Source of the DNA: an uncultured Calothrix sp.
Lineage (GTDB): Bacteria > Cyanobacteriota > Cyanobacteriia > Cyanobacteriales > Nostocaceae
Direction of reading: 5' to 3'
Assembly: GCA_937884685.1 (NCBI GenBank)
Contig: CAKZYM010001130.1
Location: forward strand, 1-54,407
DNA length: 54,407 bases
The position numbers and the translations under genes were made by a program. Below are positions 1-54,407 of the stretch, piece after piece (within the stretch, counting starts at the first letter, position 1; every line of letters starts with the position of its first letter). The notes beneath the pieces were generated by a model. That model was not told the origin of the DNA and did no database searches. It saw only the letters and a list, made by a program, of their open reading frames with translations.

Positions 1-327
1 AAAAAACAAAAAACATTATTTCATTCATTTTTATATTGATAATATCTATATTTTTTTACTATTAATATATTTTTATACAGTTATTTGATAAATCTTAAAT
101 TAAAATCATACCTGATTAAATTATAATACTGTGCATTTATTTAAAGATAAGAATTTACGTCATACTCAATTACAAAATAATTCTTCAGTTGATTACCATT
201 AGTGTATTTGATGCACAAAAAGTTTATACTCTATTTTGCTTTCTTGAAAATAAAGCTATATTTATTATATTAAAATACTTCTAAAGTAAGAAGAATTAAA
301 AAAGATTATTTAGTATATAAAAATATT

Positions 328-357
328 TTTCACCTAACTTTAACTCATCTTTAACCT
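328..357 (+). promoter_or_regulatory. Pho box (SphR/PhoB binding site)
   Basis: TTTCACCT-aac-TTTAACTC-atc-TTTAACCT: three 8-mers resembling PyTTAAPyPy(T/A) with 3-bp spacers, ~120 bp upstream of the alkaline phosphatase ATG. Confidence 0.85.
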
Positions 358-474
358 AATAATAAGTATTTGAAAACAGTTTCTATATATCTTTGTAGTT
401 GTAATCTAAACTGCACAGAGTTAGATTTTTTGCTTGTCAAATAAGTAATAACTAATAGACATTTAATCAAAAAT

Positions 475-3400
475 ATGACAACAGGTAATCACGTTATTTT
501 CGTTCATCCAGATGGAACCAGTCCATCTCATTACGGTATTGCAAGATTTGTACAAGAAGGTCCCGACGGACGGCTCAATTGGGACAACATGGAAAATGCT
601 GGGGTGTACCTAGGTCATATGGAAGACCAATTAGGTGCAACTTCTAATGGTGGTGCAGTTACCCATGCAACTGGGGCTAAAGTCTATGCAGAATCTTTTG
701 GTTTAGAAGCAGACGGTTCTGAGATTACTCCTCTCTCCGGTAACGTGGGTAAAACTATCGTCCAAGAAGCCGTCGAAGCCAACAAAGTAACCGCATTAGT
801 ACAGTCTGGAGCTATTTACGAACCCGGTACCGCTGCATTTGTTGCTCAGGTTGGTGAGACGGTTGACGAAGAGGGAAATCGCACTCCTCCCCGTGGAAGA
901 ACTGGTGATATCAGTAAGTTAGTAATTGAATCTGGAGTTGATTTTATCCTCGGTGGTGGGGAAGTTACTCTTTTACCCGAAGGTACCGACGGTTTTCACG
1001 GTAGTGCTGAAGAACTCGACGAACTTGGTTCTCGGTTGCAGCGTCCTGATGAGAATTTAATCGAATTAGCGAAGAATAACGGTTATACCGTCGTTTATAC
1101 CGAGGAAGAACTTAACGACTTATTAGATTCAGCAAAATATCCAGAACCACCTCAAAAAGTATTGGGTGTATTTGCTCCCATCCATACCTTTAACGACCGT
1201 CCAGAGGAAGTTTTACAAGAACGGGGATTACCTTTGTATCTGGAAACTGCTCCTACCATTGCTGAAATGCTCGCAGTTACCCAGCAATTGATGGAAAAAC
1301 ATCCCAACTTTGATAATGGTTCCATCGCTATTGTTGAAGAAGAAGGAACAGACAACTTCGGTAACAACAATAATGCTTCGGGAACCCTCGAAGGTATGAT
1401 TCGAGGTGATGCAGCAATTGGGGAAGCTCTCAACTTTCTCGATAAATATTCCAATACTTTAGTACTAACTGCTGCCGATAGCGATGCGGGTGGTTTGGAA
1501 GTCCGCGACCCCCGCGACCCGGTCGAACCTGTAGGAACAATCAACCAAAACCCTACCACCGAAGCGCGTCCGACTCCTCTCGATGGTGTAGATGGTGCTG
1601 AGACTTTACCATTTACCGCTGCTCCCGATGAGAATGGTGATGTATTTAACTTTGGTGTTGGTTGGGTTGGAACTCCCGATTTCCCCGGTTCCATTGTTTC
1701 TAAAGCTTCAGGGTTAAATGCAGACAAACTCCCCTCCACGGTAGACAATACCGGGATGTATGAGTTGATGTATGAAACCTTATTCGACACCGAGCTTGAA
1801 TCCCGCAACCCCGCACCGACACCAGCACCGGAAGCCACAAAAGATACAGGTAACGTCATATTTATCCATCCCGACGGTACCAGTCCTTCCCACTTTATGG
1901 CATTGCGAGACATCGATAAAGGGCCAGACGGAAGGCTCAACTGGGATAAAATGTCTAATGCTGCGGTGTACCTAGGACATATGGAAGACCAAATCACGGG
2001 TACTTCTAACGGGGGAGCGGTGACTCATGCTAATGGAGTCAAAGTATTTAACGAAATCTTTGGTGTTGATAAAGATAATAATCAGATAACTCCAGCTTCT
2101 GGTAAAACAGGATTTACAATTTTAGAAGAAGCAATTGCAGCCGGGAAATCAACCGCTCTGATTCAATCTGGAGACTTGGGAGAACCGGGAACCGCTGCTT
2201 TTGCTGCTGCAACTACTAATCGAGACGGTAATGATATCCGCGCTCGCGATAAAGCTGCCGAAATCATCGAACAGGTAATCCGTTCTGGAACCGATGTAAT
2301 TATGGGTGGTGGTGAGTTGTATATGCTACCAATCGGTACCACCGGCTTCCACGTCACCCCAGAACTAGACGCTTCCGAAACCCGTCCCGAACGTCGTCCC
2401 AGCATCAACTTGATTGAACTGGCTGAATCTTTGGGTTATACAGTGGTATATACCGAAGACCAGATGAACGAAGCAGTTAATAGCGATACTCCTCCCGAAA
2501 AGCTACTTGGTGTCTTTGCTGCTGACGACACCTTTAACGACCAAACAGAAGAAGAACTTGGTTTAAATACCGATACACCCTTACCTTTATACGTCGAAAC
2601 AGCCCCTACCGTAGCAGAGATGCTCGATGCATCTTTGAAAATAATTGAAGATGACCCCGATGGATTTTTTGCTGTAGTTGAGGAAGAAGGAACCGATAAC
2701 TTCGGTAATAATAACAATGCTGTCGGTACAATTGAAGCCATGCGTCGTGGAGATGCAGCGATTGGGGAAGCCATAGACTATATCGATAATCAAGACCCCA
2801 ACACGCTTTTAGTTACGGCCGCAGACAGCGATGGTGGTGGTTTAGAAGTGTTTCAATATAAACCTTACGACCGTCCAGAAGGAAACTTTGATGAAGATAA
2901 CCCAGAATTAGCAGATACTCAAGCAGAAGTACCTTTTATTACCGTTAATCCCACCACTGAAAGAGACGAGATTAATTCTCTTGATGGTGTTGATGGAAGT
3001 ACAGCTTCCGAAGAAAATCCTTGGGAAGCATTTCCAGCAAAAGATAGTCTCGATGGAGAGATGGGTAACTTCGGTATCGGTTGGGTGGGAACTCCCGATT
3101 TTCCTGGTAGCATTGTTGCTAAAACCTATGGAATGAATGCCGATAAATTACCTTCCACTGTAGATAATACCGGCATTTACGACATTATGTACGAAACGCT
3201 ATTTGGTTTAACACCCGAAGAAGCATCTGGAGGGGAAACGGAGACACCAGAAAGCAAATTGATTTCTGGAACTCCTGGTGACGATATTTTAATTCCCGGT
3301 ATCGATGGATTTAACAAAAACGGAAGTACTGTTTTTGCAGGTGCTGGGAACGATGAAATTGATTTAGCTTTCGGTGGAAGTAACAACCGGGTTGATGCTG

Positions 3401-3756
3401 GTAGCGGTAATGATGAAATTTATTTGAGTAAAAATAATCGCGCTTTGGGTGGTGAAGGAGACGATAAATTTTTCTTTAGTACTGGTGGTGGTAATATCAT
3501 TTCTGGTGGTGCAGGTGCAGACCAATTCTGGATTGTTAGCGGAGAGATTCCTGAATCTGCAAATACCATCGTTGATTTTGAAGTTGATAACGATGTAATT
3601 GGTCTTTTGGGTAGTGCTGGTTTGGGAATTGATTCCAACACTTTGGAACTAACCGAGATGGACGGTAATACTAAAGTTGCTTTTGATGGAAATACTTTAG
3701 CGATGATTAACGGTGTGACTGGGTTAGATATAAGTGAGAGCGTTGTATTTGCTTGA
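475..3756 (+). CDS. Alkaline phosphatase family protein with two tandem PhoA-like domains and a C-terminal RTX-like Ca-binding/secretion module
   Basis: Duplicated motifs IF(V/I)HPDGTS, TSNGGAVTHA, EEEGTDNFGNNNN, AADSD(A/G)GG, VDNTG(M/I)Y; C-terminal GxGND/GGxGxD repeats; no N-terminal signal peptide; Pho box upstream. Confidence 0.88.
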   Translation: MTTGNHVIFVHPDGTSPSHYGIARFVQEGPDGRLNWDNMENAGVYLGHMEDQLGATSNGGAVTHATGAKVYAESFGLEADGSEITPLSGNVGKTIVQEAVEANKVTALVQSGAIYEPGTAAFVAQVGETVDEEGNRTPPRGRTGDISKLVIESGVDFILGGGEVTLLPEGTDGFHGSAEELDELGSRLQRPDENLIELAKNNGYTVVYTEEELNDLLDSAKYPEPPQKVLGVFAPIHTFNDRPEEVLQERGLPLYLETAPTIAEMLAVTQQLMEKHPNFDNGSIAIVEEEGTDNFGNNNNASGTLEGMIRGDAAIGEALNFLDKYSNTLVLTAADSDAGGLEVRDPRDPVEPVGTINQNPTTEARPTPLDGVDGAETLPFTAAPDENGDVFNFGVGWVGTPDFPGSIVSKASGLNADKLPSTVDNTGMYELMYETLFDTELESRNPAPTPAPEATKDTGNVIFIHPDGTSPSHFMALRDIDKGPDGRLNWDKMSNAAVYLGHMEDQITGTSNGGAVTHANGVKVFNEIFGVDKDNNQITPASGKTGFTILEEAIAAGKSTALIQSGDLGEPGTAAFAAATTNRDGNDIRARDKAAEIIEQVIRSGTDVIMGGGELYMLPIGTTGFHVTPELDASETRPERRPSINLIELAESLGYTVVYTEDQMNEAVNSDTPPEKLLGVFAADDTFNDQTEEELGLNTDTPLPLYVETAPTVAEMLDASLKIIEDDPDGFFAVVEEEGTDNFGNNNNAVGTIEAMRRGDAAIGEAIDYIDNQDPNTLLVTAADSDGGGLEVFQYKPYDRPEGNFDEDNPELADTQAEVPFITVNPTTERDEINSLDGVDGSTASEENPWEAFPAKDSLDGEMGNFGIGWVGTPDFPGSIVAKTYGMNADKLPSTVDNTGIYDIMYETLFGLTPEEASGGETETPESKLISGTPGDDILIPGIDGFNKNGSTVFAGAGNDEIDLAFGGSNNRVDAGSGNDEIYLSKNNRALGGEGDDKFFFSTGGGNIISGGAGADQFWIVSGEIPESANTIVDFEVDNDVIGLLGSAGLGIDSNTLELTEMDGNTKVAFDGNTLAMINGVTGLDISESVVFA

Positions 3757-3872
3757 TATTTGATAGATAATAGCTTCATTTCCTGCTTAATCGGCAAAAA
3801 TAGTTTAAATCGCTCGATTAAGCTCTAAAACTTTTAGCTTTTAGAATTTAAATTTGATTAATTTTTTACCTT

Positions 3873-3901
3873 ACCGACTTTTGAAACAAGTCGGTTTTTT
3901 T
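3873..3901 (+). terminator. Rho-independent terminator after the phosphatase gene
   Basis: ACCGACTT-ttgaaac-AAGTCGGT stem followed by a T tract. Confidence 0.7.
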
Positions 3902-4030
3902 ATTTGCGACTCAAATTATTAAACTAGCAAGCTACATTTGTAATAATTTTTATCAAGAGAATTGAATCTAAGCAGAATATTTGGGAACTATAAAACCAAG
4001 AAATATATTTTTAATCTTTCTAAAACAATA

Positions 4031-7000
4031 ATGAAGAATATATCTATCCCAGAATATACCTTAGATAAAATTATTAATACTGGTGTAAGCACTAATATTT
4101 ACCGCAGTATCACAAAAGGGAATATTGCAGTTATTCTCAAAGTACTTAGAGACGATTATCCTACGTTGGAAGCGATTGCACGTCTCAAGCACGAGTATTC
4201 TGTTGCGAAAAAACTCGAACATGAAAACATCGTTAAAGCATTGCAGTTAGAAAACTCTGCCGAACATTATGCCATTATATTTGAAGATTTTGGTGGTATT
4301 TCTCTAAGACAGTATTTGGAAAGCAATAGACCATCATTGGAAACAATTCTCCAAGTAGCAATTGCAATTACTCAAGCACTTGTCTATATACATAGAAAGC
4401 AAATAGTTCATAAAGATATCAAGCCAGCAAATATTATTGTTAAAAATTTATCAGAGAATAATTCTATAAATTCAATTTATAAACCTGTGATTAAACTCAC
4501 AGACTTTAGTATTGCTTCATGTTTAGAAAAAGAAATAACCCAACAAATAAATTGTAATCAATTAGAAGGAACCCTTGCTTATATATCTCCCGAACAAACG
4601 GGTAGAATGAATCGTAGTTTGGACTTCCGTAGCGATTTTTATTCATTAGGGGTAATGTTATATGAAATGTTAACAGGTCAGTTACCATTTATTAGTAATG
4701 ACCCTTTAGAATTAATACATGCTCATATTGCCGAGCAACCTACTTCAATTAATAAGCTAAATCCAAATATTAATACTACGGTTTGTGCAATCGTTGAAAA
4801 ATTAATGGCAAAAAATGCCGAAGATAGGTATCAAAGTGCTGAAGGTTTACTAGCAGATTTGCAACAATGCTGGAAACAGCTACAAGCAACTGGAACCATT
4901 TTGAATTTCACTCCCGGTCAATTGGAAGTTATTTCTCAGTTGTTGATTCCTCAAAAGCTTTATGGAAGAGAATCACAAGTACAGTTATTACTAAATGCTT
5001 TTGAAAGAATGACTAAGGGTAATAGTGAGTTAATTTTAGTCTCTGGTTATTCTGGTATTGGTAAAACATCAGTAATTAATGAAGTAAATAAACCAATCGT
5101 AAAAGCTGGAGGATATTTTATTAGTGGTAAGTCAGACCAGTTTAAACGAGATATTCCCTACGCATCTTTGATACAAGCTTTTTCAAGTTTATGCAAACAA
5201 TTGCTCACAGAATCTTCATCAAAATTAAAAAGATGGCAAAATAAAATCCAAAAGGCTGTTGGTCATAATGGACAAGTGATAATTGACTTAATACCGGAAG
5301 TTGAATTAATCATTGGGAAGCAAGTAGAAGTACCACATCTAGAACCTATAGAAGCTCAAAATAGACTCAACCAAATATTTCAAAAATTTGTTAGTTTGTT
5401 TACGAAAAAAGGGCATCCCCTGGTCATATTTTTGGATGATTTACAATGGGCCGATACTTCAACTTTAAAACTGATGCAGCTATTAGCCATCGATTTAAGT
5501 ATTGAATATTTATTAATAATTGGAGCTTATCGAGATAACGAAGTTAATCCAACTCATCCCCTAATTAGTACAGTTGAAGAAATTGAGAAACATAAAACAA
5601 TTAATAACATTACTCTTGAACCTCTTTCAAATCACAATGTAACAGAATTAGTCGCAGAAACTCTCAATGATAACAAAGAAGACAGTAGTTCACTAGCAAA
5701 ATTAATTTTCAATAAAACTGGTGGTAATCCTTTCTTTGTTACTCAATTACTACAGAGTTTGTATCAGGAATCTTTACTCAAGTTTGATTTTAATCAACAA
5801 AAGTGGTTGTGGAGCATTCAAGATATACAGTCTGTTGGAATAACAGATAAAAGTGTAGTGGATTTAGTCGCATCAAGAATTGAAAAATTACCAGAAATCA
5901 CGCAACAGGTGCTAAAACTAGCTGCTTGTATTGGAGATAAATTTACCTTAGATGTACTATCAGTAGTCAACGAAGAATCAATTAATCAAACTGCAAACTA
6001 CTTAAATAAAGCACTTGAAGCCGGTTTAATTCTACCATTGAATCAAAACTATCGAATCCCTTTATTGTTCGATGACTCCGAGCAAATAAGTTCATTCGAT
6101 AATAATCAAATTGGTTATAAATTTTTGCACGACCGAGTTCAACAAGCAGCTTATTCATTAATTCCAGAAAATAAAAAACAAGCCACGCATTTAAGAATTG
6201 GACAGCTTTTAAAAGAATCAACCAGCCAAGATAAACTCGCAGATAATATTTTAGATATTGTTAATCAATTAAATTTTGGTATTGAGTTACTCAAAGAAGA
6301 GAGAGAAAAATTAGAGCTAGCAAATCTAAATTTGTTAGCTGGTCAAAAAGCTAAGAGAAATTCTGCATTTGAAGCTGCAATCAAATACTTAAATATTGGC
6401 TTAAAGCTATTAGTCGAAAATTCTTGGCAGAGTCATTACGATTTGACCCTTGGGTTATATGTAGAGACAGCAGAAGCTGAATATTTAACTGGTAATTTTG
6501 AAAAATCCCACGAGTTAACAAATATATCGTTAGAGAAGTGTAAAAATATTTTAGATAAGGTTAGAGTTTATGAAATAAAAATTCAATTTCATACAGCAAA
6601 AGGAGAAGTTACGAAAGCATTAGATATTGGGGTTACTGTATTGAAAGGTTTGGGATTAAATTTACCAAAGCAAGCAAAGAATATTCATATTTTATCTGCA
6701 TTTGCTCAAACTAAATTAGTTTTAGCTGGTAAAAACATAGAAGATTTGCTTTATTTGTCAGAAATGGAAGACCCTTATAAATTAGCAATAATGAAAATGA
6801 TAATGTTTATTACCCCTGTTGCTTCTCAATCTGGGTCATTGCTATTTCCGCTAATGGTATTAGCGATGGTAAGGTTATCTATTCAATATGGTAATAGCAT
6901 GTATTCTTCTTATGCATATAGTGGCTACGGTGCTATGCTCTGCGATAAGTTTGGAGATATTGATTCAGGATATCGCTTTGGTCAGTTAGGTATTAAATTA

Positions 7001-9448
7001 CTTTCTCATCTAAATGCTTATTCACTAAAAGCAAAAGTTTTTCTGATTTACAATACAATGATTAAGCATTTTAAAGGACACATCTCTCAAACAATTCCCA
7101 ATCTAATTGAGGGAGTACAGAGTGGAGTCGAAACAGGAGATATATTATTTTCTAGTTATAATGCTTGTTTTGTGGTTCAAAATAGTTTTTTTTGTAATAC
7201 CCATCTCGACATATTTATTAAAGAAATAGATAAATATATTGAATTAGTAAGTAATAATTTCAAAATTGAAACTGATGTTGTAGGACTGAAAGTTTTAAGA
7301 CAAACCGTGCTACAACTGCAAGGATTAACTTTAAATAGAATTTCCTTAACGAGCGATGACTTAAGTGAAGAAGATTTTCTTTATTTATATAAAGAACAAC
7401 CAATAATAATGAGAATTTTTTGTTTTTGTAAAGCCCAAAATAATTATCTTTTTGCAAACTATCAAGTTAGTATTAAATCTGTAAAAGAATCACAAAAATA
7501 TGAAGAGTCAGATCCAGGATTTTTTGTCTATATTCTGAATAATTTCTATTATTCTTTATCATTATTAGCCGATATTACAAATGCATCTCAACAAGAAAAA
7601 CAAAATTATCTACATCAAATCAAAATTAATCAACGAAAAATGAAAGTTTGGGCCAATTATGCTTCCTGCAACTTTCAACATAAATATGATTTAGTTGAAG
7701 CTGAAAGAGCTAGAGTCTTGGGCAAAAATAATTTAGCAATTGATTTATATGATAAAGCAGTCGCAGGAGCGAAAGGAAATAACTATACAGCAGAAGAAGC
7801 TCTTGCGAACGAACTTGCGGCAAAATTCTATATTGAGCAAGGTAAAGAAAAATTTGCCAAGATTTATATGACAGATGCTTACTATGGTTATTTCAAATGG
7901 GGTGCTTTTGCTAAAGTTAAAGATTTAGAAGATAATTATCCCGACTATATTATTCGTACTCAAACAGGTATATCTCTAGATAAAAAAGGTACAATAGCTT
8001 CAACTAGTTTTAGCCAAACTTTAGCTTTAGATACTTCAACTTTAATTAAATCATCTTTAGCATTAAGTAGCGAAGTGATTCTGGAAGATTTAATACACAA
8101 ACTGATGCATTTAGCTAAATTAAATGCAGGGGCAGAAAAAGTTTTATTTATTGCTAATAATCAAAATGAATTAGTGATTGAAGCTTTATTAAATGAAAAA
8201 AATGAGATATCTATATTACAATCTCTGACAAGCAATGCACAAAAGATATTACCTGTATCTATTATTAATTACGTTCACCGCACTCAACTTCCTGTTATTT
8301 TAGATGATGCAAATAGTGCCGATAATTTTAAAAATGACCTTTATATTCTCTCAAATAAACCAAAATCAATTCTCGTATCTCCTATTATTCATAATGCAAA
8401 GATGAGCGGAATTTTGTATTTAGAAAATAATCTTATTAATAGTGCATTTACAAAAGATAGACTAGAAATTTTGAAAGTATTATCAGCGCAAGCAGCTGTT
8501 TCTGTAGAAAATGCCCGTTTCTATTCTACCTTAGAAGCACGAGTGAATGAAAGGACGCAACAGCTAGAAGAAAAAAATAAGGAATTACAAGCTATTACCC
8601 AACAGTTACAAACTACTTTGCAAAAACTAAAACGTACTCAATCACAGTTGGTTCATAACGAAAAAATGTCCTCTTTAGGTCAATTAGTAGCAGGTATCGC
8701 TCATGAAATTAACAATCCAGTTAGCTTTATTTATGGTAATTTAACATATACTTCTACATATATAGAATCTTTATTAGAATTGATTGATATTTATCAAGAA
8801 AACTCTTGCTATGACAATATTCCTCAAGCTATCGAAAAGATTGAAGAAATAGACTTACCCTATATTAGAGAAGATGTACCAAATCTAATTAATTCAATGA
8901 AAATGGGTGCATCGCGCATACGGGATATTGTTAAATCGCTACGCATTTTCTCGCGTTTAGATGAGGCAAAAATTAAAAAGATTGATATACATGAAAATCT
9001 CGATAGTACATTAATGATTCTCGTACAAAAATTAGGAAGTATTCAAGTTATTAAAGATTATGCTCAATTGCCACAAGTAAGCTGTTATGCAGGCGAAATA
9101 AATCAAGTTTTTCTACATTTAATTACTAACGCAATTGATGCACTATCGACAGGAGTAGGTGAATTATTTGAATCAAAGCAAGCTCCTACAATTGTGATTA
9201 GCACAGAAATAGATACTAGCAATACAGTCATTGTTCGGATAGCTGATAATGGTGTAGGAATGAAAGATAATATTAAGCAAAAAATATTTGACCCTTTCTT
9301 TACCACTAAGCCAGTTGGTCAAGGTACTGGTATGGGACTATCTATAAGTCATCAAATTATTACAGAAAAACATCAAGGCAGTTTAGAATGTATATCTTCA
9401 CCGGGGAAAGGAACAACATTCATAATTGGCATACCCCTTTCAATATAG
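4031..9448 (+). CDS. HstK-type hybrid kinase: Ser/Thr kinase + AAA ATPase + helical repeats + GAF + histidine kinase
   Basis: HKDIKPAN, DFS, GTLAYISPEQTGRMN; Walker A GYSGIGKT, Walker B LVIFLDDLQWAD; H-box AGIAHEINNP; DNGVGM, FDPFFTTK, GTGMGL. ATG 4031 preferred over TTG 3962. Confidence 0.92.
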   Translation: MKNISIPEYTLDKIINTGVSTNIYRSITKGNIAVILKVLRDDYPTLEAIARLKHEYSVAKKLEHENIVKALQLENSAEHYAIIFEDFGGISLRQYLESNRPSLETILQVAIAITQALVYIHRKQIVHKDIKPANIIVKNLSENNSINSIYKPVIKLTDFSIASCLEKEITQQINCNQLEGTLAYISPEQTGRMNRSLDFRSDFYSLGVMLYEMLTGQLPFISNDPLELIHAHIAEQPTSINKLNPNINTTVCAIVEKLMAKNAEDRYQSAEGLLADLQQCWKQLQATGTILNFTPGQLEVISQLLIPQKLYGRESQVQLLLNAFERMTKGNSELILVSGYSGIGKTSVINEVNKPIVKAGGYFISGKSDQFKRDIPYASLIQAFSSLCKQLLTESSSKLKRWQNKIQKAVGHNGQVIIDLIPEVELIIGKQVEVPHLEPIEAQNRLNQIFQKFVSLFTKKGHPLVIFLDDLQWADTSTLKLMQLLAIDLSIEYLLIIGAYRDNEVNPTHPLISTVEEIEKHKTINNITLEPLSNHNVTELVAETLNDNKEDSSSLAKLIFNKTGGNPFFVTQLLQSLYQESLLKFDFNQQKWLWSIQDIQSVGITDKSVVDLVASRIEKLPEITQQVLKLAACIGDKFTLDVLSVVNEESINQTANYLNKALEAGLILPLNQNYRIPLLFDDSEQISSFDNNQIGYKFLHDRVQQAAYSLIPENKKQATHLRIGQLLKESTSQDKLADNILDIVNQLNFGIELLKEEREKLELANLNLLAGQKAKRNSAFEAAIKYLNIGLKLLVENSWQSHYDLTLGLYVETAEAEYLTGNFEKSHELTNISLEKCKNILDKVRVYEIKIQFHTAKGEVTKALDIGVTVLKGLGLNLPKQAKNIHILSAFAQTKLVLAGKNIEDLLYLSEMEDPYKLAIMKMIMFITPVASQSGSLLFPLMVLAMVRLSIQYGNSMYSSYAYSGYGAMLCDKFGDIDSGYRFGQLGIKLLSHLNAYSLKAKVFLIYNTMIKHFKGHISQTIPNLIEGVQSGVETGDILFSSYNACFVVQNSFFCNTHLDIFIKEIDKYIELVSNNFKIETDVVGLKVLRQTVLQLQGLTLNRISLTSDDLSEEDFLYLYKEQPIIMRIFCFCKAQNNYLFANYQVSIKSVKESQKYEESDPGFFVYILNNFYYSLSLLADITNASQQEKQNYLHQIKINQRKMKVWANYASCNFQHKYDLVEAERARVLGKNNLAIDLYDKAVAGAKGNNYTAEEALANELAAKFYIEQGKEKFAKIYMTDAYYGYFKWGAFAKVKDLEDNYPDYIIRTQTGISLDKKGTIASTSFSQTLALDTSTLIKSSLALSSEVILEDLIHKLMHLAKLNAGAEKVLFIANNQNELVIEALLNEKNEISILQSLTSNAQKILPVSIINYVHRTQLPVILDDANSADNFKNDLYILSNKPKSILVSPIIHNAKMSGILYLENNLINSAFTKDRLEILKVLSAQAAVSVENARFYSTLEARVNERTQQLEEKNKELQAITQQLQTTLQKLKRTQSQLVHNEKMSSLGQLVAGIAHEINNPVSFIYGNLTYTSTYIESLLELIDIYQENSCYDNIPQAIEKIEEIDLPYIREDVPNLINSMKMGASRIRDIVKSLRIFSRLDEAKIKKIDIHENLDSTLMILVQKLGSIQVIKDYAQLPQVSCYAGEINQVFLHLITNAIDALSTGVGELFESKQAPTIVISTEIDTSNTVIVRIADNGVGMKDNIKQKIFDPFFTTKPVGQGTGMGLSISHQIITEKHQGSLECISSPGKGTTFIIGIPLSI

Positions 9449-9614
9449 AGTTATTATTAATTACTCGGCAACTTTGGCTAACAAATAAGTTTTGAAAACT
9501 AAATTTAACTGGTTGATTTTCAGCAATAAAAGCTACTGATTACTGAATTTGATGACTAGAAGCACAAAATTTAAATACTTCTAGTCTTATTTGATAATTG
9601 ATAAGAATTAAGGC

Positions 9615-11045
9615 TTATTTTGTTTGTTGTGGGACTGTAGAGGAATCTAAAGAATGCATCAGGACTTTTGCTAGGATATTTGGTGCGAAAAGTGATTGGG
9701 GAGCTTTTACCATAAGAACTACCTCTAAAAATTTTTTGTAGATTTTGGCATCTTTGACTGATAAAAGTAATATTTGATCCATGTATCCATGCATTAGTTT
9801 GGTTAATATATTCATTTGACGACCTTTGGTTGTTTCCCAGCGGCAATCTTCGCTAGTTGTCATTAACCAAGGATTTTTCAAACGTTTTGCCAGCTTGCTT
9901 TGGAAGCGCTTCGTTAAACCTCTTAGACTATCGGGAGAACGCTGCAATTGTTCTCGCAGGCAGAGGTCTAGAGTTAAAGCACCTAGAGCAGATACAGTCA
10001 TACCCTGACCGTAATGCGGATTGAAAGCACATACAGCATCACCAATAGCAATCAAGCCTTCTGGCAATTTGGAAAGCTTTTCGTAGTGATTCCATGAATT
10101 TTCCATCCGTCGATAGCCGTAGACTGGAGAAATTGGTCTAGCATCTTTAATTGCTTCATAAATTAACGGGGTACGTAGACTACGAAGAAATTCCATAAAA
10201 CCATCTTGATCCGTAGGTGGATAATCTTTAGCAGTACCGATAGCAGTAGCAGCCCAACGGTTACCTTCAACTAGACACAAAAATCCGCCTCGTTTATCTT
10301 GAGGTGGTTTAGTCGCAACTACGATACCTTTCCAATCAGCTTGATAATTTTCTGGTACTTCATACCAGCAAGTACTATAGCCTCCAAAAGAGTTGATTAC
10401 TGTTTGCCTAGGTGCTTGATAGCCGATTTTCTCTAACCATTTAGGTAATAGGGAATTACGTCCACTAGCATCGACTACTAAATCAGCAGCTAATTGTTCT
10501 TCAGATTCCTTGTGGGAGGATATTTGAACCCCGGTAATTTTGGAATTACTCTCGTCACTTACCAATCCTCTAACTTGAGTTGCCGTGATAAATTTCAGAT
10601 TGGTATAGCTGCTCAAACGCTTCCTTACCAAGCATTCCAAAAAGTTTCGACTACAACTGCGAGTTATTAAGTCTGAAGGACTAAGGGATGCCCATCCCCA
10701 TACATTTAGGAAATAATATTCTGAAGACCAGTCTACACTAGGAGCGCCACCTGTGGTTAATTCTGCTTCTATTCCAGGAAACAATTGCTCCAAAATCTGC
10801 TGTCCTTGGAGAAGCAATGTATGAACGTGATTTGCTTGAGGAACACCTCGTCGTGTTTCTGGCTGCTGTGGTAGTCTATCGCGTTCGATTATAGTTTCGC
10901 AATCGAAGTGTTCTAGCAAAACCCTCGATGCCAATAATCCTGACATACCAGCACCAATCACTACCGCATGACTATTTTTGCCAATTCTGTTAATAGTTTT
11001 ACAATTTACTTTGGTAAACATAAGTCTTTTTTTGGTGACAGACAT
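9615..11045 (-). CDS. FAD-dependent monooxygenase (UbiH-like / Lsd18-MonCI epoxidase-like family)
   Basis: GAGMSG Rossmann motif, RRGVPQANHVH, VVDASGR, GDAVCAFNPHYGQGMT. Start uncertain (11066 TTG, 11045 or 11021 ATG). Confidence 0.85.
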   Translation of the reverse strand: MSVTKKRLMFTKVNCKTINRIGKNSHAVVIGAGMSGLLASRVLLEHFDCETIIERDRLPQQPETRRGVPQANHVHTLLLQGQQILEQLFPGIEAELTTGGAPSVDWSSEYYFLNVWGWASLSPSDLITRSCSRNFLECLVRKRLSSYTNLKFITATQVRGLVSDESNSKITGVQISSHKESEEQLAADLVVDASGRNSLLPKWLEKIGYQAPRQTVINSFGGYSTCWYEVPENYQADWKGIVVATKPPQDKRGGFLCLVEGNRWAATAIGTAKDYPPTDQDGFMEFLRSLRTPLIYEAIKDARPISPVYGYRRMENSWNHYEKLSKLPEGLIAIGDAVCAFNPHYGQGMTVSALGALTLDLCLREQLQRSPDSLRGLTKRFQSKLAKRLKNPWLMTTSEDCRWETTKGRQMNILTKLMHGYMDQILLLSVKDAKIYKKFLEVVLMVKAPQSLFAPNILAKVLMHSLDSSTVPQQTK

Positions 11046-11161
11046 GAAATTATCGATACGGAGCAACCCAAAAATTTGAGTTCTAAAATCATAAACGTAA
11101 ATAGACTATATTCAAGTGCTATCGCAAGCAAATACTAGAATTTAATTGAGAATTAAATTAT

Positions 11162-11241
11162 TTATAGTTATTCCAATTAATTTTCGCAGTGCGAGCAAGA
11201 TGCTCGCACTACCATCTGTTTTTTCGTAAGAATAACTATAA
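11162..11241. repeat. Small MITE/REP-like element
   Basis: 12-bp terminal inverted repeats TTATAGTTATTC/GAATAACTATAA enclosing a perfect 10-bp hairpin AGTGCGAGCA-aga-TGCTCGCACT (11188-11210). Confidence 0.65.
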
Positions 11242-11451
11242 TTCTCAATTACACCTGATCCAAATTTTTGATATTGCTCTTGTATCGATATTACGATTAT
11301 TCGTTATTTTCTTTCAAAAGCTGCTCAAGGGTTAAAGTGACTAAATTCTGGTTATTCTGTTGACACAACTGATAACAGAATGAGCATTTTTATAGCTATT
11401 TACAGCACTTTTCAGTTAGATTTGGGTACACTTAGTGATGCTAGTGTTTTC

Positions 11452-12201
11452 TTATATTTGTGCTACTGATTTATCAATACTACTCATTGTTGTAAATGGC
11501 CGATCATAAGCGTGCTTGTGAGCAAAGGTAAACATTTCATTCATTGAGTCTGCGAAATCTGCAAAAACTTTTTCTATCAGAGTGAACGCTTTTTCTTTTT
11601 GAGCTTCGGTTAGCTGTATATTTTCGATAAAATTCTCTACTGAATCCATATCTGCTTGAATGTGACCTGTCTCTTTTACGATGTGAGAAGGACCAAAATA
11701 AGGGTAGTGCTGCTTAGTTATCTCTGTAAGTTCTTTTGCTACTTGTGAAGCCTCAAATAAACCAACATTTCCAATTGCTTCTACTGATTCAGCCACAGCA
11801 AGCTTGATTAAAACATCCTCCTCCAAAGTACATATACCAAATAAGTTATAGGCCATTTGACGCACTTTAATAGTTTCCTCACCCCAAAGGAATTTTAAGG
11901 CATCAGTATAATTAATAGGACTATCGTATCCCATTAGCTGCATATCTTTGAGAAACCATGACCAATGCTGTGCATCTTCGCGGGAGTGCTGGTTCATCAT
12001 CTCTTGAATTTTACTATCCGCTGGCTCTTTATAAAGTACGATTCTATTAAAATCTTTAAACATCATTGCAAAAGGAGCAAAAGCTGGTGTCCAAGCTAGC
12101 CTTTGTCTTGGGTCTATACTTTTATCTTGCATAAATTGAATTAATTGAGTTTGAGCAATGTCTTGCTTCTTTTTTTCGATTAAAGCTAAAATTTCCTTCA
12201 T
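11452..12201 (-). CDS. Heme-oxygenase-like diiron oxidase (HDO), AetD nitrile-synthase-like
   Basis: All-helical ~250 aa; H72xxE75D76xxH79W, E138xxE141, H173xxxE177xxH180 mirror the AetD motifs as recalled (HTQEDAKHW, SHVEVETGH); GGAG RBS upstream; 19 bp from the upstream gene. Confidence 0.82.
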   Translation of the reverse strand: MKEILALIEKKKQDIAQTQLIQFMQDKSIDPRQRLAWTPAFAPFAMMFKDFNRIVLYKEPADSKIQEMMNQHSREDAQHWSWFLKDMQLMGYDSPINYTDALKFLWGEETIKVRQMAYNLFGICTLEEDVLIKLAVAESVEAIGNVGLFEASQVAKELTEITKQHYPYFGPSHIVKETGHIQADMDSVENFIENIQLTEAQKEKAFTLIEKVFADFADSMNEMFTFAHKHAYDRPFTTMSSIDKSVAQI

Positions 12202-12220
12202 TTTTAATACTCCAAATAAC

Positions 12221-13303
12221 TTAAAAAAACGGATGAGATTCCAAAGCCAGATAAACCGTTACTCGTCGTTTGTTCTGCTTATCTCGACGAAACGAAATAC
12301 ATGAATGTATTCCAGAGCGCGCATTCAGAGAGCGGTTTGTAACTGCTTTAATCGAACTATCGTAAATAGAGGCTGGAAGATTTTTATTTACGAGATAGTT
12401 ATTAATGCGCTCTCGCATTACACCGTCATTGGTAGCATAAGGTGTAAGTGGAATTTGAATTGTGGCTGTATTTGGGGCACTTGGATTACCTTCAATAAAA
12501 GCAAAACAAGAAATCACAGGTCTTTTAGATAATACTATCGTATCTGCAATAGCCTGACAAAATTCGGTAACATCTCCCGGTACATAATTACGCGCAACGC
12601 TATACATTTTCTCCAGTTCTTCTGCTGTAATATCACGGTGTTGCCAATAGATTTTTACTCTGGCTTCTGGTTTTGCAGACAGGTCTAGAGAAAAGTATTT
12701 AAGTTCATTTTTGCTTGGGTCTTGCTCTTTTAAAACAGCTTCTACAGCTAACCAAGACTCTTTTAATCCAAGACGCTTAAAGGTTTCCTTGATTACATCC
12801 TGTGTTTCATTTTTCCCCTTTGCTTGTGGATTTAAATAGATTTTGAACTCTGATTTTTTGTTGGGTAAAAAGCAAGCTCCATGCCACATTGCAAAATGGG
12901 CAGCTTCGTCTTCAGGAAAAAACAGGTCGCTAACCTGATTTAGTCGAGTTAAACTTGCACCATAATTATCCATCAACCAATAATTAAATTGCATTCCCGC
13001 TCGCCAATTAGATAGCAAACTAAAACCATCTCTTTGGGATTCACATAAAATCCTTAGCTCTGGAGTATCTTTATCGATTGCAACTGAAAACTCAAATGGA
13101 GTATGGTCATCAGCTATCCCAGACAACCATAGTGGTTGCTTGTCAATGACGTTATTTCCCCATGATGAAGTCATCTGCTTGAAGACTTCCATTATCTCCA
13201 AGGTTTTATGCTTCATCCCGCAGATATTGACAAGAGAATATAATTTTTCCGAACCATACTCAAGATATGTAGGTGTTTTTAAATCAGTCTGTTGTGCATA
13301 CAT
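12221..13303 (-). CDS. Tryptophan dimethylallyltransferase (DMATS-type ABBA aromatic prenyltransferase)
   Basis: WLSGIADDHTPFEFSVA (indole-binding Glu motif), ELRILCE, MWHG, FKIYLNP, YFSLDL, RVKIY, RRVTVY: basic/Tyr residues typical of bacterial IptA/SCO7467/PriB-like DMATS. Confidence 0.88.
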   Translation of the reverse strand: MYAQQTDLKTPTYLEYGSEKLYSLVNICGMKHKTLEIMEVFKQMTSSWGNNVIDKQPLWLSGIADDHTPFEFSVAIDKDTPELRILCESQRDGFSLLSNWRAGMQFNYWLMDNYGASLTRLNQVSDLFFPEDEAAHFAMWHGACFLPNKKSEFKIYLNPQAKGKNETQDVIKETFKRLGLKESWLAVEAVLKEQDPSKNELKYFSLDLSAKPEARVKIYWQHRDITAEELEKMYSVARNYVPGDVTEFCQAIADTIVLSKRPVISCFAFIEGNPSAPNTATIQIPLTPYATNDGVMRERINNYLVNKNLPASIYDSSIKAVTNRSLNARSGIHSCISFRRDKQNKRRVTVYLALESHPFF

Positions 13304-14093
13304 AGGTCAGAGTCGAATTGTTCTTGTACTAGTGGTTAAAATGCTTGTATTCCAATGTTTTGCACTAGATATCCAAGATATGGGTACATGTGATTTGAGT
13401 TAAAAAGCATCTTCCGCGTTTTACATCCATGAAAAGTCCCATAGATGAATTGTAAAAAACTTTTCATCGTAAAATAGGGAAGTTAAGTATAATGCTACTC
13501 CCAAGGGTGATAACCGATTGTCAAAAAAATTTTTTAACTCGTGTAAAAAGTGATTAAACAATAAATAATCTGATAAATATTGCTTAGAATCTTATATACG
13601 AATTATGTATTCCCTTTGTGCAAGATTTAAATAAATTAAGGGATATAAAACCTTAATTTCCGTTATTAAAGGAATAAAAAATCTGCATCATTTGGGCTTT
13701 TGTTTTTTTTGATACACTTATTAATATCACATTACAATTTATTTCTTTTGTATCTGGGAACACAAACATTATATTTTTTTAACGTTTATCTGCTTGATAA
13801 TAGAATGATACTTGGATAAGGTCATTGCAGCCGAAATTTAGCTTGTAATCGCCATATTTCAGCGTTTGCAGCATTTTATATAGGATATATACGTGGTAAA
13901 GAGCGAGTAATTACTCACTCATCCAAATTAGGTTTAAGCCATAGCGATTTCATTATTATTAATTTAAACAAAAGATACTGTTTTCTTAATACATTAATAA
14001 AACATTAAAGATGTGGATTTTTAGAAAATTAATCATAAGGAAAAAATATTCTTTATTTAAATTCGTATTCGAGGACAGATATTAATTGAGGCT

Positions 14094-14134
14094 AAAAAAA
14101 GAAACTCGGTTTTTTTCACCGGGTTTCTTTTTTT
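14094..14134 (-). terminator. Bidirectional intrinsic terminator
   Basis: A7-GAAACTCGGT ... ACCGGGTTTC-T7 hairpin just downstream of the hydrolase gene. Confidence 0.65.
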
Positions 14135-14175
14135 CACAAATGACTTAAATGACTTAGAAGTACAAGAATAAATAA

Positions 14176-17100
14176 TTAAACAATTGCAAAATTATCAACA
14201 CTCAAAACATTCGCATCAATTCCTTGTAAAATTCCTAAACTCATTCCATTAACAGCAATTAAACTATTATCTTCCTGCTGAGTAATGCTTATATCTTCAA
14301 ACCCAATCCCCAAGCCAGCAATTCCAATTACGTCTTCACCAATCGTAAAATCAGTAATAGTATTTGTTCCATCGGGAGTTTCAGCAACAGCAATCCAAAA
14401 TTGGTCTGCACCTTCACCACCAGTGACAATATTATTACCACCAGATGTAGTAAAGAAACCGTCGTTTCCTGCTTCACCAAAAACGCGAGAATCTTTTCCT
14501 AAAATTAATACATCATCACCTTGACCACCGTAAATGCGATTATCACCCTTACCACTAGTAGAAGCATCAATTAAATCATCTCCTTTACCAGCGAAAATAA
14601 TTTTATTACTATTTTCTACTTCAATAACATCATTCTCAACAGTTCCAAATACAGTTTCCTGATTTGTCGAAACACCTGTTTCGAGCAATTCAAATGTAAC
14701 TTCTGGATAAGTCGAATTATCACCTGCTAATAAATGACTATCCTCGTTATTCAGATATTTGTCGAAGAAAGCAACTGTATAATCATTAATAATCGTAGTT
14801 GCTCGCTCTGGTTCAATAGGAGCAATAAAATTTTCTAAATCACCTAAATCAACTCCAGCATTTTTTAACTGGTTTAAGAAAATCGGGATGTCGCTAAAAC
14901 TTTGATGATTTGTATCGTCAATTGTGAGTTGATAACCATCATTTTGCATATTTTCAATGAATGATTCTCGTATTTCGTTTAATTCTTTTGATAATGGGTC
15001 TGAAGGAGTACCAACTCCAAATAGGTCACTGTTCATAAACATAAAGGGTTGGCTCAAACTTTCATCAACTCTATTGATTAACAGCGAACCATCTAAATTA
15101 ATTCCAGCTTTGAAACGTTTATCTTGTAATAAGGTTTCAGCAGCAGTAGCACCACCTAATGAATATCCCAGAAAACCGACTCTATCCAAGTCTAATTTTC
15201 GACTCAAAATTCCTTCACCTGCGTTAATTTCTTCTAATTCATCTAATACAAATTGTGCATCTTCTGCTCGAACTCCCACACTTTGTCTAGCAGCTTTTAG
15301 AAAATCCGCTTCATTTTGTACGTTAAATACAGGAGATTGACCTATGATTCTTCCATCGTGAAAAACAGAGAGAGTAGAATCATAGGTATGTTTCATGCTA
15401 ACATCTACTTAACCTTGAGATGCTATTTCCTCTGCACTAATCGTACTGAACTCTGATGGAGTTCCGAAACCGTGAGAAAAGAATAGTACGGGATAATCGG
15501 ATTCAGCATCAGCAACGGGAGCATTGATAATACTGTTGGTAGATATCTGTTCATTTAATTCAATTAATTCTTCCTCAGATAAACCAAAACCCGGTGCTAG
15601 CTCTCGACTTAATTCTTCACTCAAATAGGGAGCGGTTTTTCCTTCAGAGATTTCAGTGGGATACCAAACTTTAACAGTCAACTCTCGGTTGTCGTCGGGG
15701 TCTTCAGTATATATTTCTTCTCTTTCCCAATCTTTGAAATAATAATCAGCAGTTCCTACGGAATATTCACCAGTTGGTTCGGGGAAGGATAATCCAGAAG
15801 AATCATCGTTGACAAAATTATCTTCACTTAGACTATCAGCAGTTACATCTTGCAAAATTGCGATATCAACACCATCGATGGTAATTACAGCATCTTTATC
15901 TTGTTGGGTAATATTAATATCTTCTAAATTTACACCCAAATTAGTAATATCAATCAAATCATCATCAACTTTAAAATCAAAAATTTTATCTGTCCCTTGA
16001 TCCAGTTTGAGGACAAATACATCCTTACCCACACCACCATTGAGACTATCGTTACCCAAACCACCCCTTAGAGTATCATCACCAGCATCACCCCAAAGTC
16101 TGTCATTCCCAGCTTCACCAAAAATCAGGTCATTACCAGCTTCACCAAAAATCAGGTCATTTCCCATTCCACCATAAATAGTGTCATCACCACCAACGCT
16201 TCCACCACCAGAACTATTATTTAAATCCCCTCGTAAAACATCATCACCACCTTGACCGAAAATCAAATCATTACCCAAACCCCCAGCTATAGTATCGTTA
16301 CCTTCTTCACCAGCAAGGGTATTATCTGCTTCGTCACCTACTTTGACATCGCTTTCTTCCGGAACGATTTCACCAAACTTGAGAAATTTTTGAAATTTTT
16401 TCCAATCACCAGCATTATCAGGGTCACTAATAAGTTGAAGTAATTTAACTTGGTCTATAGAATCATCATCAAGTTCTGCTAGTTTACTTTCATCTTCAAG
16501 TAAACCAATCAAATCAGCTTTATTATTAATTACATCAACAACATCAATTAAACCATTAACAAAATTACTGTTAAAAGAATCAATCCATTCTTCAGTGCTA
16601 ATATTATTATTAGGTTCGCCGAATAAAGTATTATTAACAGCCGAAAATATAGAATCGATTGCAGATGGTAAGGAATCAGAAGATTGGTTTGTCAGAATTA
16701 CAACCGTAGTATCGTTCTCGGGGAAATAGCGCATTTTACTAAAGTAGCCAAAAGTCCCACCATCATGTCCCCACATTTCTCCCCAGGGGGTTTGCTCTTC
16801 ATATATACCCAATCCATATTCGTCTCCAACTTCCACCTCACTTTCATCAATGTTTGACCAAGAAAGCATATGATTCAAACTTTCAGGTGTTAATAATTCT
16901 CCACCGAAAAGTGCATTGCTAAAACGGGATACATCCTTAGTATTTGAGACAATTCCACCATCGGCTAAGGTAGAAGCAAGAGATGAAAAAGAATTTTTTG
17001 TTTGTTCAATAACACCATCCGAGCCAAAACTCCCATCTTCTCCGATTAAATCAGCATATCCGTTAACGAATTTATCTTCTGGGATTTCATCTCCAACAAA

Positions 17101-17718
17101 ATAAGTATTTTCTAATTCCAATGGCTCCAAAATTAAACGATTAACTTCATCTTGATAAGAATTACCTGTAGCAGCTTCGATGACCATTCCCAGCAGAAGA
17201 TAATTAGTATTGGAATAATTAAATGATTCCCCAGGAGCAAAATCAGGATTTTCCCCAGCCACGTAATTATTAATTATTGCTTCCCGACTCCAATCAATAT
17301 CAGCACCATTTTGAAAAGCTAGTTCATCTGCTAACCATTTTTGATTTGTATAGTTAGCAATACCGCTAGTATTATTCAACAATTGCTCCACGCTTATATC
17401 CTGAACATCAGGAATATTACGAATAATAGAGTCTGGTAACCATTGGTCTAAAGTATCTTGTAAACTCAGCTTTTCTTCTTCTACTAATTTAAGAAGAGTT
17501 GCTGATGTAAATGTTTTACTAATACTACCTATTTTGAATAATTCATCTGGATTTAATGATTTTTCTGTCTCCAAATTAGAAACTCCACTAGCACCAAACC
17601 AAGTACCCTCGGAATTGATCACAGCGACTGTCGCACCAGCGATTCCAGCACTGTCCACAGCAGTATCTATGGTTGTTTGTAATTGTTGAGCGAGTTCCGA
17701 AGAGATATTGTAATTCAT
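14176..17718 (-). pseudogene. Secreted fusion hydrolase (beta-lactamase/D-Ala-D-Ala-peptidase-family serine hydrolase + RTX + PAF-acetylhydrolase-like alpha/beta hydrolase + RTX), split by one in-frame TAA at 15409-15411
   Basis: SISK, YSN, HDG motifs; GGxGND nonapeptides; FSHGFG...ASQG*VDVSMKHTYD continues in frame into the 406-aa ORF with GYSLGG, NLDG, NHQSFSD. The stop may be a sequence error. Confidence 0.8.
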
Positions 17719-17917
17719 TGTGATAAATTCCTTGTGTTTCGTTATTAATAAATTGGTGCGTGACTGAAAATATTTTGGATTACAAATGGTTTCAAACTCC
17801 TAGTCTCAACTATGGAAATAATCTAAAATCTAAAATCCAAAATTGTTTGACGGTAAAATTAATTATGTTTGTTAGTCTCGATGAGAAATCGTAATCGTCA
17901 CACACCCTACAAATGAT

Positions 17918-18451
17918 TTATTGATTTGTAATCGCTTTTTCACCAGTCATTGATTTCGCGATGTCTAATAATTCCTTTCGAGAAGTAAACTCAGATAATG
18001 CATAAATACCAAACTTTTGATTATCCTGCTCCCAAGCTACAAAGCTAACCTTTCCATCCCCCCGAGTAAAGAAGAAACCACGAATCCCACTATCTAGATT
18101 TACCCGTTGAAGATTATCTCCTTTAGGAGGCCAATGTTCTACAGCTTTATTTGGTACAGCTGCAATAGCACCGATAATACAAGAGTTGGGATTTGGAGAA
18201 GATTCACAGTCAGATTCAATACCGATATTGACTTTCACACCTTTTTCATCTGAAGTCACAAATGGGTATAGAGGAAAATCCGAAGCAGGAATATAGGAAG
18301 GTAAACGCATAGTCAGACCCGATGGTAGTGATGAGCGGATATCACCGATTAAAGGCTTAAATATATCTGCTGATTCCCCATGAACAGAAGGTGTATTAAT
18401 AAAAAAGCTGGTAGATAATACTAAAAAACTGAGCAAGAAATTACTTTTCAT
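17918..18451 (-). CDS. Hypothetical exported protein
   Basis: 177 aa, Sec-type signal peptide (MKSNFLLSFLVLSTSFF...VHG), Cys pair, AAGGA RBS. Confidence 0.7.
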   Translation of the reverse strand: MKSNFLLSFLVLSTSFFINTPSVHGESADIFKPLIGDIRSSLPSGLTMRLPSYIPASDFPLYPFVTSDEKGVKVNIGIESDCESSPNPNSCIIGAIAAVPNKAVEHWPPKGDNLQRVNLDSGIRGFFFTRGDGKVSFVAWEQDNQKFGIYALSEFTSRKELLDIAKSMTGEKAITNQ

Positions 18452-18530
18452 TTTTCCTTATCTGAAAGCTGTCTCTAGTAAGTTAACCTTAGATATTGGT
18501 GTTTCAATATTGTCTATGGTCATCCATATT

Positions 18531-18546
18531 TATGACTAAAGTCATA
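18531..18546. promoter_or_regulatory. Perfect 7-2-7 palindrome, candidate transcription-factor operator
   Basis: TATGACT-aa-AGTCATA, 80 bp upstream of the 18451 start. Confidence 0.45.
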
Positions 18547-20185
18547 GCAATAATTTTCAGCTATTAAATATAAAGCACTAGCAAAACAAAATTTTTATAG
18601 CATACCAAAGTACAAATAAAAAATCATACTTTTAAACCATCTCACATCTGACGGACTGAATATCACCGGAACTATTGACATGATGGGTAGAAACATTAAC
18701 ATTATTGAAAGCTTTTAACTCAATCTATAAACTAAAACAAATATTGATAAGTACTCTTAATTACCGATTTATAGCTTTGATTACGTTTAATTCAAGACTT
18801 TGCTTCTAATCTTTATGCTCTTTATTAGTTTAAGTCTAAATACGTAAATATCCATAATTAATATTATTAAGTAAAATCATCAGAGTATTACAAAAAGTTC
18901 TTTCATCAAAGAAATCAGCCCTCTAGCTGCTACAAACTTATTTGTCGGCTTCATCACATTCTGTGATAGTCTGGCAGATGTTGGTAACTTACATATTTTG
19001 ATATAGGAATCCTAATTGAATCTTGCTAGGTATACTGAAAATCAAACCTTCATACAGCAAGCTGTGAACCAAATTATTTTTTTAAAAAATTAAATAGGAG
19101 TCCTATAGTTCCTCAACTGGTTGCTTTCAAGTAAACAGTAGCAACCCAGTATTTAGCTTTAGAAATGTGAGCGAATATTTTAATGAATTTTTTATAGGTA
19201 ATAAAATAGAAGTAGATTCAGTAAATGATACCAGCTTGAGTTTGGCAAATGAATTTTATAAGGGTTCAGCATCAAACAAGCTTAAAAACTGGGAAAAATT
19301 GTATTTATCCTACATCTCTGCTGCTACAACAAATAATGTCAGCTTCCATCAAATAGAATTAGTGGATATTACATTCCAGCTAGAAGGTTTAGATTTAATA
19401 ATTAATCAGGAACTTGACTTAACTATTTACTCCGTAAAATCCTGCTTAAGTTCAAGGTTGAATAGCCATATAAAAAAGTACTCGGTATTTTATTTTACTA
19501 GTGCTTTTTTAACAAAAGTTAATTATATAAATGCTAAAAAACCTTCTGATGTACTAACTGATATAAAGATATAGCACTATACAATTTTATACTAAAAATT
19601 ATCGTAAAGACTTCACGTGAATTTAATCCATTAATATATGATTTATTGTCGTATGGAATACTCTTTATTCCCCTAAATCTTATAAAAATATTGAGACAAA
19701 AGTAACCACAATAGCTAGATTATCTAGCAGAAAAATCTTATATTTAAAAGCAATAAATACAAGTTCATAATTAATATTAGATAGAGTTTATTCCCTTAAG
19801 TAATTGTAGGACAAGTAAAACCTATCCTACAAATAAAAAGCCCTCATAAAAATTAACACTATACTGTAAAAGTCTCTCACAGTCTGCAATTAATCTATCA
19901 GGATTTTAACTAAACAAATCAAATAAGTATGTTTACCACAAAACAAAAGATGAATGTTTATAGTAAATATGATAATTGATGAATCATACAAATCTTCGAT
20001 AAAAGAATAATTTACTTGTGATTGATTAAAAGCAAACAGTAAATATGCTGAAAATAAATCTTGCTTATCAGATACTCTCTCAGCATATTTTGATGTTAAA
20101 AAATTCTTTTTTTAGCAATTTAAATTCAAATTTGAGTAATTTTAGGGTCATCTGCTGCAACTAATCTTTTTTGGAGTAGATACTA

Positions 20186-22462
20186 ATGACCGTTGAAAAT
20201 GATACAGATGGGATTTCTTATACAGAAATACCACAACAAACAAATTCAAATGGAGGAGTTATAGAAGCTCCACCTGTTGATTATGGTAATACTTTTAAAT
20301 TGCATAGCAATCCAGATGCTAAACATACCATCTATTTAGATTTTGACGGTCATGTAACAGAAGATGCTAACTGGAAAAATGGCGCAAGAATTGATTCACC
20401 AGCATACGATACGAATGGTGATTCCTCTTCTTTTACTAACGAGGAACTTGAGACAATTCAAAAAATTTGGCAGCGAGTGACCGAAGATTTTGCTCCTTTT
20501 AATGTAAATGTCACTACAGAAGAACCTGATATAGAAGATTTACAAAAAATTGGAGATGGAGATGATAGATGGGGTATCCGAACAGTTATAACCCAAGACA
20601 CAGATACTCAAATTGCTCCTGGTTCTGGTGGTATTGCTAATGTTTATAGCTTTAATTGGAATACGGATACACCTGCGTTTTCTTTTAACAAAGGTGAAAA
20701 CAATGCTGCAATGACTATCAGTCATGAAGTTGGTCATACTTTAGGGCTGAATCATGATGGTATTTTCCCTAGCACCGAGTATCACCCCGGTTTTGGTAGT
20801 GGAGATACTAGTTGGGGTCCAATCATGGGCGCACCTTTTGGGAAGAGTCTTACTCAGTGGAGTCAGGGAGATTACAAAAATGCCGATAACACTGGTTCAA
20901 ATGCGAATTTTTTTAGTGGAGAAGATGATTTAGAAATTATCACTACTGAAAATGGCTTTGACTATTGTGTTGACGATTACGGTAATAGTAAGACTACAGC
21001 TTTTAAACTCACACCAACTAATACTGGCACCGTGAGTGCTTTTGGTATCATCGAACGCAACACCGATGTTGATGTCTTTTCCTTTGTAACTGCTACGGGT
21101 AATGTATTGTTTAGCATTGAGCCTAGTTCTCAAGTGTATCTTTCTGATGGCAATGGTAAATATACGTTAGAGTATCTGGACTCACGCGGGTCAAATTTAG
21201 ATATTCTGGCAAAACTTTACAGTGCTGATGGTACTTTGATTGCAGAATCTAATCCAGTAGAATCTTTATTCGCTTCCTTCGATTTATCTTTGGATGCTGG
21301 AGAGTATTACATCCATGTTGAAGGTACTGGAAAAGGCGACCCATTTGCAGAAAATCCCGATGGTTATACTGACTACGGTAGTCTGGGTCAGTATCAAATA
21401 AACGGTAACGTTGTCGAATCTCCCGATACCAACAATACCAAGCAACTGACCGAAGTAAATTCCTCTCTAGATATCTTTAATATTTCTGGAGAAACTGGTA
21501 TATCGAAACTGCAAGTAACTTTTAGTAGTGTAAATTCGGATGGAATCAACGAACTTGGAGTATTTGCAGTTGATGATCAACAAGGTAGCATCGATGGTAT
21601 TCTTCCTAGTGAATCAGGTTATGCAAAAGCAGCTTTAGAGCGAGCAAAAGTTGTGTTCTCTGCTTTAACTAATTCTCCGAATGGTTTTGGTAGTCAAACT
21701 AAAAACCGTTTGATAGAATTCCCAGATAATACAAACATCCGTTTCTACTTGGTAGATAACAGTACTACCAATGCTGTACTCTCGGGTAAAACATCCATTT
21801 CACAAGTCATTTTCTCAGATACCACTACCTTAAAAGTAGAAACTCAAAGCCAAGAAGAATTTTCCTTGGGTTGGAATGATACAAATGATGGTAATTTCAG
21901 CGATTTAATTGTAAAAATTGAGCAAACAGATAATCAATTACCTTTGGGTACAAATCTTCAAAATTCAACACAAGCTGAATTAATTGATTTAACTGATTTG
22001 ACTCAATCAGTAGTAACTGCAAACTTTTCTGTATTTAGAGAAGCAGCATTCAACAACGAAGTTTACTTCTATAAAGTTGACGCTGATGGAAAAGTTGACA
22101 GATTCGACCCTAATACCAATATCTACCAAAAATCAGCTCTCGATAATCTGGTCAAAGATGCAGTTACCGGTGAAATAGTCAAATTTAGTGCAGCTAATCA
22201 AGGTGTAAAACCTGGAACTGCTCAAATTGAAACGGGTTCGATTATTGCTCCTTTGATTATTGTCAACGGTAGTCTTGACCAACTTACCGACAGCGATAGT
22301 AGTAATAATCCTGAAATTTACTTCCCATATTCGGGAGCGAATGCAGACGGAGTTGACCACATTCGTTTACTTGCTGATAATACCTTTGGTTTTGAGGACT
22401 TACCCAACGGTGGTGACTCTGACTATAACGACTTGATTGTCAAGATAAACTTTAGCATTTAA
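20186..22462 (+). CDS. Secreted metzincin zinc metalloprotease with PPC-like domain and C-terminal DUF4114-like domain
   Basis: HEVGHTLGLNH zinc motif, Met-turn PIMG, TIYLDFDGH; C-terminal DHIRLLADNTFGFEDLPNGGDSDYND; GGAG RBS. Confidence 0.85.
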   Translation: MTVENDTDGISYTEIPQQTNSNGGVIEAPPVDYGNTFKLHSNPDAKHTIYLDFDGHVTEDANWKNGARIDSPAYDTNGDSSSFTNEELETIQKIWQRVTEDFAPFNVNVTTEEPDIEDLQKIGDGDDRWGIRTVITQDTDTQIAPGSGGIANVYSFNWNTDTPAFSFNKGENNAAMTISHEVGHTLGLNHDGIFPSTEYHPGFGSGDTSWGPIMGAPFGKSLTQWSQGDYKNADNTGSNANFFSGEDDLEIITTENGFDYCVDDYGNSKTTAFKLTPTNTGTVSAFGIIERNTDVDVFSFVTATGNVLFSIEPSSQVYLSDGNGKYTLEYLDSRGSNLDILAKLYSADGTLIAESNPVESLFASFDLSLDAGEYYIHVEGTGKGDPFAENPDGYTDYGSLGQYQINGNVVESPDTNNTKQLTEVNSSLDIFNISGETGISKLQVTFSSVNSDGINELGVFAVDDQQGSIDGILPSESGYAKAALERAKVVFSALTNSPNGFGSQTKNRLIEFPDNTNIRFYLVDNSTTNAVLSGKTSISQVIFSDTTTLKVETQSQEEFSLGWNDTNDGNFSDLIVKIEQTDNQLPLGTNLQNSTQAELIDLTDLTQSVVTANFSVFREAAFNNEVYFYKVDADGKVDRFDPNTNIYQKSALDNLVKDAVTGEIVKFSAANQGVKPGTAQIETGSIIAPLIIVNGSLDQLTDSDSSNNPEIYFPYSGANADGVDHIRLLADNTFGFEDLPNGGDSDYNDLIVKINFSI

Positions 22463-23135
22463 AAAATCTACAGATGGGATGTCTGTTAATACCACAATTT
22501 AATAGTAAGGTAATTAGTGGTATCGGCATATCTACCCACTCAATTCTACTTACCTACAAATTATTTTCACCAAATTCCAACACCAATATTCTTAAAAACT
22601 TCACTATTTACTTATTTTGTATCAGAATAAACCCTGATTAATTTAAATACAATTTGGGCTATTTACCGATAGTGTAACTATACTGCTATTTATTTCAGTT
22701 ACTCCCTATCACTATCAGAATCATTATGTCAAGGATAATTTTACCATTTTAATAATAATTGATGAATTACCTATGGGAGCAGGTTTAACAGCCTGCTTTT
22801 GTTTTTATTCAATAGAAACCATATATCCATATTTAATAGGGGTTAAACTATTAAATATCTTGTCCCAAACCATAAATTGTGTAAAAACTGTAAAAAAAAA
22901 GACGTATACCTTTACTATACTCTTGGCAAACACATGAGTTTTTAACTACTATATTTTTCAGTAATTACTCGAATGGCATATGTTCCTATATCTAGGTATT
23001 AATAACATTCAGCAGTTATTACTAAAATGTTGTCCTTTATTCTTTATTAACCAGATAACAACCTGTTAATAACTTTATAGATATACTTTGATTGAAACAA
23101 TTTATAACAGCAGCACCCCGAATGATACTGATATT

Positions 23136-23894
23136 ATGAGCGCACTTTTACAAATTGGCGACCGCGCTATTAGTGTTGATGAGATTCTTCCGTTGCTTAA
23201 GCAATACGGAATGCTGCCTCAGTTGCTAAAAGAAATTGTCATTGATAATGCAACTGCTTCCATAACACTTTCCGAAGAAGAAGTTACTGAAGCATATAAA
23301 CAGTTTTATCAGCAGCAGCAGTTAGGAGATGAAGAACAATTACAAGCTTGGCTCAAATCCCGTGGCTTGGGACGCGAACAGCTAGATTATCTCGTAACTC
23401 GTACTCTTCGTTTAGAAAAATTTAAACAAGATACCTGGGGAGCAAAAGTAGAACCATATTTTCTTCAGCGTAAAGAAAAGTTAGATAAAGTAATCTATTC
23501 GCTGATTCGGGTTAATGATATTGCTGTTGCTCAAGAATTATACTTTCGGGTTCAAGAAGACGAGCAGCCTTTTGCAGAACTTGCCCGTGAGTATTCCAAG
23601 GGTCCCGAAGCACAGACGGGAGGGTTGATTGGTCCGGTAGAGTTAGGGGTTCCCCATCCAGTATTAGCAAAAATGTTGCTCAAATCTCAGCCGGGACAAG
23701 CATTACCACCAACTCGCTTGGGAGATTGGATTTTAATTGTGCGATTGGAACAATTTATTCCCGCACAATTAGATGCAGCTACCCATAAGCGACTGTTAAA
23801 CGAGCAATTTGAAACCTGGCTGCAAGGAGAAATATCTTCTGCTATCAAAAATAGTCATTTATCGGTAGGCGAAGATGATTCTAAAACGGATTAA
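23136..23894 (+). CDS. PpiC/parvulin-type peptidyl-prolyl isomerase associated with type I secretion
   Basis: YSLIRV, FAELAREYS, GGLIGP motifs; precedes hlyB-hlyD; ATG 23136 preferred over TTG 23088. Confidence 0.85.
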   Translation: MSALLQIGDRAISVDEILPLLKQYGMLPQLLKEIVIDNATASITLSEEEVTEAYKQFYQQQQLGDEEQLQAWLKSRGLGREQLDYLVTRTLRLEKFKQDTWGAKVEPYFLQRKEKLDKVIYSLIRVNDIAVAQELYFRVQEDEQPFAELAREYSKGPEAQTGGLIGPVELGVPHPVLAKMLLKSQPGQALPPTRLGDWILIVRLEQFIPAQLDAATHKRLLNEQFETWLQGEISSAIKNSHLSVGEDDSKTD

Positions 23895-24192
23895 TCTTAT
23901 TTTAGATTTTGTACAAAGTTGGGAGAAGTGTTCTTTTCCCAAGCTTTCTAAGATAGGTTTTGGATTTTGGATGAAAATTTCAACTTTTTCAAGCTAACTC
24001 GGTTTAGCTGAAAATCATAAAATATATGATTTTTTAAAGCGCATTATTGTCGTCAGTCAGTCCTATAAGAAAAGAAACGCATCACCATTTCATTTAATCC
24101 AAAATCCAAATTTTTAAATTTCAGGTGTATCTCCGGGATTAATCCAAAATTCATTAACGAAATGTGTCTTTATGGCATAATGCAAAATTCCC

Positions 24193-27100
24193 ATGACTTA
24201 TACAACAACTAACATCCAAGAATTTTTAGCGGAGATTGCTCCCTTTAACCAGCTACAACCGTCTTCAATGACAAGGCTTTTACAAAAAGCACAGTTGTTC
24301 CGCTACCGTATGGGGCAGGTGATTCTGGCTAAGGAAAAAATGCCAGCCCAGGTATCTATTCTTTTTTCCGGTCAAGTCCGTTTATTAGGTTATCAAGCTC
24401 AAACCCAAATACCCGTAACTTTGGCAAGACTGCAACCCGGAGAAGTCATGGGCTGGCTGGAAACAGTGCGGGGAGTGCCTGGATCTACCGCTATAGCTTC
24501 GACGGAAGTTATTTGTATTAACTTTGATGCTGCTGAATTTTTGGCTTTACTAGGTCAGGAAGACAGCTTTGGCACATATTTTTATAATCGCGCGGGAATA
24601 GTTGAAGTATTTGAATTGCTCTGCAAGCAACTAGGAAGTCTTGCAAATAACCAATTAATTTTACAAGCATCCGGATGTGCTAACTATAAAGAGTTAGCGC
24701 TGAAAGTTTTCGATGAGACCCAAGTCGTTAACTTAGTTAATCGCGATGCTACAAGCCAGTTAAATCCCGATTACGTATGGTTGATCAGTGGAGGAACAGT
24801 TTCTCCTGAACTAATTGGCAATCGTTTTGGACAAGATGAATCTGTGCCACGAGGAAGTCGGATTCGTTTATTAGGGGTTAAAGCAAATGTCTTTTCACCA
24901 CCAGAAGACATGGTGCAAGATACCACAGAAGAAGCCCAACAAGCAGACATTACAGAAGTTATTCCTGCTGGGGAGTCTTCAGGAACATACGACGATATTC
25001 CCTATGCACCAAACGAACCACCTGAAGCCGAAAGAAATTACAAGCAGGACTCTGCTGCTGCGATTAAATATCCCCACGTGCGCGGTAGCGGTGGAGTAAA
25101 TGCTATTCTTGCTTGTTTCCAGATGTTGAGCAAACATCTAAATATGCCCTTCCGCAAGGAAGTTATTCGTAAAGTTTTAGTAAACCAGCAAAAGCGCACT
25201 GGTTCGCTGTCGTTGCAGCAGTGCGGTGCTGTAGCTCAGTTAGTAGGTTTAAGACCCCAACTAGTCGGCGTACCCTCTGGTGCATTAGGAAGAATTGAAC
25301 CACCTGCAATAGTCCAATGGCAAGATAGTTTTGCGGTACTCTACGAAATTAGCCCCAAAAATATCGTAGTTGGTGTCCCGGAATCGGGAATCTTGAACCA
25401 AAAAACTTCAGATGTCGCACAGGTACTGCTTCAGTCCCAACCTCAAACCGAAGAACAACAAGATGCCATTCCTGTATTGCTGCTGCAAGCCACTGAAGAA
25501 ACCCCCCAGCAAAAATTTGGGTTAAGTTGGTTTTTACCTTCTTTAAATAAATATAAAGGCGTACTTGTCGAAGTATTTATTGCTTCCTTCTTCGTACAAC
25601 TATTTGGTTTGGCAAATCCCCTTGTAACCCAGGTAATTATTGACAAGGTAATTAACCAAAACAGTCCGGACACGCTACAAGTTCTCGGTGTATTTTTGCT
25701 AGTTATTGCAGTATTTGAAGCAGTACTTACTAGTATTCGGACTTATTTATTTGTCGATACTACCAACCGCATTGACCTAGCTCTGGGTTCGGAAATTATC
25801 GACCATTTACTGCGGCTACCATTACGTTACTTTGAAAAGCGACCCGTAGGTGAACTTTCCACTCGGGTAAACGAATTAGAAAAAATTCGCAGCTTTTTAA
25901 CCGGAACCGCCTTAACAGTGGTTTTAGATGCGGTTTTCTCCGTAATTTACATCGTAGTAATGTTTATCTACAGTTGGATACTAGCCTTAGTAGCCCTGGG
26001 AACATTACCGCTATTTGCCATCCTCACCTTTGTCGTTTCTCCCATAGTGCGCCGACAGCTACGGCATAAAGCCGAACGTAACGCTCACGCACAATCCCAC
26101 TTAGTAGAAATTCTATCGGGTATCCAGACAGTTAAAGCCCAAAATATTGAATTACGCTCTCGCTGGCAGTGGCAGGAGCGTTACGCTAGTTATGTTAGTG
26201 CTGGGTTCAAAACAGTTAAAACTTCTACTGCTGCTGGTTCTACAAGTGGCTTTCTTAACAAACTTTCCGGCTTGCTGGTACTGTGGGTGGGAGCTTATCT
26301 AGTATTAGAAGGAACGCTAACTTTAGGACAGTTAATCGCCTTTCGGATTATCGCCGGTTACGTTACTTCTCCCTTGTTACGTCTTACCCAACTATGGCAA
26401 AACTTCCAAGAAACTGCTTTATCCTTGGAACGTTTAAGCGATATTATTGACTCACCTCAAGAAGCCAGCGAAGAAGACAAAGGTAATATTCCCATGCCGA
26501 TGATTGAAGGAGCAGTCAAATACGATGACGTTTCCTTCCGCTTCAAACCCACCGGTCCCATGCAGTTAAACAACATTAGCTTGGAAATTCCACCAGGAGT
26601 ATTTGATGATATCGTAGGACAAAGTGGTTCTGGTAAGAGTACGCTGATGAAACTGCTACCGCGTCTTTATCCTTTGGAATCGGGACGCATTCTCATCGAC
26701 GGTTACGATATTAATAAAGTAGAACTTTACTCCCTGCGACAGCAAGTAGGGATTGTGCCGCAAGATACCCTACTTTTTGAAGGCTCAGTACAGGAAAACA
26801 TCGCCTTAAATTATCCTGATGCCACCCCAGAGGAGATTATAGAAGCAGCTAAAATAGCAGTAGCCCATGAATTTATCATGGACTTGCCTAATGGTTACAA
26901 TAGTAGAGTAGGCGAACGAGGTAGCGCTTTATCCGGCGGACAGCGACAAAGAGTCGCAATTGCCCGTACAATTTTGCAAAATCCGCGTTTGTTAATTCTT
27001 GATGAAGCTACCAGCGCCCTCGACTATGAGTCCGAACGTCAGGTATGCTTGAATTTAGCGGAAGCTTTTAAAGGAAGAACTGTTTTCTTTATTACACATA

Positions 27101-27240
27101 GACTAAGTACAATCCGTAATGCTGATATTATTTTGATGTTAGACAAAGGTTATGTTGTAGAACAAGGAACTCACCAAGAACTAATGTCACTTAAAGGGCG
27201 CTACTACTGCCTGTATCAGCAACAAGAAGCACAAATTTAA
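24193..27240 (+). CDS. hlyB: Type I secretion ABC transporter (cNMP-binding + C39-like + TMD + ATPase), HlyB family
   Basis: GQSGSGKST, LSGGQRQR, LILDEATSALD, ITHRL; transmembrane region; N-terminal cNMP-like domain. Confidence 0.92.
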   Translation: MTYTTTNIQEFLAEIAPFNQLQPSSMTRLLQKAQLFRYRMGQVILAKEKMPAQVSILFSGQVRLLGYQAQTQIPVTLARLQPGEVMGWLETVRGVPGSTAIASTEVICINFDAAEFLALLGQEDSFGTYFYNRAGIVEVFELLCKQLGSLANNQLILQASGCANYKELALKVFDETQVVNLVNRDATSQLNPDYVWLISGGTVSPELIGNRFGQDESVPRGSRIRLLGVKANVFSPPEDMVQDTTEEAQQADITEVIPAGESSGTYDDIPYAPNEPPEAERNYKQDSAAAIKYPHVRGSGGVNAILACFQMLSKHLNMPFRKEVIRKVLVNQQKRTGSLSLQQCGAVAQLVGLRPQLVGVPSGALGRIEPPAIVQWQDSFAVLYEISPKNIVVGVPESGILNQKTSDVAQVLLQSQPQTEEQQDAIPVLLLQATEETPQQKFGLSWFLPSLNKYKGVLVEVFIASFFVQLFGLANPLVTQVIIDKVINQNSPDTLQVLGVFLLVIAVFEAVLTSIRTYLFVDTTNRIDLALGSEIIDHLLRLPLRYFEKRPVGELSTRVNELEKIRSFLTGTALTVVLDAVFSVIYIVVMFIYSWILALVALGTLPLFAILTFVVSPIVRRQLRHKAERNAHAQSHLVEILSGIQTVKAQNIELRSRWQWQERYASYVSAGFKTVKTSTAAGSTSGFLNKLSGLLVLWVGAYLVLEGTLTLGQLIAFRIIAGYVTSPLLRLTQLWQNFQETALSLERLSDIIDSPQEASEEDKGNIPMPMIEGAVKYDDVSFRFKPTGPMQLNNISLEIPPGVFDDIVGQSGSGKSTLMKLLPRLYPLESGRILIDGYDINKVELYSLRQQVGIVPQDTLLFEGSVQENIALNYPDATPEEIIEAAKIAVAHEFIMDLPNGYNSRVGERGSALSGGQRQRVAIARTILQNPRLLILDEATSALDYESERQVCLNLAEAFKGRTVFFITHRLSTIRNADIILMLDKGYVVEQGTHQELMSLKGRYYCLYQQQEAQI

Positions 27241-27308
27241 TAAGAACCGGAATTGGGTATTAGGCATAGGTTAAAGGTCAAAGGTCTGCATGTTAAAGGT
27301 TTTATTTG

Positions 27309-27385
27309 TAATTCCTAACTCCTAATTCCTAACCCCTAATTCCTAACTCCTAATTCCTAATTCCTAATTCCTAACTCTTAACTCC
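27309..27385 (+). repeat. STRR-type heptamer tandem repeat, consensus TAA(T/C)TCC, 11 units
   Basis: Directly visible between hlyB and hlyD. Confidence 0.9.
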
Positions 27386-27394
27386 TAAATTCCC

Positions 27395-28945
27395 ATGACT
27401 CAACTCAACGGTAATCTCAACGGTAAGAACTCCCCACAATCCATACTCCCTAAATTCGATAAATCTCCCCAGGATTCGATTCATCAGAAAAATGGTAAAT
27501 CTCAGGTTCCCGAATTTGAGCAAGCTGTAATTTTACGGCGATCGCCATTTCTGTCGCGGGCAGCATTATGGAGTATTTTGGGCGTAACTGTGTTTACGAT
27601 TAGTTGGGCAGCCCTTAACAAAATCGACCAAGCTATCCCCGCTCAAGGAAAATTAGAACCTCAAGGAGCAGTTAGAGAAATACAGGTTCCTGTAAATGGT
27701 GTAGTAGAAAAAGTCTTTGTTAAAGACGGACAGCGAGTCAAAAAAAATGACGTGCTGCTACATCTGGATCATTCTGGTGCTGAAGCGGAACTGGCTTCTG
27801 CAAACAGAGTTCGCAAAGCTTTAATGCTGGAAAATCAGTTTTATCGTAGTTTGTTCTCGGGTAATGGTTCTGTGTCTCCAGTAGCTTCGATTAAAGTACC
27901 TCCAGAAATGGCAAGGTTAGCCCAAAGCCGCAATGCGCTATTACAAGAAAATCAATTTTTTCGAGTGTTGCTGAGCGGAAATTCTAATGGTGTTAATTTG
28001 ACCGGGGAGCAGCAACTGCGTTTATTTTCAAGTCAATCAGAATTAAGATCCCAAGCCGAACAAATTAAGTTAGAACGCGCTCAGTTACAGCAGCAACTCA
28101 CTCAAACTCAAGAAAGACTTGATAATTCTCGAAATATTCTAGTTATCAACCAAAGAATCCTTAAGAGTTTAGAAAGTTTGAATACAGAAGGTGCAATTCC
28201 TCGCTTGCAATACTTGCAGCAACAGCAGGAAGTTAACAACCGCAGGAGTGAAGTAGCTCAACTTGGTGCAGAAATACAACGTCTCAGACTGGCTATGAGC
28301 CAAACAGGTCAGCAATTACAAAATGCTTTGTCTACTTCTGCAAAAGATACATTGACTCAAATTGCAGACAATGAAAAGCGTATAGCTGAAATTGACAGCC
28401 AAATTAATAAATCAATAGTTGATAATGAAAAGCGGATTGCCGAATTAGACGGTCAAATCAAGCAAGCAAAATTAACTAGAAAGTACCAAATTGTCAGAGC
28501 TCCTGTAGATGGAACCGTATTTGATTTAAAGGCTGGTAATCCCGGTTATGTCGCAAATACCACAGAACCAGTACTAAAAGTTGTACCAGAACAATCTCTA
28601 ATGGCTGAAGTCTTTATCACTAACAAAGACATTGGCTTTGTTAGAGAAAACATGGAGGTTGATGTCAGAATTGAAAGCTATAACTTTAGCGAGTTCGGCG
28701 ATATCAAAGGTAAGTTAGTTTCTGTTGGTGAAGATGCTCTACCACCGGATGAAATCTATCCTTATTACCGTTTCCCTGCCAAAGTAGAATTGAACCGACA
28801 AACTTTAAACGCCAACGGAGAAAAATTACCTTTACAATCCGGTATGTCCGTTACAGCTAATATTAAAACACGCGACCGAAGTATATTAAGCATATTTACT
28901 GACAAATTTACAAAAACAGTTGAAAGCGTCAAATTTGTTAGATAA
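27395..28945 (+). CDS. hlyD: HlyD-family type I secretion membrane fusion protein
   Basis: Single N-terminal TM helix, AQGKLEP, long coiled coil, RAPVDGTV, LQSGMSVTANI. Confidence 0.92.
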   Translation: MTQLNGNLNGKNSPQSILPKFDKSPQDSIHQKNGKSQVPEFEQAVILRRSPFLSRAALWSILGVTVFTISWAALNKIDQAIPAQGKLEPQGAVREIQVPVNGVVEKVFVKDGQRVKKNDVLLHLDHSGAEAELASANRVRKALMLENQFYRSLFSGNGSVSPVASIKVPPEMARLAQSRNALLQENQFFRVLLSGNSNGVNLTGEQQLRLFSSQSELRSQAEQIKLERAQLQQQLTQTQERLDNSRNILVINQRILKSLESLNTEGAIPRLQYLQQQQEVNNRRSEVAQLGAEIQRLRLAMSQTGQQLQNALSTSAKDTLTQIADNEKRIAEIDSQINKSIVDNEKRIAELDGQIKQAKLTRKYQIVRAPVDGTVFDLKAGNPGYVANTTEPVLKVVPEQSLMAEVFITNKDIGFVRENMEVDVRIESYNFSEFGDIKGKLVSVGEDALPPDEIYPYYRFPAKVELNRQTLNANGEKLPLQSGMSVTANIKTRDRSILSIFTDKFTKTVESVKFVR

Positions 28946-30478
28946 ATACTTTCTTCTCTAAATTTAGAGCATAGGATTCATTTAGAGTCATAAGAAGAAG
29001 AGCAGGGTTTGAGATTTCGGTTGTTCTAGCTTGCGAACAGCCGAATTTATCGGCTAGAGGTAGAATTGGTTTAATAATCTGAGATTAATATTTTCTTGTA
29101 AGACATGTATCTCTCCCACTTGCCCAAATATAAGTCATTTGTTCTAGTGAAATATATCTAGATGTTTATTTGCTTGATACTAACTAGCAAGACGAATATT
29201 TTTGGAGACTAATTTTGCGGAACGAAATACAAAAATTTACTGCAACTGACATCTTGTAACATTTTTTATAAGCCCAAAGAAATCTGATTCTTATCAGAGA
29301 AGAATTAGTTATGGAAAACTGCGAACAGGACTATTAGCGTAAGATGCAAATTATAGTAAGTTAATGGTTTATCTCTTTTTTGAAAGATATTAGATATTGG
29401 CTTAATGTTTTTTTAATTTCCAGTTTCGTATTAAGGATCCATAACGTTTAATGAATATATTTTTCGTAGATGCAGCAGCTTTTAACAAAGCTGCTTTAAT
29501 TTTTATGGGTTATCAGCATACCATCAAATTTAAGATTTATTTAACATCTCTAATTAATATTCCATTTGGCTAATTGCGGCAGGATGTAATTCAACTATAA
29601 TTATGAGAAATTAATAAACTTTTTGTAAAGAAATAAAAAATCTATGTGAATTCCAATACTTTGCATTTTTTTAGATTATTGTGTATAAGTAGGTTTACTA
29701 AGCAAGTGTTCCCTTCTTGTCCTGTTGCTGCAAAAATTGATTCATCTCTTCTAAGAAAATGGATGATGCAGCAGTAGAAAAATTAAAATTTAATTATTTC
29801 TACTGAAAAAGCAAAATTTCATGCTCTACTTCTAGTACGTGCTGTTTGAATAGTTTCTAATCAGCATTAGTACAAGACTTCCGGAGGGCATATTAAGCAT
29901 AATGTATTGCTTTATTGCAACATAGTAATGACTTAGATAAAGTGAAGCGCTTTTAAAACCTTCCATCTCAGGGTTATTAGCTCATGCAGAGTAATAGCTT
30001 GATTTCTGCATAGCTATCTTACTAAAAAAACGGCCAGCAGTTCTTTTTTAGAGAAGTCAAATATGGATTTCTCGGTTTTTTGCGACCCAAATAATACTAG
30101 CGAAAAAATTGATTTAAATTAAATTGGCTCTCAAAACTGTTGCTGTGTAAGGCTACTAAAAATCCGGATAATTTTCTACGACGAAGGGAACATATGCAAC
30201 GCAATGTCTTCAAAAACTAAGAAGGATATATTTTTTCCAAAACATAAATCCCATCTGTAACTAAAATTTCTCGCTTGCAGAGCAGGTTTAAAAACAAATT
30301 AGCTCATGAATCTAGCAAGTAGTAATTTTGCTTCTTGCTCTACAAAATGTCGTTCCATTTCAGAAAAAAAGGTTTTTATAAATGTAGGATAACACAGCCA
30401 TTATGATTTTGAAGGCATCTACCTCAAGAAACATCTTTAAATCAAAACTAAAAATTAAAGCTAAAAAAGGAAAATAAA

Positions 30479-32200
30479 ATGCTCGATTATAAACAGGTTA
30501 ACCCCGACGAAAATATACAGTATAACTTTGCATATCTAATAGATACATCCGACAGTGTTGGCACTAATACCCTCGAACAAGCTAAACATGCCTACATCAG
30601 TTTAACAAATTCCCTGATAGAGGCAGGAATTGCAGATGTCAGTCGATTTGCAATTATTCCTTTTAGCTCTGATGCTTCTGTTCAAACTCCTCAGAATGCT
30701 ACAGAAGTAATTTCAACAATTGAAGGTTTATCTGGCAATGGTTTTACTAACTTCAATGCAGCACTTGAAACAGGATATAAATATTTCTCTTCTCTACCTC
30801 CTGGGGCCGAAAACATAGCTTATTTTATTTCTGATGGATATTCTACTGTAGGAGGATCTTTTGAAGACTCAGCTAAGGCTTTGCAAGAAGTTGCTAATGT
30901 TCAAGCTTACGGTTTTGGTCCAGCGAATGTTCAAGAACTGAGAATTATCGATTCAGAACGACCTGAGATATTCCCCGATTCATCACAGCTAATTACTAAA
31001 CTTTCTGCGAACGTAGGTGCTTTAGTTTCTAGCAACCCTGACATTATTGATTCCAATAATGATATTGAAATCGCATCAGCTCCTTCTGATGCAACTAATC
31101 AACCTGTAGAAGGGAGTTCATCGAATAACGGTGGTCAAGAAGTATTAGAGAAAGAAGAAGAAAATCTAGTTGATGATTATGGTGAGGAAACCCCATCACA
31201 ACTCCCAGAACCACAAAGCCAATCAACATCTCCGGAATTAGAAATTGATGATGTAGCTAACCTAGGAGCCAACTTAGATCCGTTAACTGATGCAGTGCTT
31301 CCTGTCATAGATATCGAAGATGTTTCCATCGAGGAAGGTAACTTGGGAAGCAGCATCGCTCAATTCACAGTTAACTTATCTTCACCAGCCACTGAGGAGA
31401 TTCAATTCTCATACGAAACTATCGATGGAAGTGCTACTTCTGGTTCTGATTACAATCAAACATCTGGACAGATTACCATTCCAATTGGTGAAACCAGCGC
31501 CAAAATTGACATAGAAGTGAATGGGGATAGTGAAGTAGAGCCAAATGAAGAGTTTACTCTCAAGCTCAACGAGTTATCTTCAGCGGCTTTTGCAAATGAA
31601 CAAACAGAATACAGCAAAGTGGGGGTTATAGAAAACGATGATCTCCTTCAAAGCTCCCCAGTTATTCCTCAAAACGAAACCCCAATTACACAGACAGAAA
31701 ATAATACAATTCTCTTTGATGGTAATCTACTTAATTTAGAATCCTATGCTGGAGAGATAGAAATTGAGTTGAATGTATCTGGAGAAGCATTGTACGACAA
31801 CACTGTTGGTTTTTATGAAGTTGACAATGCACAAGGAACTATTACAGACCCAATAACCGGAAACCAGTTAAATCCAAGTGATGGTCAGGCTTATATTGAA
31901 CTAGCAATCAAGCTTCGAGAACCTGGATTGAATTTGAACCTAGATGGTCAAAGTTCTACCACTGTTAAAGATACCCTCTCGGGAGGTCAGTATGGTTTAT
32001 TTCTTGTTGCTGATGGAGACCTAAGTAGTCTTGAGGAAGATTTCACACAGGTTTACTCCTCCTTCTCTGAAGCGAACTCCGATAAATTCCAGCATATCCG
32101 CTCTTTAGGAGACAATACCCTTGGCATTGAAGATTTATTTAATGGTGGCGATAATGACTTTAATGACATGGTTATCCAATTTGAAATTACAGAAGTCTAG
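30479..32200 (+). CDS. vWA + Calx-beta + DUF4114-like secreted adhesin-type protein
   Basis: MIDAS DTSDS...T...SDG; Calx-beta IEDVSIEEGN...DGSATSGSDY; C-terminal HIRSLGDNTLGIEDLFNGGDNDFND. Confidence 0.82.
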   Translation: MLDYKQVNPDENIQYNFAYLIDTSDSVGTNTLEQAKHAYISLTNSLIEAGIADVSRFAIIPFSSDASVQTPQNATEVISTIEGLSGNGFTNFNAALETGYKYFSSLPPGAENIAYFISDGYSTVGGSFEDSAKALQEVANVQAYGFGPANVQELRIIDSERPEIFPDSSQLITKLSANVGALVSSNPDIIDSNNDIEIASAPSDATNQPVEGSSSNNGGQEVLEKEEENLVDDYGEETPSQLPEPQSQSTSPELEIDDVANLGANLDPLTDAVLPVIDIEDVSIEEGNLGSSIAQFTVNLSSPATEEIQFSYETIDGSATSGSDYNQTSGQITIPIGETSAKIDIEVNGDSEVEPNEEFTLKLNELSSAAFANEQTEYSKVGVIENDDLLQSSPVIPQNETPITQTENNTILFDGNLLNLESYAGEIEIELNVSGEALYDNTVGFYEVDNAQGTITDPITGNQLNPSDGQAYIELAIKLREPGLNLNLDGQSSTTVKDTLSGGQYGLFLVADGDLSSLEEDFTQVYSSFSEANSDKFQHIRSLGDNTLGIEDLFNGGDNDFNDMVIQFEITEV

Positions 32201-32846
32201 CCCATCACTCTAATTCCGTTGTAAGAACTATCTCATTAATTTCTTCATCAAAAAGGAGACATCCTGATTGTAATTTTTTTCGTCAAACAGGGTTTCTCCA
32301 TTTTGATAGTAACTAGGGTTTAACTAAAAGGGATAAAGAATTTGAAGGTGTTGATTATTGTGTTTCGATTAACACCTGCAATGCTATCCTCATTTTCGAG
32401 GATTAATAATAATTAACACTGGTAAATTATGTATTTTATATTACTAATTACTACTCTTCAAACATTATCTAAAGATTTTTAGGAGACTATAAACTGCGTA
32501 TATTTATATCTCAGAGGAAAGCTCACTATTCCTTTCCATGGCAAGAATCAGGTTATGACTAATGATTTACTGCATAATTCATGTGATACTTATGTTTCGT
32601 AGTAACGTCCGAATTTGTAGGGGATTAAGGCGCAACTATGAAATCCGCAAATTAAATGCGCTTGAGTACTGAATATAAGAAAAACTAAATTTCCTATTTT
32701 AAGTATTCCTGCAAACACATAATTACTATTTTTACTTTTAATATAAAGCTGCATGGCGATAATTACTTATGTGAATATACAAGTAATTATTATCACGCAG
32801 AAAAATATTTAGACCATTCATCTAAACTAAAAGCTAAGTAAAAATA

Positions 32847-33575
32847 ATGAATAAAATCTTACAAACTCAGGAATTAGCAATCGCCATCACAGCCAAAAAT
32901 CTGAATCCAAGCATCATTAATCTTGATTTTCTGACCTACAGTAGTATTATCTCGTCGGAATTGAAACTAGCACGTCAGCCAATTTATACTAAAAATTTAA
33001 CACAGCTTGTTTTCCAAAGTGGAATTGCAATAGTAGCACAACCCAACCGAATAGTTTTTGCAGAAACTATTGATACAAAAGATATTCAAGAATTACAAAT
33101 ATCTAAAGTAGCTGCAAAATGTATAGAAAAGCTACCGAATGTAGAATATAAAGCTGTAGGAATAAATCCCAAAGGATTTGTAACTTTTACAGAGTCAAAT
33201 GGTGCTAGCAACTATTTATTAAATAATCTGCTTGCTTCTGGAGAGTGGCGAGAATTTGGTCAAACACCTGTAAAAGCAGCAATTCAATTAGCTTACACTT
33301 TAGAATCTTCTCAATTTAATTTAACTATTAACGAGGGGTTACTAAAAGTTTCAGAAGAAAAATCAGTACCGGCAGTATTGTTCTCTGGTAATTTTGACTA
33401 TAAGATTAGCATTAAAGAGCCAGAAGCTCGTTTAAAAGATTTGCATGAGATTCTTCACAATTGGAAAAGTAATTTAGAAACTTATAAACAACTGATTAAC
33501 GAGAAATTTTTATCATCAGTTATAGCAGATAAAAATACAATTCCTTTTGGTATTCCAATATCTCCATCAGTTTAA
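32847..33575 (+). CDS. Hypothetical protein (cyanobacterial type)
   Basis: 242-aa ATG ORF with normal composition; no function recognised. Confidence 0.7.
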   Translation: MNKILQTQELAIAITAKNLNPSIINLDFLTYSSIISSELKLARQPIYTKNLTQLVFQSGIAIVAQPNRIVFAETIDTKDIQELQISKVAAKCIEKLPNVEYKAVGINPKGFVTFTESNGASNYLLNNLLASGEWREFGQTPVKAAIQLAYTLESSQFNLTINEGLLKVSEEKSVPAVLFSGNFDYKISIKEPEARLKDLHEILHNWKSNLETYKQLINEKFLSSVIADKNTIPFGIPISPSV

Positions 33576-33914
33576 TACATTTAAATATCATATTTTGTCA
33601 TGTCTTTCCGAATCATTATAGGATAAATTATTCATATACCTGGTATTCTATTTCAACAAATACCGGGTTTATTAACTATCATAATTGATTGTAAATAACT
33701 GTAAACTACTACGAATATTCTCTTTTCCTACTATTAATTATTCTCTATTATTGTTAGATTACAAATTTATTTTATAAGAAGTGTGGAACAACCAATTATA
33801 TTCCTTAAGCAATTTTACGGTTCTCAGATAAAATCTTTGCTAGATATAAAGGAATACATACCTTTTTCATTGGTATTAGCTAGGATGCCCTGTCTACCGT
33901 AATCCAAACGAGCT

Positions 33915-35234
33915 ATGACTGTCACGCTGATTAAATACCCCGCACCATTGTTGAATAAAATTGGCTCCTATGTTTGCCAAGCAGTTATTTATATTCAGCA
34001 ACAGCAGCCCGAACTATTGCTCAATAAGTACAGAAATGTATCTTGGCGTGACAATAACAACCAATCGCGTTTAAAAGTAAAGCTCATAGAAGTAATCGCT
34101 AATACTCAAAATTGGGAATCCTTAATCAATCAGGTAGAAGTGTTTATTCAAAGTTTACTCATACCTGATTCTACTAATACGCCAGTTCTAATAAAATTAC
34201 AAGAAAAAATTCGTCATCTTGAACCTAAGATTTTAGATTCAGAAACTGCTAATAATCAACAAGAATCTTTACCGACAAAAACTATTTCAGAAGCTTCTGA
34301 AAGCCAAAAATATATAAACTCTACAGAATCTACTCAACAAGAATCTTTACCGACAAAAACTATTTCAGAAACTTCTGAAAGCCAACAAGATATAAGCTCT
34401 ATAGAATCTACTCAGGAAGAATATTTATCTACAAAAACTAATCTAAAAACTTCAGAAAATCAACCAAATGCAAATGATTATAATAATAAAACAGAAGAGC
34501 AAGTTAGCATAAAAGAGAATCAACTTATTACCGCATTACTTTTAGATGCAGAAAACATTCCACTTACACCCGAAAGCGAACAATTTTTAACAAAATTTTG
34601 TACTAACCCTATTCAAATAAAAATAGCGTTTGCCAATTGGCAGAGCATGGGTGAAAAGGATACAGAGTTCTATGACCGTGGTTACGATTTAATTCATGTT
34701 CCCCACGGTAAAGACAATGCTGATGGGAAAATGATAGCCTTCGGCTCGACTATTGATGAATATTACCCGAAAGTAAAAGAAATTTTGGTCTGTTCGTCAG
34801 ATAATGTCATGACTAACTTATGCGAGCATCTTCAACACAAAGGTTTAACAGTTTTCCAAGTTAGCCAGCATTTGAGTAATTTAACTATCTTGAATGGTAA
34901 AACCCAAGAAACCCAAAATCACACTATTCTACCTTCGATAGAAAAACTTCTGTCTCAGATAAAAGAGATAATTGAAGAGCAAGAAAGACAGACATCAAAC
35001 CAATGGATAAAGCTTTCAAAAATCTGTAAATTATTTAAAGAAAAGCATAGCTTTGGCGTTAATAAAGTTGTTTCACATCACCTTCCAGGTAAAAACATTA
35101 AAAATATTTTTGTCCACAAACCTGAGTTTGTAATTCACCAAATACCGGAACGACCAGAAATATATATAACTTTATTCAAAATGCCGATTCAGGAAGATAT
35201 AGAACAAAAAGAATCAGTTAAAATTCAAGAATAA
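33915..35234 (+). CDS. NYN (PIN-like) domain protein with OST-HTH/LOTUS domain, probably C-terminally truncated
   Basis: LLLDAENI, KDNADGKMI, VCSSDN acidic motifs; WIKLSKICKLFKEKH winged-helix-like segment. Confidence 0.75.
   Translation: MTVTLIKYPAPLLNKIGSYVCQAVIYIQQQQPELLLNKYRNVSWRDNNNQSRLKVKLIEVIANTQNWESLINQVEVFIQSLLIPDSTNTPVLIKLQEKIRHLEPKILDSETANNQQESLPTKTISEASESQKYINSTESTQQESLPTKTISETSESQQDISSIESTQEEYLSTKTNLKTSENQPNANDYNNKTEEQVSIKENQLITALLLDAENIPLTPESEQFLTKFCTNPIQIKIAFANWQSMGEKDTEFYDRGYDLIHVPHGKDNADGKMIAFGSTIDEYYPKVKEILVCSSDNVMTNLCEHLQHKGLTVFQVSQHLSNLTILNGKTQETQNHTILPSIEKLLSQIKEIIEEQERQTSNQWIKLSKICKLFKEKHSFGVNKVVSHHLPGKNIKNIFVHKPEFVIHQIPERPEIYITLFKMPIQEDIEQKESVKIQE
34257..34463 (+). repeat. 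In-frame 78-bp (26-aa) tandem repeat, ~2.6 copies
   Basis: Units start at 34257, 34335 and 34413 (QQESLPTKTISE...). Confidence 0.9.
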
Positions 35235-35282
35235 ATCTGACCTCGAACAAAGATTAATAAAAATTATTATTAATTAATTTAT

Positions 35283-35371
35283 TAGGACTTACGCAAAAGC
35301 AACGTAATTATTTGATTATGAACGATAGCAAATTAATCGCAAAAACTCTGCGTTAGCGGAGCTTAGTCCTG
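35283..35371. mobile_element. Degenerate MITE-like insertion
   Basis: Ends TAGGACTTACGCA ... GCTTAGTCCTG; internal AACGTAATT..GAACGATAGC also seen near 50122-50150. Confidence 0.5.
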
Positions 35372-35784
35372 ATTTAGCCGTGAATACTTCCAACTACCAC
35401 ATTCCCATCTATACATTTCGCCAAAAATTTGATGATGAATACGACAAAATAATTAATAAAATTATCAAATAATTAATTACAGGCAGTAATTGACTCAGTT
35501 CTATCAAATCTTACAATTCAATAAAACTAAAGAAAACCGGGAATACATGGTAGGTAGAAGTTATCAGTGTTACCCAAGGGTGAAGTCTTCACCCCACCAT
35601 AAATTTTGCCAGCGATTTATCTCAACACCGAATTCTTTGAATAGAGTGAGATTATTGTCCCGGTAAAAGGTAAAAAAATTTAGTAAAAAGAACTATTTCC
35701 TGCTTAGGAGTGACTTGAAATTTCGGCAAAAAAGGCAAAATTAACAAACAGACAAGCGTTATAGGGCCTTTTTCTTCAATCAAA

Positions 35785-36843
35785 ATGAGAATTGCTTACG
35801 TTCACTTCTATGTTGAAGATGCCAAAATTTGGTGTGATTGGTTTGTAAATTATCTTGGTTTTTACAGGTTAGAGGATAATGCTTTGACCTGTAATTTTCC
35901 ACCTAAAGGAGATACAACCTATCATACCTCGACGGAAGTAGTTAAAAGCGGTTTGGTTTGCTTTGTTCTATCTTCACCAAAATCATCGATTAGTCCGGTC
36001 GCTAAATATCTACAGAAACATCCACCTGGAGTTGTAGATGTTGCATTTGAGGTAGAAAATTTATCGGCGACAATTGCGCTGGCAAATGCCTATGGAGCAA
36101 AAGTTATACAATCTACCGCGCAATACCAAAATGCTAAGATTATCGCTTGGGGAGGACTTACACATACTTTATTGGAAAAACCATTAACAAAAAATGCGGT
36201 CAAAAATCACTGTTCAGCTTCTTCCATCCAAGCAATAGACCACATAGTTTTAAATGTACCGGTGGGTTATTTAAAAACAGCTGTTGCTTGGTACCAAAAT
36301 GTTCTGGGTTTTCAACCCCAACAGACATTTAATATTCAAACTGAATATTCTGCTCTGCACAGTCAAGTTATGGTTTCTTCAGATGGAAGCGTACAATTAC
36401 CAATAAATGAACCTGCAACTCCCAACTCCCAAATTCAAGAATTTATCAACGCTAACCAAGGAGCGGGTATTCAGCATATAGCTTTACAAACCAGCAACAT
36501 AATTCGTAGCATAGATCAGTTCCGCACCCGTGGAATGTCTTTTCTCCCTATTTCCCAAAACTACTATTTCCAATTACAACAGCGAACAAATTTACCTCTT
36601 AAATCAAATGAACTCGAGAATATTGCTAAATTAGAAATTTTAGTAGATTGGAAAGAAGACTTTCCGAATGCTTTACTTTTACAAATTTTTACGCAACCAA
36701 TTTTCTCAGAACCGACTTTTTTCTTTGAATTTATTGAACGTCGAGAATGCGCTCAAGGTTTCGGAGAAGGTAATTTTCGCGCTCTATTTGAAGCTATGGA
36801 ACTTGAACAAATTAAACGTGGAAGTTTACAGCTAAAAAGTTAA
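35785..36843 (+). CDS. hppD: 4-hydroxyphenylpyruvate dioxygenase
   Basis: IDHIVLN, LPINEP, SQIQEF, GIQHIAL, FFEFIER, GFGEGNF. Confidence 0.93.
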   Translation: MRIAYVHFYVEDAKIWCDWFVNYLGFYRLEDNALTCNFPPKGDTTYHTSTEVVKSGLVCFVLSSPKSSISPVAKYLQKHPPGVVDVAFEVENLSATIALANAYGAKVIQSTAQYQNAKIIAWGGLTHTLLEKPLTKNAVKNHCSASSIQAIDHIVLNVPVGYLKTAVAWYQNVLGFQPQQTFNIQTEYSALHSQVMVSSDGSVQLPINEPATPNSQIQEFINANQGAGIQHIALQTSNIIRSIDQFRTRGMSFLPISQNYYFQLQQRTNLPLKSNELENIAKLEILVDWKEDFPNALLLQIFTQPIFSEPTFFFEFIERRECAQGFGEGNFRALFEAMELEQIKRGSLQLKS

Positions 36844-36913
36844 CGATTCATAACTAATCTATCCCTCTTTCCAAGCTAGAGGGATTGGGAATTAAAAGAA
36901 GTTCTATAAGTTC

Positions 36914-37041
36914 TATACAGTTTTCGGTTGAGTGCGATACACTCAAAACCTGACCCGTCTCACAGACACCCCTCTTCGCTAACTTAAAGAGGGGAAGGGG
37001 GTGAGGTCAATTTATATTCGATATAAGTGAAAACCGCCATA
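36914..37041. repeat. MITE-like short dispersed repeat
   Basis: Imperfect ends TATACAGTTTTC / GAAAACCGCCATA with internal CCCCTCTT...AAGAGGGG hairpin and GGGGTGAGGT. Confidence 0.55.
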
Positions 37042-37099
37042 TATTTATCATAGAGTTAATCTCAAACTATTTTAAAATGACCTATATTAATTTCCTCTA

Positions 37100-37203
37100 C
37101 TAGTACAGTATGGCTTAAATAAAGCAACCATTCAAAATGCTTGAAAAGCCTAGAAAATCAAACTTTTTACTTCTTACTTCTTACTTCCGCGAAGCGGTAC
37201 TAG
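37100..37203. repeat. MITE-like element with CTAGTAC termini
   Basis: CTAGTACAGT ... GCGGTACTAG with internal TTACTTC heptamers. Confidence 0.6.
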
Positions 37204-37399
37204 CTCCATAGTTCCTTTACTTATTTAATGCTAAGAAAAGGGTAAGAGTAATCCAAAATATACAATCTAGCTTAAAAATTTTAGAGAAAAACATCTCCCC
37301 TTCAAAGTCTTGCCTACAACATTTGGCTTATTTAATGTTCATAATCAAAACTTGCTAACAATTGTGATACTTTGTAAATAAAATTCACATTTATTTGCA

Positions 37400-38080
37400 A
37401 TGGTAAGAATCATCACGGATTTTGATGGCCCAATCAGCGATGTCTCCGAGCGTTATTATCAGGTGTATCTATTGAGTTTAGAAAAAAATCGTCATCAGAA
37501 TCAACAGCTACAAGTACTTTCTAAAGATGAGTTTTGGGGATTCAAACGTTCGCGTATCCCAGAAAAACAAATAGGTATTATTTCTGGCTTGGAGAAGACA
37601 CAAGCAGAAAATTTTGCTCTATTACGGAAGCAAATCGTACATACACAACCTTATTTTGACTATGACATTTTAGCGACTGGTGCCATACAGGCTTTAACAA
37701 CAGCTAAAGAAGCTGGAGCTGATTTAGCTGTGATGACCATGCGTAGAGAGCGGGAACTAGAATATGCTTTGCAACAATTTGATTTGTACCAGTTTTTTTC
37801 AGAAAATCGCCGTTATTGTCTTAGCAATGATTACGTGAAGACTCGCGATATAGAAGATAAACCGCTACTTATGGAGCGCGCATTAAAAGAACTACCTCCT
37901 ACAGAACAAACTTGGATGATTGGAGATACAGAAGCGGATATAATTGCTGCAAAGAAACATTATGTAAAATCAATTGCTGTAGAATGTGGAATTCGCGATC
38001 GCACTCAACTAGAAAACTATCGCCCAGATATAATTGTGAAAAATTTAACAGAAGCAGTGGACTTGATACTTGAAAGTTAG
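37400..38080 (+). CDS. HAD-superfamily hydrolase
   Basis: Motif I DFDGPI, motif II VMT, motif III K, motif IV IGDTEAD. Confidence 0.88.
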   Translation: MVRIITDFDGPISDVSERYYQVYLLSLEKNRHQNQQLQVLSKDEFWGFKRSRIPEKQIGIISGLEKTQAENFALLRKQIVHTQPYFDYDILATGAIQALTTAKEAGADLAVMTMRRERELEYALQQFDLYQFFSENRRYCLSNDYVKTRDIEDKPLLMERALKELPPTEQTWMIGDTEADIIAAKKHYVKSIAVECGIRDRTQLENYRPDIIVKNLTEAVDLILES

Positions 38081-38191
38081 ATTCTCCACCGATAAATATT
38101 AAAAACAAGGAAGAAAAAATGGGTGTAAGGGAATTAATTATGAGTAATAAGTTAAATACTTATTTAAGATTCCCTATTTTCCCAATTAAAT

Positions 38192-38818
38192 CTACTTAAG
38201 AAAACTACAAATTAGCCACAGCAACACAAAGGTTACTACAGTCGCAAATTGATTAGCTGTAAAATCAGTCAATTGTAATTGTTGTATCAGCGGACTTGCA
38301 ATAAGTCCTCCAATAATTAAACCAACAATTAAGCCTATTAAAGTTAATAAAGCTGCTCTACCGAATCTACTTTCTTTGCGATTGAGGAAATAAATACTTA
38401 CTCCAACTCCAAGTACAAGCATTAACTGTAAAACCTGGTCGCCTGCAGACCTGTAAAACAAGCTGTTGGCACTTAAGCCGAGGTACCAGACTCCAGGTAT
38501 AACTACATCAAGAGTGCTGGGTTTATCTACTATTTTTTGTAGCCAAGCTGGTGACTGTTGTTTTGGAACGGGAGTTAAATCGGGAGCTACCTGCTCTCTG
38601 CGTTCGGGGAAGCGAATACGTTCGGGTACTTTAATTTTTCCTTCTTGACGCATTCGGAGGCGATCCATCAATACAGCATCATAAGCCGCTTCAATCATTT
38701 CAAGACGCTGACTGTCGCCATTATGTTGTTCTACTAGGCGGTCACGTGTATCTTGAATTTCTTCAAAGCTAGCGTCTTCTGATACCCCAAGTTTTTCATA
38801 GGGATTTTGGTGGCTCAT
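38192..38818 (-). CDS. CPP1-like (J-like domain) membrane protein, DUF3353-type
   Basis: NPYEKLGVSEDASFEEIQ...IEAAYDAVLMDRLRMRQEGKI plus C-terminal TM helices. Confidence 0.85.
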   Translation of the reverse strand: MSHQNPYEKLGVSEDASFEEIQDTRDRLVEQHNGDSQRLEMIEAAYDAVLMDRLRMRQEGKIKVPERIRFPERREQVAPDLTPVPKQQSPAWLQKIVDKPSTLDVVIPGVWYLGLSANSLFYRSAGDQVLQLMLVLGVGVSIYFLNRKESRFGRAALLTLIGLIVGLIIGGLIASPLIQQLQLTDFTANQFATVVTFVLLWLICSFLK

Positions 38819-39535
38819 GGGAGTTAATTATTGATAGCGAGGTCGGCAGCAGTTTGTTATTAAAAACTATTTTATGATTTATTTTGGTAGAAACCAATAT
38901 TGTCGTACTCAATTTAATAGTCTTGCTTGGACAAAAGCATCATAAGTACTTTCAGTAACACAAGTAATTCTCACTAACAGTAACTTTAACATATCGCAAT
39001 AACTCAGTGTATCCCCTCATGCCGTTGAGCAATAAGGGCTTTAATGTAGAATTTGAGATAAAAACACAAAAAGTACACATCTTTTATGAAAAAAATTAAA
39101 CTTTGTGTTTTATTTAAAGCAGGCATATTTATCTGGAGGTAAATTTGTTTTCTTAACCTCCTTCTTCTTTTTGTGCCCTTTAATCGCATATAGATTTAAA
39201 ATTGTTAGCGTTTAAGTAATTTGTAGCTTGAAGCAACTAAATTTCTAGTTTAATCTTCAAGTAACACAGCCTGCATGTTGGAATATTTATAATCTTTAGA
39301 TATTCTTGCATTAGAAGAAGAACGTTGCTGCTTTATACTCAGGGTTGCATAAAAGATAAAATTTATGTTCTCCAGTTATCGTAAATCACTAGGCATTACC
39401 AAGCGTATGCTGGGCGGTAAAACGATTAACGAGAGCTTTAGCATTGTAGATTATTTTTGTCCAAACGCGGATGTCCGCGTCTTAAAAACGCAATCCGCCT
39501 GTAAATCCTATGAATTTTTTTGCAAAGTGATGGTC

Positions 39536-40255
39536 ATGGCTCCCACTGCCAAGATTCTTGTAGTTGACGACGACCCTGCCGTTAGGAATTTAATCCAGCG
39601 GTTCTTGATGAAGCAGAGCTATCAAGTAGAAGCTGCCGAAGATGGCAAAACTGCTTTGGCTTTATTCGAGCAATTTAATCCAGATTTGGTAATTTTAGAC
39701 GTTAATTTACCAGATGTAATTGGATTTAACCTTTGCCAAGAAATGCAGAGTCGCAATGGTGTTTTTGTTTTAATGCTGACTAGTCGTGCGGACGAAGCCG
39801 ATAAAATTCGCGGCTTTTCCAAAGGTGCTGACGACTATCTTACTAAACCCTTTGGTTTAGGAGAGTTAGAAGTCAGAGTCGCAGCCATTCTGCGCCGTCA
39901 GCGCGTTGTTACCACAGCCGAACAAAAGCGTTTAGTTTTTGAAAAGTTGATGATAGATCCCGTCCGAAGAGAGGTTTCGCTCAATAATCTACCAGTTCCT
40001 TTGACTGCGTTGGAATTTGACTTGTTACATTTTTTGGCCAGCCATCCTGGTAGGGTTTGGCGACGTGCCGAACTAATCCAAGAGGTATGGGACTATGAAT
40101 ATGTTGGTGACCAAAGGGTTGTAGACGTACATATAGGTCAAATTCGCAAAAAGATTGAAGCTGATGCTGCTCAGCCTGCTTTAATTCAAACAGTGCGTGG
40201 TGTTGGCTATAAATTTGAATGTCCTGCTCCAGCGCAGCAACCTGAAAAAGTTTAG
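39536..40255 (+). CDS. OmpR-family response regulator (RpaB-paralogous, possibly SrrA-type)
   Basis: KILVVDDD, LVILDVNLP, GADDYLTKPF, VDVHIGQIRKK, IQTVRGVGY; true start likely 39536, not 39365. Confidence 0.9.
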   Translation: MAPTAKILVVDDDPAVRNLIQRFLMKQSYQVEAAEDGKTALALFEQFNPDLVILDVNLPDVIGFNLCQEMQSRNGVFVLMLTSRADEADKIRGFSKGADDYLTKPFGLGELEVRVAAILRRQRVVTTAEQKRLVFEKLMIDPVRREVSLNNLPVPLTALEFDLLHFLASHPGRVWRRAELIQEVWDYEYVGDQRVVDVHIGQIRKKIEADAAQPALIQTVRGVGYKFECPAPAQQPEKV

Positions 40256-40433
40256 TTTAATCGTCATAAACCTCCCCTTCACGTAGATGGGAGGTCCTGC
40301 CGACCTACTTAATCAATTGTCTAATTGTGGTTAAATAATATACTTCTGTCTAACCCAATTAAATGCCTAAAAGCAGCCTATAAAAAGATAATTTACTCTT
40401 AGTACAAGTCCGTGGTGCAGATGACTCAAAAGT

Positions 40434-40910
40434 TTAAATCAATGCAACTTGCCATTGATACGATTCACGACGTTGCTTGATACGTTTGTGCAGCCTACCG
40501 ATACGGTTGTATGTTTTGCGCTTATTATTTTTACCTTTTTTCCTTGAAGCGTGGCGAGAACGAACCCGCATTAATCGCTTAAGGTTTTTATTGGTATTGA
40601 ATCTTGGATTATCTATCCGAGAACCATCGGAAAGATGGACTAACTTTGTTAAACCTAAGTCGCAACCAATAACGGTTTTTATTTCGTCTGGTCTTACTTC
40701 AACCGCTTGAGGAATAGCTTTATCTTCAACTTTTATGCTGATGTACCAGCCATCAGCTTTTTATCTAATAGTTTCTGACTTAACCTTAAAGCCATCTGGA
40801 ATAGAGCGAGAATTATGATAAATAACCCAACCGAGACTTTTAATATTAATACCAGTTGAGGTTATATGTTTATTCTCAATGTTGGTAATATTGAAGCTTT
40901 TAAACTTGCT
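40434..40910 (-). pseudogene. tnpB: IS200/IS605-family TnpB fragment
   Basis: Minus-strand translation ...YHNSRSIPDGFKVKSETIR*KADGWYISI...VIGCDLGLTKLVHLSDG...NPRF...RRESYQWQVA; RuvC-I present, in-frame stop at 40761-40763, both ends missing. Confidence 0.85.
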
Positions 40911-41025
40911 TAGTTAAAAATTATTTTTTCAATAACAGATAATTTAAATCATAGCGTCTAATAAGAAATCCCTTTTTGACAAGCATATTTATTTGTTTAT
41001 TTTTTGTATCCTATTTTTGTTGTTG

Positions 41026-41061
41026 AAATACCCGGCTTTACTTAATCAAAGCCGGGTATTT
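41026..41061. terminator. 14-bp stem hairpin (terminator or palindromic repeat)
   Basis: AAATACCCGGCTTT-acttaatc-AAAGCCGGGTATTT. Confidence 0.6.
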
Positions 41062-41219
41062 TCTTATGGCTGATAAATTCTAGATAATACTTGTATCAGT
41101 TTTATGACTTCAGGTTCGCTTTTATTATTGAAAATTACCTATCTAAAGACACAGGAATAATGAACGATACTATATCTATTCCCAACCAAACTCCCAAGCG
41201 ATTTAGAGCTAGTTGAGTA

Positions 41220-41417
41220 CTAGGAATGATGAAATAAGGTTTCTAAATAAACCCGAGCCGCGCGACGGTCGCTATCTCCGTTCTGAAGCAAAAACAAAGA
41301 CAGAGCAGCGGTAAGTACTCGGTCTTGATCCCAATCTGGATGAGTTTCTAAGTAATTCTTTAAAGATTCGTGAAGTGTCTCTGGGACTGCTGCTAAAAGA
41401 CTAACTGTGGCGTTCAT
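41220..41417 (-). CDS. DUF2811 family small protein
   Basis: PETLHESLKNYLETHPDWDQDRVLTAALSLFLLQNG; AGGAGA RBS before ATG 41417. Confidence 0.85.
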   Translation of the reverse strand: MNATVSLLAAVPETLHESLKNYLETHPDWDQDRVLTAALSLFLLQNGDSDRRAARVYLETLFHHS

Positions 41418-41800
41418 AATTCTTCTCCTGAAAATCGGGCTATTAAAGGCAAATACGAGCATATGTTGGCTTTACGGCAAACACTTCGTGAAATATTTAG
41501 AGCTATAGAAGCTATGAATGCTTGCTGCATCAACATATCGACAAACTGCAATGTTACATTGCAAACGGGTTTTTGATGAAAAAACTTGTCGCATCATTTT
41601 GCGCTAAAGGGGGGTGGGTTTGTCAATGCTGCGAAATGTTACAAAGCCATGCATAAAATTTTAATGTTCACGGAATAATCAAGTATATACGCCCTAAATT
41701 GTTACAATTATTAATAGTAACTCAGTCCTTATGAATCTTCACTTTGTTTTATCTAAATCCCCAGCAGTATGTTCTAAAGCCTATCAAAACGTCAAAAGGC

Positions 41801-41853
41801 TGTGGAAAACTCACTAAAAGGCTGTGGAAATCGTGTGGAATTAGTGAGGAAAA
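41801..41853 (-). promoter_or_regulatory. Cluster of DnaA-box-like 9-mers (TTTTCCACA type)
   Basis: TGTGGAAAA (41801), TGTGGAAAT (41823), TGTGGAATT (41834), TGAGGAAAA (41845), co-oriented on an 11-bp register. Confidence 0.6.
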
Positions 41854-41909
41854 TTTGAGTTAATGATAAGAATTACAACTGATGTCATTTGCTTACTACC
41901 CTTTTACCC

Positions 41910-43178
41910 ATGAAATCCTTTACCCGCAAGCACTTACCGAATCTTGATGCTCAAATTTGGATTTTGGCATTCGGTAGGTTACTAAACGAAGTCGGTACGG
42001 GTTTCACTTTGTTTTACGCTCCCATTTTCTTTGTTAATCAAATTGGTCTATCAGCAACCACTGTAGGTATAGCTTTGGGTAGTCATTCCATCTCAGGAGT
42101 TATTGGACGAATTTTGGGAGGTTCTTTAGCTGATTCTCCCTTGTGGGGTCGTCGTCGTACTTTACTGCTTTCAGCTGCAATTTCAGCAATTGGTTCTTTA
42201 GTTTTAGCCGCTACACATAATTTTGTCACCCTAGTTATTGGTAATTTGATAAATGGGCTAGGCATCGGATTGTACTGGCCAGCGACCGAGGCTGTTGTTT
42301 CGGATTTAACTAATACCGAAAATAGTCGTGAAGCGTTCGCTATTACGAGATTTGCAGACAATATTGGTCTGGGTTTGGGAATAGTTTTAGCAGGAGCATT
42401 AATAGCAAATACTGCCAGTTATCGCTTGCTATTTATTATTGATGGGGTATCATTCATTTTATTTTTCGTGGTGATTTATGTAGCAATTAAAAAGAATCGT
42501 AATTACGTAGCAAAAGTAAATTCAGCTTCAATTCCACAACAAATAGCTTCTTGGAAAGCAGCTTTAAGAGACAATCGTTTACTCGTATTTGTTGTGGTAA
42601 ATATTATTTTTACCACCTATATTTCTCAGCTACACAGCACTCTTCCAGTTTATTTCAGTAAATTTATTCAATTTTCGGAAGTAAATAAAGGATTTACTCA
42701 AACAACTATCAGCGCTCTTTTCACCTGGCATTTAATCGTAGCGATAATTGCACAACTACCTGTCGCTCGCTTGATGAAGCGCTTATCTCACTCAGCAGCG
42801 CTTACTATTTCCGCTTTGTTATGGGCAATCGGTTTTATTTGTATTTGGGTCAGTGGTGTTTTCTTAAGTTATCCAATAGCTTGGGCTGCGTTAGCATTAT
42901 CCTTATTTGCTTTGGCTATAGTTTCTTACACCCCATCAGCTTCAGCTTTAGTTAGCGAAATTGCTCCGTTAGATAAACGCGGTCTTTATTTCTCGATTAA
43001 TTCTCTTTGTTGGGCTGCTGGCTATTTTATTGGTCCCCCTTTAGGTGGTTTAGCGTTAGACCAATCTCAATTTGTAATCAATAGTTTTTGGTTGATTTTA
43101 GCTACAAGCGTTATTTTCACGATGACTATTTTACGCTACTTACATCGTTTGCTTTTAGCGAAAATAAATAGTGATTAG
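41910..43178 (+). CDS. MFS transporter
   Basis: Motif A GGSLADSPLWGRRRTL, ~12 hydrophobic segments; ATG 41910 preferred. Confidence 0.88.
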   Translation: MKSFTRKHLPNLDAQIWILAFGRLLNEVGTGFTLFYAPIFFVNQIGLSATTVGIALGSHSISGVIGRILGGSLADSPLWGRRRTLLLSAAISAIGSLVLAATHNFVTLVIGNLINGLGIGLYWPATEAVVSDLTNTENSREAFAITRFADNIGLGLGIVLAGALIANTASYRLLFIIDGVSFILFFVVIYVAIKKNRNYVAKVNSASIPQQIASWKAALRDNRLLVFVVVNIIFTTYISQLHSTLPVYFSKFIQFSEVNKGFTQTTISALFTWHLIVAIIAQLPVARLMKRLSHSAALTISALLWAIGFICIWVSGVFLSYPIAWAALALSLFALAIVSYTPSASALVSEIAPLDKRGLYFSINSLCWAAGYFIGPPLGGLALDQSQFVINSFWLILATSVIFTMTILRYLHRLLLAKINSD

Positions 43179-43598
43179 GGAAAAATACATTTATCTTATC
43201 CGCTACAGGGTTAAGGATTCAAATATATTTTTGTAGCTTGGCTTTCACCTTTAGTGTAAAACTATCAGTCTTAATTTTCAAATTCATTCATACATAAATT
43301 AATTGATATTTTGATTTTAGAACTTAAATTTGAATTTCAAATTTTGAAATTAAACGCTTTATTTTTTTATGATAAGCTAATTTTTGAAAAATTAATGATA
43401 CTGTTATTCTTAGTAGTGGGGATTATTGTAATTAAAAACTATTTTAGCTCATACTTCCGATTTTAAAAGTATTTTACCATCGAAGCAGGAACCAATACGC
43501 ATTTCTAGAAAAGTTTTTTCTATTGAGAGAAAAATAATTGAAATCAATCAGAAATAATCGAAAAACGAGAAAGGTCGAAAAGCCAATATAACTAAAAA

Positions 43599-43634
43599 TA
43601 GTTTTGAACCATCGCTAACAACGATTCAAAACTA
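43599..43634 (-). terminator. Putative terminator of hisIE
   Basis: TAGTTTTGAA...TTCAAAACTA inverted repeat with an A-run on the left. Confidence 0.45.
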
Positions 43635-43653
43635 GGGGAGAGAAAATGTAAGT

Positions 43654-44301
43654 TTACTTTCGTCTTTCTTGTAATTTTCGATAAACAGACTTTAAATCAA
43701 CATTGTGATGAGCTAAAGCTACTAAAGTGTGATAAAACAAGTCGGCGACTTCACCAGCTATATCATCAGCATCATCATCTTTACAAGCCATGACGACCTC
43801 AGCCGATTCCTCACCAATCTTTTTTAAAATTTTGTTATCACCACCCTGAAACAATTTACAAGTGTATGAATCTTCGGTAGGATTATCGCGTCGGTTAGAT
43901 ATTACGTGAAATAATTGTGACAAAGTGTCGGCAGGAGGTGGAATAATTTTGTCTTCAACCTGGTGAAAACAACTTCTTTGACCAGTATGACAAGCAATAT
44001 CTCCCATTTGTTCGACACTAATTAGAAGAGCATCGCTATCACAGTCGTAGCGAAGACTATGCACCAATTGAATATGTCCGCTCGTAGCACCTTTATGCCA
44101 TAGTTCCTGACGCGAACGACTCCAAAACCAAGTTTCACCAGTTTCCAAAGTCTTGCTTAAAGATTCTTGACTCATCCATGCCATCATCAAAACTGTGCCA
44201 TCTAGATAATCTTGGACTATGGCTGGCACTAAACCTTGTTCATCGTAGCGAATTTTATCAACGGGGTTAAAGTTTTGCGAATCTGTTACAGAAAAAAACA
44301 T
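43654..44301 (-). CDS. hisIE: Bifunctional phosphoribosyl-AMP cyclohydrolase / phosphoribosyl-ATP pyrophosphatase
   Basis: [28 protein letters not shown]...[18 protein letters not shown]. Confidence 0.95.
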
Positions 44302-44407
44302 ACCAGCAAGATACCGCCCTTTAATAAGAATGATTCATGAATTCACGATATCATTCTGTATGGTGTATCTTTACGAGATGTTTTTCCTTTATGCTTACGG
44401 TTAGACT

Positions 44408-44573
44408 TCAGAGACTTGCCTTTGTTTGCGTAGTCAAGTGCATCTTCAATGCACTGAAGACGAATTGATGAGCTTTGGGAATTTCACCGTACCAATGGAT
44501 AGCCAAGTTGAAAGCCGACTAGTAGCGATTGCGAATCTCAATCCGGCAAATCCTGATTTGACTTATATAACAT
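44408..44573 (-). pseudogene. ChaB-family small protein pseudogene
   Basis: MLYKSNQDLP[frameshift]IEIRNRY*SAFNLAIHWYGEIPKAHQFVFSALK; resembles cyanobacterial ChaB proteins; frameshift, stop and short deletion. Confidence 0.7.
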
Positions 44574-44687
44574 ATTGCTATTTTCCACGGAACGCCCTTT
44601 TCGGCTAATTTACTACGATATAGAGTTGAAGCTGTATTAGTCCATATCCCAAGATAGACAATTATAATTACACTGTAGGAGACAGCC

Positions 44688-45986
44688 TTGGTAAATACAA
44701 CGATTAAAACTACCAAATCACAAGAAATCTTTTCAGCTGCTCAAAATTTAATGCCAGGAGGAGTAAATTCTCCAGTCCGTGCTTTTAAATCTGTAGGTGG
44801 TCAACCTATAGTTTTTGACCGCGTAAAAGGCGCATATATTTGGGATGTAGATGGCAATAAGTATATAGACTATGTAGGTACCTGGGGTCCGGCAATTTGC
44901 GGTCATGCTAATCCCGAAGTAATTACCGCACTACATTCGGCTTTAGAGAAAGGTACCAGCTTTGGTGCCCCTTGTGCATTAGAAAATGTCTTGGCGGAAA
45001 TGGTTATTGATGCCGTCCCCAGCATTGAAATGGTAAGATTTGTTAATTCTGGAACGGAAGCCTGCATGGCCGTGTTGAGGCTTATGCGAGCTTTTACCAA
45101 ACGAGACAAAATCATTAAATTTGAAGGCTGCTACCATGGTCATGCCGATATGTTTTTGGTAAAAGCAGGTTCAGGAGTCGCAACTTTGGGTTTACCTGAC
45201 TCTCCAGGAGTTCCTAAATCAGTTACTGGCGATACTCTAACAGCACCTTTCAATGATTTAGAAGCGGTAAAAGTATTATTTGAAGAAAATCGTGGTGAAA
45301 TTGCTGGAGTAATTTTAGAGCCAGTAGTAGGAAACTCTGGTTTTGTTCCTCCCGATGCAGGATTTTTAGAAGGACTGCGTGAAATCACCACCGAACACGG
45401 TGCATTATTAGTATTTGATGAAGTTATGACTGGCTTCCGTATCTCTTACGGTGGCGCTCAAGAGAAGTTTGGTGTGACCCCGGATTTAACTACTTTGGGT
45501 AAAATTATTGGTGGTGGTTTACCTGTAGGAGCCTACGGTGGTCGTCGAGATATCATGTCGATGGTTGCACCCGCAGGACCTATGTATCAAGCTGGAACCT
45601 TGAGTGGAAATCCTTTGGCAATGACTGCGGGGATCAAAACATTGGAATTGCTTCAAAAGCCAGGTACTTACGATTACTTAGAAAAAATCACTAAAAAGTT
45701 AGCAGATGGTTTGGTAGAAGTTGCTCGCGAAACTGGTCATGCTACTTGTGGTGGTAATATCAGCGGAATGTTTGGTATGTTCTTCACCAAGGGTCCGGTT
45801 CATAACTATGAAGATGCTAAAGCTTCTGATACGGCTAAATTTGGACGCTTCCATCGTGGAATGTTAGAACATGGTATTTACTTAGCACCTTCTCAATTTG
45901 AAGCTGGTTTTACCTCTATAGCTCATACCCAAGAGGATATTGAGCGAACTTTACAAGCTGCGCGAGAAGTCATGTCTGGATTGTAG
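44688..45986 (+). CDS. hemL: Glutamate-1-semialdehyde 2,1-aminomutase
   Basis: [47 protein letters not shown]; TTG start with AGGAG RBS. Confidence 0.96.
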
Positions 45987-46019
45987 AAACTAACTACAGT
46001 CAAATCTTTATGTACTTAT

Positions 46020-46049
46020 CAATCCCGTCTAACAAATAGGACGGGATTG
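46020..46049 (+). terminator. Hairpin after hemL
   Basis: CAATCCCGTC...GACGGGATTG 10-bp stem. Confidence 0.6.
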
Positions 46050-46052
46050 AAA

Positions 46053-47193
46053 AGACATCTCCAACAACTAGCAAACTAGCTTTATGACTACCTTATAAGC
46101 TGTATTGCTCAGGAATGCAGATAACCATTACTTACTGTAAAATAAGATGTTGAGATATTTACTGATAAAAATAAGGTAAAAATATGTAGTTATTTGCATT
46201 AATTTTAGCCGGAGGCAGCAGACTGTATTTCTGTTAGTAATATTAGTGTCCCAATTCTTAATCTAACTAACCCACAGATTGCTAAAATAACCTGTTCATA
46301 TTTTTTAGGATTTAATCTAAATCTTTCTTGAGCGACTCTAAAGATTTTTATTGAACGTATTCGATGTTCAACAAATATCCGTTTAGATGCAAATAAAGTG
46401 TTTTCTTCTTTTTGTTCAATTGTTAATTCACCATTTCTTGGTTTTTTGATTGGAGTATCAATTAAATCTTCTCCTATATAAGCTAAATCTCCCTTAAATT
46501 TTTGATTTGGATGAAAGTGTAAACGATATTCTCGGATGGGTAGTTATATCACTTTTTGGTCCCGGTTCGCCCGCAACAACATCAACAATATCATTACCAT
46601 TTGGTAAAATAATCATTTGATATTTTAATGTATGATTACACTTTTTACCCGAATAATATTTTTCTTGTTCTTTATTGTCCCCAGGTCTCTCCCTGACTTG
46701 CTCATAGCAATAAAGCAATTAATTCATACTCGGTTAATTTATCTTGAATTACTTCATAATCGGCTGCGTTTTTTTTACCTGTTCAAGTAAGCTAGAAGGT
46801 AGTAATTCTCTAAGTAATGGCAACCAGTAGTTAAAAGTAGAATTTGCTGTAGACTCACTGACTCCAAACTGGATACCAAGAAGTTGAAATATTGTCATAT
46901 GCCTGAGATAAATTAAAGTCAAAATAATTTGCTCTCGTATCGATAATTTTGGTCTGCGACCACCACCTTTTTCAATAATTCTGATTTTCTCAGTCTCTAG
47001 CAAGTCTTGTTTTTTATAGTGTAATCTTTGTGCATTTTGAATTAGTTACTGTAGCTCAGAATAGTCTAAGCCAATCAATCTTTGTGTTTCTTGAGGATGC
47101 TCTTCAATATGATTCAGTATCTCAGCCACTTTTTGTGTAAAAAAACTCTGCAATGTTCTTTTACCACAAAATATTTATATTTTGGAGATGTCT
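46053..47193 (-). mobile_element. IS5-family (ISL2/IS702-like) insertion sequence, decayed
   Basis: Perfect 12-bp TIR AGACATCTCCAA/TTGGAGATGTCT, AAA on both flanks (possible TSD); transposase remnants 46205-47129. Confidence 0.88.
46205..47129 (-). pseudogene. IS5-family transposase pseudogene
   Basis: GGGRRPKL, LTLIYLRH...LGIQFGVSESTAN, YYSGKK, RIFVEHRIR; TAA at 47046-47048, A8 frameshift window 46769-46776, further frameshifts near 46715 and 46510. Confidence 0.88.
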
Positions 47194-47232
47194 AAAGTTT
47201 TTAAGAATAATTGAGACGTATTAATCAAAGCA

Positions 47233-47400
47233 TTAATTGCAGCTACATCCGCTGTGGGCACAACCTGTCATGTTTTTATGACCTTCAGCGCAAGCTTTAG
47301 AACAGTGATATTGACCATCTTTGCTTATTGCACTGTCTACTTTCACAATACACAAACATTTCTCGCACGTACATTTCATTAAATCTACAGTAGTAGTCAT
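47233..47400 (-). CDS. smtA: Prokaryotic metallothionein
   Basis: MKCTCEKCLC...YHCSKACAEGH...GCAHSGCSCN; start at 47400 (55 aa). Confidence 0.93.
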   Translation of the reverse strand: MTTTVDLMKCTCEKCLCIVKVDSAISKDGQYHCSKACAEGHKNMTGCAHSGCSCN

Positions 47401-47437
47401 TTTCTTCTGCCATAGATACTTTTTTAACAGCCTACAG

Positions 47438-47463
47438 AATGTCTGAATAGACATTCATGTATT
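47438..47463 (-). promoter_or_regulatory. SmtB/ArsR 12-2-12 operator
   Basis: Minus strand AATACATGAATG-tc-TATTCAGACATT, matches the aAtAxxTGAaca-xx-tgtTCAxxTaTt pattern; 38 bp upstream of smtA. Confidence 0.8.
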
Positions 47464-47466
47464 GGA

Positions 47467-47596
47467 TAAGTAATTCGGCAGAAATAAATACAACTATGTA
47501 ACAGAGTGTAAATCGTTATTAAACTCTTACCCCGACTGCCGACTGCCGATTGCCGACTGCCTATCCTAGTTACAATTTTCAACGCCAACCTACTTA
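47467..47596. mobile_element. MITE-like element containing CCGACTG heptamer repeats
   Basis: Ends TAAGTAATTCGGC / GCCAACCTACTTA (10/13 inverted match); 4 heptamers at 47532-47560; similar end GCCGACCTACTTA at 40299-40311. Confidence 0.6.
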
Positions 47597-47973
47597 CTAG
47601 CATATTTTTTTGTTACGGCAATAAATATAAATTAATGTAGGCTAGGCTAGGTGAAAATCCCGAAGCAAGAACTGAAAAAACAATTTGCAGAAAAAAATTG
47701 AATTAGGGAAAATTTAGAATTATCAAAAGCTATATACGATTGCGATATGGTTTTAGCTTTCAAAGAAAATTAACAAGAAATAATTAAAAATCAATCGAAA
47801 CGTTCTAAAAATTCCGTATATACACTATAGGTTGTTCAAATATTGCGTAAACTTTAAAAATTCTTCAAAACAAACCCAGCAATTTGCACCTGGTATCTTG
47901 TAATTCCTGTCTCAATAATAGAAATAGGGTAATTGCTCCCCGTTATTATTTTTTTGTAGCGAGTTGACAGTGC

Positions 47974-49590
47974 ATGAGCTACTGCTTAAATCCGAACTGT
48001 CCCAACCCAGAAAACTTAGCTTTCAGTGAACGATGTCAATCTTGTGGGGCGCGAATATTGTTGCGCGAGCGTTACCGGGTTAGTAAATCCCTAGGTCAAG
48101 GTGGCTTTGGAGCGACCTTTCTCGCACAAGATGAAGCTTTACCTGGAGAACCAAGTTGTGTAATTAAGCAACTACGTCCTTCCGGAACTGCACCCCATGT
48201 TTTGCAGATGGCACGGGAATTATTTGAGCGAGAAGCTGTAACCCTGGGTCGAATTGGGAATCATCCCCAAGTTCCACGTTTATTAGATTATTTTGAAGAC
48301 CGCGAACATTTTTATTTAATTCAGGAATATGTTCATGGTTCAACTATACAACAGGAGGTGAAACATACCGGAGTATCAACAGAGGCAGGAGTAAAGCAGT
48401 TTTTAAGTGAAATTCTACCATTACTGCAATATATTCACTCCCAGAAAGTAATTCACCGAGATATTAAGCCTGCCAACTTGATTCGTCGCGCTCAAGATGC
48501 CAGATTGGTTTTGATAGATTTTGGTGCCGTCAAAAATCAAGTCAGCCAAACGGCTGCGATGCAATCAGGGCAAACAGCATTAACCGCTTACGCTATTGGT
48601 ACTCCAGGTTTTGCACCTCCAGAACAAATGGCTATGCGTCCAGTTTATGGTAGCGATATTTATGCTTTGGGAATTACGTGTATATATTTACTAACTGGTA
48701 AATCTCCCAAAGATTTAGAATATAATCCAGCAACCGGTGAGGTGATGTGGCAACATCTGGTACATGCGAGCGACCACTTTGCTCAAGTACTAGGAAAGAT
48801 GATGGATGTATCGGTTCACAATCGTTATCAGTCAGCTGATGAAGTACTGAGAGCCTTAGAAATGGAGCCTTACTTAGATAGTTTGGCTTCTGGTTTGGCG
48901 GCTCCCTCTAATAACGGTAGTCCCAGAACTTCCACAGGTGTTGTAGATGGTACAAATATCACGAACAACTCATCTACTAGTTTCTCTAGTGCTGGAGTTG
49001 CTCAAGTAGCAGCAGCTATTCGTGCTAGAAAAGCTAAAACTGCTTCTGGTACAGCAGTGCGAACACGAAGAGACAAAAATAGCATTCTGACATCTAAAAC
49101 AGCAGCCTCTGTATCCAATTCAGGTAAATCTTACTCTGGAAAATCACAAGCACAACAGCGTCGCTTAAATTCCGAAAGCTTACTTACAGCTTATTTAAAG
49201 GGAAGAAGAGATTTTGCTTTACATAATTTGAGTTTGTTGAATTTACAAGGCTCCGATTTATCAGAAACAAATTTTCATTCTTCTAAATTTGAAAAAACTA
49301 ACCTTCAAAGCGCAAATCTTTATAACAGCGACTTTGGAAGAGCTAACTTAAGTAAAGCCAATCTTAGAGATGCTAATTTAAGTAAAGCTTACTTTAATCA
49401 TGCTGATTTGGAATTAGCCGACCTTCGGGGCGCAGACCTTAGTTATGCTCATTTAAGTAATGCTAATCTCCGTGGAGCTAATTTGTGCGGTGCCAATCTT
49501 ACTGGAGCTAAAATAAGTCCCGAACAGTTAGCATTAGCCAAAACTAATTGGATGACTGTACGTCCTAATGGAAGAAGAGGTTTGTTATGA
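47974..49590 (+). CDS. Ser/Thr protein kinase with N-terminal 4-Cys motif and C-terminal pentapeptide repeats (SpkB-like)
   Basis: CLNPNC...CQSC, GQGGFG, VIKQL, HRDIKPAN, DFG, GTPGFAPPEQ; ANLxx repeats. Confidence 0.9.
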   Translation: MSYCLNPNCPNPENLAFSERCQSCGARILLRERYRVSKSLGQGGFGATFLAQDEALPGEPSCVIKQLRPSGTAPHVLQMARELFEREAVTLGRIGNHPQVPRLLDYFEDREHFYLIQEYVHGSTIQQEVKHTGVSTEAGVKQFLSEILPLLQYIHSQKVIHRDIKPANLIRRAQDARLVLIDFGAVKNQVSQTAAMQSGQTALTAYAIGTPGFAPPEQMAMRPVYGSDIYALGITCIYLLTGKSPKDLEYNPATGEVMWQHLVHASDHFAQVLGKMMDVSVHNRYQSADEVLRALEMEPYLDSLASGLAAPSNNGSPRTSTGVVDGTNITNNSSTSFSSAGVAQVAAAIRARKAKTASGTAVRTRRDKNSILTSKTAASVSNSGKSYSGKSQAQQRRLNSESLLTAYLKGRRDFALHNLSLLNLQGSDLSETNFHSSKFEKTNLQSANLYNSDFGRANLSKANLRDANLSKAYFNHADLELADLRGADLSYAHLSNANLRGANLCGANLTGAKISPEQLALAKTNWMTVRPNGRRGLL

Positions 49591-50964
49591 TTTGGAATTA
49601 AAATAAAACGGTTACTTGTTTTAATTTAATTTCAATCATTATCAGCCTCGACAACCTTGATATATTTTATAAAGGACAAATTTGGCAAAAGTTTTTGTTA
49701 GTTCAAAATACAAATTTTAAAAACAACTGAAATAATATTTATAGCAGTGATGCTAGAAAATTCCAAACTTTAGCGATTTGTTCGATAGTCATCAATAACG
49801 GATTTTTATCGTTAATTAAATTCTAAAGAGAAGTAACTAATTTTATGAAATAAATATTTTGCGATTAAAGTTCTATTGACACAAATTTCTCTATAAATTC
49901 TTGAAATTAAGATGACCATAGAGGAATATTTTATTTTAACTATAATCTTTTCTAGTCATGAGTTCCTTTAGAAATAAATATGTTTTATCTTGAAAGCATT
50001 TTGAACAATGATAATATAGCCTGGACGTATCACTATATTAAGAAGCCCATAATATACTTTAACTAAGTTGAATGTTCGCTCTGCTCTGTGTGAGTACATA
50101 CTACAGAACTTATACGAGGGTAACGTAATTGCATTATTACGAACGATAGCTACGTATATGTCTTATCGGACAAGCTTCGTTAACTTAAACAATTTGTGAT
50201 TTCTCTCCCACATTGCGTTTGGGTCGCAATGAGTATTTTTAATCGCGTAAATTCTATATTAGTATAAGTACTAGTAAAATAGACCTTTTCAAATTATGCG
50301 GACGAAGTATTGATTTCGATTGCCTTGAGGATTAGCAGCGCTTCGTCTCTGTAACACTGCAGTAGAACTAGAAATTTGATACGAATATAATTCATTACTC
50401 AATTGCTTAGCTAATATAGTTTATAACTATCGATATATTCCTTCAGATTTAATTAATTGTTCAAAATCTAGACTAAATATTACAAAAAATATATCTAAAG
50501 TTATACATCAACAGCTTTATTCTCCGAAACTTCTACTCTAAAGCTGATTACGTCGGGAAATTACTTAAGATATTTTGAATAAATAGTTTTCATTCCAGCT
50601 ATGAATTAGAGTATAATATAAGACAACTTAATCAGTAGTTATGTTTATCAAATTAATGCCTTGTTATACTACATGACAATGGTAATATTAATAACTACAA
50701 AAGATAAGCAAAATTAGATCTTAATGTTTTTTGTATGATGCATTTTTTTGCTCTTATTTGATAAAAATGCGTTTATTACGTAAGAGAGGTCTGCTATTTA
50801 CTTTAATAAAACGCCCAATACTTATGCAAAGCCGATTAATTCAATAAGTGTTGAGGAAAATAACGCCTCCTTTGTTAAATTTATCCTAGAGAAAGGCGTA
50901 CATTCTATGAAAGCACGGAAATACACATAATTTAGTTCTGGTTTGAGACTGAAACCAAATAGTC

Positions 50965-51816
50965 ATGAGCAATATTAGTAAGTTAAAATTTTTCTCAGGA
51001 AAAGGCTCATCTACAACTCCCGAATGCATACCGGAAGAGCTAAAAGAGCGATTAAGTTTGTATCAGCTTTTTGCAAAATTATATGAAAATCATGGCAGTC
51101 TCTTAGAGCAGATTCTTAAGTCAGAAAACTTATCCCTTACTCCAATGAATCTAGCGCAGTCGTATTATATACAGGCTGTTATTGATGGGGAAGCTGTTTA
51201 CGTAACAACGAACTTATGCGGTAAAAGTCAGAGCTTGCGACAGTCTCAAAATACTTGGACTATCGGACGCGATCGCAACAGTGGAATAAATATCAATAAT
51301 AAATATGTGTCTCGTCACCATGCTGCTATTCGATACGTCAAGCAGGAGGGTGATTTTTATGAGTCGTCTACTGGGATTAATACAAATGGTGTGTTTTATT
51401 TACTAGACTTTAACAGTACCAATGGGACTTATATTAACGGTGAACAGATTTATCTGCCAACCAAGCTTGAGGAAGGAGATATTATTCGCATAGGTAATAT
51501 AACTTTTTCATTTTTCATAAATCATAGTTGTTCTGTTCTACCTACAGTTGCAATTGAGTTACTGATGCAGTTAGTACCTAAAACTGATGATATAACGGTT
51601 CATAATAATAAAGCAAAAAAATTATATCAGTATTATAAAAACAAAACGAAAACTCGAAAGCTGGAGAATAGGGAGCTTATTCAAGAAGAAATCAAAGATG
51701 AAAAAGTAGCTCGGATGAAGACCTTTGAAGAGCAGTTAAGTCAGGAATGGAAATCCGATGTTTTAGACCGTTTTTATAGTAAGCAAGTAACAAAAAGTCC
51801 CGTAATCAATAGTTAA
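50965..51816 (+). CDS. FHA domain protein
   Basis: WTIGR, VSRHHA, DFNSTNGTYING, LEEGDIIRIG. Confidence 0.88.
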   Translation: MSNISKLKFFSGKGSSTTPECIPEELKERLSLYQLFAKLYENHGSLLEQILKSENLSLTPMNLAQSYYIQAVIDGEAVYVTTNLCGKSQSLRQSQNTWTIGRDRNSGININNKYVSRHHAAIRYVKQEGDFYESSTGINTNGVFYLLDFNSTNGTYINGEQIYLPTKLEEGDIIRIGNITFSFFINHSCSVLPTVAIELLMQLVPKTDDITVHNNKAKKLYQYYKNKTKTRKLENRELIQEEIKDEKVARMKTFEEQLSQEWKSDVLDRFYSKQVTKSPVINS

Positions 51817-51967
51817 TTTTACAAATACTTTCTGTTAAAATACATACCTCCAGATGTTCTGCTTGGTAATCCGTAAGTGTAAGGCTAACTCTAATTCATC
51901 ACTGAGTAACAAACTGAGTAACAATTAGAATATTGATACTAAGTAAATATTAATTAATTACAAATCA

Positions 51968-52096
51968 TAAGCTGCTACGCATTTAATTTGTATAGGACGC
52001 TTCGTGCAAGATACATATCCTGACGGATACCCTGAGAAGACCGCACTACAACCTTTTCAAATTTTTGGACTATCCAATTTAGCTTCACATCAGCTA
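51968..52096. repeat. Degenerate MITE-like repeat
   Basis: TAAGCTGCTACGCATT ... CACATCAGCTA weak terminal inverted repeat. Confidence 0.35.
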
Positions 52097-52293
52097 GCAA
52101 TCAAAATAAATTTCGCTGCCATTAATTGATATTTGATATCCAAAACCGAATAAAAAATATACTGCGGAGACAATCTAAATACAAATTTAAATTGCTTCCG
52201 CAGAAACTACCAATTAACTATTAATCGAATTAATTAATTATTAATCAGCTTCACAAATATAATAAGTCCTCATCTCGGACATAATTAATGATG

Positions 52294-53367
52294 CTATTCT
52301 TCATCTAATTCTTCGTCATCATCATCATCAGTTGGCTGTCCCACGGAGTTCGCAGAAACAACAGCACCTAAGTCTAACTTCTCAAGAACTTTCAGCCTAA
52401 TTTCTTCAAGCAGTTCTGGCTTTTCTTCAAGATATTTAATAGCGTTATCTCTTCCCTGAGAAATATTATCGCCGTTGTAACTGTACCAAGCTCCTTTACG
52501 ATTGATAACGCTAGTTTCTTCTGCCAGGTCAACAATACAGCCCAAGGTAGAAATACCTTTACCGAAGATAACGTCAAACTCGGCAATTCTGAAAGGTGGA
52601 GCAACCTTATTTTTAGCCACTTTAACTTTGACACGGATACCAAATTCTTCTGTACCTTTTTTCAAGGTTTGAATGCGTCGAATGTCTAGACGCACGGAAG
52701 AGTAATATTTCAGAGCGTTACCACCAGTGGTAGTTTCCGGGTTACCGTAGCTAATACCAATTTTCATACGCAACTGGTTAATAAACATGACTGTACAGCC
52801 AGATTTACCAATGTTGCCAGTAATTTTACGTAATGCTTGGCTCATCAATCGTGCTTGAAGACCGACGTGAGTGTCGCCCATGTCCCCTTCAATTTCCGCG
52901 CGAGGAACCAATGCTGCTACTGAGTCAATACCCACAATATCAACCGCAGCAGAACGTACCAGCTGGTCTACAATTTCTAGAGCAGCTTCTCCAGTGTCTG
53001 GCTGAGATATTAACAAGTTCTCAATATCAACACCCAAAGCAGCAGCATAAGTCGGGTCAAGAGCATGTTCTGCGTCTACATAAGCTGCAATACCCCCTTC
53101 TTTCTGTACCTCAGCTACTGCATGCAGCGCTACGGTTGTTTTACCAGAACTTTCAGGACCGTAAATTTCAACTACTCGTCCTTTAGGTAAACCGCCACCT
53201 AATGCTAAATCTAAAGTAAGCGCTCCAGTGGAAATCGTCTCAACACGCATACGGGTAGCATCCCCGAGACGCATGATTGTACCTTTGCCAAAAGTTCGCT
53301 CTATCTGGTTAAGAACCATACCCAGCGCTTTTTGCTTACCTGCATTTTCTGTATTAGTAGCCGCCAT
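52294..53367 (-). CDS. recA: Recombinase A
   Basis: [47 protein letters not shown]. Confidence 0.98.
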
Positions 53368-53416
53368 TTGAACCTCTAAATATATGACTTTGGGGTTTTG
53401 TCTTGATAATCTTAAT

Positions 53417-53430
53417 AGAACAGATATACT
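53417..53430 (-). promoter_or_regulatory. Cyanobacterial LexA box (proximal)
   Basis: Minus strand AGTAT-ATC-TGTTCT vs consensus RGTAC-NNN-DGTWCB, 50 bp upstream of recA. Confidence 0.85.
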
Positions 53431-53760
53431 ATCATGTCATCTTAGCACTAGCGAACTCGATGTAGCTTAGCTAGGCATTAAGGGATATTGAAATCGATGA
53501 CCGGTTTGGGTTTCGGATGAATATTTATTATCTAAGCTGGTTATGAGATAGCCACAATTGTTAAAAAATAGTTTTACATATATTTACATAAATATGGCTT
53601 GAGTCTGCTTATTGATTGCTCCTGACTTTCGGACGCTACTTTCGGACGCTACTAAATGTTAGATGATTTTATATAGCCGAAAGTGAATATGGATCAGATT
53701 TAAATCAATCAGTTGTAATTCTTCTAGTTGAACTTGACCGATTTTTGATTGATTTAGATG

Positions 53761-53774
53761 TGTACTATAGTACT
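53761..53774. promoter_or_regulatory. Second LexA-box-like site (distal)
   Basis: TGTAC-TAT-AGTACT, one mismatch to consensus. Confidence 0.55.
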
Positions 53775-53893
53775 CGTTTAAAGGATTTATTGTAGCTGAA
53801 TTAAATCTTTAATTTAGATTGTATCCGGAACCGAACCGGCAAAATGTTAGAAAATATTAATTTATGCTGCTTTGCATTACGGAAGTCATAAAG

Positions 53894-54407
53894 CTATATC
53901 GGAGCCTCAGTATTTGAAAGTAATGTAATGATGTTATGCTCCACGGCTTCTGGGGATTGGTTGCCGTCGATAGTTAACAAACGATGACGACGGTCATAAT
54001 ATTCTAGTATAGGAATCGTCCTGTCATAGAAAAGTTCAACTCGACGCTGAACTATTTCGGGCTGGTCATCGGGCTGAGACCGCGCTTTTGAACGACTTAC
54101 CATCACGGCTTGTGAAGTTTGTAGATATATAGCGTAATTTAACTTTTGCCCTAATTCATCAAGCAAAAAGTCTAATTCTTCGGCTTGAAATGCTGTACGA
54201 GGATAACCTTCTAAAACCCAGCCTTTGGTAAAATTGGGCTGCTGTAAATGATTGCGAATTAAATTAATCATCAATTCATCAGACACTAATTCACCAGTTG
54301 CGATAGCATACCGTGCATTCTCAGCTAATTCGCCTAAACTTGATGTAGCCTGCCTTAAAATTTCACCTGTGGAAATTGTAGGTACATTAAAGTGTCTGCT
54401 GAGATTT
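53894..54407 (-). CDS. adk: Adenylate kinase family protein (short-LID type), 5' end outside window
   Basis: Frame is open to the window edge: ISTGEILRQ...GELVSDEL...GWVLEGYPRT..Q...DD.PE.VQRR. Confidence 0.85.
   Translation of the reverse strand, partial: NLSRHFNVPTISTGEILRQATSSLGELAENARYAIATGELVSDELMINLIRNHLQQPNFTKGWVLEGYPRTAFQAEELDFLLDELGQKLNYAIYLQTSQAVMVSRSKARSQPDDQPEIVQRRVELFYDRTIPILEYYDRRHRLLTIDGNQSPEAVEHNIITLLSNTEAPI

What the first reader, a model, noticed from the sequence alone, without database searches (positions are those of the whole stretch)
9615..13303. Candidate new pathway: tryptophan prenyltransferase + AetD-like diiron nitrile synthase + FAD monooxygenase
Seen: three co-oriented genes, with DMATS and HDO only 19 bp apart and the FAD enzyme ~400 bp downstream. 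No halogenase, NRPS or PKS is in the window. Established: bacterial DMATS enzymes (IptA, SCO7467) C-prenylate free L-Trp. AetD of the aetokthonotoxin pathway converts a substituted Trp (5,7-dibromo-Trp) to indole-3-carbonitrile. Streptomyces makes 5-dimethylallylindole-3-acetonitrile with a DMATS plus a flavin enzyme. Inference: Trp -> dimethylallyl-Trp -> prenyl-indole-3-carbonitrile (or aldoxime/aldehyde) -> epoxidised or hydroxylated product. This would be a prenyl-for-halogen variant of aetokthonotoxin chemistry. I know of no characterised cyanobacterial pathway with this gene set.
Basis: partly seen in the sequence, partly recalled or inferred. Interest (0 to 1): 0.92.

Follow-up and report, generated by a model that had tools for sequence, protein, structure and literature searches.

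The report
Prenyl version of skatole-type indole pathway
Three adjacent genes of a filamentous cyanobacterium encode a tryptophan-type prenyltransferase, a two-iron oxidase and a flavin enzyme that likely make an undescribed prenylated indole, probably prenyl-skatole rather than the nitrile first proposed, from a swappable gene cassette that sits beside a giant sensor kinase.

Summary
In detail: DMATS (12221-13303), a 19-bp gap, an AetD-family diiron oxidase (HDO, 11452-12201) with all six iron ligands, a 406-bp gap, and a MonCI/Lsd18-like FAD enzyme (9615-11045). The linkage is real. In 8 of 16 family genomes with a DMATS, an AetD-family HDO is the next gene. These HDOs come from three separate clades, and intact DMATS-HDO fusions exist.

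The nitrile reading is only one option. The window's HDO is closer to SktA (42%) than to AetD (33%), and the locus is built like skt (modifier, HDO, flavin oxygenase, facing a dual kinase), with a prenyltransferase in place of the halogenase. It falls in neither enzyme's clade, however. Ten of 13 DMATS-linked HDOs carry AetD's Ala142, against 1 of 82 others; this one has Ile.

Relatives swap the HDO for tryptophanase, and the FAD gene for a SktC-like FMO, a P450 or a BBE-type oxidase, in the same chromosomal slot. Core pathway about 0.85; prenyl-skatole 0.38; nitrile or aldehyde 0.25. No paper describing the pairing was found. New variant, easy to test.

The parts
12221..13303 (-). DMATS-type (tryptophan/indole) prenyltransferase, 360 aa
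   Evidence: PF11991; PDB 6ZRX, 4YL7, 7W8U; model pLDDT 92.8, TM 0.90 to 6-DMATS; R84, E88, K154, Y156, R215, K217, Y219, Y351 invariant or nearly so in 40 sequences
11452..12201 (-). AetD/SktA-family heme-oxygenase-like diiron oxidase, 249 aa; ligands D76, H79, E141, H173, E177, H180; substrate anchors F44, F48, Y168
   Evidence: ligand numbering from PMC11611611
9615..11045 (-). MonCI/Lsd18-like FAD-dependent monooxygenase (alkene-epoxidase family), 476 aa
   Evidence: own clade with four close relatives, support 1.0; this copy has Glu50 where 10 of 10 other cluster members have Val
11184..11214 (-). 12-bp-stem hairpin in the HDO-FAD spacer; a short repeated element, role unknown
   Evidence: -21.5 kcal/mol and 5 copies in G000 at up to 3 mismatches; raised read depth at 11113-11313
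3962..9448 (+). Dual Ser/Thr kinase-AAA-GAF-histidine kinase (cbSTKIII), convergent with the cassette; linked in position, function inferred
   Evidence: Pfam; a homologous kinase faces or follows the cassette in L021, L022, L035, L038, L039, L046, L121 and in the skt locus L163

Best explanation
The three genes form a swappable cassette in which the prenyltransferase likely adds a dimethylallyl group to the ring of L-tryptophan, the diiron oxidase likely cuts the side chain to give probably prenyl-skatole (with cyanide and bicarbonate, as SktA does), and the FAD enzyme would epoxidise the prenyl double bond. Shown: gene identities, intact catalytic residues, repeated DMATS-HDO linkage, part swapping at one locus, adjacency to the dual kinase. 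Inferred: substrate, order of steps, ring position (not assignable), product, co-transcription. Confidence is about 0.85 for the core (DMATS and HDO act in one prenyl-indole pathway) and 0.38 for the full version with skatole chemistry.
For: Linkage: of 16 genomes with a DMATS among 389 in the family, the next gene is an AetD-family HDO in 8, a fused PF14518 oxidase in 3, tryptophanase is adjacent in 2, another PLP enzyme in 1, and the DMATS is broken in 2. DMATS-linked HDOs lie in three separate cyanobacterial clades (support 0.999-1.0) plus fusion proteins. P0396, P0420 (Archangium) and P0422 (partial DMATS) fuse DMATS to an HDO that keeps its six ligands. Tryptophanase, which also removes the Trp side chain, takes the HDO's slot in L021, L043 and L046. 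For skatole chemistry: 41.7% to SktA against 33.0% to AetD, F216 and N145 as in SktA, and only 2 of 129 family sequences score closer to AetD. Sister cassettes L038 and L121 carry an SktC-type FMO (L038 49% to SktC; L121 83% to L038's). The skt locus L163 also faces a dual kinase and the aet locus L162 does not. For the FAD step: alkene-epoxidase family; a distant member sits with tryptophanase, DMATS and type-2 IPP isomerase in L126; a strain about 89% identical in run X4 (another study) has HDO and FAD adjacent.
Against: The window HDO is not in the SktA clade and lacks T139 and T142, which a review flags as possibly decisive. Ten of 13 DMATS-linked HDOs have AetD's A142. Its pocket is no smaller than average by a crude side-chain-volume sum (1483 against a median of 1488 at nine literature-named sites). 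Its nearest non-DMATS relatives (68-72%) stand alone beside AraC/GntR regulators, so it may act on plain Trp. The FAD gene is absent from L045, whose DMATS is 98% identical; the family is common (19 of 41 relatives); and none of the 15 FAD loci fetched from relatives held a DMATS. The DMATS scores below the TIGR03429 cut-off (101.5 against 163.85). The 406-bp spacer holds a strong hairpin.
Confidence: 0.38

Rival explanations
1. One reading: the HDO works like AetD and turns prenyl-Trp into prenyl-indole-3-carbonitrile, or into the 3-carbaldehyde that AetD makes as a shunt product.
For: Same fold, ligands and substrate anchors as AetD. AetD accepts Trp with or without bromine (PMC10654658) and makes an aldehyde shunt product (PMC11611611). 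Ala142 occurs in 10 of 13 DMATS-linked HDOs and otherwise only in AetD among 82 loci of known context, with six origins by parsimony, AetD included. P0373, left out of that count, also has Ala142 and shares a 4,062-bp contig length with DMATS P0127.
Against: This enzyme has V140, I143 and F216, not M, A and S, and it is farther from AetD than from SktA. AetD clusters with no other sequence in the published network. Ala142 may simply make room for a ring substituent.
Confidence: 0.25
2. The HDO does a third, undescribed reaction on prenyl-Trp (for example N-oxygenation to the aldoxime or acetonitrile, or desaturation), as the FMO SCO7468 does in Streptomyces.
For: It belongs to neither characterised clade and has an unusual V140/I143/G147 pocket shared only with P0002. 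The two characterised members, 39% identical, do different chemistry.
Against: Phe48 instead of a seventh Glu ligand places it with the substrate-triggered enzymes rather than the SznF/RohS N-oxygenases. There is no positive evidence for any particular new reaction.
Confidence: 0.2
3. The order is reversed or the parts are loosely coupled: the HDO cleaves plain Trp and the DMATS prenylates the resulting indole, or the FAD gene is a passenger.
For: Pocket volume is not reduced. The closest non-DMATS relatives have no modifying enzyme nearby. SktA and AetD both turn over plain Trp. The FAD gene is dispensable in L045 and carries a private Glu50 here.
Against: The structurally closest DMATS enzymes were solved with free L-Trp. 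In Streptomyces clusters prenylation comes first (PMC3617294). Recurrent residue change in DMATS-linked HDOs suggests a changed substrate. Members of the FAD clade recur with DMATS or HDO.
Confidence: 0.17

Closest known systems
skt cluster of Nostoc punctiforme NIES-2108 (SktA skatole synthase, SktB brominase, SktC FMO; PMC11869266)
   Same: Trp modifier + AetD-family HDO + flavin oxygenase; HDO 41.7% identical, with F214 and N144 shared; the locus faces a dual kinase
   Different: Prenyltransferase instead of halogenase; FAD enzyme unrelated to SktC beyond the FAD motif (27 bits); HDO outside the SktA clade, without T139 and T142
AetD and the aetokthonotoxin cluster (PMC11611611, PMC10654658)
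   Same: Fold (TM 0.87), six iron ligands, F44, F48, Y167
   Different: 33% identity; M139, A142, I146 and S214 replaced; no halogenase, tryptophanase or coupling P450 in the window; no dual kinase in the 20 kb fetched around aet
Actinomycete indole-prenyltransferase clusters, type A (IptA + tryptophanase) and type B (SCO7467 + FMO SCO7468) (PMC3617294)
   Same: DMATS followed by one enzyme that processes the Trp side chain, always beside a sensor module (conservon), with signalling suggested by the authors; cyanobacterial DMATS + tryptophanase versions exist (L021, L043, L046, L126)
   Different: Here the side-chain enzyme is a diiron oxidase and the neighbouring sensor is a dual Ser/Thr-His kinase
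6-DMATS of Micromonospora olivasterospora (6ZRX), PriB, IptA, 5-DMATS
   Same: Fold TM 0.87-0.90; conserved Arg/Lys/Tyr set
   Different: None of the known position-setting residues is kept: H329 maps to C335, V259 to I264, PriB H312 to Q283
MonCI / Lsd18 flavin epoxidases (PMC10560226)
   Same: E 1.6e-71 over most of the length; both signature regions recognisable
   Different: The polyether-specific motifs are only partly matched; no PKS or carrier protein in the window

Membership tests
AetD/SktA-type HDO | Seven-helix heme-oxygenase-like fold | tested here: met
   Predicted model pLDDT 91, TM 0.87 to 8TWT, E 2.7e-12
AetD/SktA-type HDO | 3-His/3-carboxylate ligands (AetD D76, H79, E140, H172, E176, H179) | tested here: met
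   D76, H79, E141, H173, E177, H180
AetD/SktA-type HDO | Substrate anchors Y167, F44 and Phe48 in place of a seventh Glu | tested here: met
   Y168, F44, F48
AetD nitrile synthase | Groups with AetD | tested here: not met
   33.0% identity; separate clade
AetD nitrile synthase | M139, A142, S214 | tested here: not met
   V140, I143, F216
AetD nitrile synthase | Forms indole-3-carbonitrile | not testable with these tools
   Needs an assay
SktA skatole synthase | Groups with SktA | tested here: not met
   41.7% identity, but outside the SktA clade; deep branches weakly supported
SktA skatole synthase | T139, T142, F214 | tested here: inconclusive
   Phe kept, both Thr replaced; the role of these residues is itself untested
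SktA skatole synthase | Forms skatole, cyanide and bicarbonate | not testable with these tools
   Needs an assay
skt cluster | Tryptophan halogenase and SktC-type FMO beside the HDO | tested here: not met
   No halogenase; FAD enzyme against SktC 27 bits; the SktC type is present in sister cassettes L038 and L121
Bacterial tryptophan DMATS | PF11991 and PT-barrel fold | tested here: met
   52.7 bits over a cut-off of 25; TM 0.90
Bacterial tryptophan DMATS | TIGR03429 curated cut-off | tested here: not met
   101.5 against 163.85
Bacterial tryptophan DMATS | Conserved indole-binding Glu and diphosphate-binding Arg/Lys/Tyr | tested here: met
   E88, R84, K154, Y156, R215, K217, Y219, Y351 conserved; their roles are recalled, not from a call
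Bacterial tryptophan DMATS | C5 or C6 position-setting base | tested here: inconclusive
   I264, Q283, C335 match neither set
Polyether epoxidases (MonCI/Lsd18) | Two conserved motifs of PMC10560226 | tested here: not met
   Compared by eye: both regions align, but several fixed positions differ
Actinomycete type A/B prenyl-indole clusters | DMATS with tryptophanase or class-B FMO, after a conservon | tested here: not met
   Neither enzyme nor a conservon in the window

The most novel reading that the evidence does not exclude
Nostocales carry a widespread, unrecognised family of signal-synthase/receptor pairs. An AetD/SktA-type oxidase with interchangeable tailoring genes (halogenase, prenyltransferase, FMO, P450, methyltransferase, epoxidase) makes strain-specific small indoles that the adjacent dual Ser/Thr-His kinase senses, and this cassette is the prenyl variant, possibly with HDO chemistry that is neither nitrile nor skatole formation.
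Probability: 0.25. Interest if true: 0.82.

Novelty: new variant of a known kind. Interest (0 to 1): 0.63.

Why it matters
Only two AetD-family enzymes were found characterised in the papers searched, and what sends one to nitrile and the other to skatole plus cyanide is an open question (PMC13108848). The family is present in 225 of 389 related genomes. The DMATS-linked members supply natural variants at the residue that review singles out (Ala, Ile or Thr at 142), so three or four purified enzymes would test it directly. The cassette would also be a third type of bacterial prenyl-indole pathway and, as far as the searches reach, an undescribed one for cyanobacteria. The link to dual kinases offers candidate ligands for a kinase class for which the one survey read (passages) names no small-molecule ligand.

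Tried and rejected
Indiacens and labindoles as products of such a pathway (recalled lead): rejected. Labindoles are not prenylated (abstract), and indiacen B was made from 4-iodoindole with no C3 group described.

Assigning the prenylation position from known residues failed.

Pocket-volume proxy: DMATS-linked HDOs are smaller as a group (1432 against 1494 at nine literature-named sites; kin not independent), but this enzyme is average.

The P450 beside DMATS-HDO in L035 is not close to the aet-cluster P450 (27%).

Promoter scan was at chance level (23 against 18.6 +/- 4.0), and the repeat search gave nothing notable.

No RNA holder was listed, which says nothing about expression.

The ESM Atlas gave only hypothetical or heme-oxygenase-like clusters.

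Neighbours of the other G000 dual kinases could not be judged because the contigs are short. No complex prediction was run.

Co-location of P0125/P0008/P0248 (7,671 bp), P0130/P0249 (16,958 bp) and P0127/P0373 (4,062 bp) is inferred only from equal contig lengths and was not seen as DNA.

Earlier-findings look-ups by words and by sequence returned nothing. PMC7253389 held no relevant passage.
Full report
Observation. The three genes are as described: DMATS 12221-13303, HDO 11452-12201 (19-bp gap), FAD enzyme 9615-11045 (406-bp gap), all on the minus strand and convergent with a 1,828-aa Ser/Thr kinase-AAA-GAF-His kinase (3962-9448). The closest named relatives of the DMATS are in Calothrix parasitica NIES-267 (93%) and a Rivularia genome (91%). 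GC3 of the three genes (0.29-0.30) lies within the range of five neighbouring genes (0.21-0.36). A contig of run X1 bridges kinase end, FAD, HDO and part of the DMATS; X1 may be the source sample.

The enzymes. The DMATS passes PF11991 but not TIGR03429 and folds like bacterial tryptophan DMATS enzymes (TM 0.90). Known position-setting residues are not kept. 6-DMATS V259 and H329 (PMC9355150, one passage) map to I264 and C335. PriB H312 (role recalled) maps to Q283, where most more distant relatives have His. The ring position is therefore open. The HDO has all six AetD ligands and the anchors F44, F48 and Y168. The FAD protein is a MonCI/Lsd18 relative that only partly matches the polyether-specific motifs. 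It is unrelated to SktC beyond the FAD motif. This copy has Glu50 where 10 of 10 other cluster members and 49 of 49 aligned relatives have Val; this is either a private allele or an assembly error.

PMC11869266 (main text read; supplement part 1 of 3 and a term search) shows that the AetD homologue SktA converts 5-bromo-Trp or Trp to the skatole, cyanide and bicarbonate. It also reports that AetD clusters with no other sequence, and that skt is halogenase + HDO + FMO. I recovered both proteins from genomes: AetD at L162:8506-9225 and SktA at L163:8575-9288. The window HDO is 41.7% (201 bits) to SktA and 33.0% (145 bits) to AetD; only 2 of 129 family sequences score closer to AetD. A review (PMC13108848, passages) names M139/A142/S214 in AetD against T139/T142/F214 in SktA; the window has V140/I143/F216. 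In a FastTree tree of 130 sequences it falls in neither clade, and deep branches are weak. So the family assignment is firm and the product is not.

Co-occurrence. The HDO family is common: 225 of 389 genomes of the family, with four matches in G000. DMATS is rare: 16 of 389, and 2 of 401 in a phylum-wide draw. In those 16 genomes the gene after the DMATS is an AetD-family HDO in 8 (window, L035, L022, L038, L121, L125, L127, L129). A fused PF14518 oxidase occurs in 3 (L122-L124). Tryptophanase is adjacent in 2 (L021; L126, which also has type-2 IPP isomerase and a 309-aa MonCI-like ORF). Another PLP enzyme follows in 1 (L128), and the DMATS is broken in 2 (L039, L130). The DMATS-linked HDOs belong to three separate cyanobacterial clades. 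Fusions of DMATS with an HDO that keeps its ligands exist (P0396; P0420 from Archangium; the partial P0422), as do fusions whose HDO half has lost its ligands (P0165, P0181 from Hyalangium, P0187). The pairing thus arose several times, though genomes within a clade are not independent.

A swappable slot. Between the DMATS and the same convergent kinase, close relatives carry different genes: HDO + FAD (window); HDO alone (L045: DMATS 98%, HDO 71%); a distant HDO + P450, with or without a BBE-type oxidase (L035, L022); HDO + SktC-like FMO + SDR (L038, L121; 49% to SktC); or tryptophanase + BBE-type oxidase (L021, L046). Run X4, from another study, holds both a strain about 89% identical with HDO and FAD adjacent and a contig with 3,215 other letters in the slot. 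Equal contig lengths suggest all three genes again on a 7,671-bp contig and DMATS + FAD on a 16,958-bp contig; this was not seen as DNA. The constant logic is prenylate, strip the side chain, oxidise. Against a fixed three-step pathway: the FAD family is common (19 of 41 relatives), and none of the 15 FAD loci fetched from relatives held a DMATS.

A residue that cuts the other way. Ala at AetD position 142 occurs in 10 of 13 DMATS-linked HDOs and in 1 of 82 others, which is AetD itself. Parsimony gives six origins including AetD. It may mark AetD-like chemistry or just a roomier pocket. The window enzyme is an exception (Ile143 with Gly147), and its summed pocket volume is average. This keeps the nitrile or aldehyde reading alive at about 0.25, and a new reaction at about 0.2.

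The kinase link. Of 78 HDO loci examined, 43 have a dual kinase within 8 kb, 22 do not, and 13 have short flanks; 0 of 11 full-flank FAD control loci do. In five near-complete genomes of the genus, 11 of 16 HDO loci lie within 10 kb of such a kinase, against about 2% of the genome covered; 11 of 46 kinases have an HDO. These are three orthologous locus types, not 11 events. Further contexts occur in other genera, including skt itself. The enzymes' closest non-DMATS relatives sit beside AraC/GntR regulators instead. These kinases are the cbSTKIII class (PMC2176072, passages). Streptomyces DMATS clusters likewise always follow a sensor module, and their authors suggested signalling (PMC3617294, passages). 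A signal role is inference only.

Mechanism. Most likely: L-Trp + DMAPP gives ring-prenylated Trp; the substrate-triggered diiron centre cleaves Calpha-Cbeta to give prenyl-skatole, cyanide and bicarbonate; the FAD enzyme epoxidises the prenyl alkene. Core pathway 0.85, full version 0.38.

Novelty. Searches pairing AetD, SktA or HDO terms with prenyltransferase, and prenyl-indole terms with cyanobacteria, listed no paper whose title or abstract describes this gene set. Most subscription papers are outside the library, bioRxiv supplements are closed, and the network figure of PMC11869266 could not be seen. Other papers were seen as passages only: PMC11611611, PMC10654658, PMC13133933, PMC10560226, PMC4660955, PMC9306752 and PMC12210266. 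Earlier notes of this scan describe the different DMATS-PF14518 fusions; they are leads, not support. Verdict: new variant of a known kind, interest 0.63.

Noticed in passing
L063-L076, L088-L101, L163, L168-L181; window 3962-9448: AetD/SktA-family HDO genes mostly sit next to dual Ser/Thr-His kinases, with variable tailoring genes between them (halogenase-like, two FMO types, methyltransferase, P450).
   Followed up: partly
L028:196-1859, L075, L077-L079, L082-L086: Conserved tandem pair of AetD-family HDOs divergent from an O-methyltransferase, with no kinase; in G000 one copy has an internal stop.
   Followed up: no
L042:8842-10737, L122:8736-11699, L123, L124; P0132-P0147: DMATS fused to a different oxidase (PF14518), followed in L122-L124 by a class-V PLP, kynureninase-like enzyme.
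   Followed up: partly
P0165, P0181, P0187: N-terminal AetD-like domain that has lost most iron ligands, fused to a DMATS (P0181 named Hyalangium); possibly a substrate-binding pseudo-enzyme.
   Followed up: partly
P0376; P0367, P0368; P0405, P0407, P0415: HDO fused to an FMO-like enzyme (891 aa), HDOs with short repeated C-terminal tails, and proteins of about 530 aa with two matched stretches.
   Followed up: no
L164:6153-13300, L166, L167: Unrelated cassettes with two or three P450s, tryptophanase and a halogenase-like gene.
   Followed up: no
window 14176-17718: A beta-lactamase/RTX-repeat ORF and a PAF-acetylhydrolase/RTX-repeat ORF lie 12 bp apart, with the hydrolase domain split between them; L035 has a single 1,182-aa ORF at the matching place.
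   Followed up: no
window 11184-11214: Strong hairpin repeat in the HDO-FAD spacer, 5 copies in G000 at up to 3 mismatches.
   Followed up: partly
L130:3394-14228: Truncated DMATS fragment inside a cluster with lantibiotic-dehydratase-like genes and a peptidase-C39 transporter.
   Followed up: no
L022:9036-10101, L039:9878-12186: The DMATS is frameshifted in one genome and interrupted by an insertion sequence in another, so the cassette is also being lost.
   Followed up: no
window 20186-32200: Type I secretion genes (peptidase-C39 ABC transporter, HlyD, rotamase) flanked by DUF4114 proteins; unrelated to the finding.
   Followed up: no

What the first reader, a model, noticed from the sequence alone, without database searches (positions are those of the whole stretch)
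11452..12201. AetD homologue with an apparently intact diiron site outside a halogenase cluster
Seen: D76, H79, E141, H173, E177 and H180 fall in the same motifs and nearly the same numbering as the AetD ligands as I recall them (D76/H79/E140/H172/E176/H179). Pipelines would probably label this gene hypothetical. Inference: catalytically competent, with a pocket adapted to a bulkier prenylated indole. It could be useful as a nitrile-forming biocatalyst.
Basis: partly seen in the sequence, partly recalled or inferred. Interest (0 to 1): 0.75.

Follow-up and report, generated by a model that had tools for sequence, protein, structure and literature searches.

The report
Diiron enzyme paired with tryptophan prenyltransferase
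This cyanobacterial gene encodes a relative of two known tryptophan-cutting iron enzymes, keeps all six iron-binding residues and sits directly behind a gene for a likely tryptophan prenyltransferase, so it likely trims prenylated tryptophan into a small indole, more likely a skatole than the nitrile first proposed.

Summary
Observation confirmed. 11452-12201(-) encodes a 249-aa AetD-family diiron oxidase (HDO) with D76/H79/E141/H173/E177/H180 matching AetD's ligands; its model superposes on AetD (Z 30.6, rmsd 1.4 Å) far above other HDOs (Z ≤15.8).

That alone is ordinary: 224 of 389 family genomes carry a homologue, and 106 of 117 aligned members keep all six ligands. The ligands do not imply a nitrile. 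SktA, a published homologue with the same six, makes skatole plus cyanide. This protein is 42% identical to SktA and 33% to AetD, and is an orthologue of neither.

The interesting part is the context. It lies 19 bp behind a tryptophan prenyltransferase (DMATS) gene and ahead of a MonCI-type epoxidase-like gene. In 8 of 16 family genomes with this DMATS, an AetD-family gene follows. Congeners keep the DMATS and flanks (87-91% identical) but swap in another AetD-family gene or a tryptophanase. DMATS-AetD-family fusions exist in myxobacteria.

Best reading: prenyl-tryptophan side-chain cleavage (~0.75), most likely to a prenyl-skatole (~0.42 overall); nitrile/aldehyde ~0.2; new chemistry ~0.22. 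Pocket adaptation to a prenyl group is only weakly supported. No activity was measured.

The parts
11452..12201 (-). AetD/SktA-family heme-oxygenase-like diiron oxidase (P0001, 249 aa). Ligand codons: D76 11974-11976, H79 11965-11967, E141 11779-11781, H173 11683-11685, E177 11671-11673, H180 11662-11664. Substrate-contact positions F44, F48 and Y168 kept.
12221..13303 (-). DMATS-type indole prenyltransferase (360 aa), likely acting on tryptophan. E71, R84, K154, Y156, R215, K217 and Y219 present. Ile264 and Cys335 stand where 6-DMATS (6ZRX) has V259 and the C6 base H329, so the prenylation site cannot be predicted.
   Evidence: Pfam PF11991 52.7 bits, cut-off 25; TIGR03429 101.5 bits, below its 163.85 cut-off; 6ZRX E 1.5e-43; residues; H329 role from a passage of PMC9355150; roles of the other residues recalled
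12202..12220 (-). 19-bp spacer between the DMATS stop and the HDO start, with a GGAG ribosome-binding-like site (12210-12213) 8 nt before the ATG
   Evidence: sequence; co-transcription inferred, not shown
9615..11066 (-). MonCI/Lsd18-family flavin-dependent monooxygenase (epoxidase-like); probable third gene of the cassette; true start may be a downstream ATG
   Evidence: MonCI E 1.6e-71, Lsd18 5e-62; adjacency to the HDO kept in a ~89%-identical contig of another study (run X4 record 27); a homologue lies in a tryptophanase-DMATS-IPP isomerase cluster (L202)
9436..12226 (.). Exchangeable slot between the DMATS stop and the sensor kinase: non-homologous in congeners that keep both flanks
   Evidence: blastn against L194, L195, L196; run X4 record 26 joins 9427 to 12214 with 3215 other letters
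3962..9448 (+). Convergent Ser/Thr kinase-AAA-GAF-histidine kinase hybrid gene (1828 aa); a gene of this family lies in 43 of 95 AetD-family loci

Best explanation
The gene encodes an AetD/SktA-family diiron oxidase with all six iron ligands, 19 bp behind a likely tryptophan prenyltransferase, and it likely cuts the side chain off prenyl-tryptophan, most likely as SktA does, which would give a dimethylallyl-skatole plus cyanide and bicarbonate. Step 1 (inferred from family): the DMATS puts a dimethylallyl group on L-Trp at an unknown ring position. Step 2 (inferred from AetD structures): the product would bind Fe1 through its amine and carboxylate, held by H79, H173, Y168, F44 and F48, and trigger O2 activation. 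Step 3 (inferred from SktA, the weakest step): C-alpha/C-beta scission with hydrogen transfer to C-beta. Step 4 (inferred): the MonCI-like flavoenzyme would oxidise the product, plausibly at the prenyl double bond. The small neutral indole may act as a signal for the adjacent sensor kinase (speculative). Shown: fold, ligands, gene order, slot exchange, repeated DMATS pairing and fusion.
For: Coupling to the DMATS: of 16 family genomes with a match to this DMATS (of 389), 8 have an AetD-family gene directly behind it, 3 a fused PF14518 iron-enzyme domain plus a kynureninase-like gene, 2 an adjacent tryptophanase, 1 an aminotransferase, and 2 a broken DMATS. Same-genus loci keep the DMATS (83-93% aa) but carry a different AetD-family gene (L194, L196; 37-41% to P0001) or a tryptophanase (L195) in the slot. 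Single-chain DMATS + AetD-like proteins exist (P0151, P0160; the latter named from Archangium). The DMATS label needs 5 changes on the tree, and one clade of cyanobacterial DMATS-linked members is rejected (AU p 2.6e-7). P0001 groups with the two DMATS-linked members L080 and L091 (100/99). Precedent: actinomycete DMATS clusters pair with tryptophanase or an FMO to trim the side chain (PMC3617294 passages). For the SktA outcome: 42% vs 33% identity; same network component as SktA (221 of 343 sequences) with the AetD clade (7) separate at score 72; Phe at position 214 as in SktA (review passage); L080 and L091 are followed by an FMO 49-51% identical to SktC, echoing the skt layout; the AetD clade is a long separate branch (0.82).
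Against: No activity was measured. The P0001 clade plus the SktA clade as one group is rejected (AU p 0.0002), while the P0001 clade plus AetD is not (p 0.28; 41-row subset, groups named after seeing the tree). P0001 leaves SktA's component at score 90. It lacks SktA's T139 and T142, the two residues a 2026 review suggests may matter for the AetD/SktA difference, having V and I, hydrophobic as in AetD. Only one enzyme of that large component has been assayed in the papers found. Most of its closest relatives stand alone, often beside PAS and GntR genes, without a DMATS (2 of 22 close loci have one). The DMATS lacks the His base of 6-DMATS. MonCI-like genes occur in 14 of 27 genus genomes, with no DMATS in the ±1.5 kb flanks read, and 385 bp with a hairpin-like repeat separate this one from the HDO.
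Confidence: 0.42

Rival explanations
1. Same substrate (prenyl-Trp), but a third chemistry that is neither AetD's nor SktA's, for example oxidative decarboxylation to a vinyl-indole, aldoxime or indole-acetonitrile, or release of an alcohol or aldehyde at C-beta.
For: P0001 is an orthologue of neither enzyme and only 30-42% identical to them. AetD and SktA at 39% identity already differ in product. The second-sphere set V140/I143/G147/D215/F216 matches neither. dN/dS is higher within the DMATS-linked trio (0.20-0.24) than to standalone relatives (0.09-0.14).
Against: No residue points to a specific new reaction. Substrate-anchoring F44, F48, Y168 and all ligands are unchanged.
Confidence: 0.22
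2. One reading: an AetD-type nitrile synthase making dimethylallyl-indole-3-carbonitrile (aldehyde as shunt product) by nitrogen migration.
For: Hydrophobic residues at 139 and 142 as in AetD; all 7 AetD-clade members lack Thr142, as do 12 of 16 DMATS-linked members. The close clade plus AetD is not rejected (AU p 0.28). AetD accepts Trp and 5-Br-Trp as well (PMC10654658). Prenyl-indole aldehydes and nitriles are known ends of actinomycete DMATS clusters, by other enzymes.
Against: 33% identity. The AetD clade is separate at 100/100 and in the network. The DMATS-linked trio plus AetD is rejected (p 0.004). M139, S214 and F221, nearly fixed in the AetD clade, are V, F and M here. PMC11869266 found AetD unclustered and took nitrile pathways to be rare.
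Confidence: 0.2
3. The HDO works on unmodified Trp like its standalone relatives are presumed to; the DMATS acts afterwards on the released indole, or the adjacency is not functional.
For: Most close relatives have no DMATS. P0001 keeps the standalone clade's D215/F216. Small residues at 146 and 217 are not DMATS-specific. SktA and AetD both turn over plain Trp.
Against: Repeated independent pairing and fusion with DMATS. The DMATS's best solved matches include Trp prenyltransferases. M47, a non-Thr142 and G147 mark the DMATS-linked sub-branch.
Confidence: 0.12
4. The gene is decaying or inactive.
For: Higher dN/dS in this branch; broken DMATS copies in L196 and L197 show that such cassettes decay.
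Against: Intact frame, all ligands, dN/dS well below 1; 98% and 84-86% identical full-length relatives; cassette covered by independent contigs.
Confidence: 0.04

Closest known systems
SktA, skatole synthase (PMC11869266)
   Same: HDO fold family, same six ligands, 42% identity, same network component at the paper's cut-off, Phe at 214; layout of ring-modifying enzyme + HDO + flavin oxygenase.
   Different: Partner is a prenyltransferase, not the halogenase SktB; third gene is MonCI-like, not SktC-like; V140/I143/G147/S219 instead of T139/T142/M146/F217; not in the SktA clade.
AetD, nitrile synthase of aetokthonotoxin biosynthesis (PDB 8TWW, 8JI3)
   Same: Fold (Z 30.6, rmsd 1.4), six ligands, F44, F48, Y167/168, hydrophobic 139 and 142.
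   Different: 30-33% identity; outside the AetD clade; I146 to G, S214 to F, L217 to S, F221 to M, I41 to F; no halogenase, P450 or tryptophanase adjacent in this window.
Actinomycete indole-prenyltransferase clusters, Type A (IptA + tryptophanase) and Type B (SCO7467 + FMO SCO7468) (PMC3617294)
   Same: A DMATS followed by an enzyme that trims or oxidises the Trp side chain, beside sensor-type genes; Type A-like pairs occupy the same slot in congeners (L195, L215).
   Different: Here the trimming enzyme is a diiron HDO; cyanobacterial; the adjacent sensor is a Ser/Thr kinase-AAA-GAF-His kinase hybrid rather than the conservon the paper describes.
MonCI / Lsd18 flavin-dependent epoxidases (third gene)
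   Same: E 1.6e-71 over about 435 residues.
   Different: No polyether synthase nearby; substrate unknown; the family is common in unrelated contexts.

Membership tests
HDO superfamily | Heme-oxygenase-like seven-helix fold | tested here: met
HDO superfamily | 3 His / 3 carboxylate ligand set on the core helices | tested here: met
   D76, H79, E141, H173, E177, H180 by alignment
HDO superfamily | Fe- and O2-dependent turnover through a peroxo-diiron species | not testable with these tools
   needs enzyme assay
AetD/SktA subfamily (Trp-acting HDOs) | Closer to AetD than to UndA, BesC, CADD or TenA | tested here: met
   Z 30.6 vs ≤15.8; TM 0.85-0.88 vs ≤0.63
AetD/SktA subfamily (Trp-acting HDOs) | Phe48 in place of the extra Glu ligand, Phe44 stacking, Tyr167 carboxylate contact | tested here: met
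   F44, F48, Y168
AetD nitrile synthases (orthologues) | Inside the AetD clade or its network cluster | tested here: not met
   AetD clade 100/100 excludes it; trio + AetD AU p 0.004; separate component at score 72. A sister relation of the wider clade is not rejected (p 0.28).
AetD nitrile synthases (orthologues) | Clade residues M139, S214, F221 | tested here: not met
   V, F, M in P0001
AetD nitrile synthases (orthologues) | aet context (halogenases, tryptophanase, P450) | tested here: not met
   neighbours are a DMATS, a MonCI-like gene and a kinase; AetF-type genes not searched genome-wide
AetD nitrile synthases (orthologues) | Forms indole-3-carbonitrile with N migration | not testable with these tools
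   needs labelled-substrate assay
SktA skatole synthases | Same network cluster as SktA at the published cut-off | tested here: met
   (my 343 sequences, single linkage); splits at score 90
SktA skatole synthases | Inside the SktA clade; T139 and T142 | tested here: not met
   AU p 3e-5 and 0.0002; V140, I143
SktA skatole synthases | SktB halogenase and SktC FMO adjacent | tested here: not met
   SktC-like FMO present only in relatives L080 and L091
SktA skatole synthases | Forms skatole, cyanide and bicarbonate | not testable with these tools
   needs enzyme assay
Type A/B indole-prenyltransferase clusters | DMATS-family gene | tested here: met
   Pfam over cut-off, PDB E 1.5e-43; TIGR03429 under its cut-off
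Type A/B indole-prenyltransferase clusters | Tryptophanase (A) or FMO (B) as partner | tested here: not met
   partner is the HDO; no tryptophanase hit in this 84%-complete genome
Type A/B indole-prenyltransferase clusters | Conservon four-gene cassette | not tested
   not searched; a hybrid sensor kinase is adjacent

The most novel reading that the evidence does not exclude
A third type of bacterial prenyl-tryptophan pathway, in which AetD/SktA-family diiron enzymes were recruited several times (and fused in myxobacteria) as swappable side-chain cutters behind a DMATS, with this lineage carrying out a C-C cleavage or rearrangement not yet seen in HDOs and producing an undescribed prenyl-indole signal read by the neighbouring hybrid kinase.
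Probability: 0.2. Interest if true: 0.75.

Novelty: new variant of a known kind. Interest (0 to 1): 0.5.

Why it matters
Only two members of this widespread family were found characterised, both on brominated tryptophan, and they make different products from the same ligand set; a 2026 review leaves the cause open and points to positions 139, 142 and 214. P0001 mixes these (AetD-like hydrophobic 139/142, SktA-like F214) and comes with a genomic pointer to its substrate, so one assay tests that idea. The DMATS-HDO pairing was not found in five searches of the open library (most subscription papers are not held). It predicts undescribed prenyl-indoles from cyanobacteria and myxobacteria. If the product is a nitrile, the biocatalyst idea stands. 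An intact AetD-like gene without a halogenase is, by itself, commonplace.

Tried and rejected
1. Pocket enlargement as a DMATS signature: small residue at 146 in 10/16 vs 39/74, at 217 in 9/16 vs 41/74; Gly146 in 5/16 vs 5/74; non-Thr142 in 12/16 vs 6/74. There are only 2 starred independent pairs, so no test reached significance. No model coordinates were available to measure the cavity.
2. The FAD gene as a halogenase: under the PF04820 cut-off, MonCI-like; rejected.
3. The FAD gene as DMATS-specific: homologues in 14 of 27 genus genomes, no DMATS in the short flanks read; its membership stays probable only.
4. Predicting the prenylation site from 6-DMATS/5-DMATS residues: neither pattern fits. 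PMC7253389 passages gave nothing useful.
5. The search for related loci on genome contigs with the single protein found 1 locus, with the same layout and identities as L080 and L214, counted once.
6. Promoter/terminator scan: 21 promoter-like sites vs 17.0±3.4 in shuffles, uninformative.
7. Expression: no RNA holder listed; no evidence either way.
8. Earlier scan notes: nothing.
9. Left out of the tree: fragments under 225 aa (L097, L098), L157 (run of N), near-duplicates (117 to 96 rows) and distant metagenome members L232, L247, L248, L256, L258, L263. Bootstrap had not fully settled; LG+G4 without mixture.
10. No complex prediction was run; binding is not claimed.

Full report
1. Observation. 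The minus strand of 11452-12201 is an open 249-aa frame, P0001. Its only significant PDB sequence matches are AetD chains (E 8e-42). D76, H79, E141, H173, E177 and H180 align with the AetD ligands D76, H79, E140, H172, E176 and H179 named in PMC11611611 (passages) and PMC10654658 (parts 1-3 of 5 read), where Ala substitution of each abolished activity. An AlphaFold2 model from a 100-sequence alignment (pLDDT 93.8) matches AetD at TM 0.85-0.88 and Z 30.6, rmsd 1.4 over 224 residues; the next families score Z ≤15.8. Pfam and NCBIfam give nothing.

2. How ordinary is it? 224 of 389 genomes of the window's family match P0001 at E ≤1e-25, and 71 of 401 sampled across the order at E ≤1e-10. The window's genome holds three more copies. 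In an alignment of 117 members, 106 keep all six ligands and 115 if Asp76 may be Glu. Of 95 loci I fetched (hand-picked, not random), 12 had an SktB-like halogenase. An intact homologue without a halogenase is therefore common.

3. Ligands do not fix the product. PMC11869266 (main text parts 1-2 of 4 and supplement parts 1-2 of 3 read) shows SktA, 39% identical to AetD with the same six ligands, converts 5-Br-Trp and Trp to skatoles, cyanide and bicarbonate; AetD stood alone in their network and SktA came from the largest cluster. A protein in locus L140 reads like the SktA printed there (compared by eye) and AetD was retrieved as P0279. P0001 is 42% identical to SktA over 230 residues and 33% to AetD over 215. 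Rebuilding the network on 343 sequences, P0001 and SktA share the 221-member component at score 72 while AetD and six relatives are separate; P0001 and SktA part at 90. On a 96-row tree the AetD clade (100/100), the SktA clade (100/98) and the trio P0001/L080/L091 (100/99) are distinct. AU tests on 41 of the rows reject trio+AetD (p 0.004), trio+SktA (3e-5) and close clade+SktA (0.0002) but not close clade+AetD (0.28) (groups chosen after seeing a tree). P0001 is an orthologue of neither, and phylogeny does not favour SktA.

4. Pocket. PMC13108848 (passages) singles out AetD M139/A142/S214 versus SktA T139/T142/F214. P0001 has V, I and F there, Gly for the ring-clamping I146, Ser for L217, Met for F221 and Phe for I41; F44, F48 and Y167 are kept. 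Phe at 214 argues against a C7 substituent (inference from the review). Within the close clade, M47 with a non-Thr142 marks P0001, L080, L091 and five database proteins that share the pattern (P0002, P0003, P0009, P0019, P0029; neighbourhoods not fetched). Family-wide, non-Thr142 is 12/16 in DMATS-linked versus 6/74 other rows, but on 2 well-supported independent pairs (p 0.5); small residues at 146 and 217 show no association. Adaptation to a prenyl group is possible, not shown.

5. Context. Upstream, 19 bp away with a GGAG site, is a DMATS-type prenyltransferase (Pfam over cut-off, TIGR03429 under cut-off; best PDB match 6ZRX, E 1.5e-43). It has Ile and Cys where 6-DMATS has V259 and the C6 base H329, so the site of prenylation is open. 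Downstream, 385 bp away, is a MonCI/Lsd18-like flavoenzyme (E 1.6e-71), then a convergent hybrid sensor kinase. One 3232-bp contig of run X1 spans 9382-12613 with 11 differences (possibly the source sample), and a contig from a different study bridges the FAD gene and the HDO end at about 89% identity, so the order is not an assembly artefact.

6. The pairing is recurrent. This DMATS matches 16 of 389 family genomes. Directly behind it is an AetD-family gene in 8 (window, L080, L091, L194, L196, L201, L203, L205), a fused PF14518 domain plus kynureninase-like gene in 3, an adjacent tryptophanase in 2, an aminotransferase in 1, and 2 copies are broken. Conversely these 8 are a small part of the 350 AetD-family matches, and only 2 of 22 close-clade loci have a DMATS; most have a divergent PAS/GntR pair. 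Same-genus L194 is 87-91% identical to the window in kinase, DMATS and upstream flank but non-homologous over 9436-12226, where it has another AetD-family gene (37%), a P450 and a cytokinin-dehydrogenase-like oxidase; L196 is similar and L195 has a tryptophanase. A contig of run X4 shows the same exchange. L080 and L091 follow their HDO with an FMO 49-51% identical to SktC and an SDR. Outside the family, L157 pairs the genes; of 68 metagenome DMATS loci, many short and some redundant, 13 carry an AetD-family gene or domain, 10 a tryptophanase-like gene and 14 a PF14518-type fusion (read from the table). P0151 and P0160 are DMATS-AetD-like fusions. The DMATS label needs 5 changes on the tree. 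Actinomycete DMATS clusters pair with tryptophanase or an FMO to give prenyl-indole carbaldehyde or acetonitrile (PMC3617294 passages). Exchange with tryptophanase in one slot is the best argument that the HDO's job is to remove the side chain of prenyl-Trp.

7. Selection. dN/dS is 0.20 and 0.24 against L080 and L091, 0.09 and 0.14 against two standalone relatives, and 0.11-0.18 for the DMATS: constrained, with faster protein change in the DMATS-linked branch.

8. Mechanism and odds. Shown: fold, ligands, gene order, slot exchange, recurrence. Inferred: DMATS makes dimethylallyl-Trp; the HDO binds it at Fe1 and activates O2; the side chain is cut (about 0.75 for this substrate together). For the product I put SktA-type prenyl-skatole at 0.42 overall, new chemistry 0.22, nitrile/aldehyde 0.20, plain Trp or no coupling 0.12, inactive 0.04. 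The SktA lead rests on identity, network grouping, F214 and the SktC-like neighbours of the sister genes, and is opposed by the AU result and the missing Thr139/Thr142. The epoxidase step is a family inference; homologues are common in other contexts, although one sits in a tryptophanase-DMATS-isopentenyl isomerase cluster (L202).

9. Novelty. Both enzyme families are known; their combination was not found in searches of the open library (search 53 found no further SktA-family enzyme), which lacks most subscription papers. Verdict: new variant of a known kind, interest 0.5.

Noticed in passing
window 3962-9448 and 95 AetD-family loci (L053, L078-L157, L163-L176): A Ser/Thr kinase-AAA-GAF-His kinase hybrid gene lies in 43 of 95 loci of ~9.8 kb, against 2.2% of random 9.6-kb windows of the window's genome (loci hand-picked, kin not independent). 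It may sense the indole product.
   Followed up: partly
L198-L200, L158-L162, L207-L213 and 14 metagenome loci: DMATS fused to a different iron-enzyme domain (PF14518), often followed by a kynureninase-like PLP gene; a separate prenyl-Trp pathway, perhaps via ring cleavage.
   Followed up: partly
L194:6055-6813, L196:7274-8026: A long-branch AetD-family lineage with Phe at the otherwise conserved Gly143 position, between a DMATS and a P450, with a cytokinin-dehydrogenase-like oxidase in L194.
   Followed up: partly
L053, L078-L094: P0001's closest relatives mostly stand alone beside a divergent small PAS-fold gene and a GntR regulator.
   Followed up: no
P0142, P0277, P0278, P0280-P0283: Seven further AetD-clade proteins exist in public assemblies, whereas the 2025 network showed AetD alone; their neighbourhoods were not fetched.
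   Followed up: no
G000:C154:196-1859 and G000:C942:2457-3197: Three more family copies in the window's genome; the C154 pair is tandem and one copy has an internal TAA stop that ends it at 156 aa, before the last three ligands; a methyltransferase-looking gene is adjacent.
   Followed up: partly
L101-L132 and others; P0147: A ~530-aa FAD oxidoreductase (Pyr_redox_3) is a frequent downstream partner of the family (24 ORFs) and is fused to the HDO in P0147.
   Followed up: no
window ~11189-11209: A short inverted repeat in the HDO-FAD spacer; many contigs of laid runs match only there, so it is likely a dispersed repeat that could uncouple transcription.
   Followed up: no
window 14176-17718: Serine-hydrolase/PAF-AH-like gene with calcium-binding repeats is two ORFs here but one 1182-aa ORF in L194: frameshift or assembly error.
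   Followed up: no
L196:6036-7101, L197:5854-8162: Close DMATS copies broken by a frameshift (L196) or interrupted by a transposase-looking ORF (L197).
   Followed up: no
window 23088-28945: Peptidyl-prolyl isomerase-like, ABC transporter and HlyD-like genes that look like an ordinary type I secretion set, near repeat-bearing secreted proteins (by eye).
   Followed up: no
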